IMG/VR virus record: IMGVR_UViG_3300017917_001123
Coordinates: 62,001-126,000 of that record
Strand: one strand, 5' to 3'
Length of the DNA stretch: 64,000 bases
In this document: positions 1-64,000 of the stretch, piece by piece
Layout of the letters: each line of letters opens with the position of its first letter
How positions within the stretch are numbered: the first letter of the stretch is position 1
The notes under the pieces: generated by a model
Seen by the model: the letters and a program-made list of their open reading frames with translations, nothing else
Databases searched by the model: none
Told to the model about the DNA's origin: nothing
Program-made: the position numbers and the translations under genes

Positions 1-433
1 GAGTGATTTAACTAAAGCCGCAAAAATAGCATTCGCAAGTGAATTTGCTTTTTACTTAAAAGCACAGAACTTCCATTGGAACGTCGAAGGTCCATTGTTC
101 CTTCAGTTCCACGATTTATTTGGTAAAATTTACGGCGAAGTTTATGATAGTATCGACGCATTCGCTGAGCAAATTCGTGCCTTAGGTTCTTATGCTCCTG
201 CGGCATTTAGCAAGCTCAGTATGCTAAGTCAAATAGACGATGAAGCAGATGTTTTGCCAGCAGACCAAATGCTTCAAGAACTTCTTGCTGATAATGAAAA
301 AATGATTAAAATCCTAAAAATGGTTTTTGATCTTTCTGAACAACAAGGTACAAACGGTTTTAGTGATTTCATCGCCGGACGCATGGATGCTCATGCTAAA
401 CACGGCTGGATGTTACGTTCTTCACTAAAATGA
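1..433 (+). CDS. dps: Dps/DNA-binding ferritin-like protein (5' end just outside the window)
   Basis: Frame is open from nt 2 (SDLTKAAKIAFASEFAFYLKAQNFHWNVEGP), upstream of the ORF-track start at 95. Dps motifs HWNVxG, FHxxF, D-x3-E (DAFAEQIRALG) and the C-terminal K-x2-WML are present. Confidence 0.9.
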   Translation, partial: SDLTKAAKIAFASEFAFYLKAQNFHWNVEGPLFLQFHDLFGKIYGEVYDSIDAFAEQIRALGSYAPAAFSKLSMLSQIDDEADVLPADQMLQELLADNEKMIKILKMVFDLSEQQGTNGFSDFIAGRMDAHAKHGWMLRSSLK

Positions 434-624
434 AAATCAACCAACTACTAGAAAATTTCGCCGATGGTAAAAAGCCAGGCCGCAAAGGCTTGGCAAAACG
501 TTCTGGAGTAAACTGTAAAGCATCAGTTTCAACTCTACGCAAGGTAGCTAAAAATAGCTCAGGCGAAAAACAACGTATGGCACACTGGTGTGCTAATATG
601 AAATCTGGTAAATCTAAAAAATAA
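430..624 (+). CDS. small basic protein, possibly an internal head protein
   Basis: ATGA overlap with dps; Lys/Arg-rich; N-terminal MKINQLLE resembles a prohead-protease-cleaved leader (L-x-E). Confidence 0.6.
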   Translation: MKINQLLENFADGKKPGRKGLAKRSGVNCKASVSTLRKVAKNSSGEKQRMAHWCANMKSGKSKK

Positions 625-731
625 GTGCGACCCCAATTTGCCCTGACGAATGCCAATTCGTTGATGCCGTACGAAGAAAAGTGGAAAATTCGTACATCTA
701 GGATCCTCGGAAGCCACTTTAACAGTCGCAC
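625..731 (+). ncRNA. candidate structured RNA with pseudoknot
   Basis: Pairings: 625-631/725-731, 645-651/656-662, 669-675/689-695, and a loop-tail pseudoknot 678-684/714-720. The G645-U662 pair favours the + strand. Confidence 0.5.
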
Positions 732-751
732 AAAATATTTAACATCAAGAC

Positions 752-781
752 TTGACTTTTATCTTAGCAGTAAAGTATAAT
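752..781 (+). promoter_or_regulatory. sigma70-type early promoter
   Basis: TTGACT-18 nt-TATAAT, followed by SD AGGAG and ATG 806. Confidence 0.75.
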
Positions 782-805
782 TAAACACATAGGAGAACAA
801 CACAC

Positions 806-1108
806 ATGAGCAAAATTTTTGGCGCACCAGAACAAGCAAAAATTAAACAACTAATTTCAGAAGGCGTTACTGTACTTCAAGAGATCGAGGATCTTAATGA
901 AGGTCTCAACGATACTATTAAAGCAGTCGCAGAAGAGCTAGAAGTAAAACCGAGCATTATTAAAAAAGCAATTAAAATCGCACAAAAGGGCGACTGGGAA
1001 CGTGTATTCAATGAGTTCGATGATCTAGAAACTATTGTCGACATCAGCGGTCATGCTATTCGTCAAGACGACTACGATGCCCAAAACCCAAACCGTAGCG
1101 AGGACTAA
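806..1108 (+). CDS. dsDNA-binding protein, T4 DsbA/GapR-like
   Basis: Helical 100-aa protein with the pattern LISEG..LQEIEDLNEGLNDTIKAVAEELEVKPSIIKKAIK typical of phage DsbA-like proteins; good SD. Confidence 0.6.
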   Translation: MSKIFGAPEQAKIKQLISEGVTVLQEIEDLNEGLNDTIKAVAEELEVKPSIIKKAIKIAQKGDWERVFNEFDDLETIVDISGHAIRQDDYDAQNPNRSED

Positions 1109-1407
1109 TGGATCATATTAGTAATGTCATTGTTGACATTTATAAGTGGGCGGAGAGGGACTATCGCGAATGGCCTTTTAGGTTTGTTATCGAAGTCCTT
1201 GCCTGGGCTATTAGCATTGGCTGTAGTATTACTATGGCCTTTACTGTGCCTACTCCTCCTCTACTTATTCTATATCCCATCTGGATCTTAGGATGTGCGA
1301 TGTACGGTTGGGCCGCGTGGACTCGCGGTAGTTTTGGAATGGTAGCTAACTATATTCTGCTAACCACAATAGATACTATTGGGTTAGTGAACATGTTAGT
1401 TAAATAA
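1108..1407 (+). CDS. small 3-TM membrane protein
   Basis: TAATG overlap; three hydrophobic helices. Confidence 0.7.
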   Translation: MDHISNVIVDIYKWAERDYREWPFRFVIEVLAWAISIGCSITMAFTVPTPPLLILYPIWILGCAMYGWAAWTRGSFGMVANYILLTTIDTIGLVNMLVK

Positions 1408-1415
1408 TAACGAGA

Positions 1416-1474
1416 AAGGTTTAGCGAGCCATAAGTCGCTGTTTAGAAGGTTAGCCGGCCATAAGCGGTAGGAG
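1416..1474 (+). promoter_or_regulatory. tandem hairpin translational operator upstream of DNA polymerase
   Basis: Two ~30-nt repeats AAGGTT(T)AGC-NN-GCCATAAG-NN-G: hairpins 1423-1440 and 1454-1469 with an identical 8-nt loop, abutting SD AGGAG at 1470-1474. Confidence 0.7.
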
Positions 1475-1479
1475 AAAAA

Positions 1480-4149
1480 ATGAGTTACATCGATGCCATC
1501 TGGGATCGTGACAACGACGTTGTACGTGTCGCTGAACGTGATCCTAAAAAGGGTAGAATCTTCGTAGATTATCCAGCCCGTTATCAATTTTATTACCCCG
1601 ACAATAAAGGAAAGTACAAATCCATTTACGGGGAAAGTCTATCAAAAGTCACTTGTAAAACATTCAAAGACTTTATCAAAGAACAAAAAATCCACTCAAG
1701 TCACAAGCTATACGAAAGCGACATTAACGCTGTGTTTCGTGTGCTTGAAGAAAACTATCTAGGAAAAGATGCTCCGAAACTAAATGTAGCATTTTTCGAT
1801 ATTGAGGTGGACTTCGATCCAGAACGCGGTTACGCATCTCCAGACGATGCGTTCATGCCAATTACTGCGATTGCTGTTCACCTACAATGGTTAGATACAC
1901 TGGTCTGTCTTGCTATTCCTCCAAAGACACTTACAATGGAGCAGGCACAAGAGTTAGTTAAAGATTTTCCTAACACACATCTCTTTGAAAGCGAAGCAGA
2001 GATGCTCGACACTTTCTTAAAGCTAATCGAAGACGCAGATATTCTTAGCGGTTGGAACTCGGAAGGTTTCGATATTCCGTACACCGTTAACCGGGTTACT
2101 AAAGCCTTAAGCAAAGAAGACACACGCAGATTCTGTTTGTTTAATCAATTTCCAAAGAAACGTGAGTACGAAAAATATGGGAAACAAGCTGTTACCTATG
2201 ATCTTGTTGGTCGTGTTCATTTGGACAGTCTCGAGCTGTACCGCAAATACACATACGAAGAACGACACACATATCGACTGGATGCTATTGGAGAGATGGA
2301 AGTAGGCGAAACTAAAACAGTCTACGAAGGCACACTTGACCAACTATACAACAATGACTTTAAAAAGTTTATTGAATATAACAGACAAGACTGTGCGCTA
2401 CTCGATAAACTAGATAAGAAACTAAAATTCATTGACCTAGCAAACGCTATTGCTCATGAAAACACAGTTCTGCTACAAACTACAATGGGTGCTGTAGCAG
2501 TTACTGAACAGGCTATTATCAACGAGGCACATCACCGTGGTATGATTGTTCCAAGTCGTACACGCAAAGACGAGCTTGGCGATACACAGGCCGCAGGTGC
2601 TTATGTTGCTTATCCAAAGAAAGGTCTTCATGACTGGATTGGATCTGTTGATATTAACTCTCTTTATCCGTCTGCGATTCGTGCCTTAAACATGGGACCA
2701 GAGACTATTGTTGGGCAGTTACGTCAAGATTACACCCAAGCAGAAATCGAAGCAAAAATGGCAAAAGGTAATTCTTTTGCGGCGGCTTGGGAAGGCAAAT
2801 TCGGTTCAAACGAATATGAGTTTGTTATGTCGCAAGACAAAGCCAACGACATTGTTGTCGAATGGGAAACTGGCGAAGAAGACATCTTGTCCGGTGCTCA
2901 GATCTATGACTTAATCTTTAATAGTAATCAACCATGGATGCTTTCAGCCAATGGTACAATCTTTACTTACGAAACAGAAGGTATTATTCCAGGCTTGCTC
3001 AAGCGTTGGTATGCTGAACGTAAGGACATGCAGAAAAAACTCAAAGAAGCAATTGACGCAGGTAATAAGATTGAAGAGGAATACTGGGACAAACGTCAGT
3101 TAGTTAAGAAGATTAACTTGAACAGTTTGTACGGTGCTATTCTTAACGCTGGTTGTAGATTCTTCGATAAAAGAATTGGGCAGTCTACTACGCTAGTAGG
3201 TCGTCAAATCTCCAAACACATGGCAAGTAAAATCAACGAAATTATTACAGGCGAATATGATTATCGTGGACGCTCTGTAATTTATGGAGATACTGACTCG
3301 TGTTACTTCTCTGCTTACAGTACACTAAAGAACGATATTGACAAAGGACGTTTGCCTTGGGATAAAGACGTTGCCATCCAACTGTACAACCAGATTGCTG
3401 ATGAAGTAAACGGCACATTCCCACAGTTTATGTTGGATGCGTTCCACTGTCCAAAGAGTCGCGGTGAAGTTATCAAAGCAGGTCGCGAAATTGTTGCGTC
3501 TAAAGGTTTGTTTATTACTAAGAAACGTTATGCTGTTCTTTATTACGATAAAGACGGAAAACGCTACGACACAGATGATAAGCCAGGCAAGATCAAGGCT
3601 ATGGGTCTAGACCTTAAGCGTTCAGATACTCCAGAATTTATGCAGAAGTTCTTGGAAGAAATCTTAACACGAGTCCTAAACGGCGCAGAAGAGCAAGAAG
3701 TGTTAGATCGTATTAGCGAATTCCGCACAGAGTTTAAAGCTCGCCCAGGCTGGGAAAAGGGTTCGCCTAAACGTGCTAACAACATTACAGAGTATGCGGC
3801 TAAGGAAAAGAAACAGGGCAAGGCTAATATGCCAGGTCACGTTCGAGCAAGCCTTAATTGGAATACTCTAAAACAACTTAACGGAGACAAATACTCAATG
3901 GGTATTGTTGACGGTATGAAAGTAATTGTTTGTAAGTTAAAAGATAATCCACTAGGTTATACCTCAGTCGCTTATCCGGTAGACGAACTAAGATTGCCTA
4001 AATGGTTCCAGGAATTACCTTTTGATCATGGCGAGATGGAAGCTACAATCATTAATAATAAACTGGAAAACCTAATCGGTGTGTTGGAATGGGACTTAGA
4101 CTCTACAACACAAAATAATACCTTTGGTAATTTGTTCACATTTGAATAA
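1480..4149 (+). CDS. gp43: family B DNA polymerase (T4 gp43-like)
   Basis: Exonuclease motifs FDIEV, GWNSEGFDIPY, YNRQD; polymerase motifs DINSLYPS, KKINLNSLYG, YGDTDS, KKRY. Confidence 0.97.
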   Translation: MSYIDAIWDRDNDVVRVAERDPKKGRIFVDYPARYQFYYPDNKGKYKSIYGESLSKVTCKTFKDFIKEQKIHSSHKLYESDINAVFRVLEENYLGKDAPKLNVAFFDIEVDFDPERGYASPDDAFMPITAIAVHLQWLDTLVCLAIPPKTLTMEQAQELVKDFPNTHLFESEAEMLDTFLKLIEDADILSGWNSEGFDIPYTVNRVTKALSKEDTRRFCLFNQFPKKREYEKYGKQAVTYDLVGRVHLDSLELYRKYTYEERHTYRLDAIGEMEVGETKTVYEGTLDQLYNNDFKKFIEYNRQDCALLDKLDKKLKFIDLANAIAHENTVLLQTTMGAVAVTEQAIINEAHHRGMIVPSRTRKDELGDTQAAGAYVAYPKKGLHDWIGSVDINSLYPSAIRALNMGPETIVGQLRQDYTQAEIEAKMAKGNSFAAAWEGKFGSNEYEFVMSQDKANDIVVEWETGEEDILSGAQIYDLIFNSNQPWMLSANGTIFTYETEGIIPGLLKRWYAERKDMQKKLKEAIDAGNKIEEEYWDKRQLVKKINLNSLYGAILNAGCRFFDKRIGQSTTLVGRQISKHMASKINEIITGEYDYRGRSVIYGDTDSCYFSAYSTLKNDIDKGRLPWDKDVAIQLYNQIADEVNGTFPQFMLDAFHCPKSRGEVIKAGREIVASKGLFITKKRYAVLYYDKDGKRYDTDDKPGKIKAMGLDLKRSDTPEFMQKFLEEILTRVLNGAEEQEVLDRISEFRTEFKARPGWEKGSPKRANNITEYAAKEKKQGKANMPGHVRASLNWNTLKQLNGDKYSMGIVDGMKVIVCKLKDNPLGYTSVAYPVDELRLPKWFQELPFDHGEMEATIINNKLENLIGVLEWDLDSTTQNNTFGNLFTFE

Positions 4150-4154
4150 TTTTG

Positions 4155-4183
4155 TTGACATTGACCAATTTTCTAAATATAAT
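4155..4183 (+). promoter_or_regulatory. consensus sigma70 promoter with overlapping TAAATA late box
   Basis: TTGACA(4155-60)-17 nt-TATAAT(4178-83); TAAATA at 4174-79; SD AGGAG downstream. Confidence 0.8.
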
Positions 4184-4207
4184 GTAACATACAGGAGAAT
4201 AATAAAA

Positions 4208-4942
4208 ATGAAAGACATCCTTCAAGATATCGTAAGTCATACACATAATCTAGGCTTCCTTAACATTGTTAAGATCACAGGCGCAGAAGACAAAACAGTT
4301 ATTGACTCAATGGCAGACGACCGCTCTGTAATTCTACAAGCAGAAACTGCTAATCCGTATCCAGACATGATTGGCGTGTTTGGTATGCCACAACTTAACA
4401 AACTAAAGATTCATCTAGATTGTCCCGAATATAAAGAGGACGCAAAGATCGATGTTGTTAAAGCAGATCGAAACGGTGTTACTCTTCCGGTAGGCCTTCA
4501 CTTTGAAAATAAGAAAGGCGACTTCAAGAACGACTATCGCTTTATGAACACAGAAATTATCAACGAAAAGTTGAAGACTGTTAAGTTCAAAGGTGTCAAT
4601 TGGGATGTTGAGATTGTTCCTAGCGTTGCCGCAGTTCAGCGTTTTAACTTCCAAGCAAGTGCTAACTCCGAACATACTACATTTATTGCCAAGACCGACG
4701 GCGATAAGCTAAAGTTCTATTTTGGTGACGCAAGTACACACGCAGGTGAGTTTGTTTTTGCTGAAGGCATTACAGGTAAGATTACAACTAACCTAGCATG
4801 GCCTGTTTCACAAGTTCTAGCAATTCTAAAGATTGCTGATGTAAACAATACTAAGATGAGCTTTAGTAACGCAGGTGCTCTTCAAATTGAGTTAGACAGT
4901 GGTCTAGCAAAATACAAGTACATTGTTCCAGCACAAGCATGA
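4208..4942 (+). CDS. putative sliding clamp (gp45-like)
   Basis: 244 aa from ATG 4208 (SD AGGAG), with a two-repeat alpha/beta pattern and clamp-like size, immediately after the polymerase (which ends in a clamp-binding-like NLFTFE). The ORF-track start at 4124 runs through the promoter. Confidence 0.6.
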   Translation: MKDILQDIVSHTHNLGFLNIVKITGAEDKTVIDSMADDRSVILQAETANPYPDMIGVFGMPQLNKLKIHLDCPEYKEDAKIDVVKADRNGVTLPVGLHFENKKGDFKNDYRFMNTEIINEKLKTVKFKGVNWDVEIVPSVAAVQRFNFQASANSEHTTFIAKTDGDKLKFYFGDASTHAGEFVFAEGITGKITTNLAWPVSQVLAILKIADVNNTKMSFSNAGALQIELDSGLAKYKYIVPAQA

Positions 4943-5319
4943 TAAAAGGCATTACACAATCAGGCAGATATACTGTGGTTAGTGGCGGTACTGCCTCTAA
5001 CCCGTATATTAGCCCAGGAGCAACTGGAGCAGGAATGGTTCGTTGGAATCCCAACATGAGCCAATTAGAAGTAAACGACGGCAATAATTGGCAGTCAATT
5101 GCAATGAGCTTTGCTAGCGTTGGATTAACTTCAGAAGCAGAGAGCATTTTAGATTGGGCAAGAAATAAAATGCGTGAAGAATTTGAAATGAAGGCTCTTG
5201 CCGAACAACATCCTGCTGTCAAGATTGCTCTAGAAAACCTAAATAAAGCACAAGAACAACTTAAGGCAACAGTAATATTAAGCAAGGATTATCAATCGAA
5301 TGAAGAAACCACCACTTAA
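4939..5319 (+). CDS. hypothetical protein
   Basis: ATGA coupling; 126-aa ORF. Confidence 0.7.
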   Translation: MIKGITQSGRYTVVSGGTASNPYISPGATGAGMVRWNPNMSQLEVNDGNNWQSIAMSFASVGLTSEAESILDWARNKMREEFEMKALAEQHPAVKIALENLNKAQEQLKATVILSKDYQSNEETTT

Positions 5320-6919
5320 CTTAACACCTCTACAGAAAGACTATGCTGTCTATTTGCCGGCTATTAGTTCTTTCTACGAGAACTATATCTCTAAGCAAAG
5401 ACTTGGGGAGTTTATTTCTACTGATCGTATCCCTAAAGGATTTGATCGCGGTATCGAAGGCATGAACTTCTTAAACGAAGAACAAGGATATTTTACATAT
5501 CGTTATGCTTTGTATTCCGCAGGTCACGCACAACTGGATCTGGAAAAAGCAATAGATCAAGAGTCTATGATTCAACAACGACAAAGAAATAGTACAGTTA
5601 TTGTCGGCGACTCCGGTGGATACCAGATTGGTAAAGGTGTTCTTAAGTTTGATTGGCTAAACTTTGAAGGTGCCGAAGCTAATAAGACTCGTCAAAAGAT
5701 TCTCGAGTGGTTGGAAATGACTGCTGATTGGTCAATGATGCTAGACGTTCCAACTTGGGCCTGTGACCACATTCATAGTCCAAAGACTGGATTAAAAACA
5801 TTTGAAGACTGTCTAGACAAGACACGTTTCAATAACGATTACTTCCTTAAGAATCGTTTAGGCCAAACAAAGTGGCTTAACGTTCTACAGGGTAGTGACT
5901 GGGATACTGCTGAAAAGTGGTATCAAGGCGTAAAAGAATTCAGCGACCCGAATGGTCCATACAAAGGCCGCGAAGCCGAAGGGTGGGCGTTTGGTGGCGC
6001 TAACATGTGTAAAATGGATATTACTCTAAAGCGATTAATGACGCTTAGAGAAGATGGTTTGCTGAAAGGCAAAAACTGGATCCACTTCCTGGGTACAGCA
6101 CAGTTAGATTGGTCATGCTATCTAACACTTATTCAACGTCAAATTAGGAAGCACATTAATGAAGAAATTACCATCTCTTTTGATTGCGCCTCACCGTTTA
6201 TCGCAACAGCGCACGGACTCGTCTACACAAATGCCCAACACACCAACAAACGTTGGTCGGTTATTATGGACAAAGCACCAGATAACAAAGCACTTGCAGG
6301 AGCAGATATCCCGTTCCCATTCGAGTCAGAGTTCGGTCGCAGACTAACAATGGGCGATATTGCCTATTACGATCTAGGTGTTAGAAAGTCTGATGCTGAA
6401 TTAAATGGTGCTAAGTTTGATCACTTGAATCCAGATCACTATCATGTTGTTCCTAAAATTAACAAGCTAGGTAAGATTCCCAATAAAACAAGTTGGGATA
6501 GTTTTAGCTATGCTTTAATGATGGGTCATAACGTTGAATGCCATATTGTTGCTGTACAACGTGCCCAACAATTAATGGATATCGAATGTGCTAGATTTAA
6601 ACCAGACTGGCGTCATTGGGGTATCGAAGGTAAGAAAGAAAAAGAATTTAGCGACTGGGTTCCACGCAGAATTCTATACTTTGCTACATTTGTTGAAGAG
6701 TTATTCAATACCAAAACAAAAGCAGAAGCATTTGACTTAATTGAATCTGCTTTACCACTTCTTCGTAGTTTAGAAGGTGCTCGACTACAAGGTGGTCCTG
6801 CTCAAAATACATTTGGTAGTTTGTTTGAGGTCGAAGAAGTTCGTCAAGAAGAAATTGATTTCGCAAGTCCAGATGATGACGAACTAAGAGCACTCGAAGA
6901 AGAACTAAAAGATCAGTAA
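5300..6919 (+). CDS. dpdA: TGT-family 7-deazaguanine DNA transglycosylase (DpdA-type)
   Basis: TGT barrel motifs in order: GDSGGYQ (catalytic Asp), MLDVP, NVLQG, WAFGG, WIHFLG, SFDCASP (nucleophile Asp), terminal GHN. Clustered with folE, queE and a queD paralogue. Confidence 0.85.
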   Translation: MKKPPLNLTPLQKDYAVYLPAISSFYENYISKQRLGEFISTDRIPKGFDRGIEGMNFLNEEQGYFTYRYALYSAGHAQLDLEKAIDQESMIQQRQRNSTVIVGDSGGYQIGKGVLKFDWLNFEGAEANKTRQKILEWLEMTADWSMMLDVPTWACDHIHSPKTGLKTFEDCLDKTRFNNDYFLKNRLGQTKWLNVLQGSDWDTAEKWYQGVKEFSDPNGPYKGREAEGWAFGGANMCKMDITLKRLMTLREDGLLKGKNWIHFLGTAQLDWSCYLTLIQRQIRKHINEEITISFDCASPFIATAHGLVYTNAQHTNKRWSVIMDKAPDNKALAGADIPFPFESEFGRRLTMGDIAYYDLGVRKSDAELNGAKFDHLNPDHYHVVPKINKLGKIPNKTSWDSFSYALMMGHNVECHIVAVQRAQQLMDIECARFKPDWRHWGIEGKKEKEFSDWVPRRILYFATFVEELFNTKTKAEAFDLIESALPLLRSLEGARLQGGPAQNTFGSLFEVEEVRQEEIDFASPDDDELRALEEELKDQ

Positions 6920-7497
6920 TGAACTTTATAGCAGAATACCAATTGAGCGACACAACTGTTTGTGACGCTCTTTTGGAACTTTTTAAACAAGCACATCAAC
7001 AAGGTTTTACCAAACCTGGTATAGTTGGGTTTGGAACAAAAGAAACTCCAGAAGTAAAGCGTAGCACAGATCTTTACTTGCCAGACGCTGACAGTTTGGG
7101 CTCTCCTGCTAATTTTCGTTTTCCGGAATATAACAACGATTTAACCAAATTCATTGACAATTATTGTATAGAGCGTAAAATATATAACTACTGCGGAAAA
7201 TTTGAAATGCGCTATGCGCCACAAATACAATGGTACAAACCAGAGGAAGGTTTTTATCAGTGGCATATAGATGGAGGTCAAGAACTTTGCGAAAGAGCTT
7301 TAGTTTTTTTAACTTATCTGAATGATGTTGAAGACGGTGGAACTGAATTCTTAAATCAAAACTTAACTGTTAAAGCAGTTAAGGGTAAGACAATTATTTT
7401 TCCAACTGGACTTACACATATACATCGCGGACAAGTTTCAAAAACTCAAGACAAATATATTTTAACTGGCTGGCTTTATTGGGATAACACAAAGTAA
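6919..7497 (+). CDS. 2OG-Fe(II) oxygenase (prolyl-4-hydroxylase-like)
   Basis: WHID...YLNDVEDGGTEF...HIHRG...KYILTGW (HxD...H facial triad, 2OG-binding Lys); TAATG-coupled to dpdA. Confidence 0.9.
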   Translation: MNFIAEYQLSDTTVCDALLELFKQAHQQGFTKPGIVGFGTKETPEVKRSTDLYLPDADSLGSPANFRFPEYNNDLTKFIDNYCIERKIYNYCGKFEMRYAPQIQWYKPEEGFYQWHIDGGQELCERALVFLTYLNDVEDGGTEFLNQNLTVKAVKGKTIIFPTGLTHIHRGQVSKTQDKYILTGWLYWDNTK

Positions 7498-7498
7498 T

Positions 7499-8026
7499 AT
7501 GAAAAGAGATTATACTATTGGCACCGCAGAAGACATTACGTTTTTTACCGGAGTAGAAGTCGAAAAAACTCCTGCTTTTGGTAAACGTACTTTGTTTGTT
7601 GTAGGTCTACAGGACCCGCATATTATCATTCATCTTGCCAAAGATAATAATTGCGACCATATCTATTTTGGTGCTAACCAAAGTTTTCCTAAACTCGAAG
7701 TAAATGATGCCAGCAATTGGCGAGAATGGGAAGATATGATTGTCGATTGTATCGAAGCAGGCTTCTTGTGTACGCTAGATCTTGATGTTTCACAAGTAGA
7801 GGGCCTGGTAGAAGGGCGTCTGGTAGAATACCGAAACTTTATTCCGCAAATTTCGGTGAAAGTGCCCTATTTACAACAGCTAGGATATAATGCTACAATT
7901 AAGCTAGACGACATTGATTTTAACGCAACTAATCATGGCGTTTGGTGTCATATGCTTCACGATCTAACTAAGCGTAAAAACTTTACAAGCTGGAATGAAT
8001 ACGGTAAGGATGAAATTATCAAATGA
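7499..8026 (+). CDS. hypothetical protein in the deazaguanine cluster
   Basis: 175-aa alpha/beta ORF (TLFVVG, HIYFGAN, CTLDLD, TIKLDD, GVWCH); ATGA-coupled to the next gene. Confidence 0.75.
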   Translation: MKRDYTIGTAEDITFFTGVEVEKTPAFGKRTLFVVGLQDPHIIIHLAKDNNCDHIYFGANQSFPKLEVNDASNWREWEDMIVDCIEAGFLCTLDLDVSQVEGLVEGRLVEYRNFIPQISVKVPYLQQLGYNATIKLDDIDFNATNHGVWCHMLHDLTKRKNFTSWNEYGKDEIIK

Positions 8027-8463
8027 GTCAAGAAAAAACACAAAGAGTTATGGATCAGGCCCAACGTCAAATCTGGGTAACCTTTCGCAAAGAAGGCATT
8101 CACAAATATCCTGCGGCCGCAACGGACCCCGCACTAGCAACCGGAGACGAATATGATGTTTCGTTCCTTGGTGTTCCTCATCGTCATATCTTCCATTTCC
8201 GGGTGTGGATTGATGTGTTCCACAATGACCGGGACATCGAATTCATCCAATTCAAACGTTGGCTCGAGAACCTGTATAATGGTCAAGGTGCCGTATTAGA
8301 ACTAAATTATAAGTCATGCGAGATGATCGCAGATGACTTATATCAGCAGATTACTTTGCGATATCCAGATCGCAACGTAAGCATTGAGGTAGCCGAGGAC
8401 GGCGAGAACGGATGCCTCATTCATTATAACCTTTCTCGCCCGTATCAAACTCTTTCTATTTAA
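8023..8463 (+). CDS. QueD-like T-fold protein of DpdL type (proposed CDG decarboxylase)
   Basis: H(KYP)...LGVPHRHIF = LxxxHRHxF in place of the QueD CxxxHGH; SCEM and C-terminal AEDGENG are the T-fold Glu positions. Confidence 0.75.
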   Translation: MSQEKTQRVMDQAQRQIWVTFRKEGIHKYPAAATDPALATGDEYDVSFLGVPHRHIFHFRVWIDVFHNDRDIEFIQFKRWLENLYNGQGAVLELNYKSCEMIADDLYQQITLRYPDRNVSIEVAEDGENGCLIHYNLSRPYQTLSI

Positions 8464-8474
8464 AGGAAAAGAAA

Positions 8475-8699
8475 ATGTCGCAACCAAAGTGGCTCGACAA
8501 ATATCTGGTTATGAAACCAGAAGTCAACAAGATCTTCGACGATCTTGAAGCATGGCACGATCATTGCCGTTTTGAAATGATCAACTTCAATCCGGCAGAC
8601 TTGTACAAGTCTAGGGAGTACAAGGAGTTTGCCAATAAGGGCAAGCGCCGTTTCCACAACTACAACGGATCGAAGCCATACCGTAAATTCAACCAATGA
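8475..8699 (+). CDS. hypothetical protein
   Basis: SD AAGGA; 74 aa; ATGA overlap with the glycosyltransferase. Confidence 0.65.
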   Translation: MSQPKWLDKYLVMKPEVNKIFDDLEAWHDHCRFEMINFNPADLYKSREYKEFANKGKRRFHNYNGSKPYRKFNQ

Positions 8700-9778
8700 C
8701 AGTATTCTTAGTAGACTTAGAAGCTGTTGAAACTAGGTACACTGGTCAGTGGAAGACTTGGGTACCTAGTCTTCTTAAAAAGGCGGGACACGATGTCACA
8801 GTTATCTCTGGACCTACTGACATTCCTAACAGTACCACTCCTGGTGCTTTTCTCAATTTTGGTGGTACAAATATATACAAAGCGAGACAAGTTGAGGAAT
8901 TTAGTAGGCTATTTTGCGCCGGAACAGTTAAGCCTGGCGATCATTTTCTGTTTACTGATGCTTGGCATCCTGGCATCACGAATCTAAAATACATGAGCGA
9001 GCTTCTTAACATACCTGTTAAGATTCACGCATTATGGCATGCTGGTAGTTACGATCCTCAAGACTTCCTAGGTCGTCTAATCGGAGATGCTCCTTGGGTT
9101 AGACACGCCGAAAAGAGTTTCTTCGAGTCAATCGATCACAACTATTTTGCTACAGACTTTCACATCGACATGTTCTTACATAATCTGCTCGACTTAGGTC
9201 GTTTTGCAGATAAAGAAATTGTCTTTGAAATGTTCAATACAGGAAAGATTGTACGTACTGGATGGCCAATGGAATATATGGAAGATACACTCTTAGACTA
9301 TAAAAATATGCCTAAGCGTGATTTGATTCTATTCCCGCATCGTATAGCACCCGAGAAGCAAGTTGAGATTTTTAGAGATCTCAAAGAACAGCTACCACAA
9401 TACGAATTTATTGTGTGTCAGGATCAACAGCTAACAAAGAATGAGTATCATAATTTGTTAGGCGAGTCGAAGTTGGTATTCAGTGCGAACTTACAAGAAA
9501 CCCTAGGTATTAGTTGGTACGAAGGTGCCATTGTAGATGCTATTCCTATGGTTCCAGATCGTCTAAGCTATTCAGAAATGGCATTTGATACATTTAAGTA
9601 TCCTAGTGAATGGACTGAAAGTTATGACGCCTATCTCAAACATAGACAAGAAATCTGCTTTAAGATAATCCAGTATATGGACAATTACGATCATATGTTA
9701 CCTATGCTTCGTAAGCAGACAGCTTATCTAACAGAAAACTTTTTTAGTGCTACAAAACTATTGGAAAATATAAAATGA
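8696..9778 (+). CDS. GT-B (GT4-like) glycosyltransferase
   Basis: FPHRIAPEK donor-binding loop; E-x7-E motif (QETLGISWYEG); VPDRLSYSE; two-domain length of 360 aa. Confidence 0.85.
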   Translation: MTVFLVDLEAVETRYTGQWKTWVPSLLKKAGHDVTVISGPTDIPNSTTPGAFLNFGGTNIYKARQVEEFSRLFCAGTVKPGDHFLFTDAWHPGITNLKYMSELLNIPVKIHALWHAGSYDPQDFLGRLIGDAPWVRHAEKSFFESIDHNYFATDFHIDMFLHNLLDLGRFADKEIVFEMFNTGKIVRTGWPMEYMEDTLLDYKNMPKRDLILFPHRIAPEKQVEIFRDLKEQLPQYEFIVCQDQQLTKNEYHNLLGESKLVFSANLQETLGISWYEGAIVDAIPMVPDRLSYSEMAFDTFKYPSEWTESYDAYLKHRQEICFKIIQYMDNYDHMLPMLRKQTAYLTENFFSATKLLENIK

Positions 9779-10557
9779 AGATTGGAATCGTCGGCGCCGG
9801 ATTTGTAGGTGGCGCAGTTAAAAATGCCTACGATACGTTTCAAGTACCTGTTTTGGTACACGATCCTGTTAAAGGATTTGTTGCCAGCTGGGAAGAACTT
9901 AAAACCTGTGATGGCGTTTATGTCTGCGTCCCTAGTCCCACTTCCGATACCGGCGAGTGCGATACAAGTATCTTAGAAGATGTTCTTAAAAATCTAGCAG
10001 GTATGGAAGGTGTTATTATTAGTAAAGTAACAGCACCTCCGGGTGTTTATTCTAAACTACAAGTAATCTACCCTAATCTAGTTCACGCACCAGAGTTTCT
10101 TGTTGCGGCAACTGCTAACGAAGATTATATCAATGGTACTTTTGCCTACATCGGCGGTGCTGAAGAATATTGTCAAAAGGCTGAAGCAGTTATCCGTGCT
10201 AGCCAACCAAGTTTGACAGATGTTACTTACTGTACCATTACCGAAGCAAGCCTAGCAAAATACACCATTAACAGTTTCCTAGCTACTAAGGTTGTGTTTA
10301 TGAATCAAATTTATGATCTAGCACAGCAACTAGGTGTAAACTTTAACTCGCTAACCAACATGCTTCTAAGCGAAAAGCGTTTTGGCAACAGTCACATGCG
10401 TGTTCCTGGTCCAGACGGAAGCAGAGGTTTTGGCGGAGCATGTTTTCCTAAAGATACTGCCGCACTAGTCTATGAAGCAGAAAGAGCAGGAGTTGATTTT
10501 TCCTTACTTAAGAGTGCTATCAGTGCTAATAAAAAGCTACGCGGCCTTGACAAGTAA
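9775..10557 (+). CDS. UDP-glucose/GDP-mannose 6-dehydrogenase-family protein lacking the C-terminal domain
   Basis: GxGxxG (GAGFVG), CVPSP, KVTAPPG, PEFL, EASLAKY, GFGGACFPKD (catalytic Cys); ends at 260 aa. Confidence 0.88.
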   Translation: MKIGIVGAGFVGGAVKNAYDTFQVPVLVHDPVKGFVASWEELKTCDGVYVCVPSPTSDTGECDTSILEDVLKNLAGMEGVIISKVTAPPGVYSKLQVIYPNLVHAPEFLVAATANEDYINGTFAYIGGAEEYCQKAEAVIRASQPSLTDVTYCTITEASLAKYTINSFLATKVVFMNQIYDLAQQLGVNFNSLTNMLLSEKRFGNSHMRVPGPDGSRGFGGACFPKDTAALVYEAERAGVDFSLLKSAISANKKLRGLDK

Positions 10558-10576
10558 ACCTAAATATTAGTATAAT
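10547..10576 (+). promoter_or_regulatory. sigma70 promoter with TAAATA in the spacer (folE)
   Basis: TTGACA(10547-52)-18 nt-TATAAT(10571-76); TAAATA at 10561-66. Confidence 0.75.
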
Positions 10577-10583
10577 AACATAT

Positions 10584-10609
10584 GGCAATCCTCTGCCTTA
10601 ACATCGGAG
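10584..10609 (+). promoter_or_regulatory. candidate H-type pseudoknot in the folE 5' leader
   Basis: GGCA-ATCCTC-TGCC hairpin followed by TTAACATC; the loop is complementary to SD GGAG. Confidence 0.4.
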
Positions 10610-10615
10610 TATTAA

Positions 10616-11311
10616 ATGAGTGAAAAAAATTTAGCGCAAGCAATTAGAGAAAACATGAGACGCAACGGAAAGCGTTTCTGGGCTGGCGACAATATCAGCG
10701 AATACGTAGACGAAAATGTTCTCCCCGAACTGGTAGACGAAGCAACAGAAGCGTTTGAAAAAGTGTTGGATGCGTTGTTAATTGATCGCGAAACAGATCC
10801 TAATAGTAAGGGCACAGCACGTAGACTGGCCAAAATGTACTTTAACGAAATAATGGCAGGAAGATATGCCCCAGCACCAGACGCAACAAGTTTCCCTAAC
10901 GATTCGGAGGACCGCTACGAAGGTATGTTGGTTGTTCGCAGTGAGCTTCGCAGTATGTGTAGCCATCATCACCAACCCGTTACTGGTGTTGCCTATATTG
11001 GTATTATTGCGGCTCAACACCTCATTGGCCTCTCTAAGTACACAAGGATTGCCCAATGGTGCGCCCGACGTGGTACTCTCCAGGAGGAACTTGCTAATGA
11101 TATTGCTCGCGAGATCGCCAAAGCCACAGGAGCAAAAGACCTAGGAGTTTATATTCAAGCCACGCATGGTTGCTGTGAAAATCGTGGCATTATGGCACAT
11201 AGTTCTTTAACACAAACAACTGTATTACGTGGTGCGTTTAAAGATGATCCAGGCACAAAGAAGGAATTCTTTGACAACATTAAACTCCAACAAGAGTTTG
11301 CTCCAAGATAA
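10616..11311 (+). CDS. folE: GTP cyclohydrolase I
   Basis: SMCSHHHQP, IGLSKYTRI, LQEEL, HGCCENRG (Zn ligands Cys/His/Cys). Confidence 0.95.
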   Translation: MSEKNLAQAIRENMRRNGKRFWAGDNISEYVDENVLPELVDEATEAFEKVLDALLIDRETDPNSKGTARRLAKMYFNEIMAGRYAPAPDATSFPNDSEDRYEGMLVVRSELRSMCSHHHQPVTGVAYIGIIAAQHLIGLSKYTRIAQWCARRGTLQEELANDIAREIAKATGAKDLGVYIQATHGCCENRGIMAHSSLTQTTVLRGAFKDDPGTKKEFFDNIKLQQEFAPR

Positions 11312-11324
11312 GAAAGGAACTATT

Positions 11325-11711
11325 ATGGGCGAAACAGGATACGCAGTAGAAGCAGAAGCATATATTCCAGAACAAAAGAAAAAGAAAAAGGGAAACTTTA
11401 TCTCACGTTGGATGCTTAAGGCTCTAAAGAGCGCAGTAGCAGAAGAACAACAACAAGAAAAAGAAAGAGCCGCAATGAATCAAATTAAAATGCCACGAAG
11501 CATCGGTACTATCCAAAGTGGTCCATCTTTAGATAGCGATAAGGGAATTCGCTTCCAAGTATATAAAGCACAAGGCGGATTTGTTGTTGAAACTAACTCC
11601 TACGATAGAACTAGAGATCGTCATTTTAGCAGTCTTCATATTGTTGGCGACGATGAAAAGTTTGGTGATAAAATTGAAAAAATTATCACCATGGAGGCAC
11701 TTAAACAGTGA
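11325..11711 (+). CDS. hypothetical protein
   Basis: ATG 11325 with SD AAGGA; the longer ORF-track start overlaps folE. Confidence 0.7.
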   Translation: MGETGYAVEAEAYIPEQKKKKKGNFISRWMLKALKSAVAEEQQQEKERAAMNQIKMPRSIGTIQSGPSLDSDKGIRFQVYKAQGGFVVETNSYDRTRDRHFSSLHIVGDDEKFGDKIEKIITMEALKQ

Positions 11712-11929
11712 ACCCAGATAGCGTTATGTACGAAATGTTTGACGGATACGTTACTATGTCGTCCGTTGATGCTCAACATGAGTGGATGAACCGATATCGT
11801 ATTGACGCTATCCGGATGGGCCGTATGTGTGAAAAGTTCCCAGCTTTACAAAAGTCATGGGACGATTTTAAATTAATCTACGAAATTTGCCGGAGTCAAG
11901 ATGACATCGATCGACAAACTCATAATTAA
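11708..11929 (+). CDS. hypothetical protein
   Basis: GTGA overlap; SD GGAGG. Confidence 0.65.
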   Translation: MNPDSVMYEMFDGYVTMSSVDAQHEWMNRYRIDAIRMGRMCEKFPALQKSWDDFKLIYEICRSQDDIDRQTHN

Positions 11930-12458
11930 CCAATCTCACTTTAACAGTCTTGTAAGTAAAATTTGCAGAGACATTACTGTTAGTGGTTGGAGACCTGACT
12001 ACATTGTTGGAATTACACGGGGAGGTCTTCTCCCTGCTCTTATGATGAGTCACTACTTTAATGTCCCGTTACATACACTAAATGTAAGTCTACGAGATAA
12101 TACAAATATAGGACCTGAATCAAATTTATGGATGGCCGAGGATGCGTTCGGTTACGATAGCAATCCAGAAACTTCAATTAAATCTAACGCAGATCTTAAA
12201 AAGAAAATTCTTATAGTAGATGACATTAATGATAGCGGAGCAACACTTAACTGGATTATGAAGGATTGGCAGTCTGGATGTTTACCTAATCAAAACGACT
12301 GGAATTATATCTGGAATAATAATGTAAAGTTTGCTGTAATTGTTGATAACCTAGCTAGTAAGTGTGATGTTAAAATGGACTTTGTTGGCATGGAAGTTAA
12401 TAAAGCAGAAAAAGATGTATGGGTTGATTTCCCATACGAGGATTGGTGGACAAAATGA
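11901..12458 (+). CDS. type I purine phosphoribosyltransferase (Gpt-like)
   Basis: IVGITRGGL, PRPP-binding ILIVDDINDSGATL, C-terminal WVDFPYE. Confidence 0.9.
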   Translation: MTSIDKLIINQSHFNSLVSKICRDITVSGWRPDYIVGITRGGLLPALMMSHYFNVPLHTLNVSLRDNTNIGPESNLWMAEDAFGYDSNPETSIKSNADLKKKILIVDDINDSGATLNWIMKDWQSGCLPNQNDWNYIWNNNVKFAVIVDNLASKCDVKMDFVGMEVNKAEKDVWVDFPYEDWWTK

Positions 12459-12658
12459 AATTAGTAAGACCCGGAACACGATGGTGGGATGGCACAAATA
12501 AAAGGTTTCTCGTACTCGCTGTAGTCGAAACAGACGATGGACATACATGGGTACATTACAGAGAAGACAAAGGAATAAAAACTCCAGCAACGGACTGTAA
12601 AGAATATAGCTGTTACATTGAGAGTTTTGAACAAAGATTTAGAAGCTTACCAGAATGA
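12455..12658 (+). CDS. small hypothetical protein (DUF1653-like pattern)
   Basis: ATGA overlap with the PRTase stop; all-beta pattern ending FEQRF. Confidence 0.55.
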   Translation: MKLVRPGTRWWDGTNKRFLVLAVVETDDGHTWVHYREDKGIKTPATDCKEYSCYIESFEQRFRSLPE

Positions 12659-13026
12659 CAAGATTAGAAGGATTCGTACAAAAGGGTTGGGGACACGAAT
12701 TAATTTGGTGTACCACTGACAAATACTGTGGCAAACTTTTGAAATTTAACAAAGGTGCCAAATTCAGTATGCACTTCCATGCTGAAAAAGATGAGACTTG
12801 GTTTGTCCTAGATGGCAAGTTCGAAGTGAAGTTTATCGACACTAAAGACGCACATCAAGGAAGCGCAATTCTTAATCCAGGTGATACGTGGCATAATCCG
12901 CCACTATTCCCACATCAAGTTATTTGTCTAGAAGAAGGTACTATCATCGAAGTTAGTACGCCCGATTCAATTCAAGACAACTATCGAGTAATGCCCGGAG
13001 ATAGTCAACGTGAGAGTAATGGTTAA
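12655..13026 (+). CDS. cupin (sugar-phosphate isomerase-like)
   Basis: KGWGHE, SMHFHAEKDETW, HNPPLFPHQ, EVST. Confidence 0.85.
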   Translation: MTRLEGFVQKGWGHELIWCTTDKYCGKLLKFNKGAKFSMHFHAEKDETWFVLDGKFEVKFIDTKDAHQGSAILNPGDTWHNPPLFPHQVICLEEGTIIEVSTPDSIQDNYRVMPGDSQRESNG

Positions 13027-13411
13027 CGGCACCTTTGATATTGTCCATAGAGGACATATCGAACTACTAAACTACGCAAAAAGTCAAGGCGATTTTTTGC
13101 TAGTTGCCATTGATACAGATCGTAGAGTTAAAGAACTCAAAGGAGAAAAACGTCCTATTAATAATCAATGGGACAGGTGGTTTTTGCTTGATAACCTACG
13201 AGCTGTAGATACTGTTAGATTTTTTGATAGTAAAGAAGAGCTAATAGAGATAATGAAAGAATACAAACCAGATGTCTACGTTAAGGGCGGGGATTGGAAA
13301 CGAGACAAGCCTGGTACAGCAGAACAATATTGTGATAAAGTAATTTACTATGACAGAGTCGGTTCATATTCAACAACCAAAACCATTGACGATATTATTA
13401 ATCGGGGATGA
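13010..13411 (+). CDS. nucleotidyltransferase, HldE/RfaE domain II-like
   Basis: NGTFDIVHRGH (HxGH), KG..RPIN, VKGGDW, STT. Confidence 0.88.
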   Translation: MRVMVNGTFDIVHRGHIELLNYAKSQGDFLLVAIDTDRRVKELKGEKRPINNQWDRWFLLDNLRAVDTVRFFDSKEELIEIMKEYKPDVYVKGGDWKRDKPGTAEQYCDKVIYYDRVGSYSTTKTIDDIINRG

Positions 13412-14120
13412 TTGCCTCGACGTCTACCAATTCGGTAGCGTAGATCGCATTTCGCCCGAGGCGCCTGTTCCCGTCTTTAAGTACGGGCGGAATGAAACTG
13501 TAGGCGGAATGGCACGTAACGTGAAGCGCAATCTAGAAGAACTAGGTTGTATTGTTACTTACATGTGCGGACAAACAAGTGTTAAGACACGCCTTATCGA
13601 CCAAAGATCAAAACAACATGTTCTCCGCGTAGACAACGACAATCGCAGTCAACCCCTATTATTTGAAGACATTCCATTCAACCTAAATAGTGCTAATCTA
13701 GATGCTATTGTAGTGTCTGACTATGACAAAGGTTATGTTAGTTACGAACTAATCGAAAAACTAATTGCTAATTTTAAAGGACCTGTATTTGTTGATACAA
13801 AGAAAACAGACTTAAAGCGATTAGAAGGCGCATACATTAAAATCAATGAGCTCGAGTATAGTAAATTGATTACTAAATGCTCAGGAATTATTGTTACACT
13901 AGGAGAAAAGGGTGCTCGTTACAACGACGTAATTGTGCCGGCTCCTAAGGTAGAAGTTAGTGATGTTTGCGGAGCAGGAGATACCTTTTTATCTGCTCTC
14001 ACATATAGATATTGCCTAAGTAAAGATATTATAGATGCTATGGAATTTGCGGTTAAGGCAAGCTCTATAACAGTACAGCATCTAGGAAATTACGCACCAG
14101 CGTTAGGAGAATTAAAATGA
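13350..14120 (+). CDS. PfkB sugar kinase, HldE/RfaE domain I-like
   Basis: GDDCLD..RISPEAPVP, GGMARNV, VSDYDKG, KINE, DVCGAGDTF. Confidence 0.9.
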   Translation: MTESVHIQQPKPLTILLIGDDCLDVYQFGSVDRISPEAPVPVFKYGRNETVGGMARNVKRNLEELGCIVTYMCGQTSVKTRLIDQRSKQHVLRVDNDNRSQPLLFEDIPFNLNSANLDAIVVSDYDKGYVSYELIEKLIANFKGPVFVDTKKTDLKRLEGAYIKINELEYSKLITKCSGIIVTLGEKGARYNDVIVPAPKVEVSDVCGAGDTFLSALTYRYCLSKDIIDAMEFAVKASSITVQHLGNYAPALGELK

Positions 14121-14446
14121 AATTTGGTGGATGGGATGTAGGCGGAAAAGTTGTTAAACAAAGTGACGTCTACACAGTAAAAGATAATACAGCATTAAAA
14201 AATTTAATCGTTAGTTCAACAACACTACATCCGGGCAAGAGTACATCCGGGCATAGCCACGCAGGCCAAGAAGAAGTTTATCAATTTATTCGAGGCCAAG
14301 GAAAGATGACTTTAGATAATGAGACCTTTAATGTCTACCCAGGTGATGTAGTGTTAATTCAAGACGGGGTGTTTCATCGTGTTCATAACACCGGACATGA
14401 AGACATGTACTTTGTTTGTGTTTTTGATGGGAAGAGGAATCACTAA
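14117..14446 (+). CDS. cupin domain protein
   Basis: GHSHAGQEEVY...GDVVLI..GVFHRV. Confidence 0.85.
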   Translation: MKFGGWDVGGKVVKQSDVYTVKDNTALKNLIVSSTTLHPGKSTSGHSHAGQEEVYQFIRGQGKMTLDNETFNVYPGDVVLIQDGVFHRVHNTGHEDMYFVCVFDGKRNH

Positions 14447-14856
14447 TGTTTAAACAAGACAATCATATTTTTAAAGGCATACCGGACGATATCGAGGATA
14501 GCAAGGCTCCGTGGACTGAACTTATTGCTGAAGACTATCATGTAAAAGTTTTCAAAGACAAATATCCCTGTACGCCCGGGCACTTGTTGTACGTGCCTAA
14601 ATATAACACCTTAGGAGTTTTAAGCGATGCGTTTGAAGATGCTGTTAGATACGGTAAGACAATGGTGGAAGCCGGAGAATGGGACGGTTTCAATGTTGGA
14701 CTTAACTATGGCGAAAGCGCAGGTCAAACTGTGCCTTGGCCTCATATTCATCTTATCCCGCGCAGAAACGGCGACGTCAAAGATCCGATCGGCGGTGTTC
14801 GAAACACGATCCCGGGCAAAGGAAACTATCGCTCTCCGGACTATTCAAACGATTAA
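14446..14856 (+). CDS. HIT family nucleotide hydrolase
   Basis: DKYP..PGHLLYVPK, AGQTVPWPHIHLIPR (first triad His replaced by Trp). Confidence 0.85.
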   Translation: MFKQDNHIFKGIPDDIEDSKAPWTELIAEDYHVKVFKDKYPCTPGHLLYVPKYNTLGVLSDAFEDAVRYGKTMVEAGEWDGFNVGLNYGESAGQTVPWPHIHLIPRRNGDVKDPIGGVRNTIPGKGNYRSPDYSND

Positions 14857-14908
14857 ACCAGCAACTTTTACTTATAACACAAGTGGAAATATTGGAATAG
14901 GAAACACC

Positions 14909-15223
14909 ATGCCACCTGCAGGTCAATTTGTTTTTAAATCGTACGAAAAAAGTATTTTAACTATAACTGCCGACGGTGATGTAATTTGGAACGGCAAACC
15001 GAGTCAAGCCGCAGAGGTTTTGGTTAAAAGTTTCCAAATGGCTGTTGAAGATAAAAAGGGTGTTACCAAAGCGGCCAAGCGTAGGTATTATTATCAAGCC
15101 TGTAAAAATATTCTAAATAAAGCTGAAAAAATGGAACATAAGGAGTTTATTGACTTTCTCCAAAAGCAAGTGTATAATAGAGAACGTAAAGTCATTATTG
15201 ATAGTTTAAAAGGAGATTCATAA
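14909..15223 (+). CDS. hypothetical protein
   Basis: ATG 14909 with SD AGGA; start uncertain (frame is open back to 14627 across HIT). Confidence 0.6.
   Translation: MPPAGQFVFKSYEKSILTITADGDVIWNGKPSQAAEVLVKSFQMAVEDKKGVTKAAKRRYYYQACKNILNKAEKMEHKEFIDFLQKQVYNRERKVIIDSLKGDS
15150..15178 (+). promoter_or_regulatory. intragenic sigma70 promoter for the CDGSH-queE pair
   Basis: TTGACT-17 nt-TATAAT inside the preceding CDS. Confidence 0.6.
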
Positions 15224-15384
15224 TGCAAGTAAGAGCTTCAGCAGATGTAGGTAAGTGCGGTTGCGGTCGTAGCCCAACTGGTAAATGTATCGGATGGCAT
15301 GGCCTAACCGAAGACGAGTTTAAGAAAAAACTCGAGGAATATAAACTTACTGAACAAAAAGCTACAGGAACTCCAAGTGAGTAA
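15223..15384 (+). CDS. CDGSH/NEET-type [2Fe-2S] miniprotein (53 aa, absent from the ORF track)
   Basis: MQVRASADVGKCGCGRSPTGKCIGWHGLTEDEFKKKLEEYK...; C-x-C-x2-S-x4-C-x-G-x-H; SD AGGAG; TAATG coupling; overlaps the queE start. Confidence 0.75.
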   Translation: MQVRASADVGKCGCGRSPTGKCIGWHGLTEDEFKKKLEEYKLTEQKATGTPSE

Positions 15385-16234
15385 AATCAAAGTCGCAGAG
15401 CTGTTTTACAGCATACAAGGAGAAGGACGCTTTATGGGCGTTCCTTCTGTCTTCTTACGTACATTTGGTTGTAATTTTACATGTGCCGGATTTGGCATGC
15501 CAAGAGGAGAACGAAGTGTTGAAGCAGAAAATATTGACGCATCTAAGTACACCGAGTACAAATCGCTTCCTTTGGTATCTACAGGTTGTGATAGTTACGC
15601 TTCTTGGGATCCTCGCTTTAAGCATCTATCTCCCCTTCTGGATACTACTGCGATTGCCGATGCTATTGTGGATACGTTACCTTACAAGGAATGGCGGGAC
15701 GAACATCTCGTAATTACAGGTGGCGAGCCTTTGCTAGGTTGGCAACGTGCTTATCCAGACTTGCTTAATCATCCTAAGATGACTAGCTTAAAAGAGCTAA
15801 CTTTTGAAACAAACGGTACAATGCGTTTGACAAAAGATTTTAGACATTTCTTGCTAGACTGGACACTAAGCCCAGTTCATGGTCGAAGAGGTTACAATGC
15901 CCTTACATTTAGTGTAAGCGCAAAACTTCCTTGCTCAGGCGAACCGTGGGAAGATGCTATTAAGCCAGAAGTTGTTTGTGACTACGAACAGGTTGGTTAC
16001 ACATACCTTAAGTTTGTTATTGCTTCAGAACAAGACGCACTAGATGCCGATCGTGCCGTAGAAGAATATCGCAAGGCAGGATTCAACGGTCCTATCTATC
16101 TAATGCCAGTCGGCGGCGTTGAAAGCGTTTATGCTCTTAACAATCGTCGTGTAGCAGATCTCGCTATGAAGAAGGGCTATAGATATTCCGATAGATTACA
16201 AGTTCCGCTCTTTAAAAACGAGTGGGGAACTTAA
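15377..16234 (+). CDS. queE: 7-carboxy-7-deazaguanine synthase (radical SAM)
   Basis: ELFYSIQGEG, FLRTFGCNFTC...GCDS, VITGGEPL, FETNGT, LKFVI, YLMP, RLQ. Confidence 0.92.
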   Translation: MSKIKVAELFYSIQGEGRFMGVPSVFLRTFGCNFTCAGFGMPRGERSVEAENIDASKYTEYKSLPLVSTGCDSYASWDPRFKHLSPLLDTTAIADAIVDTLPYKEWRDEHLVITGGEPLLGWQRAYPDLLNHPKMTSLKELTFETNGTMRLTKDFRHFLLDWTLSPVHGRRGYNALTFSVSAKLPCSGEPWEDAIKPEVVCDYEQVGYTYLKFVIASEQDALDADRAVEEYRKAGFNGPIYLMPVGGVESVYALNNRRVADLAMKKGYRYSDRLQVPLFKNEWGT

Positions 16235-16515
16235 TGTCAGGGTTCGCATCAAAGCGACAGATGGGGTTAAGCAGAATGAGTGACGAAGTTCAAGGAAGTC
16301 CTCGATCACAAGATTGGGGACTACAAAAAGCCAGAGGATGGAAGTTAAAGTTTTGCTGGCGTCCTAATACTTGTTTTCTAACAGGACAGCAACTATGGGG
16401 AAAGAAAGCATACCACGGTATTCGTATGATTACTGGACCCGGCGAGCCAGTCTTTGAAAATTACTGGATTGCCAAAGATGAATTTATTTTATGGAATTTA
16501 AAAGGTCGATGCTAG
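16234..16515 (+). CDS. hypothetical protein
   Basis: TAATG coupling to queE. Confidence 0.6.
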   Translation: MSGFASKRQMGLSRMSDEVQGSPRSQDWGLQKARGWKLKFCWRPNTCFLTGQQLWGKKAYHGIRMITGPGEPVFENYWIAKDEFILWNLKGRC

Positions 16516-17132
16516 AAGCAATTAATCCGTTTCCACCGCTTGTCTTTAAAGCACACTACGACGGCTTTACAAAAGAGCATGTAGAAATTGCTAGAGAAAT
16601 TTTATCCAATGCTCCACTTGGGGGATCGTTAAGTTTAGAAGAAGGCGATGCTCGCAGTTCTGTATATAATCAAAAACTTCCTCCACACGGGCATCCTGCT
16701 TTTAAAGAATTTTTTAATTGGCAACATGAGATTGCTCAGTATGTAATGTTTGAGCAATTTAAACTAATCTCAGAAATGCCGTATTGGATCAGTAACAGCT
16801 GGGTCAACTGTCATAAGAAGGGCGGAATTACTCTGGCACACGCTCACGGCATGTGCGCTCTTAGTATTGCCGCATATATACAGATGCCAGAGAACGGCGG
16901 GTATATTGAATTTAAAGATCCGCATTTTGATTTACGCAGTATCCATACACACAACAACGATGAAAAGAGCTTGTTTGAATGGAGAGAAGTTCCAGCAGTA
17001 ACAGGCGATGTTTTATTCTTCCCCGGATGGATACAGCATCAGACACAACCAAATCAAACCGATGAAGAACGTTGGGTTTGTACAACAAACTATGTTAATG
17101 TACAGCATCGACGTATGCCGGAGCGAGTATGA
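16509..17132 (+). CDS. putative 2OG-Fe(II) oxygenase (TIGR02466-like)
   Basis: SWVN..HAH..YIQ..G.IEFKDP..GDVLFFPGWIQHQT..ER. Confidence 0.8.
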   Translation: MLEAINPFPPLVFKAHYDGFTKEHVEIAREILSNAPLGGSLSLEEGDARSSVYNQKLPPHGHPAFKEFFNWQHEIAQYVMFEQFKLISEMPYWISNSWVNCHKKGGITLAHAHGMCALSIAAYIQMPENGGYIEFKDPHFDLRSIHTHNNDEKSLFEWREVPAVTGDVLFFPGWIQHQTQPNQTDEERWVCTTNYVNVQHRRMPERV

Positions 17133-17152
17133 TTTTAGACGGAGTTTTTGAA

Positions 17153-17527
17153 ATGTTAGATATTATAAAGAAGTGGTTTAAAAAGGGCAAGGCAAAGGAA
17201 ATAGCAAAAGACTACGTTCCAACAGAAACGCTAAGTCCAAAAGATGCGGCAACAGCCAAAAAAGAGCCCTATGTTTCTGTATTAAATACACACATAAATA
17301 CAGATAACATTAGAAATGGTTTTTTTGAACTTGACTGGAATGAGTATTTTATACTAAAATTAACTGAAGCCGGCTACAAGGGCGACACAGAAGAAGCGAT
17401 TGTAGATCAGTGGTTCAGGGACCTATGCCGTGACGTTGCTTTAGAAGAGGGCGTTAATATGGATCGTAGGGGAGCGGGTTATATAAACGTAACAGATATT
17501 GGTAATGGAAGATCAGAGGTCAGTTAA
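17153..17527 (+). CDS. hypothetical protein
   Basis: ATG 17153 with SD GGAG (alternative start 17129). Confidence 0.7.
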   Translation: MLDIIKKWFKKGKAKEIAKDYVPTETLSPKDAATAKKEPYVSVLNTHINTDNIRNGFFELDWNEYFILKLTEAGYKGDTEEAIVDQWFRDLCRDVALEEGVNMDRRGAGYINVTDIGNGRSEVS

Positions 17528-18528
17528 TGACATATATTTTGGTAGACACAGCAAACACATTTTTCCGTGCTAGACACGTTGTTCGAGGAAGTGCTGAAGA
17601 TAAGATTGGTATGTGTATTCATACCCTGCTCAGTAGTGTCCGTAAAGCATGGAAAGACTTCGATGGGAAACATGTAATCTTCGCACTCGAAGGTCGCAGT
17701 TGGCGTAAGGACTATTACAAGCCTTACAAAGCTAACAGGGCAGAAGCACGTGGTGCTATGACTCCATCCGAACAAGAAGAAGATAAACTGTTTTGGGAAA
17801 CGTTCGATGACTTTAAAACGTTCATCAACGACAAGACTAACTGTACAGTTTTACATCACCCGCAACTCGAAGCTGACGATTTAATTGCCGGTTTTGTTCA
17901 AGCGCATCCAAATGATAATCATGTTATCATTTCCACAGACGGCGACTTCGCACAACTTATCGCGCCTAACGTAAAACAATACAACGGCGTGACTCAAGTT
18001 ACAACTACACACGAAGGTTACTTTGACGAAAAGGGCAAGCCGGTTAAAGACAAGAAAACCGGCGAGGAAAAAGGTGCTCCGAATCCCGAATGGTTAATCT
18101 TTGAAAAGTGTATGCGTGGCGATACAAGCGATAACGTGTTCTCAGCATATCCGGGTGTTCGTACAAAAGGTAGCAAAAACAAAGTTGGTCTACTTGAAGC
18201 ATTTGAAGATAGAAATTCCAAAGGTTGGGCGTGGAACAATCTAATGCTACAACGTTGGACTGACCACGAAGGTGTTGAACACCGTGTTCTTGAAGACTAC
18301 CAGCGCAACGTAACACTCTGCGATCTTACAGCACAACCAGATCACATTAAGGCAATTATTGCCGAAACACTTGCCGCAGAAACCGGCAAGGACAAAAACA
18401 TTCCTCAGGTTGGAATTAGACTTATGAAGTTTTGTGGTCAGTATAACTTGATCAAAATTACAGAGCAGATTCAAAGTTATGCCGATCCGCTGAATGCGAG
18501 ATACTCAAATGAAAGTTTGTCAGTTTAA
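17527..18528 (+). CDS. rnh: T4-type RNase H / 5'-3' flap exonuclease
   Basis: ILVDTAN, SWRK.YY.PYKANR, EADDLI, STDGDFAQL, RGDTSDNV. Confidence 0.92.
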   Translation: MTYILVDTANTFFRARHVVRGSAEDKIGMCIHTLLSSVRKAWKDFDGKHVIFALEGRSWRKDYYKPYKANRAEARGAMTPSEQEEDKLFWETFDDFKTFINDKTNCTVLHHPQLEADDLIAGFVQAHPNDNHVIISTDGDFAQLIAPNVKQYNGVTQVTTTHEGYFDEKGKPVKDKKTGEEKGAPNPEWLIFEKCMRGDTSDNVFSAYPGVRTKGSKNKVGLLEAFEDRNSKGWAWNNLMLQRWTDHEGVEHRVLEDYQRNVTLCDLTAQPDHIKAIIAETLAAETGKDKNIPQVGIRLMKFCGQYNLIKITEQIQSYADPLNARYSNESLSV

Positions 18529-18574
18529 GGACACTTGTCCAAGTTATAACAAATATTGTGCTAAGGAGGTACAA

Positions 18575-19066
18575 ATGATTGAGGTACAAACTAAACCCTT
18601 GATTGAGGGCAAATTCTGGCTTATCGAAGCAGAAGGAGAAAAGTTAGGTACGCTTACAAAGGAAAAGAAGGGCTATAGTTTTATGCGAAAAGGCCAGAAG
18701 GTCGATATCGCAGATTTAGCCGTTTTCCAAACTTTGTTTGGCATCAGTATTACTGAAGACCAACTTAAGAAAGAAAAGCAAAGTGCGAAAATCGCACAAT
18801 CCAAAGACTACAGCATCTACGAGTTTCCCTGCTCTAGCAAGCCGTTCAACCCGGTGTACGATGTTCGTCAACGTCTTCCAATTTACTCAAAGAGCGATAA
18901 AAGTAAGAGCCAATATTGCGCCGGTTATTATGTAATCAAGTTCCGAAAAGGTTGGGTTAAGAGCTTCTGCCCTAAACTAATTACATTAGAACGCTATGAA
19001 CATCGCGGTCCTTTTAAAACCGAGCTTGAAATGAAACAAGTACTAAGTTCAATGAGTAAAGACTAA
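18575..19066 (+). CDS. hypothetical protein
   Basis: Strong SD AAGGAGG before ATG 18575. Confidence 0.75.
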   Translation: MIEVQTKPLIEGKFWLIEAEGEKLGTLTKEKKGYSFMRKGQKVDIADLAVFQTLFGISITEDQLKKEKQSAKIAQSKDYSIYEFPCSSKPFNPVYDVRQRLPIYSKSDKSKSQYCAGYYVIKFRKGWVKSFCPKLITLERYEHRGPFKTELEMKQVLSSMSKD

Positions 19067-19290
19067 TGAAGCAATTAAACACAATTCCTATCGAAAACTT
19101 CTTAGAAAAGGCCAGAATTGCTCAAAAATCAGGCGCAAAAGTAGTCAATTTAAGCGCAGACGAGGCTCAACAACTAAGCGATAGTCTAGCGGTAGTAATG
19201 ACACGTTTAAGTGGAGAATTAGATAAAATTCTAAGTCAATCTTCACAGCCGCAGGATTTACAAGTAAGTATGGACGGTGGTAATTTCTAA
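19066..19290 (+). CDS. hypothetical protein
   Basis: TAATG coupling; 74 aa. Confidence 0.7.
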   Translation: MKQLNTIPIENFLEKARIAQKSGAKVVNLSADEAQQLSDSLAVVMTRLSGELDKILSQSSQPQDLQVSMDGGNF

Positions 19291-19292
19291 AC

Positions 19293-19334
19293 TGCTATAA
19301 TAAATAAGTAGGTATATTTGGAGATGTACCTACT
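19293..19334 (+). promoter_or_regulatory. overlapping extended -10 and late promoters with an RBS-enclosing hairpin
   Basis: TGCTATAAT 19293-19301; ATAAATA 19300-06; 11-bp stem 19307-17/19324-34 with GGAG in the loop. Confidence 0.7.
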
Positions 19335-19628
19335 ATGAGCAGACCAAAGCCAAAAGTGCTTTTAGAAATTACTAATAAAAAGAATTACAAGACTGAGCAG
19401 GTTCTTGAAGCCGAGGCCATTTGGGCTGTTTTCTACAAAGGGAAGCCCGTTAATCTTAAGACTACATCCGTTGTAGCACAGCAACTGGGCCCGAAATATA
19501 AGAAAGTAAGTTTTTCAAACAGTGGCCATGCCTTCAATTTAGCCGAGAAGTTAAACAAGTTATTCAACTGCCAAGACTTCGAAGTGTATAAATTAACTAC
19601 AGGCGAACCAATTAAAGAACAAGAATGA
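19335..19628 (+). CDS. hypothetical basic protein
   Basis: 97-aa ORF behind the late-promoter hairpin. Confidence 0.75.
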   Translation: MSRPKPKVLLEITNKKNYKTEQVLEAEAIWAVFYKGKPVNLKTTSVVAQQLGPKYKKVSFSNSGHAFNLAEKLNKLFNCQDFEVYKLTTGEPIKEQE

Positions 19629-20011
19629 TCTCCAAAAAGGATTTAACTGAAAAACTACACACAGAGTACTGTTTAAAATTTGACGGAATTCCGTTTGAAC
19701 AATTTTACAAAACCATCTGGTTCTCACATCGTGATAAAAAATCAGGTGGTTTTCGTTTGACTGAGCAAGGCTTTGAAGTACTCAAAGACAAACTCGAATA
19801 TAAAGCCTACGAAATTGAGTATCCAAAAGAAGACGGCTTTATGATTACAAATAGTACAATTATCCAAATTGACCGATATTTGGACGCACCCTATTTTTTA
19901 GATAGAAAGTCCATTTGGGTTTTCAAAGAGAGAACTGCTGTAGAGCTTGTATTGTTTTCTGGCGACGTTGGAAAGTTTGGACGTAGCCATAAACTGTCAC
20001 AATCGTTGTAA
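19625..20011 (+). CDS. hypothetical protein
   Basis: ATGA coupling; 128 aa. Confidence 0.7.
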   Translation: MISKKDLTEKLHTEYCLKFDGIPFEQFYKTIWFSHRDKKSGGFRLTEQGFEVLKDKLEYKAYEIEYPKEDGFMITNSTIIQIDRYLDAPYFLDRKSIWVFKERTAVELVLFSGDVGKFGRSHKLSQSL

Positions 20012-20080
20012 AAATACAACACTTTTTTGGTAAACTACTTACCAAAATTTATTGACTTCTAACAGAGTCGGCGCTATAAT
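20005..20080 (+). promoter_or_regulatory. sigma70 promoter preceded by two palindromes
   Basis: GTTGTA-AAAA-TACAAC (20005-20), TTTTGGTAA-N5-TTACCAAAA (20025-47), TTGACT(20052)-17 nt-TATAAT(20075). Confidence 0.75.
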
Positions 20081-20136
20081 AATATACATAGAGCGTTGTT
20101 ATTCAACTTTGTTTTTTTAAAGAAAGAGGTCAAAAA

Positions 20137-21225
20137 ATGGCAAAAGGCGAAAGCGTTAGCGCAAACCGCACCCAAACTCCTAATGAAGCTAAAGCGGCAA
20201 TCCGCAAATGCTTTAAAGTCAATCGCCCTGTTTTTATGTGGGGCCCCCCTGGTATTGGTAAGTCCGATATTGTTCACCAAATTGGTGCCGAACAAGAGCG
20301 TGAAGTTATTGACGTTCGTTTGAGCCTTTGGGAACCTACTGACATTAAGGGTATTCCTTTTTACAATGCCAGCACTGGTACTATGGAATGGGCACCGCCT
20401 GTTGAACTTCCTAGCGATCCAGAATCTACCGCAATTTTGTTCCTTGACGAACTTAACTCTGCGGCTCCTGCTACTCAAGCGGCGGCTTATCAGCTAATCC
20501 TTAACCGTCGTGTTGGTACTTATAAGTTGCCTAAGGGTGTTTCAATTGTTGCCGCAGGTAACCGTGAAACTGACAAGGGTGTTACTTATCGTATGCCTGC
20601 TCCGCTGGCTAACCGTTTCCTACACTTGGAACTGAAAGTTAGTTTTGATGACTGGCAGGAATGGGCAGTTAACAACAAGATTAACGAACAAGTCGTTGGT
20701 TACATTGGTTTTGCTAAACAAGACCTTTACGACTTTGATCCTAAGAGCTCGAGCCGTAGCTTTGCTACTCCCCGTTCTTGGTCTTTCGTAAGTGATTTGC
20801 TTGGCGACGATGACCTGCCTGAATCAACGCTCACTGACCTCGTAGCAGGTGCTATCGGTGACGGTTTGGCTGTTAAGTTTATGGCTCACCGTAAGGTCGC
20901 CAAGCAAATGCCTAAGCCAGAAGATATTCTGAGCGGTAAGGTTAATAAGGTTTCTATCAAAGAAATCTCAGCGATGTACTCGTTGGTTATTAGTCTGTGC
21001 TACGAACTCCAAACTGAGCACGAGAAGAAGAACAAAGAGTGGAACGCTCTTGCTGATAACTTCTTTGGCTTTATGATGGATAACTTCCCAACCGAATTGG
21101 TTGTTATGGGTTCCAAAGTTGCTCTTACTAACTACGGACTGCCATTCGATAGTTCTAAGATGAAGAACTTTGATCGATTCCATGAACAGTACGGCAAGTA
21201 CATTATTACCGCAATGGAGAACTAA
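20137..21225 (+). CDS. MoxR-like AAA+ ATPase
   Basis: Walker A GPPGIGKS, Walker B LFLDE, AAGN, PLANRF, sensor-2 TPRSW. Confidence 0.92.
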   Translation: MAKGESVSANRTQTPNEAKAAIRKCFKVNRPVFMWGPPGIGKSDIVHQIGAEQEREVIDVRLSLWEPTDIKGIPFYNASTGTMEWAPPVELPSDPESTAILFLDELNSAAPATQAAAYQLILNRRVGTYKLPKGVSIVAAGNRETDKGVTYRMPAPLANRFLHLELKVSFDDWQEWAVNNKINEQVVGYIGFAKQDLYDFDPKSSSRSFATPRSWSFVSDLLGDDDLPESTLTDLVAGAIGDGLAVKFMAHRKVAKQMPKPEDILSGKVNKVSIKEISAMYSLVISLCYELQTEHEKKNKEWNALADNFFGFMMDNFPTELVVMGSKVALTNYGLPFDSSKMKNFDRFHEQYGKYIITAMEN

Positions 21226-21229
21226 AATT

Positions 21230-21251
21230 GGGCCCTCCGGGGCCCTTTTTT
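21230..21251 (+). terminator. rho-independent terminator
   Basis: GGGCCC-TCCG-GGGCCC followed by T6. Confidence 0.85.
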
Positions 21252-21253
21252 AC

Positions 21254-21282
21254 TTGACTTATTGGTAAAACGAGTATATAAT
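21254..21282 (+). promoter_or_regulatory. sigma70 promoter
   Basis: TTGACT-17 nt-TATAAT; SD GGAG before 21314. Confidence 0.75.
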
Positions 21283-21313
21283 ATATACATACTGTTAGAA
21301 ATTGGAGTAACAA

Positions 21314-22573
21314 ATGGCCGTAATGAAACAAGAAAAAATTAAAGTAGACAAAGATCGTGTCTACACTCCCCAAGAAAAAGCTAAAGTTCTAGACAAATTG
21401 ATTACTGCCCGAGTCGGTTTGCTTTTGAAGCATCCATTCTTTGGTAACATGGCAACTCGACTAGAGCTCATTGATGCCAGTTCTTGGTGTTCTACTCTTG
21501 CTACCGATGGTCGCAAGTTTTACTATAACGTTGGCTTTGTAGACAAACTTACTCCTCGAGAAGCAGAGTTTGGTTTCGCACACGAAGTTCTACATAACGT
21601 TTTTGATCACTTGGGACGCCGTAACGGCCGCGAACCCCAACTGTCAAACATTGCCGCTGACTATGCTGTTAACCAAATCCTCAAAGACGAACGCATCGGT
21701 GATGTTCCGTCTATGATTAAGATTTTCCAAGATAACAAGTATCGAGGCAAAAGCTACGAAGAAATCTACGACGAGCTCAAAGACAAAGTCCAGTATATTG
21801 ATCTAAGTCAGCTAGGTGAACTGCTCGACGAACACCTCGACGAAGACGACGGAATGGGTGGCGGTGACGGAGACAAAGACGGCAACGGTGATGGTAACGG
21901 ACGTCCAAAACTCAGCAAAGAAGATCTTAAGAAAATTCGTGATGAGATTAAAGAAGCAATGGTTTCGGCAAGTGCCGCGGCTGGCGCTGGTCGTGTTCCT
22001 GCGGCTGTTCAGCGTCTTATCAAAGAATTTACTGAGCCCAAGATGGACTGGCGTCAACTTCTGCGTCAGCAAATTCAAAGCATTATTAAAAACAACTTTA
22101 GCTTCAGTCGTCCTAACCGTAAGAGTATGCACTCCGGCGCAATTCTTCCAGGCATGATGAACGAAGAAACTATTGATGTTTCGGTTGCGATTGATATGTC
22201 TGGTTCTATTGGCGATGACCAAGCTAAAGATTTTCTAAGCGAAGTCAAGGGCATTATGGACGAATACAAAGACTTTAAGATGGAAGTCTGGTGCTTCGAT
22301 ACCGACGTCTACAACTACGCAAAATTTACCGGTGATAATGCCGATGAAATTATGGATTACGAAGTTAAAGGCGGCGGTGGTACTGACTTTGATTGTAACT
22401 TTGAGTTCATGAAAGATCAAGGTATCAATCCTAAAAAATTCATCATGTTTACAGACGGTTATCCTTGCGGTAGCTGGGGTGATGAGGACTACTGCGATAC
22501 CCTATTTGTTATTCATGGTCACGGAGCAGAATCCATAATTCCTCCATATGGCTCATATGCTCACTATAAATAA
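21314..22573 (+). CDS. HExxH metallopeptidase + VWA domain protein (DUF2201-like)
   Basis: ATDG, AHEVLH, NIAADYAVN; MIDAS DMSGS, GGGGTDF, FTDG. Confidence 0.9.
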   Translation: MAVMKQEKIKVDKDRVYTPQEKAKVLDKLITARVGLLLKHPFFGNMATRLELIDASSWCSTLATDGRKFYYNVGFVDKLTPREAEFGFAHEVLHNVFDHLGRRNGREPQLSNIAADYAVNQILKDERIGDVPSMIKIFQDNKYRGKSYEEIYDELKDKVQYIDLSQLGELLDEHLDEDDGMGGGDGDKDGNGDGNGRPKLSKEDLKKIRDEIKEAMVSASAAAGAGRVPAAVQRLIKEFTEPKMDWRQLLRQQIQSIIKNNFSFSRPNRKSMHSGAILPGMMNEETIDVSVAIDMSGSIGDDQAKDFLSEVKGIMDEYKDFKMEVWCFDTDVYNYAKFTGDNADEIMDYEVKGGGGTDFDCNFEFMKDQGINPKKFIMFTDGYPCGSWGDEDYCDTLFVIHGHGAESIIPPYGSYAHYK

Positions 22574-22585
22574 AGTTGGTACTTT

Positions 22586-22876
22586 ATGGCACTAGCAAAA
22601 GGTACTGTAAATCCGCTAAACGTTCTGGGGCTACGTCGTTTAGAGTGGCTACCAGAACATTTTACCAAAATGTCAATAACTAACCTTGATATTGACAATA
22701 TTAACAGTTGGATTTACAGCAATTTAAACGGGCGTTATGCTATAGCAAGGGCATTAAAACTAGATGAAAACAACAAAATGGTTGAAACTCAAGATCTAGG
22801 CTTTGAAGATCCTGCTGAGCTAACTATGTTTAGTCTGGCATGCCCATACTTACACAATAATAACAGGAGAATTTAA
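22586..22876 (+). CDS. hypothetical protein
   Basis: 96-aa ORF in a tightly packed operon. Confidence 0.7.
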   Translation: MALAKGTVNPLNVLGLRRLEWLPEHFTKMSITNLDIDNINSWIYSNLNGRYAIARALKLDENNKMVETQDLGFEDPAELTMFSLACPYLHNNNRRI

Positions 22877-23155
22877 ATGGCAGAATTAGATCAAGGTCAA
22901 GTACAAGCCGGTCAAGCAGTCGGTGGCGATGCTGGTCAACAACAAGCACCAGCAACACCAGAGCTGACAATCGCTGACCTAACAAACTTACGTGCAGTTA
23001 TCGACGTAGCTTCACAGCGTGGCGCTTTCCGTGCCGCAGAGATGAGTGCTGTTGGCGCAGTATTCAATAAGTTGAATAGCTTCTTAGAAGCAGTATATCC
23101 ACAACAACTACCACCCTCTGAAGGCAAAGAAGACGGCGTTAAGCAAGAAGCTTAA
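22877..23155 (+). CDS. hypothetical protein
   Basis: SD AGGAG; 92 aa. Confidence 0.75.
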   Translation: MAELDQGQVQAGQAVGGDAGQQQAPATPELTIADLTNLRAVIDVASQRGAFRAAEMSAVGAVFNKLNSFLEAVYPQQLPPSEGKEDGVKQEA

Positions 23156-23166
23156 GGAGGCCTAAT

Positions 23167-23739
23167 ATGAAACACGTTGGTAAAATGAAAAATAACGGGG
23201 CTAGGGTAGTTATTGCCTATCGTACCCTGCCCGGGGATCCGCTAAGTGCTCTTGTCATTGGCACTGGCAATCTTGGAGCTTCTTACCACGACGCTCTTAT
23301 GAGTGTCGTCGAGAGTGACAGTGGACAGCAATCTAACGAACTTTCTGATATTTTAGCTGTTAGAAAATTCCCGGATGGCAATAACATGTTGGCTTGGTTT
23401 CATACCAACGGACATCTAAAAAAGGTCCCTACTAATCTTGTATTAGTTACACCTGATCTACAAACTTCCATCCAGTTGGACGAGCTTAATCAAATCATTG
23501 CCGAACAAAAGGGCGTCACACTTGACGAACTAGCAGGCGGTGAAGCGAAAGCTAGTGTAGATGAAGTTGCAACAGCACAAGAAGTAAAAGCAGAAACTGC
23601 TGTTTCGACAGACTCTATGACTCCGGCAGAAATGCGTTCAAGAGCAGATGCTTTATATAAAGAAGCTGCCAAACTACGCAAGGCTGCAGATGAGCTAGAT
23701 CCACCAAAGAAGAAAGCAAAGGCGGAAGCCGAAGCGTAA
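23167..23739 (+). CDS. hypothetical protein
   Basis: SD AAGGAGG; 190 aa. Confidence 0.8.
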   Translation: MKHVGKMKNNGARVVIAYRTLPGDPLSALVIGTGNLGASYHDALMSVVESDSGQQSNELSDILAVRKFPDGNNMLAWFHTNGHLKKVPTNLVLVTPDLQTSIQLDELNQIIAEQKGVTLDELAGGEAKASVDEVATAQEVKAETAVSTDSMTPAEMRSRADALYKEAAKLRKAADELDPPKKKAKAEAEA

Positions 23740-23763
23740 AAAAAGCCCCTTCCGGGGCTTTTT
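23738..23763. terminator. bidirectional terminator between convergent modules
   Basis: A-tract, GCCCC-TTCC-GGGGC, T-tract. Confidence 0.88.
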
Positions 23764-25735
23764 ATTTGACCATTACTTCTATGACGCCCTGTTCACCTAA
23801 CCAATCTTCTAGGGCAATACCAATTACAGCATTAGGATCATCTCCTGCCTGGAATGCTTCAGCATACCCCGGTGTATAACTTGTAACAAGTCTACTACCT
23901 TTGGTAATCTTTCCTTTAACCTTACAAGGTACTCGTCCCTTTAATGCGATATATGGATGCGTAATATTGTCGCCGGCCGCATAGTTCATCTTAAATGCTG
24001 GAGATGTTGAAACAATGCCAGCAACCTTAACATCAGCACGTACAGATGTTGTTGTAACTTCTTTGCTACCGCCAATAACAAGAACGGTTCCAGGAGCATA
24101 TTCTTTATCTGCTTCATAACGTTCTGCTAAGTCTGCGTAAGTGGCTTCTAGCGTACTTGACCCAACTAATGTCCACTGTCCAGAAATTGTTCCGTTCGAA
24201 CTTGTTAATGAACCTGCGCTAAGAGCCTGTGTTGTTACTGAAGTAGCGTTAACACCGCCGGTGCTAGTTCTTTGAACGATTGTATTGTTTGCTCCCAAAG
24301 AAGAAGCACCAATGTAACCAACGTTGTCGGTACCTAACATTGTTGTCGCTTGAACTGTTGCGCCTGTACCGACTGTCCAGTTTCCAAAGAAAGATGAAGT
24401 CGTTGGCGCAACAATGCCTGAAGACCAAAGTCTTCCATCAGCATCGCGTTGAGCAATGCTTAATGCGTTTGTTGCCGTTTGAGCATGAACATAAGAAACA
24501 TTATCAAAACTTTGTAGGTTAATTGCGTTGGTTGCTGTTATTGCTGTAGTTGCTTGAACACTACCGCCAATGATACTAGAACCCGGAGCAAGAGACCATG
24601 TTCCTTGGATTAGACCCGTTGTTGATGTACTTAAAAGATTAGCATAGACGTTTTTAGTATATACTGATCTAAAACGTTGTGTTTCTGTTCCTATGTCAAC
24701 AGGATGAACAGGAGAATTTGTCGAACCTAATGGAGAATTAGGTAGAACTAATAATGTTCCAGAAGAGTAATCTAAAGAGATTACGTTAGTTGTTGTGTTT
24801 AACGTGTTAACGTTAAAGTTAAGTCTTGTGCTTTGTAGGTTTGTTAAATTACCAACAGTATTTCCAAAAGCAGGAACAACGTGTAATTTAACAATTTTAC
24901 CAGTTCCGATTGTAACACCGTCATTCGAAGAAGTTACTAGTTCACCGTTTAGGCTTAAACTATCTCCGATGCTTCGTCTAATATATTCTTTAGCATCATA
25001 AAACGCAACAGTAGATCCTGAATTATCCTTTTCTAACATTCCCCAAGCAGAACTTGCCGCCCCAAAGAATGTCCACTGGTTAGTTAAATCAGGAAGGGCA
25101 CCAATAATTGTTTGATCAAATGTTCCGCGAACTGCTGTGTACCCTGGTAAACTAATACCTCGTTGAATGTTTAAAAACTTCTGTTGTGTATAGTATTCGG
25201 AATTTGGTTCTGGTTCGAAGGACGATTTTGAAAATGCCGCAACAACTGAACCCGGTCCGGTATCAATACTTGCTTGTAAAACTGTATAAGAATTGTTGTC
25301 ATTGCCCGGAACTAATACTCCAGCAATCTGTGACTGAAGTGCCTTAGCCGACTTTTCTGGACCAATTTTGATAAAATCTTGTCCGTTATAAACATACAGA
25401 GCTTGATCAACAGGGTCAAACCATTGGTCGCCTTGACGAAGATCGCTGGGCCTCTTATTGTCAATTTCAGTTATTGTAAGGCTTTTAAATCTTATGCCAT
25501 CATAAACTTTTAACTTTAAAGTACTTGTATCAAACCAAACTTGACCAGTAATTGGATTTGAAGGGATTCTAGAACTAGAAAAATTTTCAAGTAGTTTTAA
25601 AAAGTTTTCGTTAACAGTTTGACCGTACCCAGCATAGTTCTTACCTACAAACACTAAGTCTGTAGAAGTCTCGATCGCACCATCTTGAATGATAGCAAGT
25701 GTTGATCCGTTGGTTTTTCGTAGTGTATATGGCAT
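23762..25735 (-). CDS. baseplate/tail-fibre protein with C-terminal intramolecular-chaperone-like domain
   Basis: Shared N-terminal GKNYxGYG...ENFLxLLENF...GQxWFD domain; C-terminal ATYADLAERY...IALKGRVPCKV...IGIALE. Confidence 0.75.
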   Translation of the reverse strand: MPYTLRKTNGSTLAIIQDGAIETSTDLVFVGKNYAGYGQTVNENFLKLLENFSSSRIPSNPITGQVWFDTSTLKLKVYDGIRFKSLTITEIDNKRPSDLRQGDQWFDPVDQALYVYNGQDFIKIGPEKSAKALQSQIAGVLVPGNDNNSYTVLQASIDTGPGSVVAAFSKSSFEPEPNSEYYTQQKFLNIQRGISLPGYTAVRGTFDQTIIGALPDLTNQWTFFGAASSAWGMLEKDNSGSTVAFYDAKEYIRRSIGDSLSLNGELVTSSNDGVTIGTGKIVKLHVVPAFGNTVGNLTNLQSTRLNFNVNTLNTTTNVISLDYSSGTLLVLPNSPLGSTNSPVHPVDIGTETQRFRSVYTKNVYANLLSTSTTGLIQGTWSLAPGSSIIGGSVQATTAITATNAINLQSFDNVSYVHAQTATNALSIAQRDADGRLWSSGIVAPTTSSFFGNWTVGTGATVQATTMLGTDNVGYIGASSLGANNTIVQRTSTGGVNATSVTTQALSAGSLTSSNGTISGQWTLVGSSTLEATYADLAERYEADKEYAPGTVLVIGGSKEVTTTSVRADVKVAGIVSTSPAFKMNYAAGDNITHPYIALKGRVPCKVKGKITKGSRLVTSYTPGYAEAFQAGDDPNAVIGIALEDWLGEQGVIEVMVK

Positions 25736-25740
25736 AGTCT

Positions 25741-27846
25741 TTAATATTTAATGATAGGTAAGAGCGCCACGTTACGTGGTCTTGTTTCATCGCCGCCTGT
25801 CGAGTGCATAAAGTTTCCTCTACCATCTCTGTAACAAGTAGAACCATCTGGTTCATCTGGGCTATGATAAATGTTTGGTCCGGACCAGTCAACTTGCGGG
25901 AATCCGTATTGATCGTGACTACCGCCCTGTTCTTGGCTCAGTGTTACACCGTGTTTGTGAGATCTAAATGAATCACCTTGCGATGTACCGACAGTTCTTC
26001 CGCCATCAATGCCTCGACCTTGGTCAGCACCGCGAATAAATTCGCCACGCAAATCTGGTAGATTAAATGTGCCGCCTGCTCCGCCGTATGTATAACCAAT
26101 CGCGGCAAATAAGGCAGGATATGACGCTGTTGATTTAGCAGAGCCATCACAGACTAAGAAACCGCTCGGCGGTGTACTTGCCGCATGGTAGAATACTGTT
26201 CCTGCTGGAACAAACTCTAAACCATTAATACTACCTTGTAAAGAACTTTGAACAGCATCAATTAAACTAAGTAAGGCGTTCTTTGTGGCATCGACGTATG
26301 CCTTAACTGCTCTTTGAGTAGGCAAACGAGAATCTGAGTTAGCAGTTAGTTGAGCATCACGATCAAAACGTGATATTGAGTTAGCAAAACTATCTAATAA
26401 CTGATTAACTGTAGCACTTAAACTACCGATATTAGCAGTATCAGAAACTATGCTAGAAGAATAAACTGTATTGTACGATGACTGAGGCGATCCAATGTTA
26501 TACACTTGGTCCTGTGTAGGAATAATTGAGCCGTCTAAAGTAAGTTCGCCTGTTACGTTTAACGTAGTAAACGGATCTGCAGCAGAAACGCCGTTAGTAT
26601 AAATTGTACTAAACTTTCTTCCTGAAGACCCAATATCGTTACTACCGTCTGTTTGAGGAATAAATTCAATTCCAGAAGCTAATTGCCAATTTCCTTTAAT
26701 AGTACCTTGGTCAGCGCCAGAGTTTAAACCAAATGCATAAACATTCTTCCAACGCAACGCAGGAGCGCCTAAATCATTTCCGTTATCAGAAGCAGGTGTA
26801 AATTGACTCGATGCTTCAACTTGCCAAGAGCCAATAATGCTTCCTGATGCTAGAGCAGAGCCTGCGTTAAGATTTTTTGTATATACGTTATTAAATCGTT
26901 GTCCTGCTGAACCAATACTTTGACTTTCATTTGCGTTCGGATTTAACGAGTCTCCGTTGAACGTTAACGAGCTTCCGTTTGATGATAATGTAATAACGCC
27001 GTTACCGTGTTCAATAACAAGTTTATCAGGGAAGTTTCCGCCCTGCTCTTGGAATGAAATTTTACTATGACCAGCACTTCCAAACTGGAGCATATAGTTA
27101 TTATCAATGAACCAATTTCCTGTAATGTGCTCGTCTTGATCACGTCTAGGGTATGTCTCGTCTAACTGTTCGTGTAACCCATGAAATACTACATCAGTTG
27201 ATGTTGTTGAATAACGAGTACTCGGACTGTAATTCTTTAGAGTTAATCCTCTGTAAACGTATCCAAAACCTATAGATGATGCTTCAACGCCTCCCATAAA
27301 TGTTTCGCTACTTAGAACGCCAATTACTTCGCCGTCTAAAATAATTTTAATAACAGGATGCGGATTTAGACCGTTGTCTAAAAGTGTTTCAGAACTTAAT
27401 TTTGTTTTTCCAAAACCAGGAACTGCTTCTGGGCCGATTAGTGTGTAAGAAGATCCTGTGTTAATGAATAATTGCTGTTTTTCGGTGTTAAACCAAAAGT
27501 CTCCGGGGGCTTGACTTGAAACTATTGCTCCACTAGCAATCGATGTATCAGTTGTGGTATTAGAAAATAAAGTAACAGACAACGGGCGCCATGTTCCACC
27601 GTCGTAAATCATAGGTCTCATTACATTAGCAGACTTGTCATACCAGAGCTGACCTGCTAATGGACTTGCTGGCGGAGTTTCCTTAGAAAAGTTTTCTAAT
27701 AGATATAAAAAGTTTTCGTTTTGTTGAGCGCCATAACCAGATACGTTCTTACCAATTAAATTAATAGACAACGTTGTGTTGTCAATGATATAATCATCTA
27801 AGGCAATTAGCGCCGAACCGTCTGATTTATAAATGTTGTATGCCAT
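25741..27846 (-). CDS. tail fibre with tail-collar domain (gp12-like tip)
   Basis: Same N-terminal domain; collar PAGTV..PPSGFLVCDGS..YPALFAAIG..FNLPDLRGEFIRG; HKH metal motif; ETRPRNVALL. Confidence 0.85.
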   Translation of the reverse strand: MAYNIYKSDGSALIALDDYIIDNTTLSINLIGKNVSGYGAQQNENFLYLLENFSKETPPASPLAGQLWYDKSANVMRPMIYDGGTWRPLSVTLFSNTTTDTSIASGAIVSSQAPGDFWFNTEKQQLFINTGSSYTLIGPEAVPGFGKTKLSSETLLDNGLNPHPVIKIILDGEVIGVLSSETFMGGVEASSIGFGYVYRGLTLKNYSPSTRYSTTSTDVVFHGLHEQLDETYPRRDQDEHITGNWFIDNNYMLQFGSAGHSKISFQEQGGNFPDKLVIEHGNGVITLSSNGSSLTFNGDSLNPNANESQSIGSAGQRFNNVYTKNLNAGSALASGSIIGSWQVEASSQFTPASDNGNDLGAPALRWKNVYAFGLNSGADQGTIKGNWQLASGIEFIPQTDGSNDIGSSGRKFSTIYTNGVSAADPFTTLNVTGELTLDGSIIPTQDQVYNIGSPQSSYNTVYSSSIVSDTANIGSLSATVNQLLDSFANSISRFDRDAQLTANSDSRLPTQRAVKAYVDATKNALLSLIDAVQSSLQGSINGLEFVPAGTVFYHAASTPPSGFLVCDGSAKSTASYPALFAAIGYTYGGAGGTFNLPDLRGEFIRGADQGRGIDGGRTVGTSQGDSFRSHKHGVTLSQEQGGSHDQYGFPQVDWSGPNIYHSPDEPDGSTCYRDGRGNFMHSTGGDETRPRNVALLPIIKY

Positions 27847-27859
27847 TGTTAATTCCTAA

Positions 27860-29680
27860 TTACACAATAATCTGATCAAAAACCCACTGTCTACCTAGAA
27901 CATAAAACTGTCTAATTTCTTGTGAGCAAACTGGAGCAGTGACCGGACTTGTGATTTGTACAGTGACCGCGGTTAATACACTAACTGAGCTAGGAACATT
28001 GTCCTTATCAACTGTTTCAACTGCGTAATTGTTGTTACCTGTAACAGTCCATGACGGAATAGCATAGTTCATACAGTTAACTCTACATCTTGCGTTTTCA
28101 GGAATGTGGAATGTATCAGTTATTTGTGTGTTAAGTGGTAACATCTTTGTTAAGAAAGAAATTACAAATAAATTAATGTCTGCTACACCGGTGACATCGA
28201 TTGAAAATACAAAGTTAGTACTGTTTTTTAAGTTTTGAAGTGTGTCAACATAGTATTTTGTAACTGCTGTTGATGTACTGTCTGCCGGAGTGTTCGGCGC
28301 AAGATCGACAATTTTCTTTCCGGCTACGCTTACATTACCAATTCCTAATTTACCTAAAACAAGATCGCTAGTACCGTCTGCTACAGAAATAGTAGAAGTA
28401 GAAATTGTTAAGTTACCAACGTTAAGGGTAGTTAACAATCCAACTGATGTAAGATTAGGAGCTGTCGAAACATAGATTCCAGAAGAATCAATTACTTTTG
28501 TGTTTGCTACGTAATAACCTTTACTTGCTACTAAGTTAAGGTTGTCGTTCATTTCCCAACCAGGTACCCCAGGTCTATATAAAATTGTATGATCAATTGT
28601 TCCGTGAAGAATCATACCGCCGCCGTCGATCGACGCATCTGGTAGACTTCCTGCTGGGCTAGCAAGTTCAATGTTAATATTTTCTACTGCTAAATTTTCA
28701 ACTACAACATTGGTAGAGGCTCCTTGAACTAGTAGATTTCCTCGAACTGTTAAATCACCATTTACATCTAGAGCAGTAGCTGGTGCTTCTGTCCATACAC
28801 CAATTTTCTTTCCAACTGGGTTAATTGATAAACCTGTAACTGTACCTTCTGATTGCCCGGTAACAACAAGTTTTAACTCAGCATCCGGATATGCTGAATA
28901 AATCGTTGATGCTTCGTTAGACAGCGAATCTACATAAAGTTGAATGTTGTTAAGTTCACCAACTTGAATACCGCCGTTGTCTAAGATTGCTAACTGCCCA
29001 TTGATTGTTTGGTTTGTATCATTGCGAACAAACTTAGTACTATCAACGTTGGCGATAGAAGTAGCATTAGTTGCAGTAGCAGTAACTCTGATTCCGCTAA
29101 TGCTGTTATTAAAAGTAAGTCCGGGATTAACTTGTACAATGCCTTGATACGGAACAGCAGGAGTAAATCCTACTTCGCTTAGAATTGCTAACAATATTCC
29201 GTTGTTGTATAAACTAGAAACTGTATATGTTTTAACATCTGTTGCTAAAATTTCTTCAACTACCCATCCTGCTTTGCCTTGAACAGAGTTAAAAATAGGA
29301 CCAGCAGTAATAAAATTATTACCGTCATAAACTTTAAGTTGTTTTGCGGCTGAATCTAACCAAAGTTCGCCAGCAACTACTCCTGTTGGTACTGTTGGGC
29401 TTACGATTGGCCCGCCGACTGGCTTAAATTGATTTGTTTGATTATAAACAAACATTCGACCAAGAGCAGTATTGTACCAGAGTTGGCCAACTAACGGACT
29501 TCTTGGTTGTGTTGGGCTAGCAAAATTTTCTAATAGATGAATAAAGTTGCTGTTGTAATATGTACCATAAGCACTGACGTTCTTACCAATTAATGTCAAA
29601 CTGGTAGTTAGTTCATCTGTCTTTTGATCTGACAGATTTAGCAGTATCTTTCCGTTGGTAAGTTTAAGTGTATATGCCAT
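27860..29680 (-). CDS. baseplate/tail-fibre structural protein
   Basis: Paralogous N-terminal domain; beta-rich body. Confidence 0.75.
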   Translation of the reverse strand: MAYTLKLTNGKILLNLSDQKTDELTTSLTLIGKNVSAYGTYYNSNFIHLLENFASPTQPRSPLVGQLWYNTALGRMFVYNQTNQFKPVGGPIVSPTVPTGVVAGELWLDSAAKQLKVYDGNNFITAGPIFNSVQGKAGWVVEEILATDVKTYTVSSLYNNGILLAILSEVGFTPAVPYQGIVQVNPGLTFNNSISGIRVTATATNATSIANVDSTKFVRNDTNQTINGQLAILDNGGIQVGELNNIQLYVDSLSNEASTIYSAYPDAELKLVVTGQSEGTVTGLSINPVGKKIGVWTEAPATALDVNGDLTVRGNLLVQGASTNVVVENLAVENINIELASPAGSLPDASIDGGGMILHGTIDHTILYRPGVPGWEMNDNLNLVASKGYYVANTKVIDSSGIYVSTAPNLTSVGLLTTLNVGNLTISTSTISVADGTSDLVLGKLGIGNVSVAGKKIVDLAPNTPADSTSTAVTKYYVDTLQNLKNSTNFVFSIDVTGVADINLFVISFLTKMLPLNTQITDTFHIPENARCRVNCMNYAIPSWTVTGNNNYAVETVDKDNVPSSVSVLTAVTVQITSPVTAPVCSQEIRQFYVLGRQWVFDQIIV

Positions 29681-29684
29681 ATCT

Positions 29685-31451
29685 TTAAGTCTTAATGTAG
29701 TATTGAATGTAAACTAATCCCGATCCTAGATTAGTTTGTAAGTTAGGTACCTGGAACTGACTTCCTGTTCCACCATATGTCTGCTGAATCGCATTGTATA
29801 AAGCAGGATACTGAGTAATATTATACGATGATCCGTCGCACTTTAACCATCCTGCTGGGACAAGATTTTCAGAGCCAGCAAAAGGAACAATACATCCGGT
29901 CCATAAAGCAGTGGCATACAAGTCTTGTAGGAATTCTGCCTTAGATTGTTTTAGTAGAGTACCATTACCAATTGGATTGTTGTCAGGCAATGCCGAAGGT
30001 CTGTAAATCATTACAGAATCAGTTAACGCAGTCGTTGATGTTGATGCTTTACTATAGATTGCCTGCCCTGTTAGTGTTGTGACATGATTATATGTCCCAG
30101 GAACTCCATTAAATCCTAAATTGTTAGTATTAGCAACATCTCCACTTAAGGTAAATGTACTAGTTCCAATTAATCGAGTAGCAATAGTTGCGGTACCGGC
30201 TAGATAACCAATAAACGTATTTGAGTAGATATTACGCCAACGTTTAGTTGGGCTTCCAATATCGTAAACAGATGTAGAATAAGGAATACATGCTGTAGGA
30301 CTTGTTACAATGTCGTCACCAATTGTTAATGGGCCTACAAGGATTTGTTCATACTTACATGTTAGAGTAGAATTAACATAAACGTTCTCAGCACGAACGT
30401 CTCCAACTACGTTTAGATTGTTAGTGAATGTACTAACTCCGGACGCATAAAAAGTACCGCCAACATGTAAATCGGCGATTGCCTGCGGCGCATTAATTGC
30501 CACACGCTGTTTTTCTCCGTCAATTTTTAAAATTGTATTTTGAACATTGTTTCTAATTACTCTAAAAACAAAAGATCCACTATCGTAGGCATTTAAGAAC
30601 GTAGCATCCCTTTGGTTGTTTCTTTGTAAAATAAATGTTGGATCAAGACCAATACGTAAACCACCGTCATTACCAATACTTACAATTCCGTTGAGTCTCT
30701 GATCAATATCGTTGCGAACAAAATTGTTAGCACTAACAATCTGTTCGGCAGGAATAGTTTGTTTCAGCGCGGCTGCTTGACTAGCAACACCGTTATATTG
30801 AGCATAGCTAGGAGAAGTAACTGTACCTAAGTTCTTAGTTGATAGATTACTACCCGATCTGATGGTAGCAAACCCGTCGATAACTTGTAAAGGCGAAAAT
30901 GAATCGCGAGAAATAATTTCAACTGCGTTGTCGTCAACGTAGTTAATTACAATATTATGACTTTGACCTAGAATATCAGTTGCTGTTGTAGCATAGCTTC
31001 CAGTCTTTAATGAGCTCGAGTAGTTAGGACCGATAAGTGTAAAGTCGGCACCGTTAAAAATCTTTAATTGATTGTTTGAAGTATCGACCCAAATGTCACC
31101 AATCTGTGTATTAACTGGCTCATTTGCTTGTTGATGTACTCCGCCGACCGGATACCAGGTCGCCGCATTGGCGGTACCGTCATTGATTTTTAATTTTTTA
31201 GCATTAGGATCAGAAGTGTCAAACCACAACTGTCCTTCAATTGGGTTGTTTGGAGGACTTGAGCTAGCAAAATTTTCTAAGATATGAACAAGGTCGGTGG
31301 CGATTGCCTGTCCATATCCTGGATAATTTCGACCAACAAGAGTTAGCGAAGTATCAACAGTATTTACTGTACCTTCTTGTACAGTAATGTAGTAACCGCT
31401 AGCATCTTTAGCCGGGTCTGTAAACGTTATTCTGTAGTCACCTGTTGCCAT
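29685..31451 (-). CDS. baseplate/tail-fibre protein with C-terminal collar domain
   Basis: Paralogous N-terminal domain; TGCIVPFAG..PAGWLKCDGS..YPALY..FQVPNL. Confidence 0.8.
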   Translation of the reverse strand: MATGDYRITFTDPAKDASGYYITVQEGTVNTVDTSLTLVGRNYPGYGQAIATDLVHILENFASSSPPNNPIEGQLWFDTSDPNAKKLKINDGTANAATWYPVGGVHQQANEPVNTQIGDIWVDTSNNQLKIFNGADFTLIGPNYSSSLKTGSYATTATDILGQSHNIVINYVDDNAVEIISRDSFSPLQVIDGFATIRSGSNLSTKNLGTVTSPSYAQYNGVASQAAALKQTIPAEQIVSANNFVRNDIDQRLNGIVSIGNDGGLRIGLDPTFILQRNNQRDATFLNAYDSGSFVFRVIRNNVQNTILKIDGEKQRVAINAPQAIADLHVGGTFYASGVSTFTNNLNVVGDVRAENVYVNSTLTCKYEQILVGPLTIGDDIVTSPTACIPYSTSVYDIGSPTKRWRNIYSNTFIGYLAGTATIATRLIGTSTFTLSGDVANTNNLGFNGVPGTYNHVTTLTGQAIYSKASTSTTALTDSVMIYRPSALPDNNPIGNGTLLKQSKAEFLQDLYATALWTGCIVPFAGSENLVPAGWLKCDGSSYNITQYPALYNAIQQTYGGTGSQFQVPNLQTNLGSGLVYIQYYIKT

Positions 31452-31455
31452 ACTA

Positions 31456-32124
31456 TTATCCAGTTAATGATGTTAGACTTTGAATTCTAACGGTGTAATC
31501 AATTTGAAGCATACGGTTTAATGATTTTTGTACAGGGTGGAAAATAACGTGTGTTAGTAAATTTCCAGTGCCGGGTCCATTAGAGTTATATGCTCTTAGT
31601 CCTAGTTCATCAAAAACATAGGTACCATTGTAATCTGTAGAATTGTCAAAAGCCGCTTGTCCGCTTGGTTCGCCAAAGTCTAATAAACAACTTACTAAAA
31701 CATCAGTATAAGGTGTACCTGTAACGTGACGAATTGTCATAAAATTACGACTAGGGTCTAAGTTATCAACGCTGTTAGCATCAATAACTTTGCTGTATGT
31801 TTCATTATACAAGCTCGCATTAATACCAGAACTGTTAGGAGTTAAGTATGTAATAATCCCAGTCGGATCTACACGGCTACCTCCGTTTCCAAAGGCCATC
31901 TCACCGATAAAGCCTTGTCCTTGATTACTAATAGCTTGTGCTAGAGCAATACTAAAGTTTTCGTAGTGAATAGCATTACGCTTATCGACAAAAACTTCGT
32001 TAGTTTGCGGGTCAAAAATCTTAATATGACCTTGAATATGAAGATTTCCTTGCTCGTTAGGCTTAGATTCTTGCTGTGGTTGTGGTTGATTTTCTGTCAT
32101 TTTAGCGTCTTTTGATTCGTCCAT
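31456..32124 (-). CDS. baseplate structural protein (fibre-attachment-like)
   Basis: N-x-I...MAFGNGG...FDELGL...H..F.PVQKS...IDYTVRI pattern; location in the module. Confidence 0.65.
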   Translation of the reverse strand: MDESKDAKMTENQPQPQQESKPNEQGNLHIQGHIKIFDPQTNEVFVDKRNAIHYENFSIALAQAISNQGQGFIGEMAFGNGGSRVDPTGIITYLTPNSSGINASLYNETYSKVIDANSVDNLDPSRNFMTIRHVTGTPYTDVLVSCLLDFGEPSGQAAFDNSTDYNGTYVFDELGLRAYNSNGPGTGNLLTHVIFHPVQKSLNRMLQIDYTVRIQSLTSLTG

Positions 32125-32129
32125 AATGT

Positions 32130-32136
32130 TATTTAT
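32130..32136 (-). promoter_or_regulatory. late promoter (ATAAATA)
   Basis: T4-like late -10 box, 5 nt upstream of ATG 32124. Confidence 0.65.
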
Positions 32137-32157
32137 CGCTTAGTTAATATCAGCAGT

Positions 32158-34776
<2,619 letters not shown>

Positions 34777-34778
34777 AA

Positions 34779-37700
34779 TTAAATTCCTTCTAGCGGGTTC
34801 TCGTCTTCGTCAGTTAAAACAGCGCCTGTTTCAAGTATAATGATTGGGTCGCCTGGGTAATAATCTTCGCTTGGTAAAACTCCAGGAGTTTCTTCCAAGA
34901 ATGAAAAGACCGTAGTATTTTCAAATATCTGTCCAGTTCTCTTTGAGACAAATACTTCTACTCCGGGCTGTACATTAAATCCAAAATGTAGTACTGGATA
35001 TTCGTTATTATTAATTATCACAGAACTCATTGTGAATTGGGCGGATACGGTACTTGTGCTTGGTGTTCCGAACGAATCGTTTTGTCCAGAATCGTAAGCA
35101 ATTTCTGTATCGGTTGTAACAACAGCGTTTGAAGTCGGTTTTAACAACGGAACTCCGCCGTATAAAACTTCAAACATGTCAGTTAAAGGAGGAGCATCTA
35201 ACAACTTAGCAATTCCTGTAGTAGGATCTACCCAAGTTTTTGTTACTGTTCCAGAAACTGTAATTGATGTTAGAGTATAGACATTTGTAGTAACTGTTGA
35301 AGTAAATCTTTCAATCTCTGTTGTATCTGTTGCTGGCAGATTTTGTCCACGGCCTTGATCAATTACAAGTGTTCCAGTTGGAAGCCCATCTAATACACCT
35401 GTACCAAGTGTGCCTCTTCTTAATTGGCTTAATTCATTATTAGCAACTCTAAAGAACTCAATGCGTTCGCCGGCAATATAAACAACTCCCGGAAGATTCT
35501 TTTCAGGATTTGGCGGAGTTAATACTCCAGCATTATCTACAAAAATCTTAGAGTCGGTTGCAATTAACGGTTGAGTTAACTTTGTTGAATATGCCGAGCT
35601 TAAACGCTTGTAGCTTGTTCTTCCTAAAATGTCTGTAAACATTCTATAAGAAATTGCTCCTTTGTATGCGTTGTCTGATAGGCTCATAATTACAACCTTA
35701 TCAGTAGAACTATTGTAAAAATCATCTCTAACTTTTACAGTAACGAGGTCTTCATCTACTGAGTAGTCTAAGTCATTAATTAATGGCTTACCGTTATATT
35801 CAACCCAAACATAATTCGTATTAACAATTGGACGGCTCATGACGTATTTGCCTGCTCTGTTTCCAGCAAATCTTTCTTTGCGAATCTTACTACCATCGTG
35901 GTTAGTAAATGTAACAACTCGCATAGTATCAGCGCCGGCTTGAGCTCGGGGAACGTTAACAAGAACCAATTGTCCTGCTTCTATTTTATATTGGTGTCCA
36001 GAAAGAACCGCAATAGCAATAGCATCTCCAGTAGAAACTTTCTCTGCCGGGAACAGTACTCTAGTTGGAGGAGGAGTTAGTTGGAAGTCAACTCCTGGAA
36101 CCAATTTTTCACCGTTACGATATACTTCGGTGTTTACTAAAGTTGCCTGACCGGCAATTAACGGATCGTTGGGGTCTACATCAAATTCAACCTGACCCGG
36201 TTCAACAACATAGTAGCTTACCTGTGGCGGAAGTAATCTGCGGCCATTCCACTCAACAATAACTTGGCTATGATGCGGTTGGATAACTCCAGGGGGTTGA
36301 GATAGAGTAAATGAGTCTTGTTGAATATTAACGTTTTGGAATATTTGCTCATGAACCTGACTAAACGCTTTAGGATCTTGATTAAATGCCCAAACTTGAA
36401 TTTCTTTTGTACCAATGGTGTTATGTAAAACTCTAATAGCACCCTTAGGTGTTTTGTTTTTTGCTCGACCAGGTGCGGCTTCAACTACAAAGTCTGTCCA
36501 CTCAGTACCGTTAACTACAACATACGCATCCTTAATGTTCTTAAGGGCAACGGCAGAGACAACAGTAGTCGAAGTAGAACCCGGCTGACTCTTAACAATT
36601 TGGTAGTCAACTAATCCTTGACCCCCAAGAGTCATAGCAGAAACACTTAACCAAGTTGCTCCAGGAACAGCCTGTGTTAGTGTAATTGTGTTAGCAATTG
36701 GGTTAACTGTGTAATCAACTGCGTATCTTAGAGGCTTAACATCTGTAAGAACAAATACCGATGCTGTACTAGCAACTTTAATGCCTAATGGATATGTTGG
36801 GCTACCGCCTAGTTCGAATCGACGATTAACAATTAATGGACTTGCTTCTGATTTTTGCTCAAATACAGAGATACCAACAGACTCTTGAATTTGTCCAGGA
36901 AGCATTTCTTCAGGAGCATAACTGCTTGTTGGGTCGATGAACTTATATCCGTCAATAACAATATCGCTCGGAGCAATACCAAGAATTACGGAGTCTAAAT
37001 CTCCTCCAGATATAACAGCATCTAGAGCATCAGGATCCGCAGGAAGAACAGTTCCATCACTAGATTGATCACGGAATGTGATAATGTTAGACGATACTGT
37101 ACTAAAATATGTTAATGGAACATATACTGTCGACGTCGAACCTTGACCAACAATAGTCGGAATTACTGCGGTGCTTGTACTTTGATCAATACGAACATTT
37201 ACACCAGTTCCTGTGTTTATATAAACATTAATAAACGTTCCTGTGCTAACATTAAAAGGTGTTGTAACAGGAACATTACCGTCTAACAAGAATAAAACTT
37301 GATTATCTAAAGAGTTCTTTCTTGAAGTCCAATATCCCAATTGTCCCTGAGCTTGTGCTAACTGGCTTAACAAATATTGATAGCCAGGATTTGGCACAAA
37401 CTGATTTGGGCCCACTGGAATAAATGGTGATGTAACTGAAAGATCTTGATTAAGTTGATTAATTCTAGACGTCCAGAACCCAACTTCAAAATCTGCGTTT
37501 GCGGCTTGAGCTTGTAAGTCAACTAGTTGACTAGCGTAACCTAGTTGTGGATCTTTAACTACACCATAGTTTGTTTCGCTAGCATAACTGTCCCACGCTC
37601 CTTCCCACCATTTTAAAGTATCCCAAGCACTAGAATAGCTGAAAGGTAGAGTATCGACTTTAACTCCGCCATAGCTTAAACCTGTCATTAACTGGTCAGG

Positions 37701-40700
37701 ATCTTTGCCAGGCATTCCTGGTTCTGGGGCATAGTAGTTTTCAATTCTATCAATAGCGTTGAATATTTCTACACTCTTCTTATATTCTAATGTTAAAGTA
37801 ATATTCTTTACAGGAACAAAAGAAAGGACCAATCTAGCATACTTCTTGCTATATGTCAATCCGTTAGTATTAGTAAAGTCTTGCTCAAAATATTCGATTG
37901 TAAATTTATCGTTTAGAACCAAAGAACCAGCTTGAGTTAACTTAATTCCATTTCTATCAGGCTGAGGTACCCATGTTAATAAGAACTCATAAGTAGAGCC
38001 ATCGCCTGTAAATTGATCAACAACATTAACATTCTGAACTTCTTTATTGTAAGAAATTCTATCAAACTTTAGAGTCAAGTTGTTTGCTCTAACTTTTCTG
38101 TTGCCTAATCGAGCCGATGCTCTTGCTTGTTTTCCTCCTAATCCTAGGCCGCCTTCTAATACAATAGTCGGTGTTACGGTGTATCCTGTTCCAGGATTTG
38201 TTACAGCTATTTCGTAAACTTTGCCTAAACTAATATATGCTTCAGCAGTTGCCCCAGTTCCAAAATCTCCAGGCGCTGGAATGATTTTTACAACAGGTGG
38301 CACAATGTAATCTGACCCTTGATCAACCACTACAATGCTATCAATAAAATTAGTATAGTTGTCAAACCAAGCACGATAAGGATACTGTAATACCTGAGTG
38401 CTTGTTGATGATAAAGAAATAAACTTATTGTTAACTGAATCATAGTACGGTGGTAAGTCAAAGTCAGACACAAACGTATTTGTATCGTCAACTGCTCCAT
38501 ACTTAACGGTAAAGTTTCTTATCTTAGTGTGATAAGGTTTAACTTCGTTGATCCAGTCCTCGTAATAAGAACTGTCTTGTAGTTTATATGTAGGACGCTG
38601 ATCTAAAAGACCAGCATTGTTTGTTACGTTAATAAACGAAGTTTTAAATGCCCACTCTAAAGATTGTTGTTCTTGTAAAGCATACTTGACGGCTTTGAAG
38701 AAGAACTTATTCCAATAAGGTTTTAACACACCAACAAATAAATCATCTTTGATCGCACGTAAGATGTAAACTAGCTCTTGGTTAATGCTTTGGTCAAACA
38801 ATGTTTGGTCAAATGCCGCAACTTCGTCAAACGCATAGTCTGTTAACGTATCATTCCAAATCTTGTCAACAATTTGGATGGTTCCTTGTTCTTCGTAGAC
38901 TACATCCCAGTTCTTATCCCAAGTACCGACTGTGCCTGTTTCTGTCTTGCGAACAACCATAAAGGTGCCGTTGCCAGAATTTTTAACTTTAACATACTCA
39001 CCTGCTGATACATCTAAAGAGGTTAGCTCATACGGTTCAGTAACAGTATCGGCAAAGTCCTGTAAAGGATTATAAGAATCTGCTTGCCAATCTACATATT
39101 TCCATAATAGACGTGTATCGTATTTTTGTGTTTCAATACGAATCCACTCTTTAACTTCTTGATCCCAAGCAAACTTTGTCCAAAAGCCGTTTGCCGCTTG
39201 GTCTGCTTGAACAATTACGGTGTATGGTCGCACAACTAGTTTAGGAACTGAAGTAAATCCGCGGCCTGCGCTTTCGACATAAGCACCTGTAATTTGACCA
39301 ATGTCGTTGACGATTGTCTTAATAACTGCGTCAAAACCAGTACCTTGAATTTCGACTGTAGGCGGTCTTTGTGAGTTGTAACCGTTTCCTGATTTAGTTA
39401 CTACAACTTTATCAATTTGACCATTTTTAGTAATTGTACAAGCTAGCTCTGCTTGTTGTAGGCCTCTTGTAATGATAGTCGATAAAACGTAGTTGTCTTC
39501 AACTATTACATCATATTCGTTAAGCAACTCGTCAGGTATTTGATCAAACGCATTTAAGTTATCAAAATCACATAACTTAACTACACGCTCCTTTAAAAGA
39601 ACAGAGTTTGTCCAAGTAATAAGATTTCGTAATGCCTCTAGTCTGTTAACAAACATACTTTGACGAGGTCTAATTGAAATGCCGTAACGCTGATTAGCTG
39701 ATAAATCTGTATCAGGAACTGTATTTCCTATAGCGTCAAATCCAGATAAACTATCAATTAACTTACGCTCAAGTAGTACAGGAGGTACGCTGAACTCGTC
39801 GTTTTCTTGTAACAACAGCCATTCAGTATGGCGCGGTGCCGATTCAGCAACGGTATCAATGTTTAGATGTAGGTTAACATCGGATGACTGAATAGTTTCT
39901 TTAATGTTAACTAAAGAAATACTATCTTTGTTTAAAACGTTGATTGCTTTAACATTCTGTCCTTTAGGATCAGCAATTAAACCAGCAACACCCAATGCGC
40001 TCAAACGGCGGCCGACTGCTTCAGCAGGAATGTTTACTTTGTTCTTAACCCAGTAGTAATAAACGTTTGTGAATTGCTGAGTGATTGAATTGTAGACTTG
40101 TTTGATACTTAAAACAGAATTGTCTGGATATCTTGGTTGGCCACTAATACCTTTAATCAAACCTTCGTTAGTATCAGCAATAGCCGACCATTCGCTTGGT
40201 AGATATTCAGAGCGGACCCATTCATATACATTAATAGAGCTACCAGGGAATGTAGTGCCCCAGTTATTCTTGCGATAATCTAAGTCGCCTTGTTCGTACC
40301 AAATGTACTTAACTGATCCAGTATCCCACCACAACTGACCAACATTATCGTCAATCCAGTTAGTGTTAGAATCAACTGTTACACCAGAATTTCCTAGACT
40401 GTAGACCGCAGGGTCAAACATAGTTTTATATGTTAGCTCTTGGTCGGCAGCGCCGGAAATTTTACCTTTCATTGGGTCGATGATTGACAAGTAGTCTTGA
40501 ATTCTATCGTGCTCAACATCAATTGTAAATGCTTTCTTGAGAGCGCCAATATCAATTAAACTATCTTGTTTTCTAATTTCAGCCCAGCTGTTTAGCGAAG
40601 TATCTTGTTTAACAAAGATTAAAATTTCTCCGTTGTTTGGACCATCTTCTGTGGTAGCTGTCGGAGCTCCAACATACAAGTGATCGTTAGACTGAGCTAT

Positions 40701-43700
40701 ACTTAGACCAAAGTTGCTGTTCTCATTAATAAGAATACTGTCTAAATCTTGAGCATAACTGAAGTATGTGTTGTATCTATTAAAGACACTAACCTGGCCT
40801 GCGTTTCTAATTGCGCTAAAGAACTTTGTACTATTTCCGTCGAATGTAGTCTTAAGAGTTCTTTTAACTGACTCTGGATCATTTACAAATTCCTGATCTT
40901 GATTCTGCGAACCAGGATACAGTTTTCTTGAGTAATTGTCAAAAGTAGTTGTCTTTGAATACAAATCTCCTAGACCGGTAATTACTAAATTTTGATTATC
41001 TTCATCAATACAAATGTCTGCTCCAAATACTGTGTTAGCAGTTTTGTTTGGATTTTCAATATTTTGTAGCCAGCTGTAATTTGTACCGTTCCACTTCCAT
41101 ACCGATACGAGGCCTTGACCGTAAATGGTTTGTTTACCCGGAGCCGAAATAAAGATGTAGTTTCCGTCTCGGGTCATAACAACTTTAGCGCCAAGATTGT
41201 CACCATAGCTAATAACGCCATTCAATCCATCGTCGTTCTTGTCAATAGTTTGAAGTAATGTATAAGTGTTTCCGTTTTTAACAAAGACTTCAACTGCGCC
41301 AGTGTTAGTAATATAGCCAGGAGCACCTACTGCCACTTTTGTTAGATCGTTATTTGCGCCAATGCTGTAACCAAACTTGCTACCAGCTACTGCTATAGTA
41401 GAAGGAAGAACAGTTTGTGAAGGGTCAACAAATACTGACTGTGTAGATGTTGAAACGCCAAGTTCAAATTCAACTACCGCATCAAGACCATTTGTACTGC
41501 TAAATTGAATTGTAGGAACAGTAGTGTAACCGTATCCAGGGTTATCAATAGTAACAGAAAGAATTTGACCGTTAACTAGCGTTGGATCATCTTGAAGTTC
41601 TTGAGCCGAGTAAGTAGTTACTGATGAAATACGTGCGGTTGCGTTAACACCGCCTGGCAGATTAGGAGCACTAACTGTTACTACTGTAGAAGTCGAATAT
41701 CTTCTTCCTGGGTCGTTAACTGTAGCACTAAGAACACTACCACCCATGTGATATACGTAAACTTTACCGGCAACACCATCGCCGGGTGCGCCAACTAAAA
41801 ATACTTTGTTGACTGTTCCTGTATTAACAGCAATATCATAACCAAACTGTCCGCCGGAAGTTGGATTAGGACTTGTTAAAACACCAAGAGTTAAATCGTC
41901 TTGCTCTGGTCTATAGATATGAGTAATCTTAACAAGACCTGCGTAGTTAGCAACTGTAGCAAAAGCTCCAGGATTTGCGTAACGTACATTATTAATTAAC
42001 GGGCCTGCTTTAACTTGGCTAGCATTTGGCGCACCCGCAAAAATTAAATCGTGTGCTTTGTCATACTTTAAACTAAAACCAAAGTTGCTCGGAATTGAAG
42101 AGGTATAATAATCAGTATTACCAACATCGTTTAATCTGTATGATAGTAACGGTGCGGCATCTGTGTTTTTTGCTGTGCTTCTTTCATAAACTGTAACAAG
42201 ACCTTTGCCGTAGTTAATATCCTCATATGTAGGAGCACTTACAGCAAATGTACTAGTAGTGGATTCGATCGAAACTCTAAAACCATAAAGCTGACCGGTG
42301 TTGTCTGCTCCGCTAGTTAAAACAGATGGCTGGTAGTTGTTAATCTTTTCATAGACAACAAACTTACCTTCTCCGTTGTCGTCTACCCAAATTTTATCTC
42401 CAAATGAAGTATTTGTTAATCTTTCTAAAGATCTTAAATCGTCAAAGCTAGAGAATCTAACTGATATAAATTTAAAGAGTTGGCCAATAAAAATAGATAA
42501 ACTTGGCGGGGCGTCAAGTCTAATAAATCTCGACACTGAAAAATCTTGATTTGATGTATGTTCAGAAGTACACTTGTAGTAGTCGCCTCTATAGTAAACT
42601 ATATCGCCTACAGCATAGAAAGAGTTTTCAGCCCATGTAACATAAGGGGCTTCATCAAGAGGTGTTGATGAAAGATCTGTAGCAACAACAAATGTTGTTG
42701 GGCTTGGACAACGTAGAACCGCATACACCTTGTTTAGTTCTGTTTTATATCTTGATACTGCGACAAGGTCTCCGGGTTGTAGGCCGTGCGGAGCACTTGT
42801 TAAAAACTGTCCGGTATTTCCCGGAACTAAGATGTTAAAGTCAATTACTCTATAAGATAAACGAGTATAACGCAATACATCCCAATCGCCGTCTTCACGG
42901 AAACCTACCCAGAATGTTGCGCCTTCTTTAATGCCGTCAACATTTCCAATATCAAGCAGACTGTTTCTATTAAAAGCAGTAGCAGTAACATCATCTAATC
43001 TTACATAACCAGCAACTGGCAACTCTGGAACATAGTCTTTAAAACTAATGTCAGTGGTTGGGAATACATTTGCAAAGTCGTAATCTTCTGGTTTAACTAA
43101 AACATCATCAACTGGTTTATAGTATATAAAGTCGTTGTTATTTCTAGCATAGTCTGTAAACTTGATAATTTGAGGATTTTGAACAAACTCACTGTCATCT
43201 AATTTAATTTCAAGCTCTTGATAGCTATTGTAGCCACCGAAGTGACCAATTCTAAATGCCCAGCTTTCGTTAAAAGTTGCTTCGCCTTTTAGTTGGTTAA
43301 CTGTTGCTTTAGCAATCTTATTGATTGCGTTGGCTGTACCTTTTTCACGAATATAACCTTGGTAGAATTTATATTGTGCGATAGGATCGTTAAAGATATT
43401 ATCTAGGTAACTACGAGGGCTGTAACCTGTTAGGTGTTGGGCCATCCTTTGTTGACCAATATCAAAGTTGTCAATGTCTAAACTATAAAAGTCTTCGAAC
43501 TGACCGATCTTGTATTCAAAGTTTGGAATTAGATCAGCAACCGGCTTGTTAGAGATTTGATTCCAATTACTAAAATTAAATTCAGCACTTCCAAAAATTT
43601 CAGACGCTTTTGGAGAATAATATCTTCCATTGTAGCGAACAATCTCTCCAGGGTAGTAATCTTTGTATGCTTGCCAATCGTTGATAGTTGCTTCATCAAA

Positions 43701-46700
43701 CACAAAACCGGGACTAGATAATCCACCATTCCACTCGCTAGTTCTAAAACCAATTAACTTGGCTCTACGCTGACGATATCCTGTTTCAATGTCATAAATG
43801 ATATCGTTAAACATACTAAAGTTATTGAAAACAATAGCGTGTTGCTTTTGTACAATATTGAACTGAGCAAAATATAAACCAACCTTAGGTAAAGTTACTT
43901 CAATTGTAAACTCATCGTCAATACGAGCACAATTGTGCATTTCATGAGGTAGCGCAGAACCGTCAGCAGTTAATAAACTATACTCATAGAACTGATTTGT
44001 AATGTTGTCAACAACACCGTAAATAGGATCTCGTGTTCCGGCAACTGTACTAAATTTTAGCTGTTGGGCAAAAGGGCTTAGAGTAATAATTGAACCGTTA
44101 GTCCAATTTTGTGTAGACCAGAACATAAATTCTCTAGCACTGAATTCCCAGTTTAAAATTTCCTTAAAGTCTTCTTGAAGGAAATCAAATACAAATCCTT
44201 GATTTTCTAGATAGCGTCCGTATCCAAGAATAAAATCAACAACTTCTTGAATCGAATCAAACTTAGTTCCGTATGGAATAATCGTTTCAGTTTCAGAGTA
44301 TTCAACTGCCTTGGCGATTGTTAGTCCGCCAGTAATTGGCAGAGAAGGTAATTTTTGAAATTTATCAGTATCAAATGTGTTTAAAGAAGTATGGCTCTTA
44401 ACTGTTCTGAAGAACTCGTTATTATGGAATACAACCTGTCCTGTTTGATAAAACTTTTCTTCAGACCATGTAACATACGATTCAGACTTGCCACCAACAC
44501 GCAATTCTCTATCTTGTAAACTATGAATTGGAGTAACAACTTTAAAGTAAGGTCTGTACTTATCATACCCTCTTACAGCATAAGATGCGTTATTTTTTTG
44601 AATTAAAATTCCGCTAATGTTAAATGTAAAAATTGGGTTAGATGTTGATAATACGATTTCGTAATCTTCCTGAGGTAGTAAAACACCAGGATTGGTACTT
44701 GTTGGATCAACAGAATCAATAATAACACGCAGTTTGTCTTTGTTAATAAAACCTTCGGCTTTATACATTAGCTGATAGTTAATGTTGATAATAGCTTCCT
44801 TCATTTCTGTTAGGAAGTTTTCTGTTCTTTGAAGTCCTGCTTCGATTAAGAAAACACTATAGCCGGACGCAACTTGTCTTTCTCCGGCTACGACATCTCT
44901 ATATAGAATAACATTATCTAGTTTTAAAAGTTCTTCGTTATCGCCGTAACTGTATTGGCCAGCAACTGATTTTTTAATTCTGCTAGGATCAAACATTAAA
45001 CTAGCGTATGCGCTAGGTTTAGTTAAAGCCATTAAAATTTGAACAGCAAACGGCCAAAGACTTGAACGTCTCCATGCCGCTTCAGCAGGAGCACAATCAC
45101 CGAACTTCCAAGCCTGATCAATCTTAGTCAAGTCAACTTCTTGTGCGATTCCAATTTGAATAGGATCTAACAGATTACCGTATTCGTCAACCGGAAGAAT
45201 ATCAAATAAGTTTGGTCTAGCATATTTGTTGTCAATACCTGCTCTTGTTCCTTGTTTGACCACTCCATCTCTCAAATCAGACCAAAGGATTTTATTTCCA
45301 GCTGTGTATGGTTTAGTTCCATATTCTGATTCCCACCAGCTCGGCTGTTCACTAAATCCAAGCATTTCCCAAGGATGGGTGTGAGGACGATCGGTGTCAT
45401 AGAAATACTTGTAGATTCCTCTCCAGTATCCTGGTAGTGATAGTCCAGTGTTTTTATCTTTAGAACTAGTTCTAAAATTGTAAGTCCACTGTGTATCTTC
45501 TTGTAGGTTGTTTGTTGTATAATCAACTCCGCTGTTTCCTGCCCATTTTAAGAAATCGGAAGAAAGAATATTCATAACTTCAGCATAGCTGAAATCTTTT
45601 GTACGATATGCTCCTGGCAGAATTTCGTTAATGTCAACTAAATCTGTGTTATAAGTTGCCTTAATATTGTTATAGATTCTCTTTTCAAACTCAAGAATAA
45701 TATCATCTCTATAATCATTAAAAGCAACAATGATGCTACCGTCGTGACCTTGAATAACTTTAGTAGGAGTTACATAAGTGTTATCGATATAGATAGATGG
45801 TTCAAACTTTGGGAACAATCCTAACTTTGTCGGTGTAGGAGGAACATAACATCCTTCTGTAGTTCTGTAATCTTTAATTTCAATTCGATCGCCTTCAGCA
45901 AGGTTAATAGAGAAAGTAACACTTGGATCAAAAGGATCAAAGGTGTAATCTTTTCCTAATAACAACTGAGTTCCGTTTAGGTATACCAGAATAGCACGTT
46001 CGCTAAGTTGAGAAGTATTGAATGCTGTAGATAAGCTATAGCTCTTGATTCTTGTATTAGTAACAGTATAAGTTCTTGGTACAAAATCTTTTCCGTAGGT
46101 TAGCATATCGCTATAACCATATGGGAACTTAACATCTTTACCTGCGTTAAGTTCAGTTAGAATAGCATCAACTGCGTCAGCCGGCGATGTTTCTACCGCA
46201 ATGCTTGAAGTCTTGTAGATAAAAGAATTCTTGTAGTAGAAATAATCATAAGCAACTTTTCTAATAGCAGGAACAACATTGTATTCTTTCTGTCCTAAAA
46301 AGAATTGAGCAAAACTTAATGGATGCTGATGACTAATTAGACGAGTTCCGTACTGACAAATATCTCCCGCATCTCTAAAATTATTTGCGCCATTAATTTC
46401 GCCGCTAAAATCTGGCCAACGTTCGCAAATAGTTTTGTAGTGGTCTGACATCTGTGCTAGAGTAACTTGACCAATTGGTCCGTTCTTAGGATTATTAGTA
46501 AGCGCAAGACTTGGCTCGTAGTAGCCTAATTTATTGGCGGCTCTATTTGTGTAAATCTTACATAGCACTCGATCGTGAGGTTTTAAATTGTTGTTAAAGG
46601 CAACAAAGTATTGCTGATCCTGAGTAATAAAATAAAAATCTACATCAGGTGTTTGTTTCTTATCGTTTAACCAAACATCGATTGTTAAGTTTGGTGTCCA

Positions 46701-48761
46701 CCCAGGATAATCAATCGCGGTAATTTCTACGTTGTTTGAAGTTTCAGTAATTAAATTGTACTGAAGGATTGGAATTTCAGAAGCAATAGTTTCTTCCCAA
46801 ACGTTTGTATATACAACATCAGAGTCAGTAGTAATCTTTAAGTAACCTGAACTTGTTGGGAATAGAATGTTTTCGCCTGTATTAGAAATAACAAAGCGAT
46901 CTGTATTAAAATAGTTAGTGAATAAGAAATCGCCAATATTAGCAACGTTTAAGAATTTTAAGTTTAAACCTAAAACGCTGTCATAGACATTTCCCTCAGC
47001 GTAGCCAAAAATCTTAGTACCAGAAAAAGAACCTTGATAGAAATTAATATTGCTAAAACTGATTCCGTTTTCGTCAAACAAATCAAACATAGGTGCTTGA
47101 TTTAAAGAAGATTTTTGTTGAGATAATAACCATTTTGAGTTTGTGTCATCCCAATGCCACGATGCGCCTTTATAAGAATTACCATTAGCAGTAACAATAG
47201 AGGCTCCGTCAAATGGAACTCCATTTAAATCTTCTACTAGATTAATTCTTTGATTGCCTTCAATGTTTTCAAATTTAACTTCGTAAACACGACCGCGAAC
47301 CAATGGATCGGTATCGGCATTAAAAATTACTCGATAGCCTTCTTCTAATAGAATACCATCAATATAGTAACCGGCTGATTTTTCTACTTTGCTAAAAGCA
47401 TCTAATGTTGTATTGTCAATCAGATGAACATTTGACATTGCCTTAAGACCAAAGTTGTAGAGTTTAATATTTGCTTCAAACTCAATAATAGGTCTTTGCG
47501 CTCTTTTGTTAACAGGATAGACAGGATCTACTCCGTTTGCTTTTGCGGCAGTAGTAATAACATCTTTATGGAACCAACGATTGTAACGTGTCCATGGATT
47601 TAAGTCAGCACTAGCGCGGTTAATAGTAATATACTCTGGTGTAATTGGAGCATTACTAAAATCGTCAAAAGGAAATTTGTCAAAAGGCTCAACGTCAAAA
47701 TCTGTATCTAAATTATTTGCCGCAGAAACATTATTTTGTAGGCTGTCAAAATCAACCAATACAATCTTACGGCCAACACCTTGGACTAAAAATCTGCGAT
47801 TGCGATATGAAGATGGCGTTACACTTTCTGTAAAATAAACCATCAGCCCGTTAGTAAATTCAACGTTGTTACCAGAACGATATGTCTTCTTTCCTAGAAT
47901 ATCTTTTTCAACATCTAGTTTAGTATTTTCTACTAACTTCTTAACATTAATTCTACCAACAACTCTATTGTCGTCTCCGGCAACGTAGTACAGTACCGGA
48001 GGAGTAGTGTCATCTATTGTTAAGATAACCTGTCCTTCCATTTTCCCATTGTTAACTACTTTTTCATATTGGTCTTCTTTACCGTAACTAATAGCAGTCT
48101 TAATATAAAAACTGTGTTTAGATGTTACGTTAAAGACATAGGTCATTCCTCTATAAAGTGTCAACAGAGGATTTGGAGTCAATCCGTCCGGACTTAATAA
48201 CCAAGTATCAGTGCCGTCATTGTTATCTGTTACAGTATAGGTGCTAACAGTTTCTTTTTGTGGTCCAGTAATTTGAACAGGATCTGGGCCTGCTTCTAAC
48301 CAATAGTATTGATTATAGTTTACAAACTTATCAAGGTCGATATGCGGATTGAAAGTAAATGTTTTTGGTTTTAAAATTCTGTTGTGATTAGAAATTTCAG
48401 CACCAAAAAATTCTAACTGCTTTAAAAAATCATCGTAAGTAACTGCTTTAGTAATTTGACCTCTTTCGTCTCGAATTACCATTGCAGGTTCTAACTGATA
48501 GTCTTTAGCCAGTTCTGTTGTACTGTCTAAATAGGTATCAGTTTCTGGATTATATGTTGGAGTAATTGTGCTACCGACGTATCCGTTGATACGCTCAATC
48601 TGGGGAACTTCAATTAACTTATCTAATGTAGCAGTTAAAAACTTTTTATTTTTATCTGTCTGAATATAGGCAGGGAGTAGATCAACTGCTTTTCTTTGAT
48701 GGTCTGACGCTTCTGCGTTGTATGCGTCGACTAACTGATTGCTACTTGGTTTTCTTTTCAT
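34779..48761 (-). CDS. giant (4660 aa) baseplate wedge-like virion protein
   Basis: Uninterrupted 14-kb ORF directly downstream of gp6 (the T4 gp7 position); FG-GAP propeller repeats; three W-x4-Y-x2-G-x2-V carbohydrate-binding-like modules. Confidence 0.8.
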   Translation of the reverse strand: MKRKPSSNQLVDAYNAEASDHQRKAVDLLPAYIQTDKNKKFLTATLDKLIEVPQIERINGYVGSTITPTYNPETDTYLDSTTELAKDYQLEPAMVIRDERGQITKAVTYDDFLKQLEFFGAEISNHNRILKPKTFTFNPHIDLDKFVNYNQYYWLEAGPDPVQITGPQKETVSTYTVTDNNDGTDTWLLSPDGLTPNPLLTLYRGMTYVFNVTSKHSFYIKTAISYGKEDQYEKVVNNGKMEGQVILTIDDTTPPVLYYVAGDDNRVVGRINVKKLVENTKLDVEKDILGKKTYRSGNNVEFTNGLMVYFTESVTPSSYRNRRFLVQGVGRKIVLVDFDSLQNNVSAANNLDTDFDVEPFDKFPFDDFSNAPITPEYITINRASADLNPWTRYNRWFHKDVITTAAKANGVDPVYPVNKRAQRPIIEFEANIKLYNFGLKAMSNVHLIDNTTLDAFSKVEKSAGYYIDGILLEEGYRVIFNADTDPLVRGRVYEVKFENIEGNQRINLVEDLNGVPFDGASIVTANGNSYKGASWHWDDTNSKWLLSQQKSSLNQAPMFDLFDENGISFSNINFYQGSFSGTKIFGYAEGNVYDSVLGLNLKFLNVANIGDFLFTNYFNTDRFVISNTGENILFPTSSGYLKITTDSDVVYTNVWEETIASEIPILQYNLITETSNNVEITAIDYPGWTPNLTIDVWLNDKKQTPDVDFYFITQDQQYFVAFNNNLKPHDRVLCKIYTNRAANKLGYYEPSLALTNNPKNGPIGQVTLAQMSDHYKTICERWPDFSGEINGANNFRDAGDICQYGTRLISHQHPLSFAQFFLGQKEYNVVPAIRKVAYDYFYYKNSFIYKTSSIAVETSPADAVDAILTELNAGKDVKFPYGYSDMLTYGKDFVPRTYTVTNTRIKSYSLSTAFNTSQLSERAILVYLNGTQLLLGKDYTFDPFDPSVTFSINLAEGDRIEIKDYRTTEGCYVPPTPTKLGLFPKFEPSIYIDNTYVTPTKVIQGHDGSIIVAFNDYRDDIILEFEKRIYNNIKATYNTDLVDINEILPGAYRTKDFSYAEVMNILSSDFLKWAGNSGVDYTTNNLQEDTQWTYNFRTSSKDKNTGLSLPGYWRGIYKYFYDTDRPHTHPWEMLGFSEQPSWWESEYGTKPYTAGNKILWSDLRDGVVKQGTRAGIDNKYARPNLFDILPVDEYGNLLDPIQIGIAQEVDLTKIDQAWKFGDCAPAEAAWRRSSLWPFAVQILMALTKPSAYASLMFDPSRIKKSVAGQYSYGDNEELLKLDNVILYRDVVAGERQVASGYSVFLIEAGLQRTENFLTEMKEAIININYQLMYKAEGFINKDKLRVIIDSVDPTSTNPGVLLPQEDYEIVLSTSNPIFTFNISGILIQKNNASYAVRGYDKYRPYFKVVTPIHSLQDRELRVGGKSESYVTWSEEKFYQTGQVVFHNNEFFRTVKSHTSLNTFDTDKFQKLPSLPITGGLTIAKAVEYSETETIIPYGTKFDSIQEVVDFILGYGRYLENQGFVFDFLQEDFKEILNWEFSAREFMFWSTQNWTNGSIITLSPFAQQLKFSTVAGTRDPIYGVVDNITNQFYEYSLLTADGSALPHEMHNCARIDDEFTIEVTLPKVGLYFAQFNIVQKQHAIVFNNFSMFNDIIYDIETGYRQRRAKLIGFRTSEWNGGLSSPGFVFDEATINDWQAYKDYYPGEIVRYNGRYYSPKASEIFGSAEFNFSNWNQISNKPVADLIPNFEYKIGQFEDFYSLDIDNFDIGQQRMAQHLTGYSPRSYLDNIFNDPIAQYKFYQGYIREKGTANAINKIAKATVNQLKGEATFNESWAFRIGHFGGYNSYQELEIKLDDSEFVQNPQIIKFTDYARNNNDFIYYKPVDDVLVKPEDYDFANVFPTTDISFKDYVPELPVAGYVRLDDVTATAFNRNSLLDIGNVDGIKEGATFWVGFREDGDWDVLRYTRLSYRVIDFNILVPGNTGQFLTSAPHGLQPGDLVAVSRYKTELNKVYAVLRCPSPTTFVVATDLSSTPLDEAPYVTWAENSFYAVGDIVYYRGDYYKCTSEHTSNQDFSVSRFIRLDAPPSLSIFIGQLFKFISVRFSSFDDLRSLERLTNTSFGDKIWVDDNGEGKFVVYEKINNYQPSVLTSGADNTGQLYGFRVSIESTTSTFAVSAPTYEDINYGKGLVTVYERSTAKNTDAAPLLSYRLNDVGNTDYYTSSIPSNFGFSLKYDKAHDLIFAGAPNASQVKAGPLINNVRYANPGAFATVANYAGLVKITHIYRPEQDDLTLGVLTSPNPTSGGQFGYDIAVNTGTVNKVFLVGAPGDGVAGKVYVYHMGGSVLSATVNDPGRRYSTSTVVTVSAPNLPGGVNATARISSVTTYSAQELQDDPTLVNGQILSVTIDNPGYGYTTVPTIQFSSTNGLDAVVEFELGVSTSTQSVFVDPSQTVLPSTIAVAGSKFGYSIGANNDLTKVAVGAPGYITNTGAVEVFVKNGNTYTLLQTIDKNDDGLNGVISYGDNLGAKVVMTRDGNYIFISAPGKQTIYGQGLVSVWKWNGTNYSWLQNIENPNKTANTVFGADICIDEDNQNLVITGLGDLYSKTTTFDNYSRKLYPGSQNQDQEFVNDPESVKRTLKTTFDGNSTKFFSAIRNAGQVSVFNRYNTYFSYAQDLDSILINENSNFGLSIAQSNDHLYVGAPTATTEDGPNNGEILIFVKQDTSLNSWAEIRKQDSLIDIGALKKAFTIDVEHDRIQDYLSIIDPMKGKISGAADQELTYKTMFDPAVYSLGNSGVTVDSNTNWIDDNVGQLWWDTGSVKYIWYEQGDLDYRKNNWGTTFPGSSINVYEWVRSEYLPSEWSAIADTNEGLIKGISGQPRYPDNSVLSIKQVYNSITQQFTNVYYYWVKNKVNIPAEAVGRRLSALGVAGLIADPKGQNVKAINVLNKDSISLVNIKETIQSSDVNLHLNIDTVAESAPRHTEWLLLQENDEFSVPPVLLERKLIDSLSGFDAIGNTVPDTDLSANQRYGISIRPRQSMFVNRLEALRNLITWTNSVLLKERVVKLCDFDNLNAFDQIPDELLNEYDVIVEDNYVLSTIITRGLQQAELACTITKNGQIDKVVVTKSGNGYNSQRPPTVEIQGTGFDAVIKTIVNDIGQITGAYVESAGRGFTSVPKLVVRPYTVIVQADQAANGFWTKFAWDQEVKEWIRIETQKYDTRLLWKYVDWQADSYNPLQDFADTVTEPYELTSLDVSAGEYVKVKNSGNGTFMVVRKTETGTVGTWDKNWDVVYEEQGTIQIVDKIWNDTLTDYAFDEVAAFDQTLFDQSINQELVYILRAIKDDLFVGVLKPYWNKFFFKAVKYALQEQQSLEWAFKTSFINVTNNAGLLDQRPTYKLQDSSYYEDWINEVKPYHTKIRNFTVKYGAVDDTNTFVSDFDLPPYYDSVNNKFISLSSTSTQVLQYPYRAWFDNYTNFIDSIVVVDQGSDYIVPPVVKIIPAPGDFGTGATAEAYISLGKVYEIAVTNPGTGYTVTPTIVLEGGLGLGGKQARASARLGNRKVRANNLTLKFDRISYNKEVQNVNVVDQFTGDGSTYEFLLTWVPQPDRNGIKLTQAGSLVLNDKFTIEYFEQDFTNTNGLTYSKKYARLVLSFVPVKNITLTLEYKKSVEIFNAIDRIENYYAPEPGMPGKDPDQLMTGLSYGGVKVDTLPFSYSSAWDTLKWWEGAWDSYASETNYGVVKDPQLGYASQLVDLQAQAANADFEVGFWTSRINQLNQDLSVTSPFIPVGPNQFVPNPGYQYLLSQLAQAQGQLGYWTSRKNSLDNQVLFLLDGNVPVTTPFNVSTGTFINVYINTGTGVNVRIDQSTSTAVIPTIVGQGSTSTVYVPLTYFSTVSSNIITFRDQSSDGTVLPADPDALDAVISGGDLDSVILGIAPSDIVIDGYKFIDPTSSYAPEEMLPGQIQESVGISVFEQKSEASPLIVNRRFELGGSPTYPLGIKVASTASVFVLTDVKPLRYAVDYTVNPIANTITLTQAVPGATWLSVSAMTLGGQGLVDYQIVKSQPGSTSTTVVSAVALKNIKDAYVVVNGTEWTDFVVEAAPGRAKNKTPKGAIRVLHNTIGTKEIQVWAFNQDPKAFSQVHEQIFQNVNIQQDSFTLSQPPGVIQPHHSQVIVEWNGRRLLPPQVSYYVVEPGQVEFDVDPNDPLIAGQATLVNTEVYRNGEKLVPGVDFQLTPPPTRVLFPAEKVSTGDAIAIAVLSGHQYKIEAGQLVLVNVPRAQAGADTMRVVTFTNHDGSKIRKERFAGNRAGKYVMSRPIVNTNYVWVEYNGKPLINDLDYSVDEDLVTVKVRDDFYNSSTDKVVIMSLSDNAYKGAISYRMFTDILGRTSYKRLSSAYSTKLTQPLIATDSKIFVDNAGVLTPPNPEKNLPGVVYIAGERIEFFRVANNELSQLRRGTLGTGVLDGLPTGTLVIDQGRGQNLPATDTTEIERFTSTVTTNVYTLTSITVSGTVTKTWVDPTTGIAKLLDAPPLTDMFEVLYGGVPLLKPTSNAVVTTDTEIAYDSGQNDSFGTPSTSTVSAQFTMSSVIINNNEYPVLHFGFNVQPGVEVFVSKRTGQIFENTTVFSFLEETPGVLPSEDYYPGDPIIILETGAVLTDEDENPLEGI

Positions 48762-48773
48762 TGTACTCTTCTG

Positions 48774-51700
48774 TTAGATAGTTAACTTGCCTGTGGTTAC
48801 AGCCCCAATGATTTCAATATCATTAACAGTAACACCGCTTATAAAAATTTCGTCTGTTTGGCTTGCGATTTCAAAAAGGTTTCCAAACGCACTTCCGTTC
48901 TTAGGAACAATAATAAAGTTTGTAATATCAGGTGTCATTACATTCATTACGTATGCCGATAGTTCACTAAAGTAGAAAGTGTCTCCAAAGTCCCAGTTTT
49001 CAATAGCAAAGAAATCGTTAATTGCCGCAAGGATTCTTGTTTTCAAATCATTGTCGCTTACAGAACGATTAGAGTTTTTGCTGGCTCTAAAGGTAGCTTG
49101 TAAATTAGCTGGAGCTTTTTCGCCAAACAATATTTTATATTTTGCTGGATGATAAACAATGCTATCACTTACACTCTTAATAGGATCTAGATACTGACTA
49201 TAGGTATCCTCAAGTTGACTTGTTGTAGGTGTAAGTGGAGCTGTTCCTCCATTAGCTAGATAGTATCTGTAATGTGTGTCATATGTTCCTGTTAGAATAT
49301 AAATGTCAATGATGTTGCTCTTAGCAGGATCAATTCTCTTCTCAGTTCCGCTGTTATGTAAGTAGTGGAACATCAAATTTGATCTACCTGATCTAGCAAA
49401 ATATTCGTTTGTTAAAACATATTGTTGTAAGTTGTCTGACCAATATTTGATAACATTGGCTGTATAAAAATAGAACAACTGTCCATCGATCGGTACTTCG
49501 TTGTTTGCCAAGAAATAATCCTGCGCTTCTGTTTCAGAAGGATATGCTGAAAACAAATTCTTATCGGCAATTTTATATCTTAGTCCGTCGCCTGTGCGTT
49601 GGAAATAAACAAAGTTTCCTAGATAGCCTGTTTGAATTGACGGCGAAGTTGAATCTGTAATCTTTTCAAAACTATCTGGGTCATCTAATTGTCCATCATT
49701 CTTAGCATCAAAGAAACTAACAAGAACTTTTTTAGGTTCTACGTAACCATCATTTTCTACAACACTACTATCAACTTGCCAGTTATAGTCGATGCCAAGC
49801 GCATTTGTTGTTGTAGAATTTGGAACTGTGTTAATTCCTAACACACTAATTTTATCTTTAATAATTGTGTTAGTTACATAGTCGAAGTTTGTTTTATAGT
49901 TGTCAACAAAGAAGCCGGTTTGTTGTTGACTTTCAAAGACATAGGTAGTTTCTCTATAGAAACAAGTGTAGCTCTTACCAGTCCATTGGAAAGCAATTTG
50001 CCAAGAGCCGTCAATGTTTAGATTGCTGGTATCGCCTTGGTATATTAGACCAAAATTAGATCCTAAGTCTAAATTAGTATCAACAATAATAAACCATTCG
50101 CGAGTCAATCTATCAAAACTTAAACCAAAGTTGCGTTTAGCAACCATTTGATTTACAATTTCATTTTCTAAAGCGTAACTCAGTGTTGTCTGATATGTTG
50201 GGATAACTTCAACAGCAACAGCACCTTCAGGAACGTAACCAGTTAAAATAACTGGACCGGTTCCGTCATACAACAAACCAAGTCCGCTATTTGCTCCGTC
50301 GCCGACAACTTTAGCAACTTTTGCCCAAATATAATCTCGGGTAGTTGCGTCTTTTACTGTTGTTAACTTTCCGTTAGGTAAGAAATATTGAGGAGCTGTT
50401 GTGTTTCCTGTTACCTTAGCAGGTGCTTGGAATTTAATTAATGCTCCCGCTTTAATGTATTGAGCATTATTGCTTGAAAAGTAACCTAACTGAATTGCGC
50501 CAACTTCTCCGGCGTTTCTAAAAATGTATCTAAAATATCCTCTTGTTTGATTAGAGTCTGCTTTAGCAAAAGACCAATCCATAGAAATGTTTGTAAGGTC
50601 TGGTCTAGGAAACTTATCTAAGTAGAAATTTCTAAAAGTCGAAGATTCAATTAATGGCTCCACTTGGTGTTTAAGCGCACCAAATGCTTCATTTCTAGTT
50701 GCAAAAGAAAAACTAAATTGTTTCTGGTGATCTTCTTTATATAGAATTCCGTCATGAGCAAAAATGTCAACTTGACTATATTTGCCTGTTACATCTGTTA
50801 AATCAAAGTATTTAGAAATACCAGAACTTTGTCTATTAACACTCTTAACTTTAAGAACGTCTGCCGCAATAGTTACAGGAGCAATGTTATAATCTTCCGC
50901 AGTAATCATTCTATTTTGAATGTAGTAATTCTGAGGAGCTTTTAATTTAATGCTTTCATCTGTCTCGCTAGGTGCGCTGTTGTTTACGTCATATTGAAGA
51001 CTTAGAGTGAAAGTTAGAATATGATTCTCCCCTGCCTTGTTAACATAAGGAATGCGAACAATGATGCCGTTCATGTCCTCAGGACTAATCACATAACTCA
51101 ATCCATTACTCTGACGATAGAACAGTCTAAATGCTCCTTTAGGTAAATCTCCAAAGTTACCATCGGCAAAGTTTAAATCAATCTGGTCATTAATTCGAGT
51201 TGTTATAGCATAAAACTTTCTATTGTCTTTGCTAATATTATTATAGATAGCGTTGTTACCAACTGTAGAGTCGACCTTGGTCCACTCAGATGTATAGTTT
51301 CCAAGACCGTCTAACTGCCATAACCAAACATCCGAGTTATTAATATCGCGGACATTGACTCCAACAATTTCATTAGCAACAGGTCTATCAACATTAAAAG
51401 TTGTGCTGTTTAACGTTCCTTGTTTAAACAGAACAAAGAAACCGGTACTGGCAGAGCCTGCGCCCTTATTATCATTTCTAAATACCATACCAAAGTCGGC
51501 ACCAGGTAATGGAGTTTCTTCTTTGATAGATTTAGATCCGTTTAATCCTGCGCTAACAAGTTCAAAGCCCATTGAAATACCTTTAACAGATTTGTTAAAA
51601 GCAAAGACCGGAACGTCTGTTGTTTGTGTTTTAATCTTATATTGATCTGTAGCGATTCCGTCAATAGTTTCGCTTGCGGCTGGCTGACCATAGATACTAT

Positions 51701-52196
51701 TATCAGCAAATGCGCTGTTAATAATTGTGATAAACTGTTGATACCAATTAATATTTGAAGGATCGTTCCAAGCAATAATTTGATTAGCTAAGTTAATGTT
51801 ATTGCTGTCAACAACGTTATCTGTTGTAGAAATTGCAGTAACTTTTAGGAAACCCTCTGCGGCTTGATTGCGTTTAGGATTGTAGCTGATTAGCTGTGCT
51901 AGTCGTAGAATACTATCGCGGCGTTCTGCGGTTTCTAAGAAGTTTTCTCTAGCATTTAAATCAATGCGGAAACTTAGGTTTTGACCTAAGTAAGCAATCA
52001 AGTCTACTAGAGCAATAAACTCCGAACTATCAATGTAATCATTAAACTCTTCGGGATAATTGTCACGAAGATATTGAATCATTACACGACGAAGCGTGTC
52101 AAAGTCGTAAGACTTAAAGTCAGCGTTTTTAAAAGATTGGTAAATTTTAGTCCAATCTTCTGTAACGAGTAGTTTAGTATTTGTTGATGGTATCAT
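48774..52196 (-). CDS. gp6: baseplate wedge subunit gp6-like
   Basis: DFDTLR..YL..F.DY..SS...LVDLIAY...ENFLETA.RRDSIL.LA..ISYNP; FADGNFG; ETDESIK..AP...QNRMITAEDY. Confidence 0.9.
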   Translation of the reverse strand: MIPSTNTKLLVTEDWTKIYQSFKNADFKSYDFDTLRRVMIQYLRDNYPEEFNDYIDSSEFIALVDLIAYLGQNLSFRIDLNARENFLETAERRDSILRLAQLISYNPKRNQAAEGFLKVTAISTTDNVVDSNNINLANQIIAWNDPSNINWYQQFITIINSAFADNSIYGQPAASETIDGIATDQYKIKTQTTDVPVFAFNKSVKGISMGFELVSAGLNGSKSIKEETPLPGADFGMVFRNDNKGAGSASTGFFVLFKQGTLNSTTFNVDRPVANEIVGVNVRDINNSDVWLWQLDGLGNYTSEWTKVDSTVGNNAIYNNISKDNRKFYAITTRINDQIDLNFADGNFGDLPKGAFRLFYRQSNGLSYVISPEDMNGIIVRIPYVNKAGENHILTFTLSLQYDVNNSAPSETDESIKLKAPQNYYIQNRMITAEDYNIAPVTIAADVLKVKSVNRQSSGISKYFDLTDVTGKYSQVDIFAHDGILYKEDHQKQFSFSFATRNEAFGALKHQVEPLIESSTFRNFYLDKFPRPDLTNISMDWSFAKADSNQTRGYFRYIFRNAGEVGAIQLGYFSSNNAQYIKAGALIKFQAPAKVTGNTTAPQYFLPNGKLTTVKDATTRDYIWAKVAKVVGDGANSGLGLLYDGTGPVILTGYVPEGAVAVEVIPTYQTTLSYALENEIVNQMVAKRNFGLSFDRLTREWFIIVDTNLDLGSNFGLIYQGDTSNLNIDGSWQIAFQWTGKSYTCFYRETTYVFESQQQTGFFVDNYKTNFDYVTNTIIKDKISVLGINTVPNSTTTNALGIDYNWQVDSSVVENDGYVEPKKVLVSFFDAKNDGQLDDPDSFEKITDSTSPSIQTGYLGNFVYFQRTGDGLRYKIADKNLFSAYPSETEAQDYFLANNEVPIDGQLFYFYTANVIKYWSDNLQQYVLTNEYFARSGRSNLMFHYLHNSGTEKRIDPAKSNIIDIYILTGTYDTHYRYYLANGGTAPLTPTTSQLEDTYSQYLDPIKSVSDSIVYHPAKYKILFGEKAPANLQATFRASKNSNRSVSDNDLKTRILAAINDFFAIENWDFGDTFYFSELSAYVMNVMTPDITNFIIVPKNGSAFGNLFEIASQTDEIFISGVTVNDIEIIGAVTTGKLTI

Positions 52197-52229
52197 AATA
52201 TGTTATGCCGCCTGCGATAACATATTTAT
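52197..52229 (-). promoter_or_regulatory. late promoter with RBS-enclosing hairpin (gp6)
   Basis: ATAAATA overlapping the left arm of a perfect 10-bp stem AATATGTTAT/ATAACATATT that ends at the ATG. Confidence 0.7.
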
Positions 52230-52250
52230 TGAAAAAATTATATTGGTATA

Positions 52251-52688
52251 TTATTGTACGCTTAAACCCGAGTCTTTATCGAAGATAAGACGCATAGTTT
52301 CTGACTGGTCTGTGCCAGTATAAGTTAGTGTAACTTCAAGCAAAAGACCGTATTCTGCCTCGGCAACTCTAATAACAGGATCGCTGATTCTAGGATCGGA
52401 TTCAATAATTCGTTTAATATCGGCGTCTACTGCCGTTCTAATTTCATCAGTAAAAGGTTCGTATAGAACATTCCAAATAATGCTACCAAACTCGGGCTTC
52501 ATTACACGCTCTCCCAGCCGTGTATTAAAGTGATTTAATAAATCCTGTTTAACAATGTCAAAATCGTAGACACTACTGTTACGATTTTCAGGATCAACTG
52601 TGCTAAATCCCTTATAAAACTGACTTGTTTGAAGTCTGTGTTGTTCAGAATATTGAGCAGGTTGTACAATAATGTTCTTATATGGCAT
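52251..52688 (-). CDS. gp25: baseplate wedge / sheath initiator gp25
   Basis: DLLNHFNTRLGERVMKPEFGSIIWNVLYEP...DPRI. Confidence 0.92.
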   Translation of the reverse strand: MPYKNIIVQPAQYSEQHRLQTSQFYKGFSTVDPENRNSSVYDFDIVKQDLLNHFNTRLGERVMKPEFGSIIWNVLYEPFTDEIRTAVDADIKRIIESDPRISDPVIRVAEAEYGLLLEVTLTYTGTDQSETMRLIFDKDSGLSVQ

Positions 52689-52693
52689 GACTA

Positions 52694-52699
52694 TATTTA
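52694..52699 (-). promoter_or_regulatory. late promoter (TAAATA)
   Basis: Overlaps the gp5 stop codon; 5 nt before the gp25 ATG. Confidence 0.6.
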
Positions 52700-54892
52700 C
52701 GATACAAACGTACCGCCCCCTTTCTTGTAATACGACAATGCGGCTTGGAATGATTTTTCATTCTGATCGTGAGTTGATCCAGGTAAGCTAGCCCAAATCT
52801 GTTTAACTTTATAAACTGCTTTAGTAAATTCGCCCTTCTTAACATTATCCAAGGCGCCGGCGCCTTTGATTAAATGAATTGCGGCTTTGTCTTGGCTAGC
52901 CGGTGAAAAGTCAGGCAGGTTAAGTGCTTTTTTACAGATATCCCACGTTGTAGAAAGGAACTGGTAAGCTCCAGTAGCGGTCGACGGAAGAACTCTAGTT
53001 TTTCCAGTCTTGTTGCTTGTAAACAATACTGTCATAACAAAGCGAGGATGATCTGCCCACTTATAGGCACGATTCGGCTGTCCGTCGTATTTCTGTGTGT
53101 AGGAATTAGTTGCTTTAAATGTAGGACTTTCAGGGTCAAATGTTGCGCCGGTGAACATTGTTTGATAGCCTTTGGGACCGCTTGTTCCTTCGCACACTCG
53201 GATTGTCCATAGGAACGCCGCAACGTTGTCTTCTTCAACATTGCCAGTAGGTACAGGAGGTACACCCGCAGTAGCTGGTTCTCTGTTATACGTTACAGAA
53301 GGATTCTTTCCAGGAAGACCTTTTCCTCTGTTATCAACTTCTAAGTCAGTATTTTCAAAATTGAATTGAGTCGGGTTAATATTTTCGTGCTGATCCCAAG
53401 GTTCGTGAGTAGGAACACGTTTCATAATACTAACAATATCTTCTGATTTAAAGAACTTTCCGTCAATCCAGCCATCAGCAGAAGAGCGGCCAGGTAAACT
53501 ATATAACGGTAACGGATCTGCCAAATCCGGCGGAAGTGGGGTATCTGCTACTAAAGCGTCGGGGGCAGGAGGACCATTTAAGTTTAAAACTCCCGTGCTA
53601 CTAAGAGTTAACGAGGTATCACCTTTTAGGCCGGCAGTTTTACTAGCGGCCATTTTTAAATCTGCCGCTCTAATACTAGTTGTTCCTACTGAATCGAGTT
53701 TAATTTCTTTTGATTTTAAATTAATAGCAGATGACGCAGATAATCTAAGCGCATCTGCTACAGTAATATCAAAATCATTTTCTGATTGAAGCGCAAAATT
53801 AGCCGACTTCCAATTTCCTGCGCCGCCAAATTGGAACGTGCCGTCTCTAGTTCCATTAAAAATTGTTTCACCGCCAACGTCCGCATGGAAATCATTTCCT
53901 GAGTTCATGTTAATTGAACGCCTTGCTTCAATATTAAAGTCTCGGCCAGCTCTAAGATTAAAGTCACCCTCAGAGTGAATACTTACAGAGTCTGCCGCAT
54001 AAACATCAATCTTGCCCTGTCCTGTTAATTCTATCCAAGCAGAGCCTGCGGCATTTGCGATGTAGATTAAGTCACTGCTGTTATGTAATAGAATTTGATG
54101 TCCGGTGCGTGTTCTAATTCTAAACAGTTCGTTCAATCCGTTTTTATCACCGTCGTCCATAACAAGCTGATGACCGCCAAGTCTGCTTACAAAGGCAAGT
54201 ACCTTGTTATTTTTATAACCAATTTGTCCTTTTGTAGCATTCTGAGTAGTGTCAACTGGACCGGGTGTGCTAATTCCAAAAACACCCGACGGATGCTCTC
54301 GACGTGCTGAACTAGAAGTTACTCCTCGAATGTCGTCAAGCAATAAACCTTGTTGTAATAATCTATCAGCAAAAGGATGGACAGGTTTAGTAAAATCGTT
54401 AACTACTGGCTTGCTAAGGTCTCTGTTCTTTTTTGAGAACTCAGCAACAGGTAGATATTTTGTTCCGTACTTTCTTTCTTGCTCAGGAGTAAGGGCAACA
54501 TTTTTAGATGCGGCAATACCTGGCACCATATGATTTTGATATCTATCAGGGACTACTCCGACCCAATACCCGTCGTTTCTGTTTCCTCCCATGAAGAAAC
54601 ACATAACCGTTGTCCCAATATCTGGCGGGACAAACCACATTCCGTAGGACTTTTGTACGTCGTTAAAACTTGCGCTATTATTACCTTCAAAGGAAATGCT
54701 AGTTGTTCCCCAAAACTGAGGAAGATATTTCACTGTAGCAGTATTGCCTTGCTCATCAGGAGAGCCGGTAGTTCCTTCGTAGAGAAGAACTTCAAGCCCT
54801 CCCATAAGGTCCGGGTCTAGGTTATTAACAACACGGCCTAGCCAAGGACCAGGATGTGGTAATAATATCGACTCTGTTGAATAATCTGCCAT
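52697..54892 (-). CDS. gp5: baseplate hub/central spike gp5-like with C-terminal lambda-type lysozyme
   Basis: OB fold (GRVV..DP..G...PPDIGTTVMCFF..G..YW), GHQ repeats, beta-helix; AFL.TI..CEGT..STATGAYQFLSTTW..DFSPASQD..WASLPG. Confidence 0.88.
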   Translation of the reverse strand: MADYSTESILLPHPGPWLGRVVNNLDPDLMGGLEVLLYEGTTGSPDEQGNTATVKYLPQFWGTTSISFEGNNSASFNDVQKSYGMWFVPPDIGTTVMCFFMGGNRNDGYWVGVVPDRYQNHMVPGIAASKNVALTPEQERKYGTKYLPVAEFSKKNRDLSKPVVNDFTKPVHPFADRLLQQGLLLDDIRGVTSSSARREHPSGVFGISTPGPVDTTQNATKGQIGYKNNKVLAFVSRLGGHQLVMDDGDKNGLNELFRIRTRTGHQILLHNSSDLIYIANAAGSAWIELTGQGKIDVYAADSVSIHSEGDFNLRAGRDFNIEARRSINMNSGNDFHADVGGETIFNGTRDGTFQFGGAGNWKSANFALQSENDFDITVADALRLSASSAINLKSKEIKLDSVGTTSIRAADLKMAASKTAGLKGDTSLTLSSTGVLNLNGPPAPDALVADTPLPPDLADPLPLYSLPGRSSADGWIDGKFFKSEDIVSIMKRVPTHEPWDQHENINPTQFNFENTDLEVDNRGKGLPGKNPSVTYNREPATAGVPPVPTGNVEEDNVAAFLWTIRVCEGTSGPKGYQTMFTGATFDPESPTFKATNSYTQKYDGQPNRAYKWADHPRFVMTVLFTSNKTGKTRVLPSTATGAYQFLSTTWDICKKALNLPDFSPASQDKAAIHLIKGAGALDNVKKGEFTKAVYKVKQIWASLPGSTHDQNEKSFQAALSYYKKGGGTFVS

Positions 54893-54895
54893 CTA

Positions 54896-57800
54896 TTAAA
54901 CCTTTGTCTGCATTAGTTTGTCAATTGGACTGTCTTTTCTTTGTGTTCCATACTGAGCGTAAGTTGTTTTTGATATTACATAGTACCCGCCGAAGCCCTG
55001 AACTTGAGCAGTTGTGTTTGCTAGACGAGATTCTACAGATCCCAATCCAGCTTGTGCGGGAGAAAGATTACTACTGCTTTCTAAATTTATGTTCATTGTA
55101 TTCAGTGTTTCTAACTTATCGAGTGTAGACTGAACAGTAAGTTGTCCGGTACCTGCGGCAAGCCCTGGAGACGGGGCGCCTTTGCTCCTGTTTAATAACG
55201 CAAGGAAACCTGCGATTCCTGGGAGGGCAAGGGCGCCTGGTAAATTTTTAATATCACCGCCAGATGCTAGAATCTTTTGAAGATCGCCTCCCGGAATATT
55301 AGCTAAAGGAGCAGTAGTTAGCGGCTGGAGTGCTGGAAGGTTTGGAATGCTTGCTCCGTAGACATGTTTCAAACTAATGCCAAGAGCTTTTAGTCCAGCA
55401 ATATCTGTATTTTCTGGAATCTTTTTAGATAACGAAACTAGCTGGGCAAGAATGTTGCTCTGCTGTTCTCCCGAAAGTCCGCTTAATTGAGCAGGATCAA
55501 TGCCAAGTTTATGTGCTAATGCTTTTGGATCAACAGGAGTACTGTTAGTAACTTCAGTAGATCTATTGCCGACGTTTGAAACTTTGTCATCAGCTGTTGT
55601 TATTCTAGAACTAATAATATTATTGTAATAGTTTTGATTTAATGTTCTTAAGTTGCCCGAATCTTGAACAAAGCTCGAAACAATACGACTTTGAGCAATA
55701 ACAGATGCTTGCTGACTTCCAGAATCGCCGACAGCAATATCGTTAAGGCCATTTGAATTAACTCTAATTCCAGAACTGTAAGGATTGTATCCGCCAACTG
55801 GATTTCCTAATCCCGGTGCGCCGCCTGGGTTGTCAAAGCCATTAATTAATGCCCGGCCTACTGCTACCAGTCCACCAACTTGCGCGGCAAAGTTTAAAGC
55901 AGTTTGAGCTTGTTGGAGGGCACCGTTAATTGGAGCAATAGCATTGTCAACTCGTTGAACCGTAGTTTGAAGTGCTCTATCAACACCACCGAGTGCTCCG
56001 CCGACTGCGTTTGAAAAGTTTGATAATAGTCCAGGAAGACCAACAGTCGGTAGTCCCCTACTGATTAAGTTTAGCAACGAAGCATCAGATGCTCTTGCTC
56101 CACGTTTGCTTACACTAGACGGTGCTGTATCTTTTGTTGTCTTTGTTCCTTCTTGAATACTCTTCTCAGGAGACGATGCTGTTTTAATAGACTTTGCTGT
56201 TACCTTTTGCCCAGGCATTCGAATGGCTGTAAATTTTTGTTCAAACTTACCTTCTCTAAAAGAATGGTAGACTTTATTGACCTGGTATATTCCGCTAAAA
56301 GGTAACAGGCCTTCTCCAAAATCTGCCCAGCCATCTCGTTTAATGTCTTTAGGATTTCTAAAATTAACATCAATAAAAACTGTACCACCGAGATATGCGG
56401 CTTGTCCGTCGACTGTTTGTCCTGGATTTTTTGGATCTACTTTTTCTTCTTGATTTCCAAAATTATTTGTAACAAGATAAAAAGGATCTCCTACAATGTC
56501 AAGATCAATAACGTGTAGATTGTTAGTATCTAACAATGTTTTATGAATAGCAAGACCTAATTGAAGATACGGTGATGTTTGCGAAGCTACTGCTGTGCCG
56601 CCTTCTGGACTACTTAAAGTCAATGACGGATCAACTTTCTTTGGTGTGCCGGGCTCATCTCTTTCTTTACTGTGTTTGCTTTCTGATTCTTTTAAGTTAT
56701 CTGTATTAGATGCTCCGGCGGCTTGAGTAGTGCCGTTAGAATCTTTATTACCTAGCTTATAGGGACGAGACTGTGTCCACAAATGATTGAATCTTAATTT
56801 AAAATTAAGTATGTCAACATTTTTTCCAGTATAATAATAGTTGTAGGATCTTCGAATTATGTCCTTAAGTCCGTCGACATCGTAAATTCCAGAAGCATAT
56901 CCTGGCAAAACACTATAATGAACTTTATAAGGACGTACTTTAAAGGTGTATGTATAATTTAAAGAACCAGTTTTTGAATTTGTGTCGGGTTTAATTTCGT
57001 CTATACTAACCGTAACTCTAAACCAGTTTACTAAGCCGTCCGGCGAAGACTTTGCTTTTTCAATATCGTCTAATACCTGTTTTGTGTAGGTGCTGTCCCT
57101 AACTACTGCTGTAATAATATCTGTAATCGATGCGCCTGCCGCAAAAGAAACTGTTTCCGATGTAGGGTCATACTCAACTTTAGAAAGGTCTTCTGCTGTC
57201 TTTGTTGCGTTTTTATCAGTTTTATCTTTTGGGCTTGGAAAGTTATAGACTTGATTTGAACGAAGTTCCTCGTTCATTTTACTACTAGCAATAGGACTTT
57301 TTTCTCCTACAACTTCTCCCTTCTCATCTAAAAATTGAATCTTATAGGAATTAAACTGTTTTGTTTCTTCCGAGCCAGTATCTTGTTTTCTAGATTGTTC
57401 AACTTGTTTTACAAGATTGTCAAGGACATCAAAAACTTTACTACCTCTCATCTTTATAGATGTTTGTAACTGACCGTCAGAACCTAAGCCAGTTGCGTTG
57501 AATGCGTTGGCGGCACACTTATAAACTGTACCTCTTTCTGTTGTTTCAAGGTGTATCTGATTGATGTTGATTGGAATAAAACGTGTTGTTCCTGGAATTA
57601 CTTCCGGAGCAGGCAAAGGATCAGAAGAGTTTTTAGTTTTCTTGTATCCAATAAACTCTACTTTTAGTACAAACGGTGCTGACATGTGATGATCATACCC
57701 AGCAGCCAAAGCATTTACTCTTAAGGATTCAATAAAGCCATTAATACTAAAGGGCTCAGTTACATCAAATCTTACAGATACAGGTTCAGAGCCGTTAAGG

Positions 57801-58207
57801 ACTCCCCAGTTACTGTTAATTTCTACGTTATCAATATAGAAATCAAATCTACCGTAACCTGTACTGTTAAATTCTTTCAATAACTCATTGGCTTCGTCGC
57901 CAGTCGGTCCGCTGGCAGGGGTGTTTTCATTTAGTTCAAACAAGGTAGCATCGGCTGTTTGAGTACCTTTGCCTTTTCCGCTAGATTTTAAAACTACGTA
58001 CTGAAGGTCATAGTTTGATTTATAAAGTAAAGATGAGTCATTATACTCAGTTCTTGACAGAACTGCTAATGTCCAGATGTAGTTGTAACTTCTATAATTG
58101 TGTAAAATATTATAGTTTTCAATGTCCAGATACTTTGGAGCATTCTCTCCAATATATATGTCATTGATTTGTTGTTCTTCAGATCTAATTGTAATTTCTT
58201 CTGCCAT
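54896..58207 (-). CDS. baseplate hub-like protein with low-complexity C-terminal extension
   Basis: Position between gp53 and gp5; IVGDP...SGIYQVNKVYHSF..GKFEQ hub-like motif; Gly/Ala/Ser-rich tail. Confidence 0.6.
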   Translation of the reverse strand: MAEEITIRSEEQQINDIYIGENAPKYLDIENYNILHNYRSYNYIWTLAVLSRTEYNDSSLLYKSNYDLQYVVLKSSGKGKGTQTADATLFELNENTPASGPTGDEANELLKEFNSTGYGRFDFYIDNVEINSNWGVLNGSEPVSVRFDVTEPFSINGFIESLRVNALAAGYDHHMSAPFVLKVEFIGYKKTKNSSDPLPAPEVIPGTTRFIPININQIHLETTERGTVYKCAANAFNATGLGSDGQLQTSIKMRGSKVFDVLDNLVKQVEQSRKQDTGSEETKQFNSYKIQFLDEKGEVVGEKSPIASSKMNEELRSNQVYNFPSPKDKTDKNATKTAEDLSKVEYDPTSETVSFAAGASITDIITAVVRDSTYTKQVLDDIEKAKSSPDGLVNWFRVTVSIDEIKPDTNSKTGSLNYTYTFKVRPYKVHYSVLPGYASGIYDVDGLKDIIRRSYNYYYTGKNVDILNFKLRFNHLWTQSRPYKLGNKDSNGTTQAAGASNTDNLKESESKHSKERDEPGTPKKVDPSLTLSSPEGGTAVASQTSPYLQLGLAIHKTLLDTNNLHVIDLDIVGDPFYLVTNNFGNQEEKVDPKNPGQTVDGQAAYLGGTVFIDVNFRNPKDIKRDGWADFGEGLLPFSGIYQVNKVYHSFREGKFEQKFTAIRMPGQKVTAKSIKTASSPEKSIQEGTKTTKDTAPSSVSKRGARASDASLLNLISRGLPTVGLPGLLSNFSNAVGGALGGVDRALQTTVQRVDNAIAPINGALQQAQTALNFAAQVGGLVAVGRALINGFDNPGGAPGLGNPVGGYNPYSSGIRVNSNGLNDIAVGDSGSQQASVIAQSRIVSSFVQDSGNLRTLNQNYYNNIISSRITTADDKVSNVGNRSTEVTNSTPVDPKALAHKLGIDPAQLSGLSGEQQSNILAQLVSLSKKIPENTDIAGLKALGISLKHVYGASIPNLPALQPLTTAPLANIPGGDLQKILASGGDIKNLPGALALPGIAGFLALLNRSKGAPSPGLAAGTGQLTVQSTLDKLETLNTMNINLESSSNLSPAQAGLGSVESRLANTTAQVQGFGGYYVISKTTYAQYGTQRKDSPIDKLMQTKV

Positions 58208-58208
58208 A

Positions 58209-58508
58209 TTACAATCCTAGTGCCTTTTTAACTGTAGTAGTCTGAGGAATAAAAATTCTTTGTCCCGGGATTAGATCGTAAATCGGATCTCTAAGAATGT
58301 CTTTATTTCTTGCCGCAAATACCCACCAAAGACCTGCGTCCTGATAAAGGTCGTATGCTAGTAAATCTGGTCGGTGTTTATACTGTGCGGTTACTTCCCA
58401 CTGAACATCATTAGGCAACGAAGGAATTTTTCTATAGTCGGCGACATCTAAAAATCCTCTAGTCTGACTTGTTGTGTAGAAAGGGCTAGTTCTAGAATAT
58501 GTTGCCAT
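58209..58508 (-). CDS. gp53: baseplate wedge gp53-like (LysM-like)
   Basis: RPDLLAYDLY.D..LWWVFA.RN. Confidence 0.88.
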   Translation of the reverse strand: MATYSRTSPFYTTSQTRGFLDVADYRKIPSLPNDVQWEVTAQYKHRPDLLAYDLYQDAGLWWVFAARNKDILRDPIYDLIPGQRIFIPQTTTVKKALGL

Positions 58509-59332
58509 TAGATATATCCTTTATCTGTATTTTTGCCTGATAAGAAATCATCAATGCTAAACTCTAACTGTTCTTTTCTACTATATTGAACAGCTAGATC
58601 TAGTGTTAATGTACAAAGAGTAGGAACAAAGGAGTTTCCGTAATCTTTAATACCTTGACCTACTTGAATGTAGTCAACTCCATCTGGGTATTCTAATTTC
58701 CAACTTTGAACAACAACCGGAACGTTCTGTAACATTGCGTTACCAAAAGCATGTAGTCTACAAACAGGCGGAGGTGCTCCGGCATTTTTATCTGAACCCC
58801 AACGCATTTTAGTCAGTGTTCTTAATAAATGCTGAACACCTAATATTAAAGATGCTTCGTATTCGTTCTGTGCTGTAAACTTTCCAGTAATTTGTATCGG
58901 GCCAACTGTGCTATTTTTAAAAGCATAAGATGCGTAGTTGCTGTGAGTAGGAGCTACCGTTTGATATACTGCCTGATTGCTAACAGTAATTGACGGAGTA
59001 TATGGAAATACAATTCCTTTAGTTCTTTGAAGAGGTCTAGTTGAGCCAGCGTTTGGGCCGCCACCTAGGCCAGTTAAGTATTCTGGAGGAACTTCTAAAC
59101 GAGCACGTAGATCTCTAGCAACTTTTCCTGCCCAAGAAATTTTAGGAGCGGCAGATGTTTTGCCTTTTGTTAGATCTTCGGCCTTGCCCTGTATTCTATC
59201 AGATGATGGTGATGGTGATTCGGGCGAGGTTGGCTTTAGTGGATTCGCATCGGTTTGGACTCCGTCGACTATATCGCCCTTTTCAGACGGAACGACTGAA
59301 GCAACTTTTTGAGAATCTGTAAGATTTGTCAT
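58508..59332 (-). CDS. tail tube initiator / baseplate cap (gp48/gp54-like)
   Basis: FPYTPSI, PPPVCRL, NVPVVV.SW, PT..TL.L; first gene of the late unit. Confidence 0.6.
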   Translation of the reverse strand: MTNLTDSQKVASVVPSEKGDIVDGVQTDANPLKPTSPESPSPSSDRIQGKAEDLTKGKTSAAPKISWAGKVARDLRARLEVPPEYLTGLGGGPNAGSTRPLQRTKGIVFPYTPSITVSNQAVYQTVAPTHSNYASYAFKNSTVGPIQITGKFTAQNEYEASLILGVQHLLRTLTKMRWGSDKNAGAPPPVCRLHAFGNAMLQNVPVVVQSWKLEYPDGVDYIQVGQGIKDYGNSFVPTLCTLTLDLAVQYSRKEQLEFSIDDFLSGKNTDKGYI

Positions 59333-59352
59333 TATTTTATTCCTCTATAGCT

Positions 59353-59421
59353 TATTTAACCTGGTAAATAAAGTACCAAGATAATAAAAAGTCTTGACTT
59401 GTTATTATTTTCTGTTATAAT
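59353..59421. promoter_or_regulatory. divergent promoter region: back-to-back TAAATA boxes plus sigma70 promoter
   Basis: TATTTA 59353-58 (- strand late box); TAAATA 59365-70 (+); TTGACT 59394-99 with extended -10 TGTTATAAT 59413-21. Confidence 0.7.
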
Positions 59422-59443
59422 ATTAGTGGGAGATTCTATACTA

Positions 59444-60364
59444 ATGACAACAACAATAACAACTACAAGAAAAGTCAAGTACCTTAATAACCGCGACTTG
59501 CTCGCAGAAATTCACAAAAGCAAGAACTCGTTTAGTAGCTTTACAAAGCAGGAATATAGCCAGTACGACATTATTTTACCAAGTTTAGACAAAATTAATA
59601 TCCGTACAATCGCTGATGCTAAACGTGCTAGAGCAAAACGTATGGGCATTGAAGCATTTAATGCCGCAAGAGCCGCAGGTGATAAAAAGGTAAAACTAGC
59701 TGAACTAACGCCAGACTACAAAACCATTGCTAAGACAGACGTTATTATAAGAATTATGACGTTTGAGCACATTCCGCTAGCACCGGGTAGAAAGAAAACA
59801 ACTAAAACAACTGCCGACGCTCACGAAAAAGTAAATTTTCCACCATTCCAACATTGGAAGTTTGATGATAATGACAACCTAGAGTGCGTAGGTAAAAGTC
59901 ACTGGAAGGGCGGAATTAAGACAGGCAAGTTTTCAAAGGATCACGGACGCATTACTGAAAACTTAGGAAAGATGTTTATTAAACTAAGCGAACGTTATGC
60001 TCAAAGATCGAACTGGCGCGGTTATACCTACATCGACGAAATGAAGGGGCAGGCAATTTTACAGCTGAGTCAAATCGGTCTACAGTTTGATGAGTCCAAA
60101 TCCGAAAACCCGTTTGCTTACTATACTGCCGCAGTTACTAATAGCTTTACCAGAATTCTTAATATTGAGAAGAAGAGTCAAAACATTAGGGACGACTTGT
60201 TAGAACAGAACGGTTTAACCCCATCAATGACTAGACAAAACAGTCAAGAGTTTGCCGAGGAAATTGCTCGCCAAGCAGAACTTTACAAAAATATGCGTAT
60301 GCCTAAGTCTGAAGAAGAACCAGTTGAAGAAGAGGGCAACGAAGAAGGAGAAGAGCAGGCTTGA
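59444..60364 (+). CDS. gp55: late-transcription sigma factor gp55
   Basis: YLNNRDLL, NWRGYTYIDEM, FDESKSENPFAYYT, FTRILNIEKK; canonical position before gp47/gp46. The ORF-track TTG at 59399 lies in the promoter. Confidence 0.88.
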   Translation: MTTTITTTRKVKYLNNRDLLAEIHKSKNSFSSFTKQEYSQYDIILPSLDKINIRTIADAKRARAKRMGIEAFNAARAAGDKKVKLAELTPDYKTIAKTDVIIRIMTFEHIPLAPGRKKTTKTTADAHEKVNFPPFQHWKFDDNDNLECVGKSHWKGGIKTGKFSKDHGRITENLGKMFIKLSERYAQRSNWRGYTYIDEMKGQAILQLSQIGLQFDESKSENPFAYYTAAVTNSFTRILNIEKKSQNIRDDLLEQNGLTPSMTRQNSQEFAEEIARQAELYKNMRMPKSEEEPVEEEGNEEGEEQA

Positions 60365-60390
60365 TTTGCCTGTTCTTCATCTGCTATACT
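60361..60390 (+). promoter_or_regulatory. putative sigma70 promoter for gp47-gp46
   Basis: TTGATT-18 nt-TATACT with TGn extension; the -35 lies in the loop of inverted repeat 60350-60378. Confidence 0.45.
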
Positions 60391-60408
60391 AACACACAGG
60401 AGGACTGA

Positions 60409-61422
60409 ATGGGTCTATTCAAAAAAGTAGCGTGTTTTACCGATATACATTTTGGTTTAAAATCTAACAGCCAAATACACAATCAAGATTGTGAAGAGTT
60501 TGTTGACTGGTTCATCGAAACAGCAAAAAAGGAAGGGTGCGACACCGCAATTTTCCTGGGCGACTGGCATCATAACCGCAACAGCATTAACCTAGTTACA
60601 CTGGATTCTAGCATTAGATGTTTAGAAAAACTAGGAGCGGCCTTTGATCAATTCTTTTGGTTCCCCGGTAATCACGATTTATTTTACAAAGACAAGCGAG
60701 ATGTTCACAGCTCTGCCTTTGGTAGACACATTCCGGGTGTTACTGTTGTTGAAAAGGTAACAACAGTTAACGATGTAACTCTTGTTCCGTGGTTAGTCGG
60801 TGAAGAGTGGAAGAATATCAGCAAAGTTAAGAGCAAATATATGTTCGGTCACTTTGAACTTCCCTTATTTTACATGAACGCAATGGTTCAAATGCCTGAT
60901 CACGGCGAGCTCCAAGTTGAGCATTTCCAGCATCAAGATTATGTATTCTCAGGACACTTCCACAAACGACAGTCTCGTGATAAAATTCACTATATTGGTA
61001 ACGCTTTCCCGCACAACTTTGCGGATACTTGGGATGACTCAAGAGGAATGATGGTATTAGAATGGGGCGGTGAACCAACATATATAGATTGGCCTGACTG
61101 TCCAAAGTTCAGAACTATCAAACTGAGCGAGCTTATTGATAAAGCAGACGAGGTTCTAAAGTCAAAAATGTATCTTAAGGTACATCTAGACTGCGACATA
61201 ACATATGAAGAAGCAAACTTCATTAAAGAAAACTACATGACGCAGTATGATATCCGAGAACTTAGCCTTATTCAAGAAAAGAATAACATAGAAGGTGTTG
61301 TTGACGATAATCCTGACGCAAAATTTGAATCAGTAGATCAAATTGTTACTGAGCAACTTGTAAGTATTGACTCAGAACAGTTTGACCAGAAACTATTACT
61401 AGACATTTACCACGGACTATAA
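60409..61422 (+). CDS. gp47: recombination endonuclease subunit (Mre11/SbcD-like)
   Basis: TDIHFG, LGDWHH, PGNHD, GHFE, SGHFH. Confidence 0.93.
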   Translation: MGLFKKVACFTDIHFGLKSNSQIHNQDCEEFVDWFIETAKKEGCDTAIFLGDWHHNRNSINLVTLDSSIRCLEKLGAAFDQFFWFPGNHDLFYKDKRDVHSSAFGRHIPGVTVVEKVTTVNDVTLVPWLVGEEWKNISKVKSKYMFGHFELPLFYMNAMVQMPDHGELQVEHFQHQDYVFSGHFHKRQSRDKIHYIGNAFPHNFADTWDDSRGMMVLEWGGEPTYIDWPDCPKFRTIKLSELIDKADEVLKSKMYLKVHLDCDITYEEANFIKENYMTQYDIRELSLIQEKNNIEGVVDDNPDAKFESVDQIVTEQLVSIDSEQFDQKLLLDIYHGL

Positions 61423-61425
61423 CGC

Positions 61426-63222
61426 ATGGCATTTAAGATTAAAGACATAACAGTTAAGAATTTTTTAAGCGTAGGTAATCAGACACAGGCTGTAGACTTT
61501 GCTAAAGAGCATCTTACACTTGTGCTGGGCGAAAACTTAGACTTAGGCGGAGATGACAGCGGATCACGTAACGGTACCGGTAAGACAACTATTGTCAATG
61601 CCCTGAGTTACGCACTCTACGGGCAGGCCCTTACAAACATCCGTAAAGAAAACTTAATCAACAAGACTAACGGTAAAGCTATGTTAGTTACTGTTGAGTT
61701 TGAAAAAGACGGCATTAGCTATCGCATCGAACGCGGTCGTAAACCTAACGTCTTAAAGTTATATGTAAACAATCAAGAGCAAAAGTCTGAAGACGCACAT
61801 CAAGAAGATGACGCACAGGGCGATAGTCGCGAAACACAAAAATACATTGATCAGCTATTAGGAATGAGCCATATGATGTTTAAGCATTTGGTTGCTTTGA
61901 ACACTTATACTGAGCCATTTTTGAGTCTTAAAGCGTCGGATCAACGAGAAATCATTGAGCAGTTACTTGGTATTACTGTGCTTTCAGAGAAGGCAGAGAA
62001 CCTTAAAACGCAAATGAAGGACACAAAAGATGCGATTACAGCAGAGTCTGCTCGCATTGAAGCTGTAAAAAATGCCAACGAAAACGTTCAAAAAAGCATT
62101 GATAGCCTAAGTATCAAGAGTTCTGCTTGGGAAACTAAGAAAGAAGAAGAGCTAGAAAGGCTAGGCAAGGCAATTTTAGAATTAAGTTCTGTGGACATTG
62201 ACGCAGAAATTAAACTACATGAAGAACTTAAGGCATGGTCTGACAAGAACAGTAAAGTTAAAGAGCTTACAAAACAAAAAGCGACTTTAGAGTCGGCGGT
62301 CGGGCAAGCAGAAAAAGCAGTTAAGAAATACGAAAAAGAATTACTCCAACTTGCTGATAAAAAGTGCCCAGCATGTGAGCAAGAGCTTCACGATCATAAG
62401 CATGAAGACATGCTGTCAAAGGCAACCAAGGACTTTGATGACGCAGTAATTTACTTTGACAAGGTTACCAAAGACTTTAAGAAAGTTGAATCCGAGTTCA
62501 ACGAAGTAAACAATTTAGGCAAAAAGCCTATTACATTCTACGAAACACTTGAAGAAGCGTACAATCACAGAAACAACCTTGCTAACTTAGAGCAAAGCCT
62601 AGAAGATACTATTAACAGAGCTAACCCTTACGTGGAACAAGTTAACGAGCTTAAGGCAACTGCTATTCAAGAAATTACTTGGGACGTAATTAACGAACTT
62701 ACTAGAATTAAGGAACACCAAGAATTCTTACACAAACTGTTGACTAACAAAGATTCGTTCATCCGCAAGAAAATTATTGACCAAAACTTGAATTATCTAA
62801 ACAAGCGTCTAAGCTATTACATTGACAAGATCGGACTGCCACATACTGTTGTGTTCCAGAACGACCTAAGTGTGTTGATTACTCAACTTGGACAAGAGCT
62901 TGACTTTGATAATCTAAGTCGAGGAGAACGCAATCGATTAATTCTATCCCTGTCATGGGCATTCCGTGATGTTTGGGAGAACTTGTATCAACACGTTAAC
63001 TTACTATTCATCGACGAGCTTATTGACGCTGGTATGGATGCGGCAGGTGTTGAAGCAGGATTGGCTGTGCTTAAGAAGATGGCTCGTGAAAGAAACAAGA
63101 ACATATACTTGATTTCGCACAAAGACGAGTTAATTGGTCGTGTTAACAACGTGCTTCATGTTGTTAAAGAGAACGGATTTACCAGTTACTCAAATGATGT
63201 GGACTACGTTGAGTCGCAATGA
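61426..63222 (+). CDS. gp46: recombination ATPase subunit (Rad50/SbcC-like)
   Basis: KNFLS, NGTGKTT, Zn-hook CPAC, signature LSRGE, LFIDE, ISH. Confidence 0.95.
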   Translation: MAFKIKDITVKNFLSVGNQTQAVDFAKEHLTLVLGENLDLGGDDSGSRNGTGKTTIVNALSYALYGQALTNIRKENLINKTNGKAMLVTVEFEKDGISYRIERGRKPNVLKLYVNNQEQKSEDAHQEDDAQGDSRETQKYIDQLLGMSHMMFKHLVALNTYTEPFLSLKASDQREIIEQLLGITVLSEKAENLKTQMKDTKDAITAESARIEAVKNANENVQKSIDSLSIKSSAWETKKEEELERLGKAILELSSVDIDAEIKLHEELKAWSDKNSKVKELTKQKATLESAVGQAEKAVKKYEKELLQLADKKCPACEQELHDHKHEDMLSKATKDFDDAVIYFDKVTKDFKKVESEFNEVNNLGKKPITFYETLEEAYNHRNNLANLEQSLEDTINRANPYVEQVNELKATAIQEITWDVINELTRIKEHQEFLHKLLTNKDSFIRKKIIDQNLNYLNKRLSYYIDKIGLPHTVVFQNDLSVLITQLGQELDFDNLSRGERNRLILSLSWAFRDVWENLYQHVNLLFIDELIDAGMDAAGVEAGLAVLKKMARERNKNIYLISHKDELIGRVNNVLHVVKENGFTSYSNDVDYVESQ

Positions 63223-63458
63223 TAAACAAGTACAAAGAACTTCACGAAAAACTAGTTGAAAAGTTTGTCGAATATCACAACGTTCATACTGCGTGGGTTC
63301 TTAGATTCTCGCAGGAGAAAACCATTACCCTGCGTCGAGTCTTAAGCGAGCTTCGCGTAATTGAAACTGAGTTACGAGCAGTAGCAAAAGAGATACAGCG
63401 TGAAGAAACAAAACGCAAACGTCAAAAATGGAATAGAGAAAAAGGAGACTCAGAATGA
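63219..63458 (+). CDS. helical basic protein, possible Hc1-like paralogue
   Basis: ATGA coupling; two-helix pattern (LRRVLSELR...LR) similar to the next gene. Confidence 0.55.
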   Translation: MINKYKELHEKLVEKFVEYHNVHTAWVLRFSQEKTITLRRVLSELRVIETELRAVAKEIQREETKRKRQKWNREKGDSE

Positions 63459-63649
63459 GCGCAACCATTGAAGCAATCAAACAAGCACTTTCCGCATGGG
63501 AAGCCGAGGATACTAAATTTGAAAAAGGCAACAATGCCGCAGGTACTCGTGCTCGTAAGGCATTAGCAGAAGTTAGCAAACTAATCAAGCAACGTCGAAA
63601 CGAAATCACAGAAACTAAGAATGCCCGCAAGGAAGCTAAAGCAGGGTAA
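63455..63649 (+). CDS. histone H1-like (Hc1-family) DNA-binding protein
   Basis: KFEKGNNAAGTRARKALAEV.KL.KQRR signature; SD AAGGAG. Confidence 0.8.
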   Translation: MSATIEAIKQALSAWEAEDTKFEKGNNAAGTRARKALAEVSKLIKQRRNEITETKNARKEAKAG

Positions 63650-64000
63650 TGACTTGGTTCTATCAAGGAACCGTTGTTAATGAGCTACCTGAAGATTGTG
63701 TTGGATTTGTCTACATTATTACGAACACAATCTCAGGTCGCAAATACATCGGAAAGAAATTAGCAAAGTTTTCAAAGACAACTTATAAAGTAGTCAAGCT
63801 AAAGAACGGTACAAAGAAGAAGAAAAAAATTCGTAGTAAAGTAGACAGTGACTGGCAAGAATATTACGGCTCATCCCCAAACCTCACAGAAGACATACAG
63901 AAACTAGGCAAAGAACACTTTCACAGAGAAATTTTACACTACTGCACATCAAAAGCACAAACATCATATCTCGAAGCCAAAGAACAATTTGAACGCAAAG
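63649..64000 (+). CDS. GIY-YIG (Seg-like) endonuclease domain protein, 3' truncated by the window
   Basis: Not in the ORF track. MTWFYQG..GFVYIITNTISGRKYIGKK...YYGSS..LGKEHFHREIL...YLE; TAATG coupling. Confidence 0.8.
   Translation, partial: MTWFYQGTVVNELPEDCVGFVYIITNTISGRKYIGKKLAKFSKTTYKVVKLKNGTKKKKKIRSKVDSDWQEYYGSSPNLTEDIQKLGKEHFHREILHYCTSKAQTSYLEAKEQFERK

What the first reader, a model, noticed from the sequence alone, without database searches (positions are those of the whole stretch)
8023..8463. The only QueD-like gene is DpdL-type (LxxxHRHxF) and QueC is absent: points to unsubstituted 7-deazaguanine
Seen: LGVPHRHIF replaces the catalytic CxxxHGH, and the window has no canonical queD or queC. 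Established (from memory of the phage deazaguanine literature): LxxxHRHxF marks DpdL, proposed to decarboxylate CDG to 7-deazaguanine. Inference: the route is FolE, then host or distal QueD, QueE, DpdL, DpdA. Alternatively this protein itself performs the QueD step by a Cys-independent mechanism, which would revise the DpdL assignment.
Basis: partly seen in the sequence, partly recalled or inferred. Interest (0 to 1): 0.6.

Follow-up and report, generated by a model that had tools for sequence, protein, structure and literature searches.

The report
DpdL-type deazaguanine gene in jumbo phage
This gene is a genuine member of the phage DpdL family, a QueD look-alike thought to make 7-deazaguanine for swapping into phage DNA.

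Summary
**Observation.** ORF 8023-8463 (+) encodes a 146-aa protein with LGVPHRHIF. It is a real DpdL-family protein:
- 51.5% identical to the ACP17 DpdL and 34% to the phiST DpdL.
- AF2 model pLDDT 92.8; the best PDB match is E. coli QueD.
- It keeps the three Zn-histidines and two glutamates of QueD. Cys27 is replaced by Leu and the Asp-His pair is missing.

**Genome inventory.** The window is part of a 331.6-kb jumbo phage.
- A canonical QueD (CxxxHGH) lies outside the window, at genome 26712-27263. "Only QueD-like gene" therefore holds for the window alone, and the idea that DpdL does the QueD step is unnecessary.
- FolE, QueE and a TGT-fold DpdA-like protein are in the window.
- No QueF and no canonical QueC were found. 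The only QueC-like item is a weak PP-loop protein 170 kb away.

**Complication.** DpdL is flanked by a 175-aa unknown partner, which is fused to DpdL elsewhere. A GT4-like glycosyltransferase with sugar-nucleotide genes follows it. That transferase follows DpdL in 60 of 60 related loci and sits inside the ACP17, PA5oct and X1 operons. phiST, the only phage with measured dDG, lacks it.

**Verdict.** The DpdL assignment is sound. "Unsubstituted" 7-deazaguanine is unproven and doubtful.

The parts
8023..8463 (+). DpdL-family protein (146 aa, P0001): QueD-like T-fold with LGVPHRHIF in place of CxxxHGH
   Evidence: Translation. tblastn to ACP17 DpdL 51.5% / 1e-35 and phiST DpdL 34% / 1e-8. phrog_17812 8e-35. 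AF2 pLDDT 92.8 with best PDB match E. coli QueD 4ntk, prob 1.0, TM 0.62/0.73. Residue mapping to QueD.
7499..8026 (+). 175-aa protein of unknown function (P0272). Its stop overlaps the DpdL start. Conserved partner of DpdL.
   Evidence: Present upstream of DpdL in 70 of 80 related loci. Homologues in PA5oct and, inside the ACP17 operon, between FolE and the DpdA-like gene. Fused N-terminally to a DpdL domain in P0173 (BLASTP 1e-9). No Pfam, PHROG, NCBIfam or PADLOC hit.
5300..6919 (+). DpdA-like transglycosylase (539 aa), TGT fold, subfamily not assigned
   Evidence: AF2 pLDDT 85.7. All top 50 PDB matches are tRNA-guanine transglycosylases (E about 1e-6, prob 1.0). BFVD matches are phage TGT/DpdA proteins, including the phiST 259-aa protein at E 3.6e-4. 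Invariant DSGG.Q and SFDCASP motifs in 64 homologues. Atlas features nearest a PF01702 cluster. No Pfam TGT hit.
8696..9778 (+). GT4-like (GT-B) glycosyltransferase (360 aa, P0273), conserved neighbour of DpdL
   Evidence: Atlas features 0.99-1.00 to Glycos_transf_1 clusters. ExxxxxxxE at 268-276, kept as [E/D]x7E in 71-72 of 72 homologues. A homologue lies downstream of DpdL in 60 of 60 related loci and inside the operons of ACP17, PA5oct, X1 and contig L096.
9775..10557 (+). Nucleotide-sugar dehydrogenase-like protein (260 aa), short: only the central part of the family is present
   Evidence: Pfam UDPG_MGDP_dh central domain 1.6e-21. TIGR03026 120.8 bits over profile positions 71-295 of 413.
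10616..11311 (+). GTP cyclohydrolase I (FolE), first step to the deazapurine
   Evidence: Pfam PF01227 8e-39. Only copy in the genome.
11901..12458 (+). Type I phosphoribosyltransferase, weakly closest to 6-oxopurine PRTases
   Evidence: Pfam Pribosyltran 1e-12. Weak NCBIfam hits to xanthine and hypoxanthine-guanine PRTases, 25-28 bits, far below cut-off.
12655..14856 (+). Sugar-nucleotide-type gene set: cupin, HldE-domain-II-like adenylyltransferase (13010-13411), HldE-domain-I-like sugar kinase (13350-14120), cupin (14117-14446), HIT protein (14446-14856)
   Evidence: TIGR02199 119.8 bits, TIGR02198 141.5 bits, Cupin_2, HIT.
15377..16234 (+). QueE-like radical-SAM 7-carboxy-7-deazaguanine synthase
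   Evidence: phrog_2076 'QueE-like' 4.3e-51 over the full length. N-terminal QueE NCBIfam hits of about 45 bits.
6919..7497 (+). 2OG-Fe(II) oxygenase between the DpdA-like gene and P0272. Not conserved in relatives, so probably an accessory insert.
   Evidence: Pfam 2OG-FeII_Oxy_3 1.3e-10. 0 of 80 related loci have it.
1480..4149 (+). Family-B DNA polymerase. It marks the replication-gene context of the module.
   Evidence: phrog_262 1.6e-197. Conserved upstream in 68 of 80 loci.

Best explanation
The gene encodes a DpdL-family enzyme, a paralogue of QueD (6-carboxytetrahydropterin synthase).

**What the protein keeps and has lost.** It keeps the T-fold, the three zinc-binding histidines (H27, H53, H55) and the two glutamates that hold a pterin or purine ring (E100, E125). 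It has lost the catalytic cysteine (Leu49) and the Asp-His pair. It is therefore not the QueD of this phage.

**How the pathway runs.** The phage makes 7-carboxy-7-deazaguanine (CDG) itself. It uses FolE and QueE from this window and a canonical QueD encoded 43 kb upstream. It has no QueF and no canonical QueC, so it cannot go on to preQ0 or preQ1.

**Inferred steps.** DpdL most likely acts on the free CDG base. The published proposal is a metal-assisted decarboxylation to 7-deazaguanine. The neighbouring TGT-fold DpdA-like enzyme then exchanges the product for guanine in phage DNA after replication, which protects the DNA from restriction.

**What is shown and what is not.** Shown here: family membership, fold, residue pattern and gene inventory. 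Inferred: the substrate, the reaction and the DNA product.

**Lineage-specific partners.** In this lineage DpdL never stands alone. A 175-aa unknown protein lies directly upstream, and a GT4-like glycosyltransferase with sugar-nucleotide genes lies directly downstream. Both are conserved partners. The DNA base is therefore probably 7-deazaguanine-derived but not necessarily left unsubstituted.
For: - **Motif and translation:**
- **Homology to the two named DpdL proteins:** ACP17 51.5% / 1e-35 and phiST 34% / 1e-8; profile hits.
- **Family size and motif conservation:** 2043 representatives; LxxxHRHxF in 119 of 132. Near-invariant H27, L49, H53, R54, H55, F57, E100, E125.
- **Fold:** AF2 pLDDT 92.8; best PDB matches are E. 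coli QueD, then PTPS, QueF-like and dihydroneopterin aldolases.
- **Residue mapping to E. coli QueD:** H16, H31, H33, E86 and E110 are kept. C27 becomes L. The DHH segment is absent.
- **Definition of DpdL and its proposed reaction:** PMC10516641.
- **Pathway genes:** FolE; QueE; canonical QueD elsewhere in the genome; no QueF; no TIGR00364 QueC.
- **DpdA-like TGT fold:**
- **The same pattern in relatives:** 4 related jumbo phages and PA5oct all have a PTPS gene over cut-off and no QueC over cut-off.
- **Link to a free queuosine-precursor base:** a DpdL domain is fused to a YhhQ/Vut_1 transporter (P0199, 31.6 bits).
- **Evidence of a modified G in a relative:** PA5oct carries the same DpdA-like, GT and DpdL trio. 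[quoted passage not shown]
Against: - No DpdL has been shown to decarboxylate CDG. Co-expressing dpdL and dpdA from phiST or from ACP17 in E. coli gave no dDG (PMC10516641). ACP17 is the closest named relative of this protein.
- The only phage with measured dDG, phiST, has a DpdL only 34% identical. It also lacks the glycosyltransferase that is invariably linked to DpdL here.
- DpdL domains are fused elsewhere to a PIG-L/LmbE-like amidohydrolase, a PAPS-reductase-like PP-loop domain, a dUTPase-like domain and the P0272 family. A simple one-step decarboxylase role does not explain these fusions.
- Pfam PTPS does not detect the protein. A PDB sequence-profile search gave only sub-significant T-fold hits.
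- A weak QueC-like protein exists in the genome.
Confidence: 0.6

Rival explanations
1. DpdL decarboxylates CDG, DpdA inserts plain 7-deazaguanine, and the DNA carries unsubstituted dDG as in phiST. The glycosyltransferase and sugar genes next door serve another target, such as virion proteins or the host envelope.
For: - The gene set FolE, QueD, QueE, DpdL, DpdA without QueC or QueF matches the published definition of dDG phages.
- phiST DNA contains dDG (PMC10516641).
- 7-Deazaguanine offers no obvious hydroxyl for a sugar (chemistry, my own knowledge).
- Several DpdL phages (phiST, RHph_I1_18, Bakedbeans, Ahp1) manage without the transferase.
Against: - The transferase follows DpdL on the same strand in 60 of 60 related loci, at a median distance of 0.5 kb.
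- It lies between or beside dpdA and dpdL in ACP17, PA5oct, X1 and contig L096, which are otherwise very different phages.
- ACP17 dpdL plus dpdA alone gave no dDG.
Confidence: 0.35
2. A sugar-bearing or otherwise extended 7-deazaguanine. DpdL, the 175-aa partner and the GT4-like transferase work in one pathway. The guanine replacement in DNA, or its free-base precursor, is decorated with a sugar supplied by the adjacent, lineage-variable sugar-nucleotide cassette.
For: - Universal DpdL-transferase linkage, with the [E/D]x7E motif intact.
- The variable cassette between DpdL and FolE in relatives holds an NAD epimerase/dehydratase, a DegT-like protein, a sugar C-methyltransferase and a B12 radical-SAM enzyme.
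- Here the cassette holds HldE-like kinase and adenylyltransferase, cupins, a HIT protein and an NDP-sugar dehydrogenase-like protein.
- A PIG-L/LmbE-like domain is fused to DpdL, or encoded in the same operon in X1.
- A distant homologue of the transferase sits next to a BshB-type deacetylase and GlmS in PhiXhv-12.
- The genome has no ThyA-family hydroxymethylase that could provide another acceptor base.
Against: - No acceptor group is evident on 7-deazaguanine or CDG other than the carboxylate or ring nitrogens.
- No such base was found in my searches of the held papers.
- All the evidence is gene neighbourhood and fusions. The transferase fold was not modelled. Its Pfam hits are below cut-off.
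Confidence: 0.3
3. The protein is itself the CPH4 synthase and works without the cysteine.
For: It has the QueD-like fold, the retained zinc histidines and the ring-binding glutamates.
Against: - A canonical QueD with CxxxHGH is encoded in the same genome and in all 5 relatives checked. It is also present in ACP17, phiST and RHph_I1_18 next to DpdL.
- The Cys and the Asp-His pair are both missing.
- QueD is reported to be inactive without the Cys (PMC10516641).
Confidence: 0.03
4. A nucleotide-level or salvage route. The deazapurine base made with DpdL's help is coupled to PRPP by the nearby purine-type phosphoribosyltransferase and enters DNA as a nucleotide. Alternatively, DpdL processes precursors imported from the host (preQ0, ADG, CDG).
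For: - A type I PRTase with weak 6-oxopurine PRTase similarity lies 0.6 kb downstream of FolE.
- DpdL is fused to a YhhQ-type precursor transporter and to a dUTPase-like domain.
- From memory: toyocamycin and tubercidin pathways use PRTases on deazapurine bases.
Against: - A DpdA-like base-exchange enzyme is conserved right beside DpdL.
- The PRTase was detected in only 6 of 26 relatives with enough flank. It could equally recycle the guanine released by base exchange.
- The phage encodes its own FolE, QueD and QueE, so salvage is not required.
Confidence: 0.1

Closest known systems
DpdL of Cellulophaga phage phiST (CGPG_00067 / gp040), the founding member; proposed CDG decarboxylase (Hutinet et al. 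2023, PMC10516641)
   Same: - QueD-like T-fold and LxxxHRHxF motif.
- Co-occurs with FolE, QueD, QueE and a DpdA, without QueC.
- Detected by tblastn (34%, 1e-8) and by the family profile (6.6e-24).
   Different: - Only 34% identical.
- The phiST module has a MazG, an ATPase and a 259-aa DpdA3. It has no P0273-type glycosyltransferase anywhere in the genome and no P0272 homologue in the 14-kb locus scanned.
- phiST DNA was measured (dDG). This phage's DNA was not.
DpdL of Acidovorax phage ACP17 (ASD50405) and the homologue EST35_0318 of Pseudomonas jumbo phage PA5oct
   Same: - 51-52% identity.
- Same extended module: DpdA-like, GT4-like transferase, DpdL and QueE, with FolE and QueD in the same operon in ACP17.
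- A P0272-like gene lies inside the ACP17 operon, and about 26 kb from dpdL in PA5oct.
   Different: - The ACP17 DpdA-like protein is 424 aa and too diverged for the profile of the 539-aa protein.
- PA5oct has HFH instead of HRH.
- The sugar-nucleotide genes differ.
- The bases in the DNA of these phages are also unknown. PA5oct DNA resists G-containing restriction sites.
QueD, 6-carboxy-5,6,7,8-tetrahydropterin synthase (E. coli, PDB 4ntk)
   Same: Fold (Foldseek prob 1.0, TM 0.62/0.73). The three Zn histidines and two glutamates are kept.
   Different: - Cys27 becomes Leu49.
- The Asp-His segment is missing.
- Arg replaces Gly in HGH.
- About 18% identity.
- No Pfam PTPS hit.
- A true QueD is present elsewhere in the genome.
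DpdA / tRNA-guanine transglycosylase superfamily (for the partner at 5300-6919)
   Same: TGT TIM-barrel fold. DSGG.Q and FDC-type motifs. Adjacent to deazaguanine synthesis genes.
   Different: 539 aa with a long C-terminal helical extension. No hit to Pfam TGT or to PADLOC Dpd models. Subfamily (DpdA1-4) not assignable here.
GT4 transferase plus LmbE-type deacetylase pairs (BshA/BshB, MshA/MshB) and phage DNA glucosyltransferases of T-even phages. These are analogies for the linked transferase, recalled from memory.
   Same: GT-B/GT4-type signature [E/D]x7E. Pairing with PIG-L/LmbE-like domains in related modules. A lineage-variable sugar supply, as in T-even DNA glycosylation.
   Different: No hydroxymethyl-pyrimidine pathway in this genome. 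The acceptor is unknown. No PIG-L or PAPS-reductase gene was detected in this genome.

Membership tests
DpdL (phage QueD paralogue, proposed CDG decarboxylase) | QueD-like T-fold | tested here: met
   AF2 pLDDT 92.8. Best PDB matches are E. coli QueD 4ntk and PTPS, prob 1.0.
DpdL (phage QueD paralogue, proposed CDG decarboxylase) | Signature LxxxHRHxF in place of CxxxHGH | tested here: met
   LGVPHRHIF at residues 49-57. It aligns with KCGRLHGH of E. coli QueD. Conserved in 119 of 132 representatives.
DpdL (phage QueD paralogue, proposed CDG decarboxylase) | Three histidines and two glutamates shared with QueD | tested here: met
   H27, H53, H55, E100 and E125 align with QueD H16, H31, H33, E86 and E110. 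All are at least 90% conserved.
DpdL (phage QueD paralogue, proposed CDG decarboxylase) | Sequence homology to the named DpdL proteins of phiST and ACP17 | tested here: met
   tblastn 34% / 1e-8 and 51.5% / 1e-35. The family profile hits both.
DpdL (phage QueD paralogue, proposed CDG decarboxylase) | Genome encodes DpdA, FolE, QueD and QueE but not QueC | tested here: met
   No TIGR00364 and no QueF. Caveat: a 235-aa PP-loop protein scores 23.7 bits on Pfam QueC, C-terminal part only.
DpdL (phage QueD paralogue, proposed CDG decarboxylase) | Converts CDG to 7-deazaguanine | not testable with these tools
   Never shown for any member. The heterologous tests in PMC10516641 were negative.
QueD / PTPS (CPH4 synthase) | Catalytic Cys in CxxxHGH | tested here: not met
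   Leu49 occupies the Cys27 column.
QueD / PTPS (CPH4 synthase) | Match to the curated family model (Pfam PF01242, TIGR03367) | tested here: not met
   No Pfam hit at E up to 10 and no NCBIfam hit. The genome's real QueD scores 92 bits.
DpdA / TGT superfamily (partner at 5300-6919) | TGT TIM-barrel fold | tested here: met
   All top 50 PDB matches are TGT. Phage DpdA/TGT models in BFVD also match.
DpdA / TGT superfamily (partner at 5300-6919) | Catalytic aspartates of TGT | tested here: inconclusive
   Invariant D104 in DSGG.Q and D295 in SFDCASP resemble the TGT motifs. The mapping to Z. mobilis Asp102 and Asp280 is from memory and was not checked residue by residue.
DpdA / TGT superfamily (partner at 5300-6919) | Exchanges guanine in DNA for a 7-deazaguanine | not testable with these tools
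   Needs biochemistry or DNA mass spectrometry.
GT4-type (GT-B) glycosyltransferase (partner at 8696-9778) | ExxxxxxxE signature and family-model match | tested here: inconclusive
   E268-x7-E276 is present and conserved. Atlas features 0.99-1.00 to Glycos_transf_1 clusters. Pfam hits appear only in homologues and below cut-off. Fold not modelled.
QueC (for the 235-aa protein at genome 241846-242553) | Full-length match to QueC models | tested here: not met
   Pfam QueC 23.7 bits over profile positions 136-207 only. TIGR00364 gives none. No phage or PDB QueC relative.

The most novel reading that the evidence does not exclude
In this abundant aquatic jumbo-phage lineage, and in ACP17, PA5oct and X1, DpdL is one step of a longer pathway. 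The 175-aa partner and the conserved GT4-like transferase with its swappable sugar-nucleotide cassette would turn the CDG-derived base into a sugar-bearing 7-deazaguanine in DNA. That would be a guanine counterpart of the glycosylated hydroxymethyl-pyrimidines of T-even phages. In that case DpdL might not be a simple decarboxylase.
Probability: 0.3. Interest if true: 0.8.

Novelty: new variant of a known kind. Interest (0 to 1): 0.5.

Why it matters
DpdL is a named but biochemically unproven enzyme. The only published attempts to reconstitute it failed, and the authors suggested that other enzymes might be missing.

This locus and its many relatives point to concrete candidates: a 175-aa protein that is sometimes fused to DpdL, and a glycosyltransferase that follows DpdL in every related locus examined.

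If these proteins act together, the DNA of a very common group of aquatic jumbo phages may carry a guanine modification not yet described. The same would apply to the therapeutic-candidate phage PA5oct. Such a modification would bear on restriction evasion, on defence systems that sense modified DNA, and on how such DNA can be sequenced.

If they do not act together, the locus is simply one more predicted dDG phage.

Tried and rejected
- **Family scans of the DpdL protein:** Pfam, NCBIfam and PADLOC gave no hit. Only an unnamed PHROG matched.
- **PDB sequence searches:** the single sequence and the 78-sequence profile gave only sub-significant hits (bacterioferritin at 0.04, PH0634 PTPS at 0.14, aldolases at 0.6). 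I did not use them.
- **hhalign of the DpdL profile against the single QueD sequence:** uninformative.
- **Supplementary tables of PMC10516641:** not held, so I could not read the ACP17 DpdA accession or the DpdA subfamily.
- **P0272 family:**
  - The profile search of the big protein collection returned over 6,600 unnamed proteins without Pfam domains.
  - The PDB profile hits to designed 'Cake' repeat proteins are a repeat artefact.
- **Complex prediction of DpdL with P0272:** no verdict (score 0.00). It counts neither for nor against binding.
- **QueC-like PP-loop protein:** I considered it as a hidden QueC and set it aside. The match is partial, there is no TIGR00364 hit, and there are no phage or PDB relatives. 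It lies in a radical-SAM cluster 170 kb away, and the relatives lack it.
- **Hydroxymethyl-pyrimidine acceptor for the transferase:** the genome has no ThyA-family gene.
- **PIG-L and PAPS-reductase partners seen in other DpdL modules:** not found in this genome.
- **Read laying:** not used, because short-read data would not reveal the base chemistry.
Full report
**1. The observation**

ORF 8023-8463 on the + strand is open and encodes 146 residues with LGVPHRHIF at positions 49-57.

- In a six-frame scan of the whole genome, LxxxHRHxF occurs in one real ORF (this one) and in one 44-aa antisense frame. CxxxHGH occurs in one real ORF, and that ORF is not in the window.
- The window is bases 62001-126000 of a 331,570-bp virus record. 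CheckV estimates it as 93% complete.
- One pond metagenome run holds the region almost completely and may be the source sample.

**2. What the protein is**

*Sequence and family*
- Curated libraries do not recognise it (Pfam, NCBIfam, PADLOC). It matches unnamed phrog_17812 at 8e-35.
- tblastn against GenBank phages finds 28 records. They include the two phages whose genes were named DpdL by Hutinet et al. 2023: ACP17 at 51.5% / 1e-35 and phiST at 34% / 1e-8. The PA5oct group (52%) and Sinorhizobium phage Phosso (64%) are also found.
- That paper defines DpdL as a QueD paralogue in which CxxxHGH has become LxxxHRHxF. It occurs in phages with DpdA, FolE, QueD and QueE but no QueC, and it is proposed to decarboxylate CDG.
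- The paper also reports that co-expressing dpdL and dpdA from phiST or ACP17 in E. coli gave no dDG.
- The family is large: 2043 representatives of 50%-identity clusters at E <= 1e-3. The motif is L...HRH.F in 119 of 132 motif-bearing representatives.

*Fold and active-site residues*
- An AlphaFold2 model built on 78 homologues has pLDDT 92.8.
- Its best PDB matches are E. coli QueD (4ntk, prob 1.0, TM 0.62/0.73). PTPS, QueF-like and dihydroneopterin aldolases follow. Together these define the T-fold.
- I aligned it with E. coli QueD taken from NC_000913.3. QueD H16, H31, H33, E86 and E110 correspond to H27, H53, H55, E100 and E125.
- In the same alignment Cys27 corresponds to Leu49, and the segment holding the Asp-His pair has no counterpart.
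- The protein therefore keeps the metal site and the ring-binding site but lacks the groups that QueD uses for catalysis.

**3. Genome inventory**

| Component | Location | Evidence |
|---|---|---|
| FolE | window 10616-11311, only copy | |
| QueE | window 15377-16234 | phrog_2076 4e-51, |
| Canonical QueD (CRHLHGH) | genome 26712-27263, outside the window | Pfam PTPS 92 bits; |
| QueF | none | |
| QueC equivalog TIGR00364 | none | |
| QueC-like PP-loop protein, 235 aa | genome 241846-242553 | see below |

- The 235-aa protein has an SGGxDS loop and a C-terminal CxxC zinc ribbon. It scores 23.7 bits on Pfam QueC (cut-off 22), but only over the last third of the model.
- It has no relatives among GenBank phages and no PDB QueC match. 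It sits in a cluster of 15 radical-SAM genes. I do not count it as a QueC, but I cannot exclude that it is one.
- Four related IMG/VR jumbo phages and PA5oct all carry a PTPS-family gene over cut-off. None carries a QueC over cut-off.
The alternative of a cysteine-independent QueD is not needed.

**4. The transglycosylase**

- Pfam TGT finds nothing in the genome.
- The 539-aa protein at 5300-6919 carries DSGG.Q and SFDCASP motifs that are invariant in 64 homologues. It folds with pLDDT 85.7.
- All of its top 50 PDB matches are tRNA-guanine transglycosylases.
- In the viral structure library it matches phage TGT/DpdA proteins. One of them is the 259-aa phiST protein, which by gene order is the published DpdA3.
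- Language-model features point the same way.

**5. Surroundings and relatives**

*Gene order in the lineage*
- 80 related IMG/VR loci were fetched, with DpdL 67-80% identical to this one. At least 600 exist.
- In these loci the order is: DNA polymerase, 272-aa protein, DpdA-like, 175-aa protein, DpdL, a variable stretch of 3-8 kb, FolE, and further on QueE.

*The 175-aa protein (7499-8026)*
- Its stop overlaps the DpdL start.
- It has homologues in PA5oct and inside the ACP17 operon.
- In one metagenomic protein it is fused to the N-terminus of a DpdL domain (1e-9).
- Its function is unknown.

*The glycosyltransferase (8696-9778)*
- The variable stretch always begins with a homologue of this 360-aa protein. 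All 60 loci with at least 3 kb downstream of DpdL have one, on the same strand, at a median of 0.5 kb.
- The family looks like GT4/GT-B glycosyltransferases. Atlas features score 0.99-1.00 to Glycos_transf_1 clusters. Homologues give weak Pfam hits. The [E/D]x7E motif is kept in 71-72 of 72 members.
- The same transferase lies inside the deazaguanine operon of several unrelated phages:
  - ACP17: QueD, FolE, P0272-like, DpdA-like, transferase, DpdL, QueE.
  - PA5oct: DpdA-like, transferase, DpdL.
  - Xanthomonas phage X1: FolE, PAPS-reductase-like, PIG-L-like, x, transferase, DpdA, DpdL, QueE.
  - A T4-like metagenomic contig (L096).
- A profile search finds no such transferase anywhere in phiST, RHph_I1_18, Bakedbeans or Ahp1, with ACP17 as the positive control.

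*Sugar-nucleotide genes*
- In relatives the rest of the variable stretch encodes sugar-nucleotide tailoring enzymes. These are an epimerase/dehydratase, a DegT-like protein, a C-methyltransferase and a B12 radical-SAM enzyme.
- In this window an NDP-sugar dehydrogenase-like gene follows the transferase.
- Between FolE and QueE lie a purine-type PRTase, two cupins, HldE-like adenylyltransferase and kinase, and a HIT protein.

*Other DpdL fusions*
- YhhQ/Vut_1 precursor transporter.
- dUTPase/dCTP-deaminase-like domain.
- PAPS-reductase-like domain (weak).
- PIG-L/LmbE-like domain (weak Pfam). The same domain is a separate gene in the X1 operon at 1e-45.

**6. Mechanism**

*Shown*
- The protein is a DpdL.
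- The genome can make CDG, has no QueF and no canonical QueC, and has a TGT-fold partner.

*Inferred*
- DpdL acts on free CDG, most likely by the proposed metal-assisted decarboxylation.
- The DpdA-like enzyme then exchanges the product for guanine in DNA.
- The PRTase could recycle the displaced guanine.

*Doubtful*
- That the base stays unsubstituted. The only measured dDG phage lacks the transferase, which is obligatorily linked to DpdL here.
- The closest tested relative (ACP17) failed to give dDG with dpdL and dpdA alone.
- The genome has no ThyA-family hydroxymethylase that would give the transferase a pyrimidine acceptor.

*Caveats*
- 7-Deazaguanine has no obvious acceptor group. The sugar reading rests on gene neighbourhood and fusions only.
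- PA5oct DNA resists several G-containing restriction sites. This shows that some G modification exists in this type of module, but not which one.

**7. Comparison and novelty**

- The gene is a new member of the known DpdL family.
- The module differs from the described archetype. It has a long unclassified DpdA-like protein, the P0272 partner and the transferase with a swappable sugar cassette.
- The paper searches I ran did not find this linkage described. I therefore rate the locus as a new variant of a known kind.

**8. Verdict**

| Question | Result |
|---|---|
| Observation | confirmed at the stated coordinates |
| 'Only QueD-like gene' | true of the window only |
| DpdL assignment | supported |
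| DpdL acting as QueD | rejected |
| Unsubstituted dDG | possible, about 0.35 |
| Sugar-bearing derivative | about equally possible, about 0.3 |
| Interest | 0.5 |

Noticed in passing
genome G000:C1 about 240,000-271,000 (outside the window; loci L002-L010): A cluster of 15 ORFs scores above the Pfam Radical_SAM cut-off. Several are 400-550 aa. A 235-aa PP-loop protein with a QueC-like zinc ribbon (241846-242553) lies among them. No GenBank phage has a relative of that PP-loop protein.
   Followed up: partly
window 34779-48761 (-): A single open frame of 4,660 aa among tail and baseplate-type genes. It is unusually large even for a jumbo phage.
   Followed up: no
window 23762-31451 (-): Four consecutive ORFs of 588-701 aa have similar N-termini. 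They look like a paralogous set of tail-fibre-type proteins.
   Followed up: no
window 9775-10557 (+): The nucleotide-sugar dehydrogenase-like ORF is only 260 aa and covers profile positions 71-295 of 413. There is no room for the missing C-terminal domain before FolE. It may be a truncated or repurposed enzyme.
   Followed up: partly
L011:3817-4293 (ACP17) and L092:4337-4966 (phiST): The annotated QueD proteins of ACP17 and phiST carry CxxxHGY rather than CxxxHGH. The QueD of this genome has the canonical CRHLHGH.
   Followed up: no
L093:9031-9408 (PA5oct EST35_0318): The PA5oct DpdL has HFH instead of HRH in the signature, so the Arg is not universal. PA5oct also has two PTPS-family genes (169215-169715 and 171534-171944).
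   Followed up: no
L012-L091, about 0.2-8 kb downstream of DpdL: Closely related phages carry different sugar-tailoring sets after the conserved transferase. These include an epimerase/dehydratase, a DegT-like half-size ORF, an NDP-hexose C-methyltransferase, a B12 radical-SAM enzyme, DUF6071 and SGNH-like proteins. It looks like a diversifying cassette.
   Followed up: partly
L098:831-3566 (ENA contig): A DpdL::dUTPase-like fusion lies two genes away from an Amidoligase_2 protein. That family ligates carboxylates to amines, which is suggestive for chemistry on the CDG carboxyl group.
   Followed up: no
window 6919-7497 (+) and 16491-17132 (+): Two 2OG-Fe(II) oxygenase-type genes lie inside the module. 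Neither was detected in any of the 80 related loci, though the second may lie beyond the flank held for most of them.
   Followed up: partly
window 1-64000: ARAGORN finds no tRNA or tmRNA gene in the window.
   Followed up: yes

What the first reader, a model, noticed from the sequence alone, without database searches (positions are those of the whole stretch)
10584..10615. Minimal pseudoknot in the folE leader: candidate purine/deazapurine-sensing switch
Seen: the promoter at 10547-10576 gives a ~33-nt leader almost entirely occupied by GGCA-AUCCUC-UGCC-UUAACAUC-GGAG. The loop (UCC or CUC) can pair with the SD, forming an H-type pseudoknot. Established: class I preQ1 riboswitches are very small H-type pseudoknots with an A-rich tail after the stem (UUAACA in the T. 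tengcongensis aptamer) that can occlude the SD of que genes. Inference: a reduced or variant element giving feedback control of the first committed step (GTP use). The 6-nt loop is shorter than in canonical preQ1-I, so it is not a standard member.
Basis: partly seen in the sequence, partly recalled or inferred. Interest (0 to 1): 0.65.

Follow-up and report, generated by a model that had tools for sequence, protein, structure and literature searches.

The report
Conserved mini-pseudoknot in phage folE leaders
The 26-base leader of this giant phage's GTP cyclohydrolase I gene is a real RNA element, kept almost letter for letter in at least 196 related phage contigs, always on the ribosome-binding site of folE, and it looks like a new, unusually small metabolite-sensing switch, though no ligand has been shown.

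Summary
The window is part of a 331.6-kb aquatic jumbo phage. Window 10584-10609 reads P1 GGCA/UGCC, loop AUCCUC, tail UUAACAUC, then SD GGAG six bases before the folE ATG. A perfect TTGACA-18-TATAAT promoter sits just upstream.

I found the same element in 196 distinct IMG/VR contexts:
- There is one copy per genome, always 5-10 nt upstream of a folE start.
- FolE identity among these loci falls as low as 37%.
- The P1 core is always paired, with up to four pair types per position.
- The loop is AUCC(A/U/C)C and the tail ends AAC(A)UC-GGAG, both nearly invariant.
- The P1 closing pair predicts the tail variant without exception.
- One lineage shows a compensatory change in the proposed pseudoknot (UCC:GGA to CCC:GGG).

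The element is absent from Rfam and essentially absent from 185,579 cellular genomes.

It is not a preQ1-I member. It lacks that family's invariant G-C floor pair, the L1 uridine and the adenine next to P2, and it gets no model score. It does keep the overall design and the cytosine before the 3' strand of P1.

The phage also encodes QueD-like and QueE-like enzymes, and the QueD-like gene has its own covarying pseudoknot leader.

Best reading: a new translational riboswitch candidate, probably sensing a 7-deazapurine. Ligand binding is untested.

The parts
10547..10576 (+). Promoter: -35 TTGACA (10547-10552), 18-nt spacer containing CCTAAATA (10559-10566), -10 TATAAT (10571-10576). The predicted start of the RNA is about 10583-10584, the first base of P1.
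   Evidence: 12/12 match. The same TTGACA..CTAAATA..TAtAAT arrangement precedes most homologous motifs at 5-12 nt. The transcription start is inferred; no RNA data exist.
10584..10587 (+). P1 5' strand, GGCA
   Evidence: Pairs with 10594-10597. The three inner pairs are paired in 62 of 62 distinct sequences. Pair types seen are CG/AU/GC/GU, AU/UA/CG/GC and GC/CG. Positions not fixed by the search pattern are paired in 63 of 63 contexts.
10588..10593 (+). Loop AUCCUC. A10588 is L1. U10589-C10591 is the proposed P2 5' strand (an anti-SD). U10592 is variable (A, U or C in homologues). C10593 is an invariant cytosine immediately before the 3' strand of P1.
   Evidence: Loop counts over 196 distinct contexts: AUCCAC 151, AUCCUC 38, AUCCCC 2, ACCCNC 4, GUCCUC 1. 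In a scan that left loop positions 2-5 free, the loop was AUCC(A/U/C)C in all 62 contexts, with GGAG in 61.
10594..10597 (+). P1 3' strand, UGCC
   Evidence: The MFE fold of six diverse homologues gives the same 4-bp hairpin with the SD left free.
10598..10605 (+). L3 tail UUAACAUC. Conserved core A(A/U)C(A)UC. The extra A (10603) occurs only when the P1 closing pair is A-U.
   Evidence: A closing A-U goes with ..CAUC in 25 contexts (12 distinct sequences). A closing C-G, G-C or G.U goes with ..ACUC in 111 contexts (49 distinct sequences). There is no exception among the intact motifs.
10606..10609 (+). Shine-Dalgarno GGAG. G10606-A10608 is the proposed P2 3' strand.
   Evidence: The start codon follows 5-10 nt later in the motif-first set B and 5-11 nt in the FolE-selected loci. 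Loop position 2 against the SD: U with GGAG 192 contexts, C with GGGAG 3, C with GGAG 1.
10616..11311 (+). folE, GTP cyclohydrolase I (231 aa), the regulated gene
   Evidence: Pfam PF01227 8e-39. NCBIfam FolE models about 1e-38, below their equivalog cut-offs. PHROG 2197.
11901..12458 (+). Purine phosphoribosyltransferase-like gene near folE. Context only; not shown to belong to the switch.
   Evidence: Pfam Pribosyltran 1e-12. Weak xanthine/HGPRT NCBIfam hits.
15377..16234 (+). QueE-like radical SAM gene (7-carboxy-7-deazaguanine synthase family). Pathway context supporting a 7-deazapurine route.
   Evidence: All five NCBIfam QueE models hit at E 1e-10 to 1e-11, below their cut-offs. The N-terminal FYSIQGEG...GCNFTC aligns with the QueE-like protein of phage Phosso.

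Best explanation
Window 10584-10609 is a cis-acting translational control element of folE. It is a 26-nt RNA that can fold as a minimal H-type pseudoknot:
- P1 is 3-4 bp.
- L1 is one A.
- P2 pairs loop UCC with GGA of the Shine-Dalgarno sequence.
- L2 is N plus an invariant C.
- L3 is NNA(A/U)C(A)UC, lying along P1.

With only P1 formed, the SD is free and FolE is made. When P2 and the tertiary contacts are locked, the SD is hidden and initiation falls. The frequent weak TTG start codon would sharpen this effect.

I think the lock is a small molecule, which would make this a riboswitch of a new class. The most likely ligand is a 7-deazapurine product of the FolE-QueD-QueE route (preQ0, CDG or preQ1), read on its guanine-like face by the invariant C. 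That would give end-product feedback on the first step of the pathway.

Shown: the element exists, its P1 covaries, it is specific to folE, it overlaps the SD, it is single-copy, and the pathway genes are present.

Inferred: P2 (one compensatory lineage), the L3-P1 contact (a perfect association), the OFF-on-binding logic, and the existence and identity of any ligand.
For: 1. Strong purifying selection on unpaired bases. Across 196 distinct contexts the loop is AUCC(A/U/C)C in 191 and the tail ends in UC-GGAG. When the loop and SD were left free in the search they still came out the same in 61 of 62 contexts.
2. P1 covaries. G.U pairs occur, so the + strand RNA is what is selected.
3. It is specific to folE. 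Searches by motif alone gave FolE directly downstream in 79 of 80 and 79 of 80 loci. There is one copy in the 331-kb genome and in five other large contigs.
4. The RNA is nearly identical in front of FolE proteins only 37-40% identical to ours (L150, L172, L186). That suggests a partner that does not change, such as a metabolite or the ribosome, rather than a co-evolving protein.
5. P2: the lineage with loop ACCCNC has GGGAG (L308, L356, L358). No AUCC loop has GGGAG.
6. Tertiary coupling: the closing pair predicts the tail variant without exception.
7. Design parallels with preQ1-I. An 'AC' or 'UC' precedes the 3' strand of P1, as in the three preQ1-I types (PMC11625349). A pyrimidine-rich loop pairs with GGA of the SD, as in type III (PMC10622847).
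8. Pathway context. QueE-like and QueD-like genes are present. Vibrio phage 2.275.O, whose FolE is 54% identical, has folE beside queF, yhhQ-like and queC-like genes. Its folE leader aligns to Rfam PreQ1 (12.5 bits, below threshold).
9. The QueD-like gene of the same phage clade carries a different covarying H-type pseudoknot leader. Two distinct RNAs on two pathway genes fits aptamers better than one protein operator.
10. TTG starts make up 51% of motif-bearing loci against about 5% of motif-less loci, my count.
Against: - No ligand, binding or expression data exist. No RNA-seq run holds this phage.
- Evidence for P2 rests on effectively one evolutionary event. L016 has the loop change without the SD change. 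Because the 3' strand of P2 is the SD, it is constrained anyway.
- The hairpin energy is ordinary.
- A 3-bp P2 with a one-base L1 is at the steric limit.
- The phage shows no TGT/DpdA and only a doubtful QueC. The end product of the pathway, and so the ligand, is uncertain.
- About a third to two thirds of related folE loci lack the element (24 of 80; about 100 of 159). It is therefore dispensable.
- The sequences are related, so the shuffle controls overstate significance.
Confidence: 0.5

Rival explanations
1. It is a protein-binding translational operator. A phage or host protein, possibly FolE itself acting as an autoregulator, recognises the loop and tail of the hairpin and blocks the adjacent SD.
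For: - Hairpin-plus-SD operators with conserved loops are common in phages; this rests on established knowledge of T4 regA and gene 32/43-type control and is not tested here.
- Conserved unpaired bases fit a protein contact as well as a ligand pocket.
- Being single-copy and gene-specific would fit autoregulation.
Against: - The RNA is nearly invariant while FolE diverges to 37% identity, and the FolE N-terminus varies by 0-51 residues.
- The gene downstream of folE is not linked to the motif (22 of 103 motif-bearing loci against 15 of 120 motif-less).
- The QueD-like gene uses a different RNA structure, not the same operator.
- The association between closing pair and tail, and the UCC/GGA to CCC/GGG change, point to RNA-RNA contacts.
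Confidence: 0.22
2. It is a ligand-independent structure: a constitutive pseudoknot or 5'-terminal hairpin. It would set a fixed low translation rate, respond to temperature or ions, or protect the 5' end of the mRNA from decay.
For: - The element starts at or within a few bases of the predicted transcript 5' end in most loci.
- An anti-SD loop next to an SD can attenuate translation without a ligand.
- TTG starts suggest that low expression is wanted.
Against: - A stabiliser or simple anti-SD hairpin does not need an invariant A, an invariant C before the 3' strand of P1, or a conserved AAC(A)UC tail.
- P1 sequence is free to vary, but its length and the loop size are fixed.
- It occurs on one gene per genome, although the same promoter type serves other genes.
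Confidence: 0.2
3. It is a degenerate but genuine member of the preQ1-I family, in effect a fourth type, binding preQ1 in the canonical pocket.
For: - It shares the H-type design, the C before the 3' strand of P1 preceded by A or U, and a pyrimidine loop pairing with GGA of the SD as in type III (PMC10622847, PMC11625349).
- A related phage has a preQ1-I-like folE leader.
Against: - The G-C pair at the top of P1, invariant across preQ1-I and contacting the preQ1 methylamine (PMC10622847), is C-G, A-U, G-C or G.U here.
- L1 is A, not the essential U.
- The base before P2 is C, not the essential A.
- No Rfam PreQ1 match at E<=10.
Confidence: 0.05
4. It is a DNA-level or antisense feature: an operator palindrome for a DNA-binding protein, a minus-strand terminator, or a chance hairpin.
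For: - The terminator scan lists the same hairpin on the minus strand, 10597-10584.
- The arms form an inverted repeat directly after a promoter.
Against: - The arms keep complementarity, not sequence, and include G.U pairs that would be A.C on the other strand.
- The conserved letters are in the asymmetric loop and tail.
- The motif is always on the folE sense strand.
- Chance is excluded by the 196 contexts.
Confidence: 0.02

Closest known systems
preQ1-I riboswitch, type III (E. coli/Shigella yhhQ leader; PMC10622847)
   Same: - It is a very small H-type pseudoknot.
- A short pyrimidine-rich loop acts as an anti-SD and pairs with G-G-A of the SD.
- A cytosine preceded by A lies directly before the 3' strand of P1.
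- Control is translational and OFF on folding.
- The associated pathway is deazaguanine metabolism.
   Different: - The loop is 6 nt (AUCCNC) against 9 (UUCCCUCAC).
- P1 is 3-4 bp against 5.
- There is no invariant G-C floor pair, and L1 is A, not U.
- L3 ends in C(A)UC instead of a run of adenines.
- The P2 register is UCC:GGA rather than CCU:AGG.
- It occurs in phages upstream of folE, not in gammaproteobacteria upstream of yhhQ.
- It gets no covariance-model score.
preQ1-I types I and II (B. subtilis queC, T. tengcongensis; Rfam RF00522)
   Same: - The order P1-L1-P2-L2(C)-P1'-L3-P2' is shared.
- UC or AC precedes the 3' strand of P1.
- L3 contains AAC.
- Vibrio phage 2.275.O has such an element in the same position before folE (12.5 bits).
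   Different: - About 8 nt shorter.
- The pocket determinants other than the C are not kept.
- P2 is the SD itself.
- Rfam finds nothing at this site.
THF-II riboswitch (the 'folE motif' of Alphaproteobacteria; PMC9881143)
   Same: It regulates folE at the level of translation. Its ligand also has a guanine-like face.
   Different: THF-II is a hairpin of about 50 nt with internal loops, not a pseudoknot of 26 nt. No Rfam family matched 10450-10750 at E<=10. The gene context here is QueD/QueE, not folate enzymes.
Minimal viral H-type pseudoknots (luteovirus frameshift type, about 28 nt; from my own knowledge, not tested here)
   Same: Comparable size and geometry: short stems, an L1 of 1-2 nt, and a loop lying in the minor groove of stem 1 forming base triples.
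   Different: Those sit inside coding sequence and stall ribosomes to cause frameshifting. This one lies in a 5' leader and contains the SD.

Membership tests
preQ1-I riboswitch (RF00522; types I-III) | Score at or above the Rfam gathering cut-off (39 bits) | tested here: not met
   No match in the window at the gathering threshold. No match in 10450-10750 at E<=10. The whole-genome search gave only two chance hits elsewhere, at 9-10 bits. Caveat: the same model exceeds its cut-off in only 1 of 14 control genomes, so it is a strict test.
preQ1-I riboswitch (RF00522; types I-III) | P1 helix supported by covariation | tested here: met
   The three inner pairs are 100% paired in 62 distinct sequences, with 2-4 pair types each. 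Positions not fixed by the search pattern are paired in 63 of 63 contexts. P1 is 3-4 bp rather than 5.
preQ1-I riboswitch (RF00522; types I-III) | P2 pseudoknot between the hairpin loop and the 3' tail or SD | tested here: inconclusive
   UCC:GGA is possible in 192 of 196 contexts. CCC:GGG occurs in 3 contexts of one lineage. There is one mismatch case, L016. The 3' strand is the SD, so it is constrained independently of P2.
preQ1-I riboswitch (RF00522; types I-III) | Specificity cytosine directly before the 3' strand of P1, preceded by A or U | tested here: met
   C is invariant in intact motifs. The base before it is A in 153 contexts, U in 41 and C in 2. The feature definition comes from PMC11625349.
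preQ1-I riboswitch (RF00522; types I-III) | Invariant G-C pair (G on the 5' strand) at the top of P1, forming the pocket floor | tested here: not met
   The closing pair is C-G in 43 sequences, A-U in 13, G-C in 5 and G.U in 1. The feature definition comes from PMC10622847, section 11.
preQ1-I riboswitch (RF00522; types I-III) | Uridine in L1 and adenine at the 3' end of L3, both contacting the ligand; an A-rich L3 | tested here: not met
   L1 is A (once G). L3 ends in C(A)UC, with only two conserved purine positions, A(A/U).
preQ1-I riboswitch (RF00522; types I-III) | Binds preQ1 or preQ0 | not testable with these tools
   Needs in-line probing, ITC or SPR.
preQ1-I riboswitch (RF00522; types I-III) | Association with queuosine or 7-deazaguanine genes | tested here: met
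   folE is the first step of the pathway. QueE-like and QueD-like genes are in the same genome. Relatives have folE beside queF, queC, yhhQ or queE. No TGT/DpdA was found.
THF-II riboswitch (folE motif) | Match to the Rfam model or to the long-hairpin architecture | tested here: not met
   No Rfam family matched at E<=10. The architecture differs: a 4-bp hairpin plus a pseudoknot.
Riboswitch in general | Conserved structured cis element with covariation, specific to genes of one pathway, overlapping an expression signal | tested here: met
Riboswitch in general | Direct, protein-free ligand binding that changes expression | not testable with these tools
   No RNA or biochemical data. Only DNA runs hold the phage.

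The most novel reading that the evidence does not exclude
A phage-specific riboswitch class whose aptamer, about 26 nt including the SD, would be the smallest natural one known. It would sense a 7-deazapurine (preQ0, CDG or preQ1) through a pocket unlike that of preQ1-I. It would work together with a second, larger pseudoknot switch on the QueD-like gene, so that giant phages regulate their own deazapurine synthesis with RNA sensors.
Probability: 0.4. Interest if true: 0.85.

Novelty: new variant of a known kind. Interest (0 to 1): 0.76.

Why it matters
Riboswitches native to phages are rare. A 26-nt aptamer would set a new lower size limit for natural ligand-sensing RNA; the current record holder is the 30-36-nt type III preQ1-I (PMC10622847).

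The element is very easy to test. It can be made as a synthetic 27-34-mer, the plausible ligands are few and several can be bought, and it has an E. coli-type promoter and SD for reporter work.

It would show that jumbo phages apply feedback control to a nucleotide or DNA-modification pathway. It also gives a handle on what that pathway makes in phages that have FolE, QueD-like and QueE-like genes but no DpdA.

Even if the partner turns out to be a protein, this is a widespread, unannotated phage regulatory RNA with at least 196 distinct occurrences.

Tried and rejected
- **Rfam.** At the gathering threshold, and at E<=10 on the leader, nothing matched. RF00522 over the whole genome gave only chance hits elsewhere.
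- **Single-sequence folding energy.** Uninformative.
- **Megablast and blastn against cultured phages.** No close relative. Only distant folE matches in Rhizobium and Sinorhizobium phages.
- **The three closest cultured phages (Phosso, RHph_I1_18, Vibrio 2.275.O).** They lack the mini-motif. Rfam on their leaders gave only a sub-threshold PreQ1 alignment in the Vibrio phage.
- **A loose home-made descriptor for canonical preQ1-I in all loci.** It produced only noise and was abandoned.
- **The alternative P2 register, CNC with GAG.** Rejected because N is A in about 78% of motifs.
- **Intercistronic position as an argument against a 5'-end role.** Withdrawn. The loci that seemed to lack a promoter have a TTGCAA-17-TAAAAT embedded in the end of the upstream gene.
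- **The downstream ORF (11325-11711) as a linked regulator.** No association.
- **The motif in cellular genomes.** 83 pattern hits, about the chance number by my own estimate of roughly 70. Only two are genuine, both on small phage-like contigs.
- **Expression evidence.** No RNA run holds the phage.
- **Literature.** No paper describing this element was found. McCown et al. 2014 is not held. The Tte sequence could not be verified.

Full report
**Where the window lies.** The window is bases 62001-126000 of a 331,570-bp IMG/VR virus record, estimated 93% complete. It was recovered from a pond metagenome. GC content is about 40%. No cultured phage is close at the DNA level.

**The observation.**
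- TTGACA at 10547-10552, an 18-nt spacer, and TATAAT at 10571-10576. This scores 12/12. It is one of two perfect sites in 64 kb, against 0.09 expected.
- GGCA at 10584-10587, loop AUCCUC, UGCC at 10594-10597, tail UUAACAUC, GGAG at 10606-10609, a six-base spacer and ATG at 10616.
- The ORF 10616-11311 is GTP cyclohydrolase I.

Taken alone the hairpin is unremarkable. The z-score is 0.13 for the leader and -1.34 for the 26-mer. No Rfam family matches, even at E<=10.

**Comparative evidence.** A FolE-based scan of IMG/VR returned 80 loci with FolE 82-89% identical to ours.
- 56 of them carry the same element upstream of folE.
- It is always on the sense strand, one per locus. GGAG lies 5-11 nt before a start codon that is in frame with FolE.
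- A covariance model built from 38 distinct copies finds one copy in the window with filters off. It also finds one in the whole 331-kb genome and one significant match in each of five other contigs of 139-317 kb.

To remove the bias of selecting loci through FolE, I searched IMG/VR by the motif alone.
- The type B pattern gave at least 120 contigs. Of the 80 fetched, 79 have FolE starting just downstream and one is a chance hit.
- The type A pattern left loop positions 2-5 and the SD free. It also gave at least 120 contigs, with FolE downstream in 79 of 80. Of 62 distinct contexts, 61 have loop AUCC(A/U/C)C plus GGAG.
- FolE in these loci is as little as 37-40% identical to ours, yet the RNA is almost unchanged.
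- Sampling two such distant FolE clades added more copies and the informative variants.
- In total I count 196 distinct sequence contexts.
- The same pattern in one genome for each of 185,579 prokaryotic species gave about the chance number of hits. Only two are genuine, both on 4-5.5-kb phage-like contigs binned into Crocinitomicaceae MAGs. The element is therefore phage-specific.

**Structure.** The three inner P1 pairs are paired in every distinct sequence. The pair types are CG/AU/GC/GU, AU/UA/CG/GC and GC/CG.
- The covariation score is 0.46 against 0.09 in shuffles (0 of 500 reach it), and it collapses when the partners are slid.
- In the motif-first set, the two P1 positions not fixed by the pattern pair in 63 of 63 contexts.
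- G.U pairs show that the selected molecule is the + strand RNA.
- The fourth, outer pair forms in about 70% of sequences.

The unpaired letters are the most conserved. L1 is A, the loop has UCC, a variable base and an invariant C, and the tail ends in A(A/U)C(A)UC.

Two observations go beyond a plain hairpin:
- The identity of the closing pair predicts the tail. A-U goes with ..CAUC, and C-G, G-C or G.U goes with ..ACUC, with no exception among the intact motifs (25 and 111 contexts). That is what a base triple between L3 and the top of P1 would give. Both types occur in both FolE clades.
- The proposed P2 distal pair changes on both sides in one lineage: loop ACCCNC with GGGAG in L308, L356 and L358. 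No AUCC loop has GGGAG. L016 has the loop change alone.

This second point amounts to one evolutionary event, so it is supportive rather than conclusive. Because the 3' strand of P2 is the SD, little covariation can be expected there.

**Variants that look decayed.** Some loci have damaged or missing copies:
- L306: the last loop C has become U and GGAG is lost.
- L574: the SD is lost.
- L078: the hairpin is deleted.
- L059 and L064: the loop is AUACCUC and the SD region reads AGGAA.

About a third of the close relatives and about two thirds of the distant clades lack the element. They have a short unstructured leader with an ordinary SD. The element is therefore an accessory, not a necessity.

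**Mechanism.** In nested folds of six diverse copies, only P1 forms and the SD is open. P2 would bury G-G-A of the SD. A 3-bp P2 cannot be stable on its own, which is the usual situation for a switch that needs a ligand or protein to lock it.

Half of the motif-bearing genes start with TTG (71 TTG, 67 ATG). Among motif-less loci the figure is about 5%, by my count. A weak start codon makes initiation depend more on the SD. That would increase the effect of hiding it; this last step is inference.

**What the partner might be.** I favour a metabolite for these reasons:
- The RNA stays constant while FolE and its N-terminus change greatly.
- The element serves one gene per genome.
- The neighbouring ORF is not linked to it.
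- The QueD-like gene of the same phage clade has a different H-type pseudoknot leader in which both stems covary. A shared operator for a protein would instead look the same at both genes.

The pathway context is 7-deazapurine synthesis:
- QueE-like at window 15377-16234.
- QueD-like at genome 26712-27263.
- A purine PRTase-like gene at window 11901-12458.
- Only a doubtful QueC and no TGT/DpdA.

FolE relatives in cultured phages sit next to queF, a yhhQ-like transporter and queC-like genes (Vibrio phage 2.275.O), queE-like (Phosso) or PTPS (RHph_I1_18). The Vibrio phage's folE leader aligns with Rfam PreQ1 over stem, loop end and AAAAAACUA tail. The score is only 12.5 bits, E 1.9.

**Comparison with the known family.** The closest known system is preQ1-I, above all type III. 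That type has a 9-nt pyrimidine loop pairing with the SD, and a specificity C preceded by A (PMC10622847, PMC11625349).

Ours keeps the architecture and the C. It fails three features that those papers describe as invariant or essential:
- the G-C pair at the top of P1 that contacts the preQ1 methylamine;
- the L1 uridine;
- the adenine next to P2.

It also gets no covariance-model score. I therefore do not file it as a preQ1-I member. It works like one in design, but if it binds a ligand the pocket is different and the ligand need not be preQ1. preQ0 and CDG lack the methylamine.

**Rivals.** A protein operator (0.22) and a ligand-independent attenuator or 5'-end stabiliser (0.20) remain open. 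A canonical preQ1-I member (0.05) and DNA-level or chance explanations (0.02) are largely excluded.

**Verdict.** The element is a new, widespread, phage-specific structured leader of folE and a strong riboswitch candidate that is not in Rfam 15 or the searchable literature. It is a new variant of a known kind. Ligand binding is the one decisive point still missing, and it is cheap to test.

Noticed in passing
L085:1417-1490 (G000 about 26640-26713, outside the window); related loci L388-L467: A second conserved leader lies upstream of the QueD-like (PTPS) gene. It is an H-type pseudoknot. P1 is 5 bp and covaries (UGCGG/CCGCA, AGAGG/CCUCU, AGUGG/CCACU, AGACG/CGUCU). P2 pairs GACGC with GUGUC and also covaries (L449 GACAG/CUGUC, L404 GACAU/GUGUU, own GGCAU/GUGUC). 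L2 is UCAUC, ending in C before the 3' strand of P1. L3 is A-rich, UUAAAcAuUCUGC. A strict pattern finds it in 27 of 81 loci. No Rfam match at E<=10.
   Followed up: partly
window 15377-16234, 11901-12458, 13010-14120; whole genome: The phage has FolE, QueD-like and QueE-like genes and a purine PRTase-like gene, but no TGT/DpdA hit and only a weak QueC-like PP-loop protein. It also has HldE-like kinase and adenylyltransferase genes, cupins, a HIT protein, 2OG oxygenases and a UDP-glucose dehydrogenase fragment near folE. This might point to a nucleotide-level deazapurine route, like PRTase-dependent toyocamycin or tubercidin synthesis (my own knowledge), rather than base exchange in DNA.
   Followed up: partly
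window 10547-10576 and 4155-4183; L085:1383-1412; most related loci: The phage promoters share a conserved C(C)TAAATA block in the spacer between a TTGACA-like -35 and a TATAAT-like -10. This suggests a phage-specific promoter class or an added factor contact.
   Followed up: no
motif-bearing loci, e.g. L012:2918-2930, L185: TTG is the start codon of folE in 71 of 139 motif-bearing contexts (ATG in 67). In motif-less folE loci it is about 5%. The second codon is usually ACA in both cases.
   Followed up: partly
L097:2259-2330 (Vibrio phage 2.275.O, MG592671.1 336305-336376): The folE leader reads UGCGG-UAAGUAAUC-CCGCA-UUAAAAAAACUA and aligns to Rfam PreQ1 (12.5 bits, E 1.9, below the cut-off). 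A stem, AUCCAAAA/UUUUGGAU, follows it. The gene sits in a queF / yhhQ-like / queC-like / folE cluster.
   Followed up: partly
L095:2397-2450 (Sinorhizobium phage Phosso): The folE leader has a hairpin UGUGG-ACAUAAAACGCUC-CCACA followed by a long A-rich tail and UAGGAG. The shape is like preQ1-I, but there is no Rfam match.
   Followed up: no
L023:2447-2845, L124, L130: In a few contigs an ORF of 129-132 aa with no family match is inserted between the motif and folE. In L023 its stop overlaps the folE start (TAATG), so the motif would control a two-gene unit there.
   Followed up: no
L521, L526 (genome contigs): The only genuine copies in the prokaryote genome collection lie on contigs of 5.5 and 4.1 kb binned into Crocinitomicaceae/Lishizhenia MAGs. 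These are probably phage contigs. They give a weak hint about the host, which conflicts with the sigma-70-type promoters and SD use.
   Followed up: no
L306, L574, L078, L059/L064, L016, L383: Natural variants that would serve as ready-made mutants. L306: last loop C changed to U and GGAG lost. L574: SD lost. L078: hairpin deleted. L059/L064: loop AUACCUC with UAGGAA. L016: loop ACCCAC with an unchanged GGAG. L383: L1 A changed to G.
   Followed up: partly
window 9775-10557: The gene upstream of folE is a 260-aa protein matching only the central domain and part of the N-terminal domain of UDP-glucose/GDP-mannose dehydrogenases. It is a truncated or split form. The -35 box of the folE promoter overlaps its last codons.
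   Followed up: no

What the first reader, a model, noticed from the sequence alone, without database searches (positions are those of the whole stretch)
15150..15384. Unannotated 53-aa CDGSH [2Fe-2S] protein coupled to queE, with its own internal promoter
Seen: ORF 15223-15384, below the track cut-off, has CGCGRSPTGKCIGWH (3 Cys + 1 His), a strong SD, and a stop overlapping the queE GTG; a TTGACT-17-TATAAT promoter sits in the upstream gene. Established: CDGSH/NEET domains hold redox-active, transferable [2Fe-2S] clusters, and radical-SAM QueE needs a [4Fe-4S] cluster and a one-electron reductant (normally flavodoxin). Inference: a dedicated phage electron donor or cluster donor for QueE.
Basis: partly seen in the sequence, partly recalled or inferred. 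Interest (0 to 1): 0.6.

Follow-up and report, generated by a model that had tools for sequence, protein, structure and literature searches.

The report
Minimal CDGSH-like phage miniprotein beside queE
The 53-codon gene is real and belongs to a large, undescribed family of tiny metal-binding proteins derived from CDGSH iron-sulfur proteins, found in aquatic phages and bacteria, but its position next to queE is a local arrangement and not evidence of a dedicated QueE helper.

Summary

The gene is real. Its family has 667 clusters at 50% identity, all 42-103 aa. C12, C14, C22 and H26 are invariant, and third codon positions vary ten times more than first and second.

No Pfam, NCBIfam or PHROG model hits it, and it breaks the CDGSH consensus: the loop is one residue shorter, D is replaced by I, and S by W. 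Even so, family members are 45-52% identical over their full length to phage miniproteins with a canonical CDGSH motif that reach Pfam's cut-off. It is therefore a divergent, stripped-down CDGSH derivative.

The QueE link holds only in one clade. Elsewhere the gene lies 0.3-92 kb from queE, sits next to unrelated genes, or stands alone in bacterial chromosomes. One 83%-complete phage has it without queE.

The promoter is credible. The window has nine near-consensus sigma-70 sites, all on the coding strand, against about 0.9 expected.

Metal identity and function remain untested.

The parts
15150..15178 (+). Sigma-70-type promoter-like site, TTGACT-17-TATAAT, inside the 3' end of the upstream ORF and 44 nt before the miniprotein ATG.
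   Evidence: It matches 11 of 12 positions. It is one of nine such sites in the window, all on the + strand, against 0.93 expected per strand. Eight of the nine, this one included, lie 23-57 nt upstream of an ORF start. It is conserved at the same position in L002, L020 and L168-L172. The -10 hexamer also encodes V-Y-N of the upstream protein, so coding constraint confounds that conservation.
15210..15215 (+). Shine-Dalgarno sequence AAGGAG, 7 nt before the ATG.
   Evidence: Read directly. AAAAGGAGA is invariant in the eight clade relatives checked.
15223..15384 (+). Gene for a 53-aa miniprotein: a CDGSH-derived 3Cys-1His knuckle followed by a charged helix.
   Evidence: It is single-copy in the 331,570-bp virus record.
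15256..15300 (+). Codons for the putative metal-binding knuckle, from C12 to H26 (CGCGRSPTGKCIGWH).
   Evidence: C12, C14, G15, P18, G20, C22 and H26 are invariant in 150 diverse members. Synonymous codons vary freely at these positions.
15377..15384 (+). 8-nt overlap between the miniprotein stop (TAA 15382-15384) and the queE start (GTG 15377).
   Evidence: The same -8 overlap occurs in L170-L172, and a -4 ATGA overlap in L002 and L020.
15377..16234 (+). QueE-like radical SAM gene (7-carboxy-7-deazaguanine synthase type), 285 aa.
   Evidence: It matches phrog_2076 'QueE-like radical SAM domain' at E 4.3e-51. It is 48% identical to the QueE of Synechococcus phage BUCT-ZZ01. Pfam Radical_SAM and Fer4_12 match only below threshold.
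14627..15223 (+). Upstream ORF of unknown function that holds the promoter. Its start is uncertain.
   Evidence: It is 198 aa from the first ATG, which overlaps the HIT gene (14446-14856) by 230 nt. Relatives are called at 134-166 aa and L002's at 228 aa. Homologues were found only in the clade that has the queE coupling.

Best explanation
The ORF is a real early gene of a T4-like jumbo phage. It encodes a stripped-down derivative of the CDGSH iron-sulfur domain: a 15-residue 3Cys-1His knuckle (C12, C14, C22, H26) followed by a capped, charged helix. It lacks the beta-sandwich elements of full CDGSH domains.

The most likely working model is inferred, not shown. The four invariant ligands would hold a metal centre, most probably a labile, redox-active [2Fe-2S] cluster as in CDGSH proteins. 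Such a small protein would probably need to oligomerise through its helix. It would act as a free-standing, general redox or iron-sulfur module, not as a subunit of any one enzyme.

The family is shared between aquatic phages and aquatic Proteobacteria. In this phage clade the gene is the first cistron of a sigma-70-type early transcription unit and is translationally coupled to queE. That guarantees co-expression with a [4Fe-4S] radical SAM enzyme, but the juxtaposition is specific to this lineage.
For: Real gene under protein-level selection.

Homology to CDGSH:
- Phage miniproteins with the canonical motif score 26.5-30.7 bits against PF09360, cut-off 29.5. L158, L159 and L160 pass.
- L158 is 52% identical over 73 aa to family member P0190 (62 bits, E 3e-20). 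It is 45-50% identical to P0097, P0123 and P0155.
- These proteins share N-terminal and C-terminal segments outside the motif.
- P0148 carries one CCGWH module and one literal CDGSH module.
- hhalign puts all four ligands in register with a one-residue deletion (P 3e-4 and 1e-3).
- The nearest named ESM Atlas cluster is a viral zf-CDGSH cluster, at a score of 0.84.

Iron or redox company in other lineages (unquantified, no background rate):
- A translationally coupled rubrerythrin, 63-aa ORF, rubredoxin, miniprotein string in L173, L175 and L011.
- 2OG-Fe(II) oxygenases just downstream in several lineages.

Not specific to QueE. Stand-alone bacterial copies.

Early operon. T4-like gene content.
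Against: - No metal binding has been measured.
- The CDGSH signature is altered at positions that are conserved in the family: the loop is one residue shorter, the conserved Pro is shifted, Asp is replaced by Ile, Val or Cys, and Ser by Trp.
- The N-strand and the lid-proline motif described for CDGSH domains (PMC3174974) are absent.
- The Pfam model does not match, and direct profile-profile probability is only 22-38%.
- A column-shuffle control reached the observed hhalign score in 1-3 of 150 trials.
- The AlphaFold2 model is of moderate confidence (pLDDT 73) and matches no solved CDGSH structure.
- CDGSH domains were first annotated as zinc fingers (PMC5859297), so zinc remains possible for this variant.
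- The evidence from iron or redox neighbours is anecdotal and was not tested against a background rate.
Confidence: 0.5

Rival explanations
1. Same ancestry, different chemistry. The CIGWH variant has lost the Fe-S cluster and uses the 3Cys-1His site as a structural zinc knuckle. The miniprotein would then act by binding a protein or nucleic acid, for example as an early host-takeover or regulatory factor, through its charged helix.
For: - The loop is shortened by one residue, and the Asp and Ser of CDGSH are replaced by hydrophobic Ile and Trp in nearly all members.
- The beta-sandwich elements that shield the cluster in CDGSH domains are missing (PMC3174974).
- The protein sits among early genes behind a sigma-70-type promoter, as many small T4-type takeover proteins do.
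- Its neighbours are highly varied.
Against: - The gene is also a stand-alone gene in bacterial chromosomes, which argues against a phage-specific takeover role.
- In one lineage it is coupled to rubredoxin and rubrerythrin.
- Canonical CDGSH and CIGWH loops interchange within otherwise 52%-identical proteins. This suggests the two loops are functionally equivalent.
- None of six miniprotein-bearing bacterial genomes has a canonical CDGSH gene, against 56 of 101 in a phylum-wide sample. This is a weak hint of replacement, not corrected for phylogeny or genome size.
Confidence: 0.27
2. One reading: a dedicated electron donor or cluster donor for the phage QueE, forming a functional pair with it.
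For: - The stop and start codons overlap, and a shared promoter is conserved in at least five lineages of the clade: the window, L002, L020, L168/L169 and L170-L172.
- In 20 non-redundant loci QueE lies downstream on the same strand within 4.7 kb.
- QueE needs a [4Fe-4S] cluster and a one-electron reductant, and the in vivo reductant of radical SAM enzymes is still unsettled (PMC11994313).
Against: - Outside the clade the distance to queE ranges from 0.3 to 4.6 kb with other genes in between. It is about 75-92 kb in G001 and G004.
- G005, 83% complete, has the miniprotein but no QueE.
- BUCT-ZZ01 has this QueE type but no miniprotein.
- QueE is in reach no more often (7 of 27) than unrelated genes of the same region: FEN 6, PRT 6, orf132 7, orf160 9. 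This is the pattern expected from plain synteny.
- The phage's own pathway genes are themselves scattered: queD lies about 50 kb away.
- Bacterial copies are not next to queE.
- From general knowledge, CDGSH clusters have potentials far above those of radical SAM [4Fe-4S] clusters, which makes the electron-donor version thermodynamically awkward.
Confidence: 0.07
3. The ORF is not a gene. On this view the conservation reflects a DNA or RNA element, or chance.
For: The ORF is short. The mRNA stretch 15185-15400 folds better than its shuffles (z -3.4).
Against: - Third codon positions are nearly saturated while the peptide stays invariant.
- There are hundreds of clusters with variable flanks and a conserved start, Shine-Dalgarno and frame.
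- There is no Rfam match at E<=1.
Confidence: 0.01

Closest known systems
CDGSH iron-sulfur domain proteins (CISD types 1-7, e.g. mitoNEET; Pfam PF09360 zf-CDGSH)
   Same: - The 3Cys-1His ligand set is in the same order.
- The CxCG(R/x)S start of the motif is shared, as is the Gly between the third Cys and the His.
- A helix starts right after the His.
- There is full-length homology to Pfam-positive phage members.
   Different: - The motif has 16 positions against the 17-residue consensus: the loop between the second and third Cys has 7 residues instead of 8.
- The conserved Pro is displaced.
- CDGSH reads CIGWH.
- There is no N-strand and no GP-lid motif, and no Pfam hit.
- The minimal bacterial forms start right at the motif and are 47-51 aa long.
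- Cluster binding is untested.
Uncharacterised phage zf-CDGSH miniproteins in IMG/VR (L146, L158-L166 type, 57-74 aa)
   Same: They have the same size and architecture (motif plus helix). Some subsets share the same C-terminal LW-D-(G)SCT tail and even the same N-terminus. They are 45-52% identical to members of this family.
   Different: They keep the canonical spacing and the literal CDGSH. They reach or nearly reach the Pfam cut-off. Far fewer places were found with the single peptide pattern used: 34 confirmed in IMG/VR, against at least 555 for the CIGWH form.
Rubredoxin
   Same: It is a 45-55 aa iron protein built from two Cys knuckles and serves as a free-standing one-electron carrier. 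In one phage lineage it is encoded immediately upstream of the miniprotein, with overlapping stop and start.
   Different: It has four Cys ligands as two CxxC pairs and a mononuclear Fe. There is no sequence similarity.
Flavodoxin / flavodoxin reductase (the usual 'biological' reductant used for QueE)
   Different: It is a flavoprotein of about 150-170 aa and is unrelated. Nothing here shows that the miniprotein replaces it.
SEC-C / zinc-knuckle motifs (CxC-x8-C-H/C)
   Same: From memory, the Cys/His spacing looks similar and the motif is of comparable size.
   Different: No SEC-C or other zinc-finger Pfam family was listed for any of 35 members at E<=10. The homology evidence points to CDGSH instead.

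Membership tests
CDGSH iron-sulfur domain (CISD; PF09360) | The 17-residue motif, hydrophobic-C-X-C-X2-(S/T)-X3-P-hydrophobic-C-D-G-(S/T/A)-H (PMC3174974, PMC5859297). | tested here: not met
   The window reads K-C-G-C-G-R-S-P-T-G-K-C-I-G-W-H. The loop has one residue fewer, the Pro lies directly after the Ser, Asp is replaced by Ile, and Ser by Trp.
CDGSH iron-sulfur domain (CISD; PF09360) | Three Cys and one His ligands, conserved and in the right order. | tested here: met
   C12, C14, C22 and H26 are invariant in 150 diverse members. All four align with the CDGSH ligands in hhalign.
CDGSH iron-sulfur domain (CISD; PF09360) | A score above Pfam's gathering cut-off of 29.5 bits. | tested here: not met
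   There is no PF09360 hit at E<=1 for the window protein or at E<=10 for 35 members. There is none at E<=10 in six phage genomes that carry the gene.
CDGSH iron-sulfur domain (CISD; PF09360) | Profile-to-profile similarity to bona fide CDGSH domains. | tested here: inconclusive
   hhalign gave probability 38% with P 3.3e-4 and probability 22% with P 9.8e-4. Column shuffles reached the observed score in 1-3 of 150 trials.
CDGSH iron-sulfur domain (CISD; PF09360) | Demonstrable homology to proteins that are accepted members. | tested here: met
   L158 scores 30.7 bits against PF09360. It is 52% identical over its full length to family member P0190 (E 3e-20), and 45-50% identical to P0097, P0123 and P0155.
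CDGSH iron-sulfur domain (CISD; PF09360) | The N-strand and the GP-hydrophobic-X-hydrophobic 'lid proline' strand that complete the cluster-binding module and beta-sandwich (PMC3174974). | tested here: not met
   There is no Gly-Pro pair in the 53 residues. The bacterial forms begin 1-3 residues before the first Cys. The AlphaFold2 model shows only the knuckle and helix 30-48. The Pfam-positive phage relatives match only profile positions 28-48 of 48.
CDGSH iron-sulfur domain (CISD; PF09360) | Binds a [2Fe-2S] cluster. | not testable with these tools
   This needs purified protein, with UV-visible spectroscopy, EPR and metal analysis.
Dedicated accessory protein of QueE | Conserved adjacency to queE across the family. 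| tested here: not met
   Among the 59 non-redundant loci, direct overlap occurs only in the window, L002 and L020. Later look-ups added L168-L172 of the same clade. The 57 downstream ORFs fall into 32 clusters. Of 27 loci with full flanks, 19 have neither QueE nor FolE in reach.
Dedicated accessory protein of QueE | Co-occurrence at genome level, each gene found only together with the other. | tested here: not met
   G005 (83% complete) has the miniprotein but no QueE. BUCT-ZZ01 has QueE but no miniprotein. In G001 (98% complete) they are 92 kb apart. The sample of near-complete genomes is small.
Sigma-70-type (T4-like early) promoter | -35 and -10 hexamers at 16-18 nt spacing, on the coding strand, shortly upstream of a gene start, and more frequent than chance. 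| tested here: met
   The site matches 11 of 12 positions at 17-nt spacing. The window has 9 such sites on the + strand, 0 on the - strand, and 0.93 expected per strand. Eight of the nine lie 23-57 nt before an ORF start. The site is conserved in seven relatives.
Sigma-70-type (T4-like early) promoter | A transcript 5' end a few nt downstream of the -10 hexamer. | not testable with these tools

The most novel reading that the evidence does not exclude
The CIGWH miniproteins are a new, minimal class of iron-sulfur protein. About 40 residues (a CDGSH-type knuckle plus one helix) would be enough to hold a transferable [2Fe-2S] cluster, probably between subunits. Aquatic phages and genome-streamlined Proteobacteria would use it as a cheap, general cluster or electron shuttle for iron-dependent enzymes such as QueE, 2OG-Fe(II) oxygenases and rubrerythrin. 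In some genomes it would take the place of canonical CDGSH proteins.
Probability: 0.25. Interest if true: 0.7.

Novelty: new variant of a known kind. Interest (0 to 1): 0.45.

Why it matters
If the knuckle does bind a [2Fe-2S] cluster, this would be the smallest CDGSH-type Fe-S module known. It would also show that the beta-sandwich and the Asp and Ser of the signature are dispensable, which is useful for understanding cluster lability in NEET proteins.

It would add an iron-sulfur or redox carrier to the list of auxiliary genes carried by abundant freshwater and marine phages. There are at least 555 IMG/VR places and 667 clusters at 50% identity, none of them annotated.

For annotation, it gives a name and a testable hypothesis to a very common 'hypothetical protein'.

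For the original claim, it is a caution. A striking stop-start overlap with queE proved to be a clade-specific arrangement inside a hyperplastic early region.

Tried and rejected
Searches that gave nothing informative:
- Pfam, PHROGs and NCBIfam scans of the miniprotein gave no family.
- PDB sequence searches with the family profile and with P0148 gave only chance-level hits.
- tblastn against 50,697 cultured-phage records with the window protein, P0190 and P0038 found no family member. The low-complexity filter was on, so this is not proof of absence.
- The first AlphaFold2 run, with 35 sequences, gave pLDDT 62. The second, with 150, gave pLDDT 73.
- Foldseek against PDB gave no match. VIA-align gave a best Z of 3.4, driven by the helix. 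The ESM Atlas shape search gave nothing related. BFVD returned only unnamed members of the same family.
- Complex prediction for QueE plus the miniprotein returned 'no answer' (score 0.00). It counts neither for nor against binding.
- A word search with the CDGSH half of P0148 found a single protein.
- Literature searches for the motif string, and for CDGSH together with phage, found nothing relevant.
- An Rfam scan of 14400-16000 found nothing, so there is no preQ1 riboswitch.

Ideas considered and dropped:
- Chance ORF or nucleic-acid element: rejected.
- SEC-C-type zinc motif: no profile support.
- RiPP precursor: there is no conserved neighbouring maturation enzyme.
- General sigma-70 promoter enrichment upstream of the gene family: only 7 of 57 loci have such a site, against a 15% background. 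The promoter therefore belongs to this clade only.

Full report
**The observation**

- A 53-codon ORF runs from ATG 15223 to TAA 15382-15384.
- AAGGAG at 15210-15215 lies 7 nt before the ATG.
- The peptide carries CGCGRSPTGKCIGWH at residues 12-26.
- The GTG at 15377 starts a 285-aa ORF that matches phrog_2076 'QueE-like radical SAM domain' at E 4e-51. The two frames therefore overlap by 8 nt.
- TTGACT-17-TATAAT at 15150-15178 lies in the 3' end of the upstream ORF, 44 nt before the ATG.

**The gene is real**

- A word search found 1311 relatives, none with a Pfam domain.
- An exhaustive profile search of 1.8 billion representative proteins found 667 clusters at E<=1e-3. The 150 listed are all 42-103 aa long.
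- In 150 diverse members C12, C14, G15, P18, G20, C22 and H26 are invariant. G13, R16, S17, T19, G24, W25, L28 and E30 are nearly so.
- Across 57 distinct DNA versions of the 17-codon core, third positions differ at 0.52 per site and first plus second positions at 0.049. Selection therefore acts on the peptide and not on a nucleic-acid element.
- The gene is single-copy in its genome, a 331,570-bp virus record estimated to be 93% complete.
- No Rfam family matches the region.

**Relationship to CDGSH**

As a strict assignment the CDGSH reading fails.
- PF09360 does not hit the window protein or 35 relatives. It finds nothing at E<=10 in six phage genomes that carry the gene.
- The published consensus is hydrophobic-CXCXX(S/T)XXXP-hydrophobic-CDG(S/T/A)H (PMC3174974, PMC5859297). 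It is broken here: the loop is one residue shorter, the Pro is displaced, Asp is replaced by Ile, and Ser by Trp.
- Direct profile-profile comparison with 37 proteobacterial CDGSH domains taken from genomes aligns all four ligands in register. The probability is only 22-38% (P 3e-4 to 1e-3).
- A column-shuffle control reached the observed score in 1-3 of 150 trials.

Intermediate sequences settle the question of ancestry.
- A scan of IMG/VR with a CDGSH pattern found phage miniproteins of 57-74 aa with the literal, canonically spaced motif.
- Against PF09360 (cut-off 29.5 bits), L158, L159 and L160 score 30.2-30.7 bits, L146 and L163 score 29.0-29.4, and L166 scores 26.5.
- L158 is 52% identical over all 73 residues to P0190 (62 bits, E 3e-20). 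P0190 carries the CGCGRSPTGRCCGWH form and was found by the family profile at E 6e-16.
- The shared parts of L158 and P0190 include the N-terminus and a C-terminal tail containing a further Cys. Both lie outside the motif.
- P0097, P0123 and P0155 are 45-50% identical to L158.
- One protein, P0148, carries a CCGWH module followed by a literal CDGSH module.
- The nearest named cluster in the ESM Atlas is a viral zf-CDGSH cluster. At a score of 0.84 this is a lead only.

I conclude that the family is a divergent offshoot of minimal phage CDGSH proteins. Both kinds of phage miniprotein keep only the motif half of the domain: the Pfam matches cover profile positions 28-48 of 48. The N-strand and lid-proline motif of full CDGSH domains (PMC3174974) are missing.

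**Structure**

- With 150 sequences, AlphaFold2 gives pLDDT 73: an irregular knuckle followed by a helix over residues 30-48.
- No solved structure, Atlas model or viral model outside the family itself matches it.
- This neither supports nor excludes a CDGSH-like cluster site.

**Is it tied to QueE?**

Only locally.

Evidence for a conserved arrangement within the clade:
- Eighty IMG/VR loci plus nine loci from other look-ups were reduced to 59 non-redundant contexts.
- Among those 59, direct overlap with queE occurs only in the window, L002 and L020.
- The closest relatives looked up later add L168/L169 and L170-L172 of the same clade. They have the same upstream genes, the same promoter and the same Shine-Dalgarno.

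Evidence against a tie across the family:
- In 17 further non-redundant loci queE lies 0.3-4.6 kb downstream, with other genes in between. folE lies on either side.
- The 57 downstream ORFs fall into 32 sequence clusters. They include 2OG-Fe(II) oxygenases, a CMD-family protein, a cytidylyltransferase, an alpha/beta hydrolase, a UDP-glucose dehydrogenase, SAH hydrolase and many unknowns.
- Among 27 loci with at least 5 kb on both sides, QueE is in reach in 7. That is no more than unrelated genes of the same region: FEN 6, PRT 6, orf132 7, orf160 9. Nineteen loci have neither QueE nor FolE.
- At genome scale, the two genes are 92 kb apart in a 98%-complete relative and about 75 kb apart in another.
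- A record that is 83% complete has the miniprotein but no QueE match.
- Synechococcus phage BUCT-ZZ01, the cultured phage with the closest QueE, has no miniprotein.

Bacterial copies:
- The family also occurs in bacterial chromosomes: Methylophilales HTCC2181 (on a 1.3-Mb contig), SAR116 single-cell genomes, and gammaproteobacterial and Burkholderiales MAGs.
- There it stands alone between housekeeping genes. Examples are SCO1 and cytochrome c on one side with GST and NadA on the other, or an alpha/beta hydrolase and RelA/SpoT on one side with IspF, IspD and Mfd on the other.
- None of six such genomes has a canonical CDGSH match, against 56 of 101 genomes sampled across the phylum. This is a weak hint of replacement and is not corrected for phylogeny or genome size.

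**One independent hint of iron or redox function**

In another jumbo-phage lineage (L173, L175, L011) the gene ends a translationally coupled string of rubrerythrin, a 63-aa ORF, a bona fide rubredoxin and the miniprotein.

**Promoter and operon**

- Sites matching at least 11 of 12 consensus positions number nine on the + strand and none on the - strand, against 0.93 expected per strand.
- Eight of the nine lie 23-57 nt upstream of an ORF start. One of them (10547-10576, 12 of 12) precedes folE.
- The window encodes a T4-type DNA polymerase, a gp55-like late sigma factor, an SbcC-like nuclease and tail fibres. Sigma-70-type early promoters are therefore expected.
- The 15150 site is identical in seven relatives of the clade. 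However, its -10 hexamer also encodes Val-Tyr-Asn of the upstream protein, so conservation alone is not decisive.
- Across the whole family there is no promoter enrichment upstream of the gene: 7 of 57 loci against a 15% background.
- The miniprotein is therefore most likely the first cistron of an early unit that continues through queE, a 97-aa ORF, a 2OG-Fe(II) oxygenase, a 132-aa ORF and a flap endonuclease. The next such promoter on the strand is at 20052.

**Mechanism**

Shown:
- A conserved, selected miniprotein with an invariant 3Cys-1His set.
- Homology to CDGSH miniproteins.
- A clade-specific transcriptional and translational coupling to queE.

Inferred:
- The four residues bind a metal, most likely a [2Fe-2S] cluster.
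- The protein oligomerises through its helix.
- It serves as a general redox or cluster-carrying module.

Assessment of the alternatives:
- I put about 0.5 on the Fe-S general-carrier model.
- I put about 0.27 on a zinc or structural variant acting through protein binding.
- I put about 0.07 on a QueE-dedicated partner.
From general knowledge, CDGSH clusters sit at much higher potentials than radical SAM clusters. Cluster donation would be the more plausible version.

**Novelty**

- I found no paper that mentions the motif, or CDGSH proteins in phages. Two surveys of the CDGSH domain mention no viruses.
- No cultured phage in the collection carries the family.
- I rate it a new variant of a known kind. 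The family is moderately interesting in itself. The specific QueE claim is weak.

**Limits**

- Metal content, expression and interaction were not testable.
- The complex prediction returned no verdict and is not used as evidence.
- No sequence was taken for human, and no reads were laid.

Noticed in passing
window 752-781, 4155-4183, 7154-7181, 10547-10576, 20052-20080, 21254-21282, 27765-27794, 59394-59421 (+): These are eight further near-consensus sigma-70 promoter-like sites (11-12 of 12), all on the + strand. Seven of them lie 23-57 nt upstream of an ORF start; no ORF start was listed downstream of the 27765 site. Several share an ACATA-like stretch just after the -10 hexamer. They are probably the phage's early promoters.
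   Followed up: partly
window 15470-15589 (QueE residues 32-71): The radical SAM cysteine motif of this QueE reads C32-x3-C36-x34-C71 followed by D-S. That is about 32 extra residues between the second and third Cys compared with the usual CxxxCxxC. This probably explains the weak Pfam Radical_SAM score.
   Followed up: no
window 10616-11311 (folE), 15377-16234 (queE); G000:C1:26724-27245 (queD, outside the window): The phage's 7-deazaguanine genes are scattered. queD lies about 50 kb from queE. QueC matches only below threshold (16 bits, at G000 position 242 kb). No TGT/DpdA-type match was found. The phage may make only CDG and rely on the host for the remaining steps.
   Followed up: partly
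window 11901-14856 (+): There is a run of nucleotide and sugar-nucleotide genes between folE and the miniprotein: a phosphoribosyltransferase, a cupin, a cytidylyltransferase-like gene, a PfkB kinase, a second cupin and a HIT hydrolase. It resembles an RfaE-like sugar activation module. Its role is unknown, and a part in DNA or nucleotide modification is possible.
   Followed up: no
window 14446-14856 versus 14627-15223 (+): The ORF upstream of the miniprotein overlaps the HIT gene by 230 nt in another frame if read from its first ATG. Relatives are called at 134-166 aa, and in L002 the gene caller kept a 228-aa version and dropped HIT. The true start is unclear.
   Followed up: partly
window 34779-48761 (-): There is a single open frame of 4660 aa, lying between ORFs that match tail-fibre and baseplate families. 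It was not examined.
   Followed up: no
L173:2230-3141, L175:1186-2097, L011:5421-6141: In another roughly 337-kb phage, a rubrerythrin, a 63-aa ORF, a 44-aa rubredoxin and the miniprotein form a translationally coupled string.
   Followed up: partly
Relatives P0025, P0038, P0042, P0081, P0099, P0118, P0120; L091: In many relatives the open frame extends upstream into a separate conserved module: Gly/Ser-Lys-x-Arg-Pro, then Tyr/Phe-x-x-Asn-Tyr/Phe-Asp-x-Ile-Phe/Trp. It is either a true N-terminal extension or an adjacent in-frame small gene. The module looks like a widespread phage element in its own right.
   Followed up: no
P0121, P0148; the tail in L002, L020, L055, L066, L069, P0155, P0160 and L158-L166: Tandem two-module proteins exist. 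P0121 has two CxGWH modules, and P0148 has one CCGWH and one CDGSH module. A subset of both loop types shares a C-terminal Leu-Trp-x-Asp-(Gly-Gly)-Ser-Cys-Thr tail with a fifth conserved Cys. The window's protein lacks this tail: it has a 36-nt gap relative to L002 and L020.
   Followed up: partly
G117 (contig of L087), about 2.7-28.4 kb: A 77-kb phage fragment that carries the miniprotein also holds eight ORFs with radical-SAM-core matches within about 26 kb.
   Followed up: no
window 15185-15400 (+): The predicted mRNA folds better than its shuffles (z -3.4). In the minimum-energy fold the miniprotein's GGAG pairs with a CUCC just upstream of the queE GTG. The fold may simply reflect the GC-rich Cys, Gly and Arg codons. 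Its conservation was not tested.
   Followed up: no
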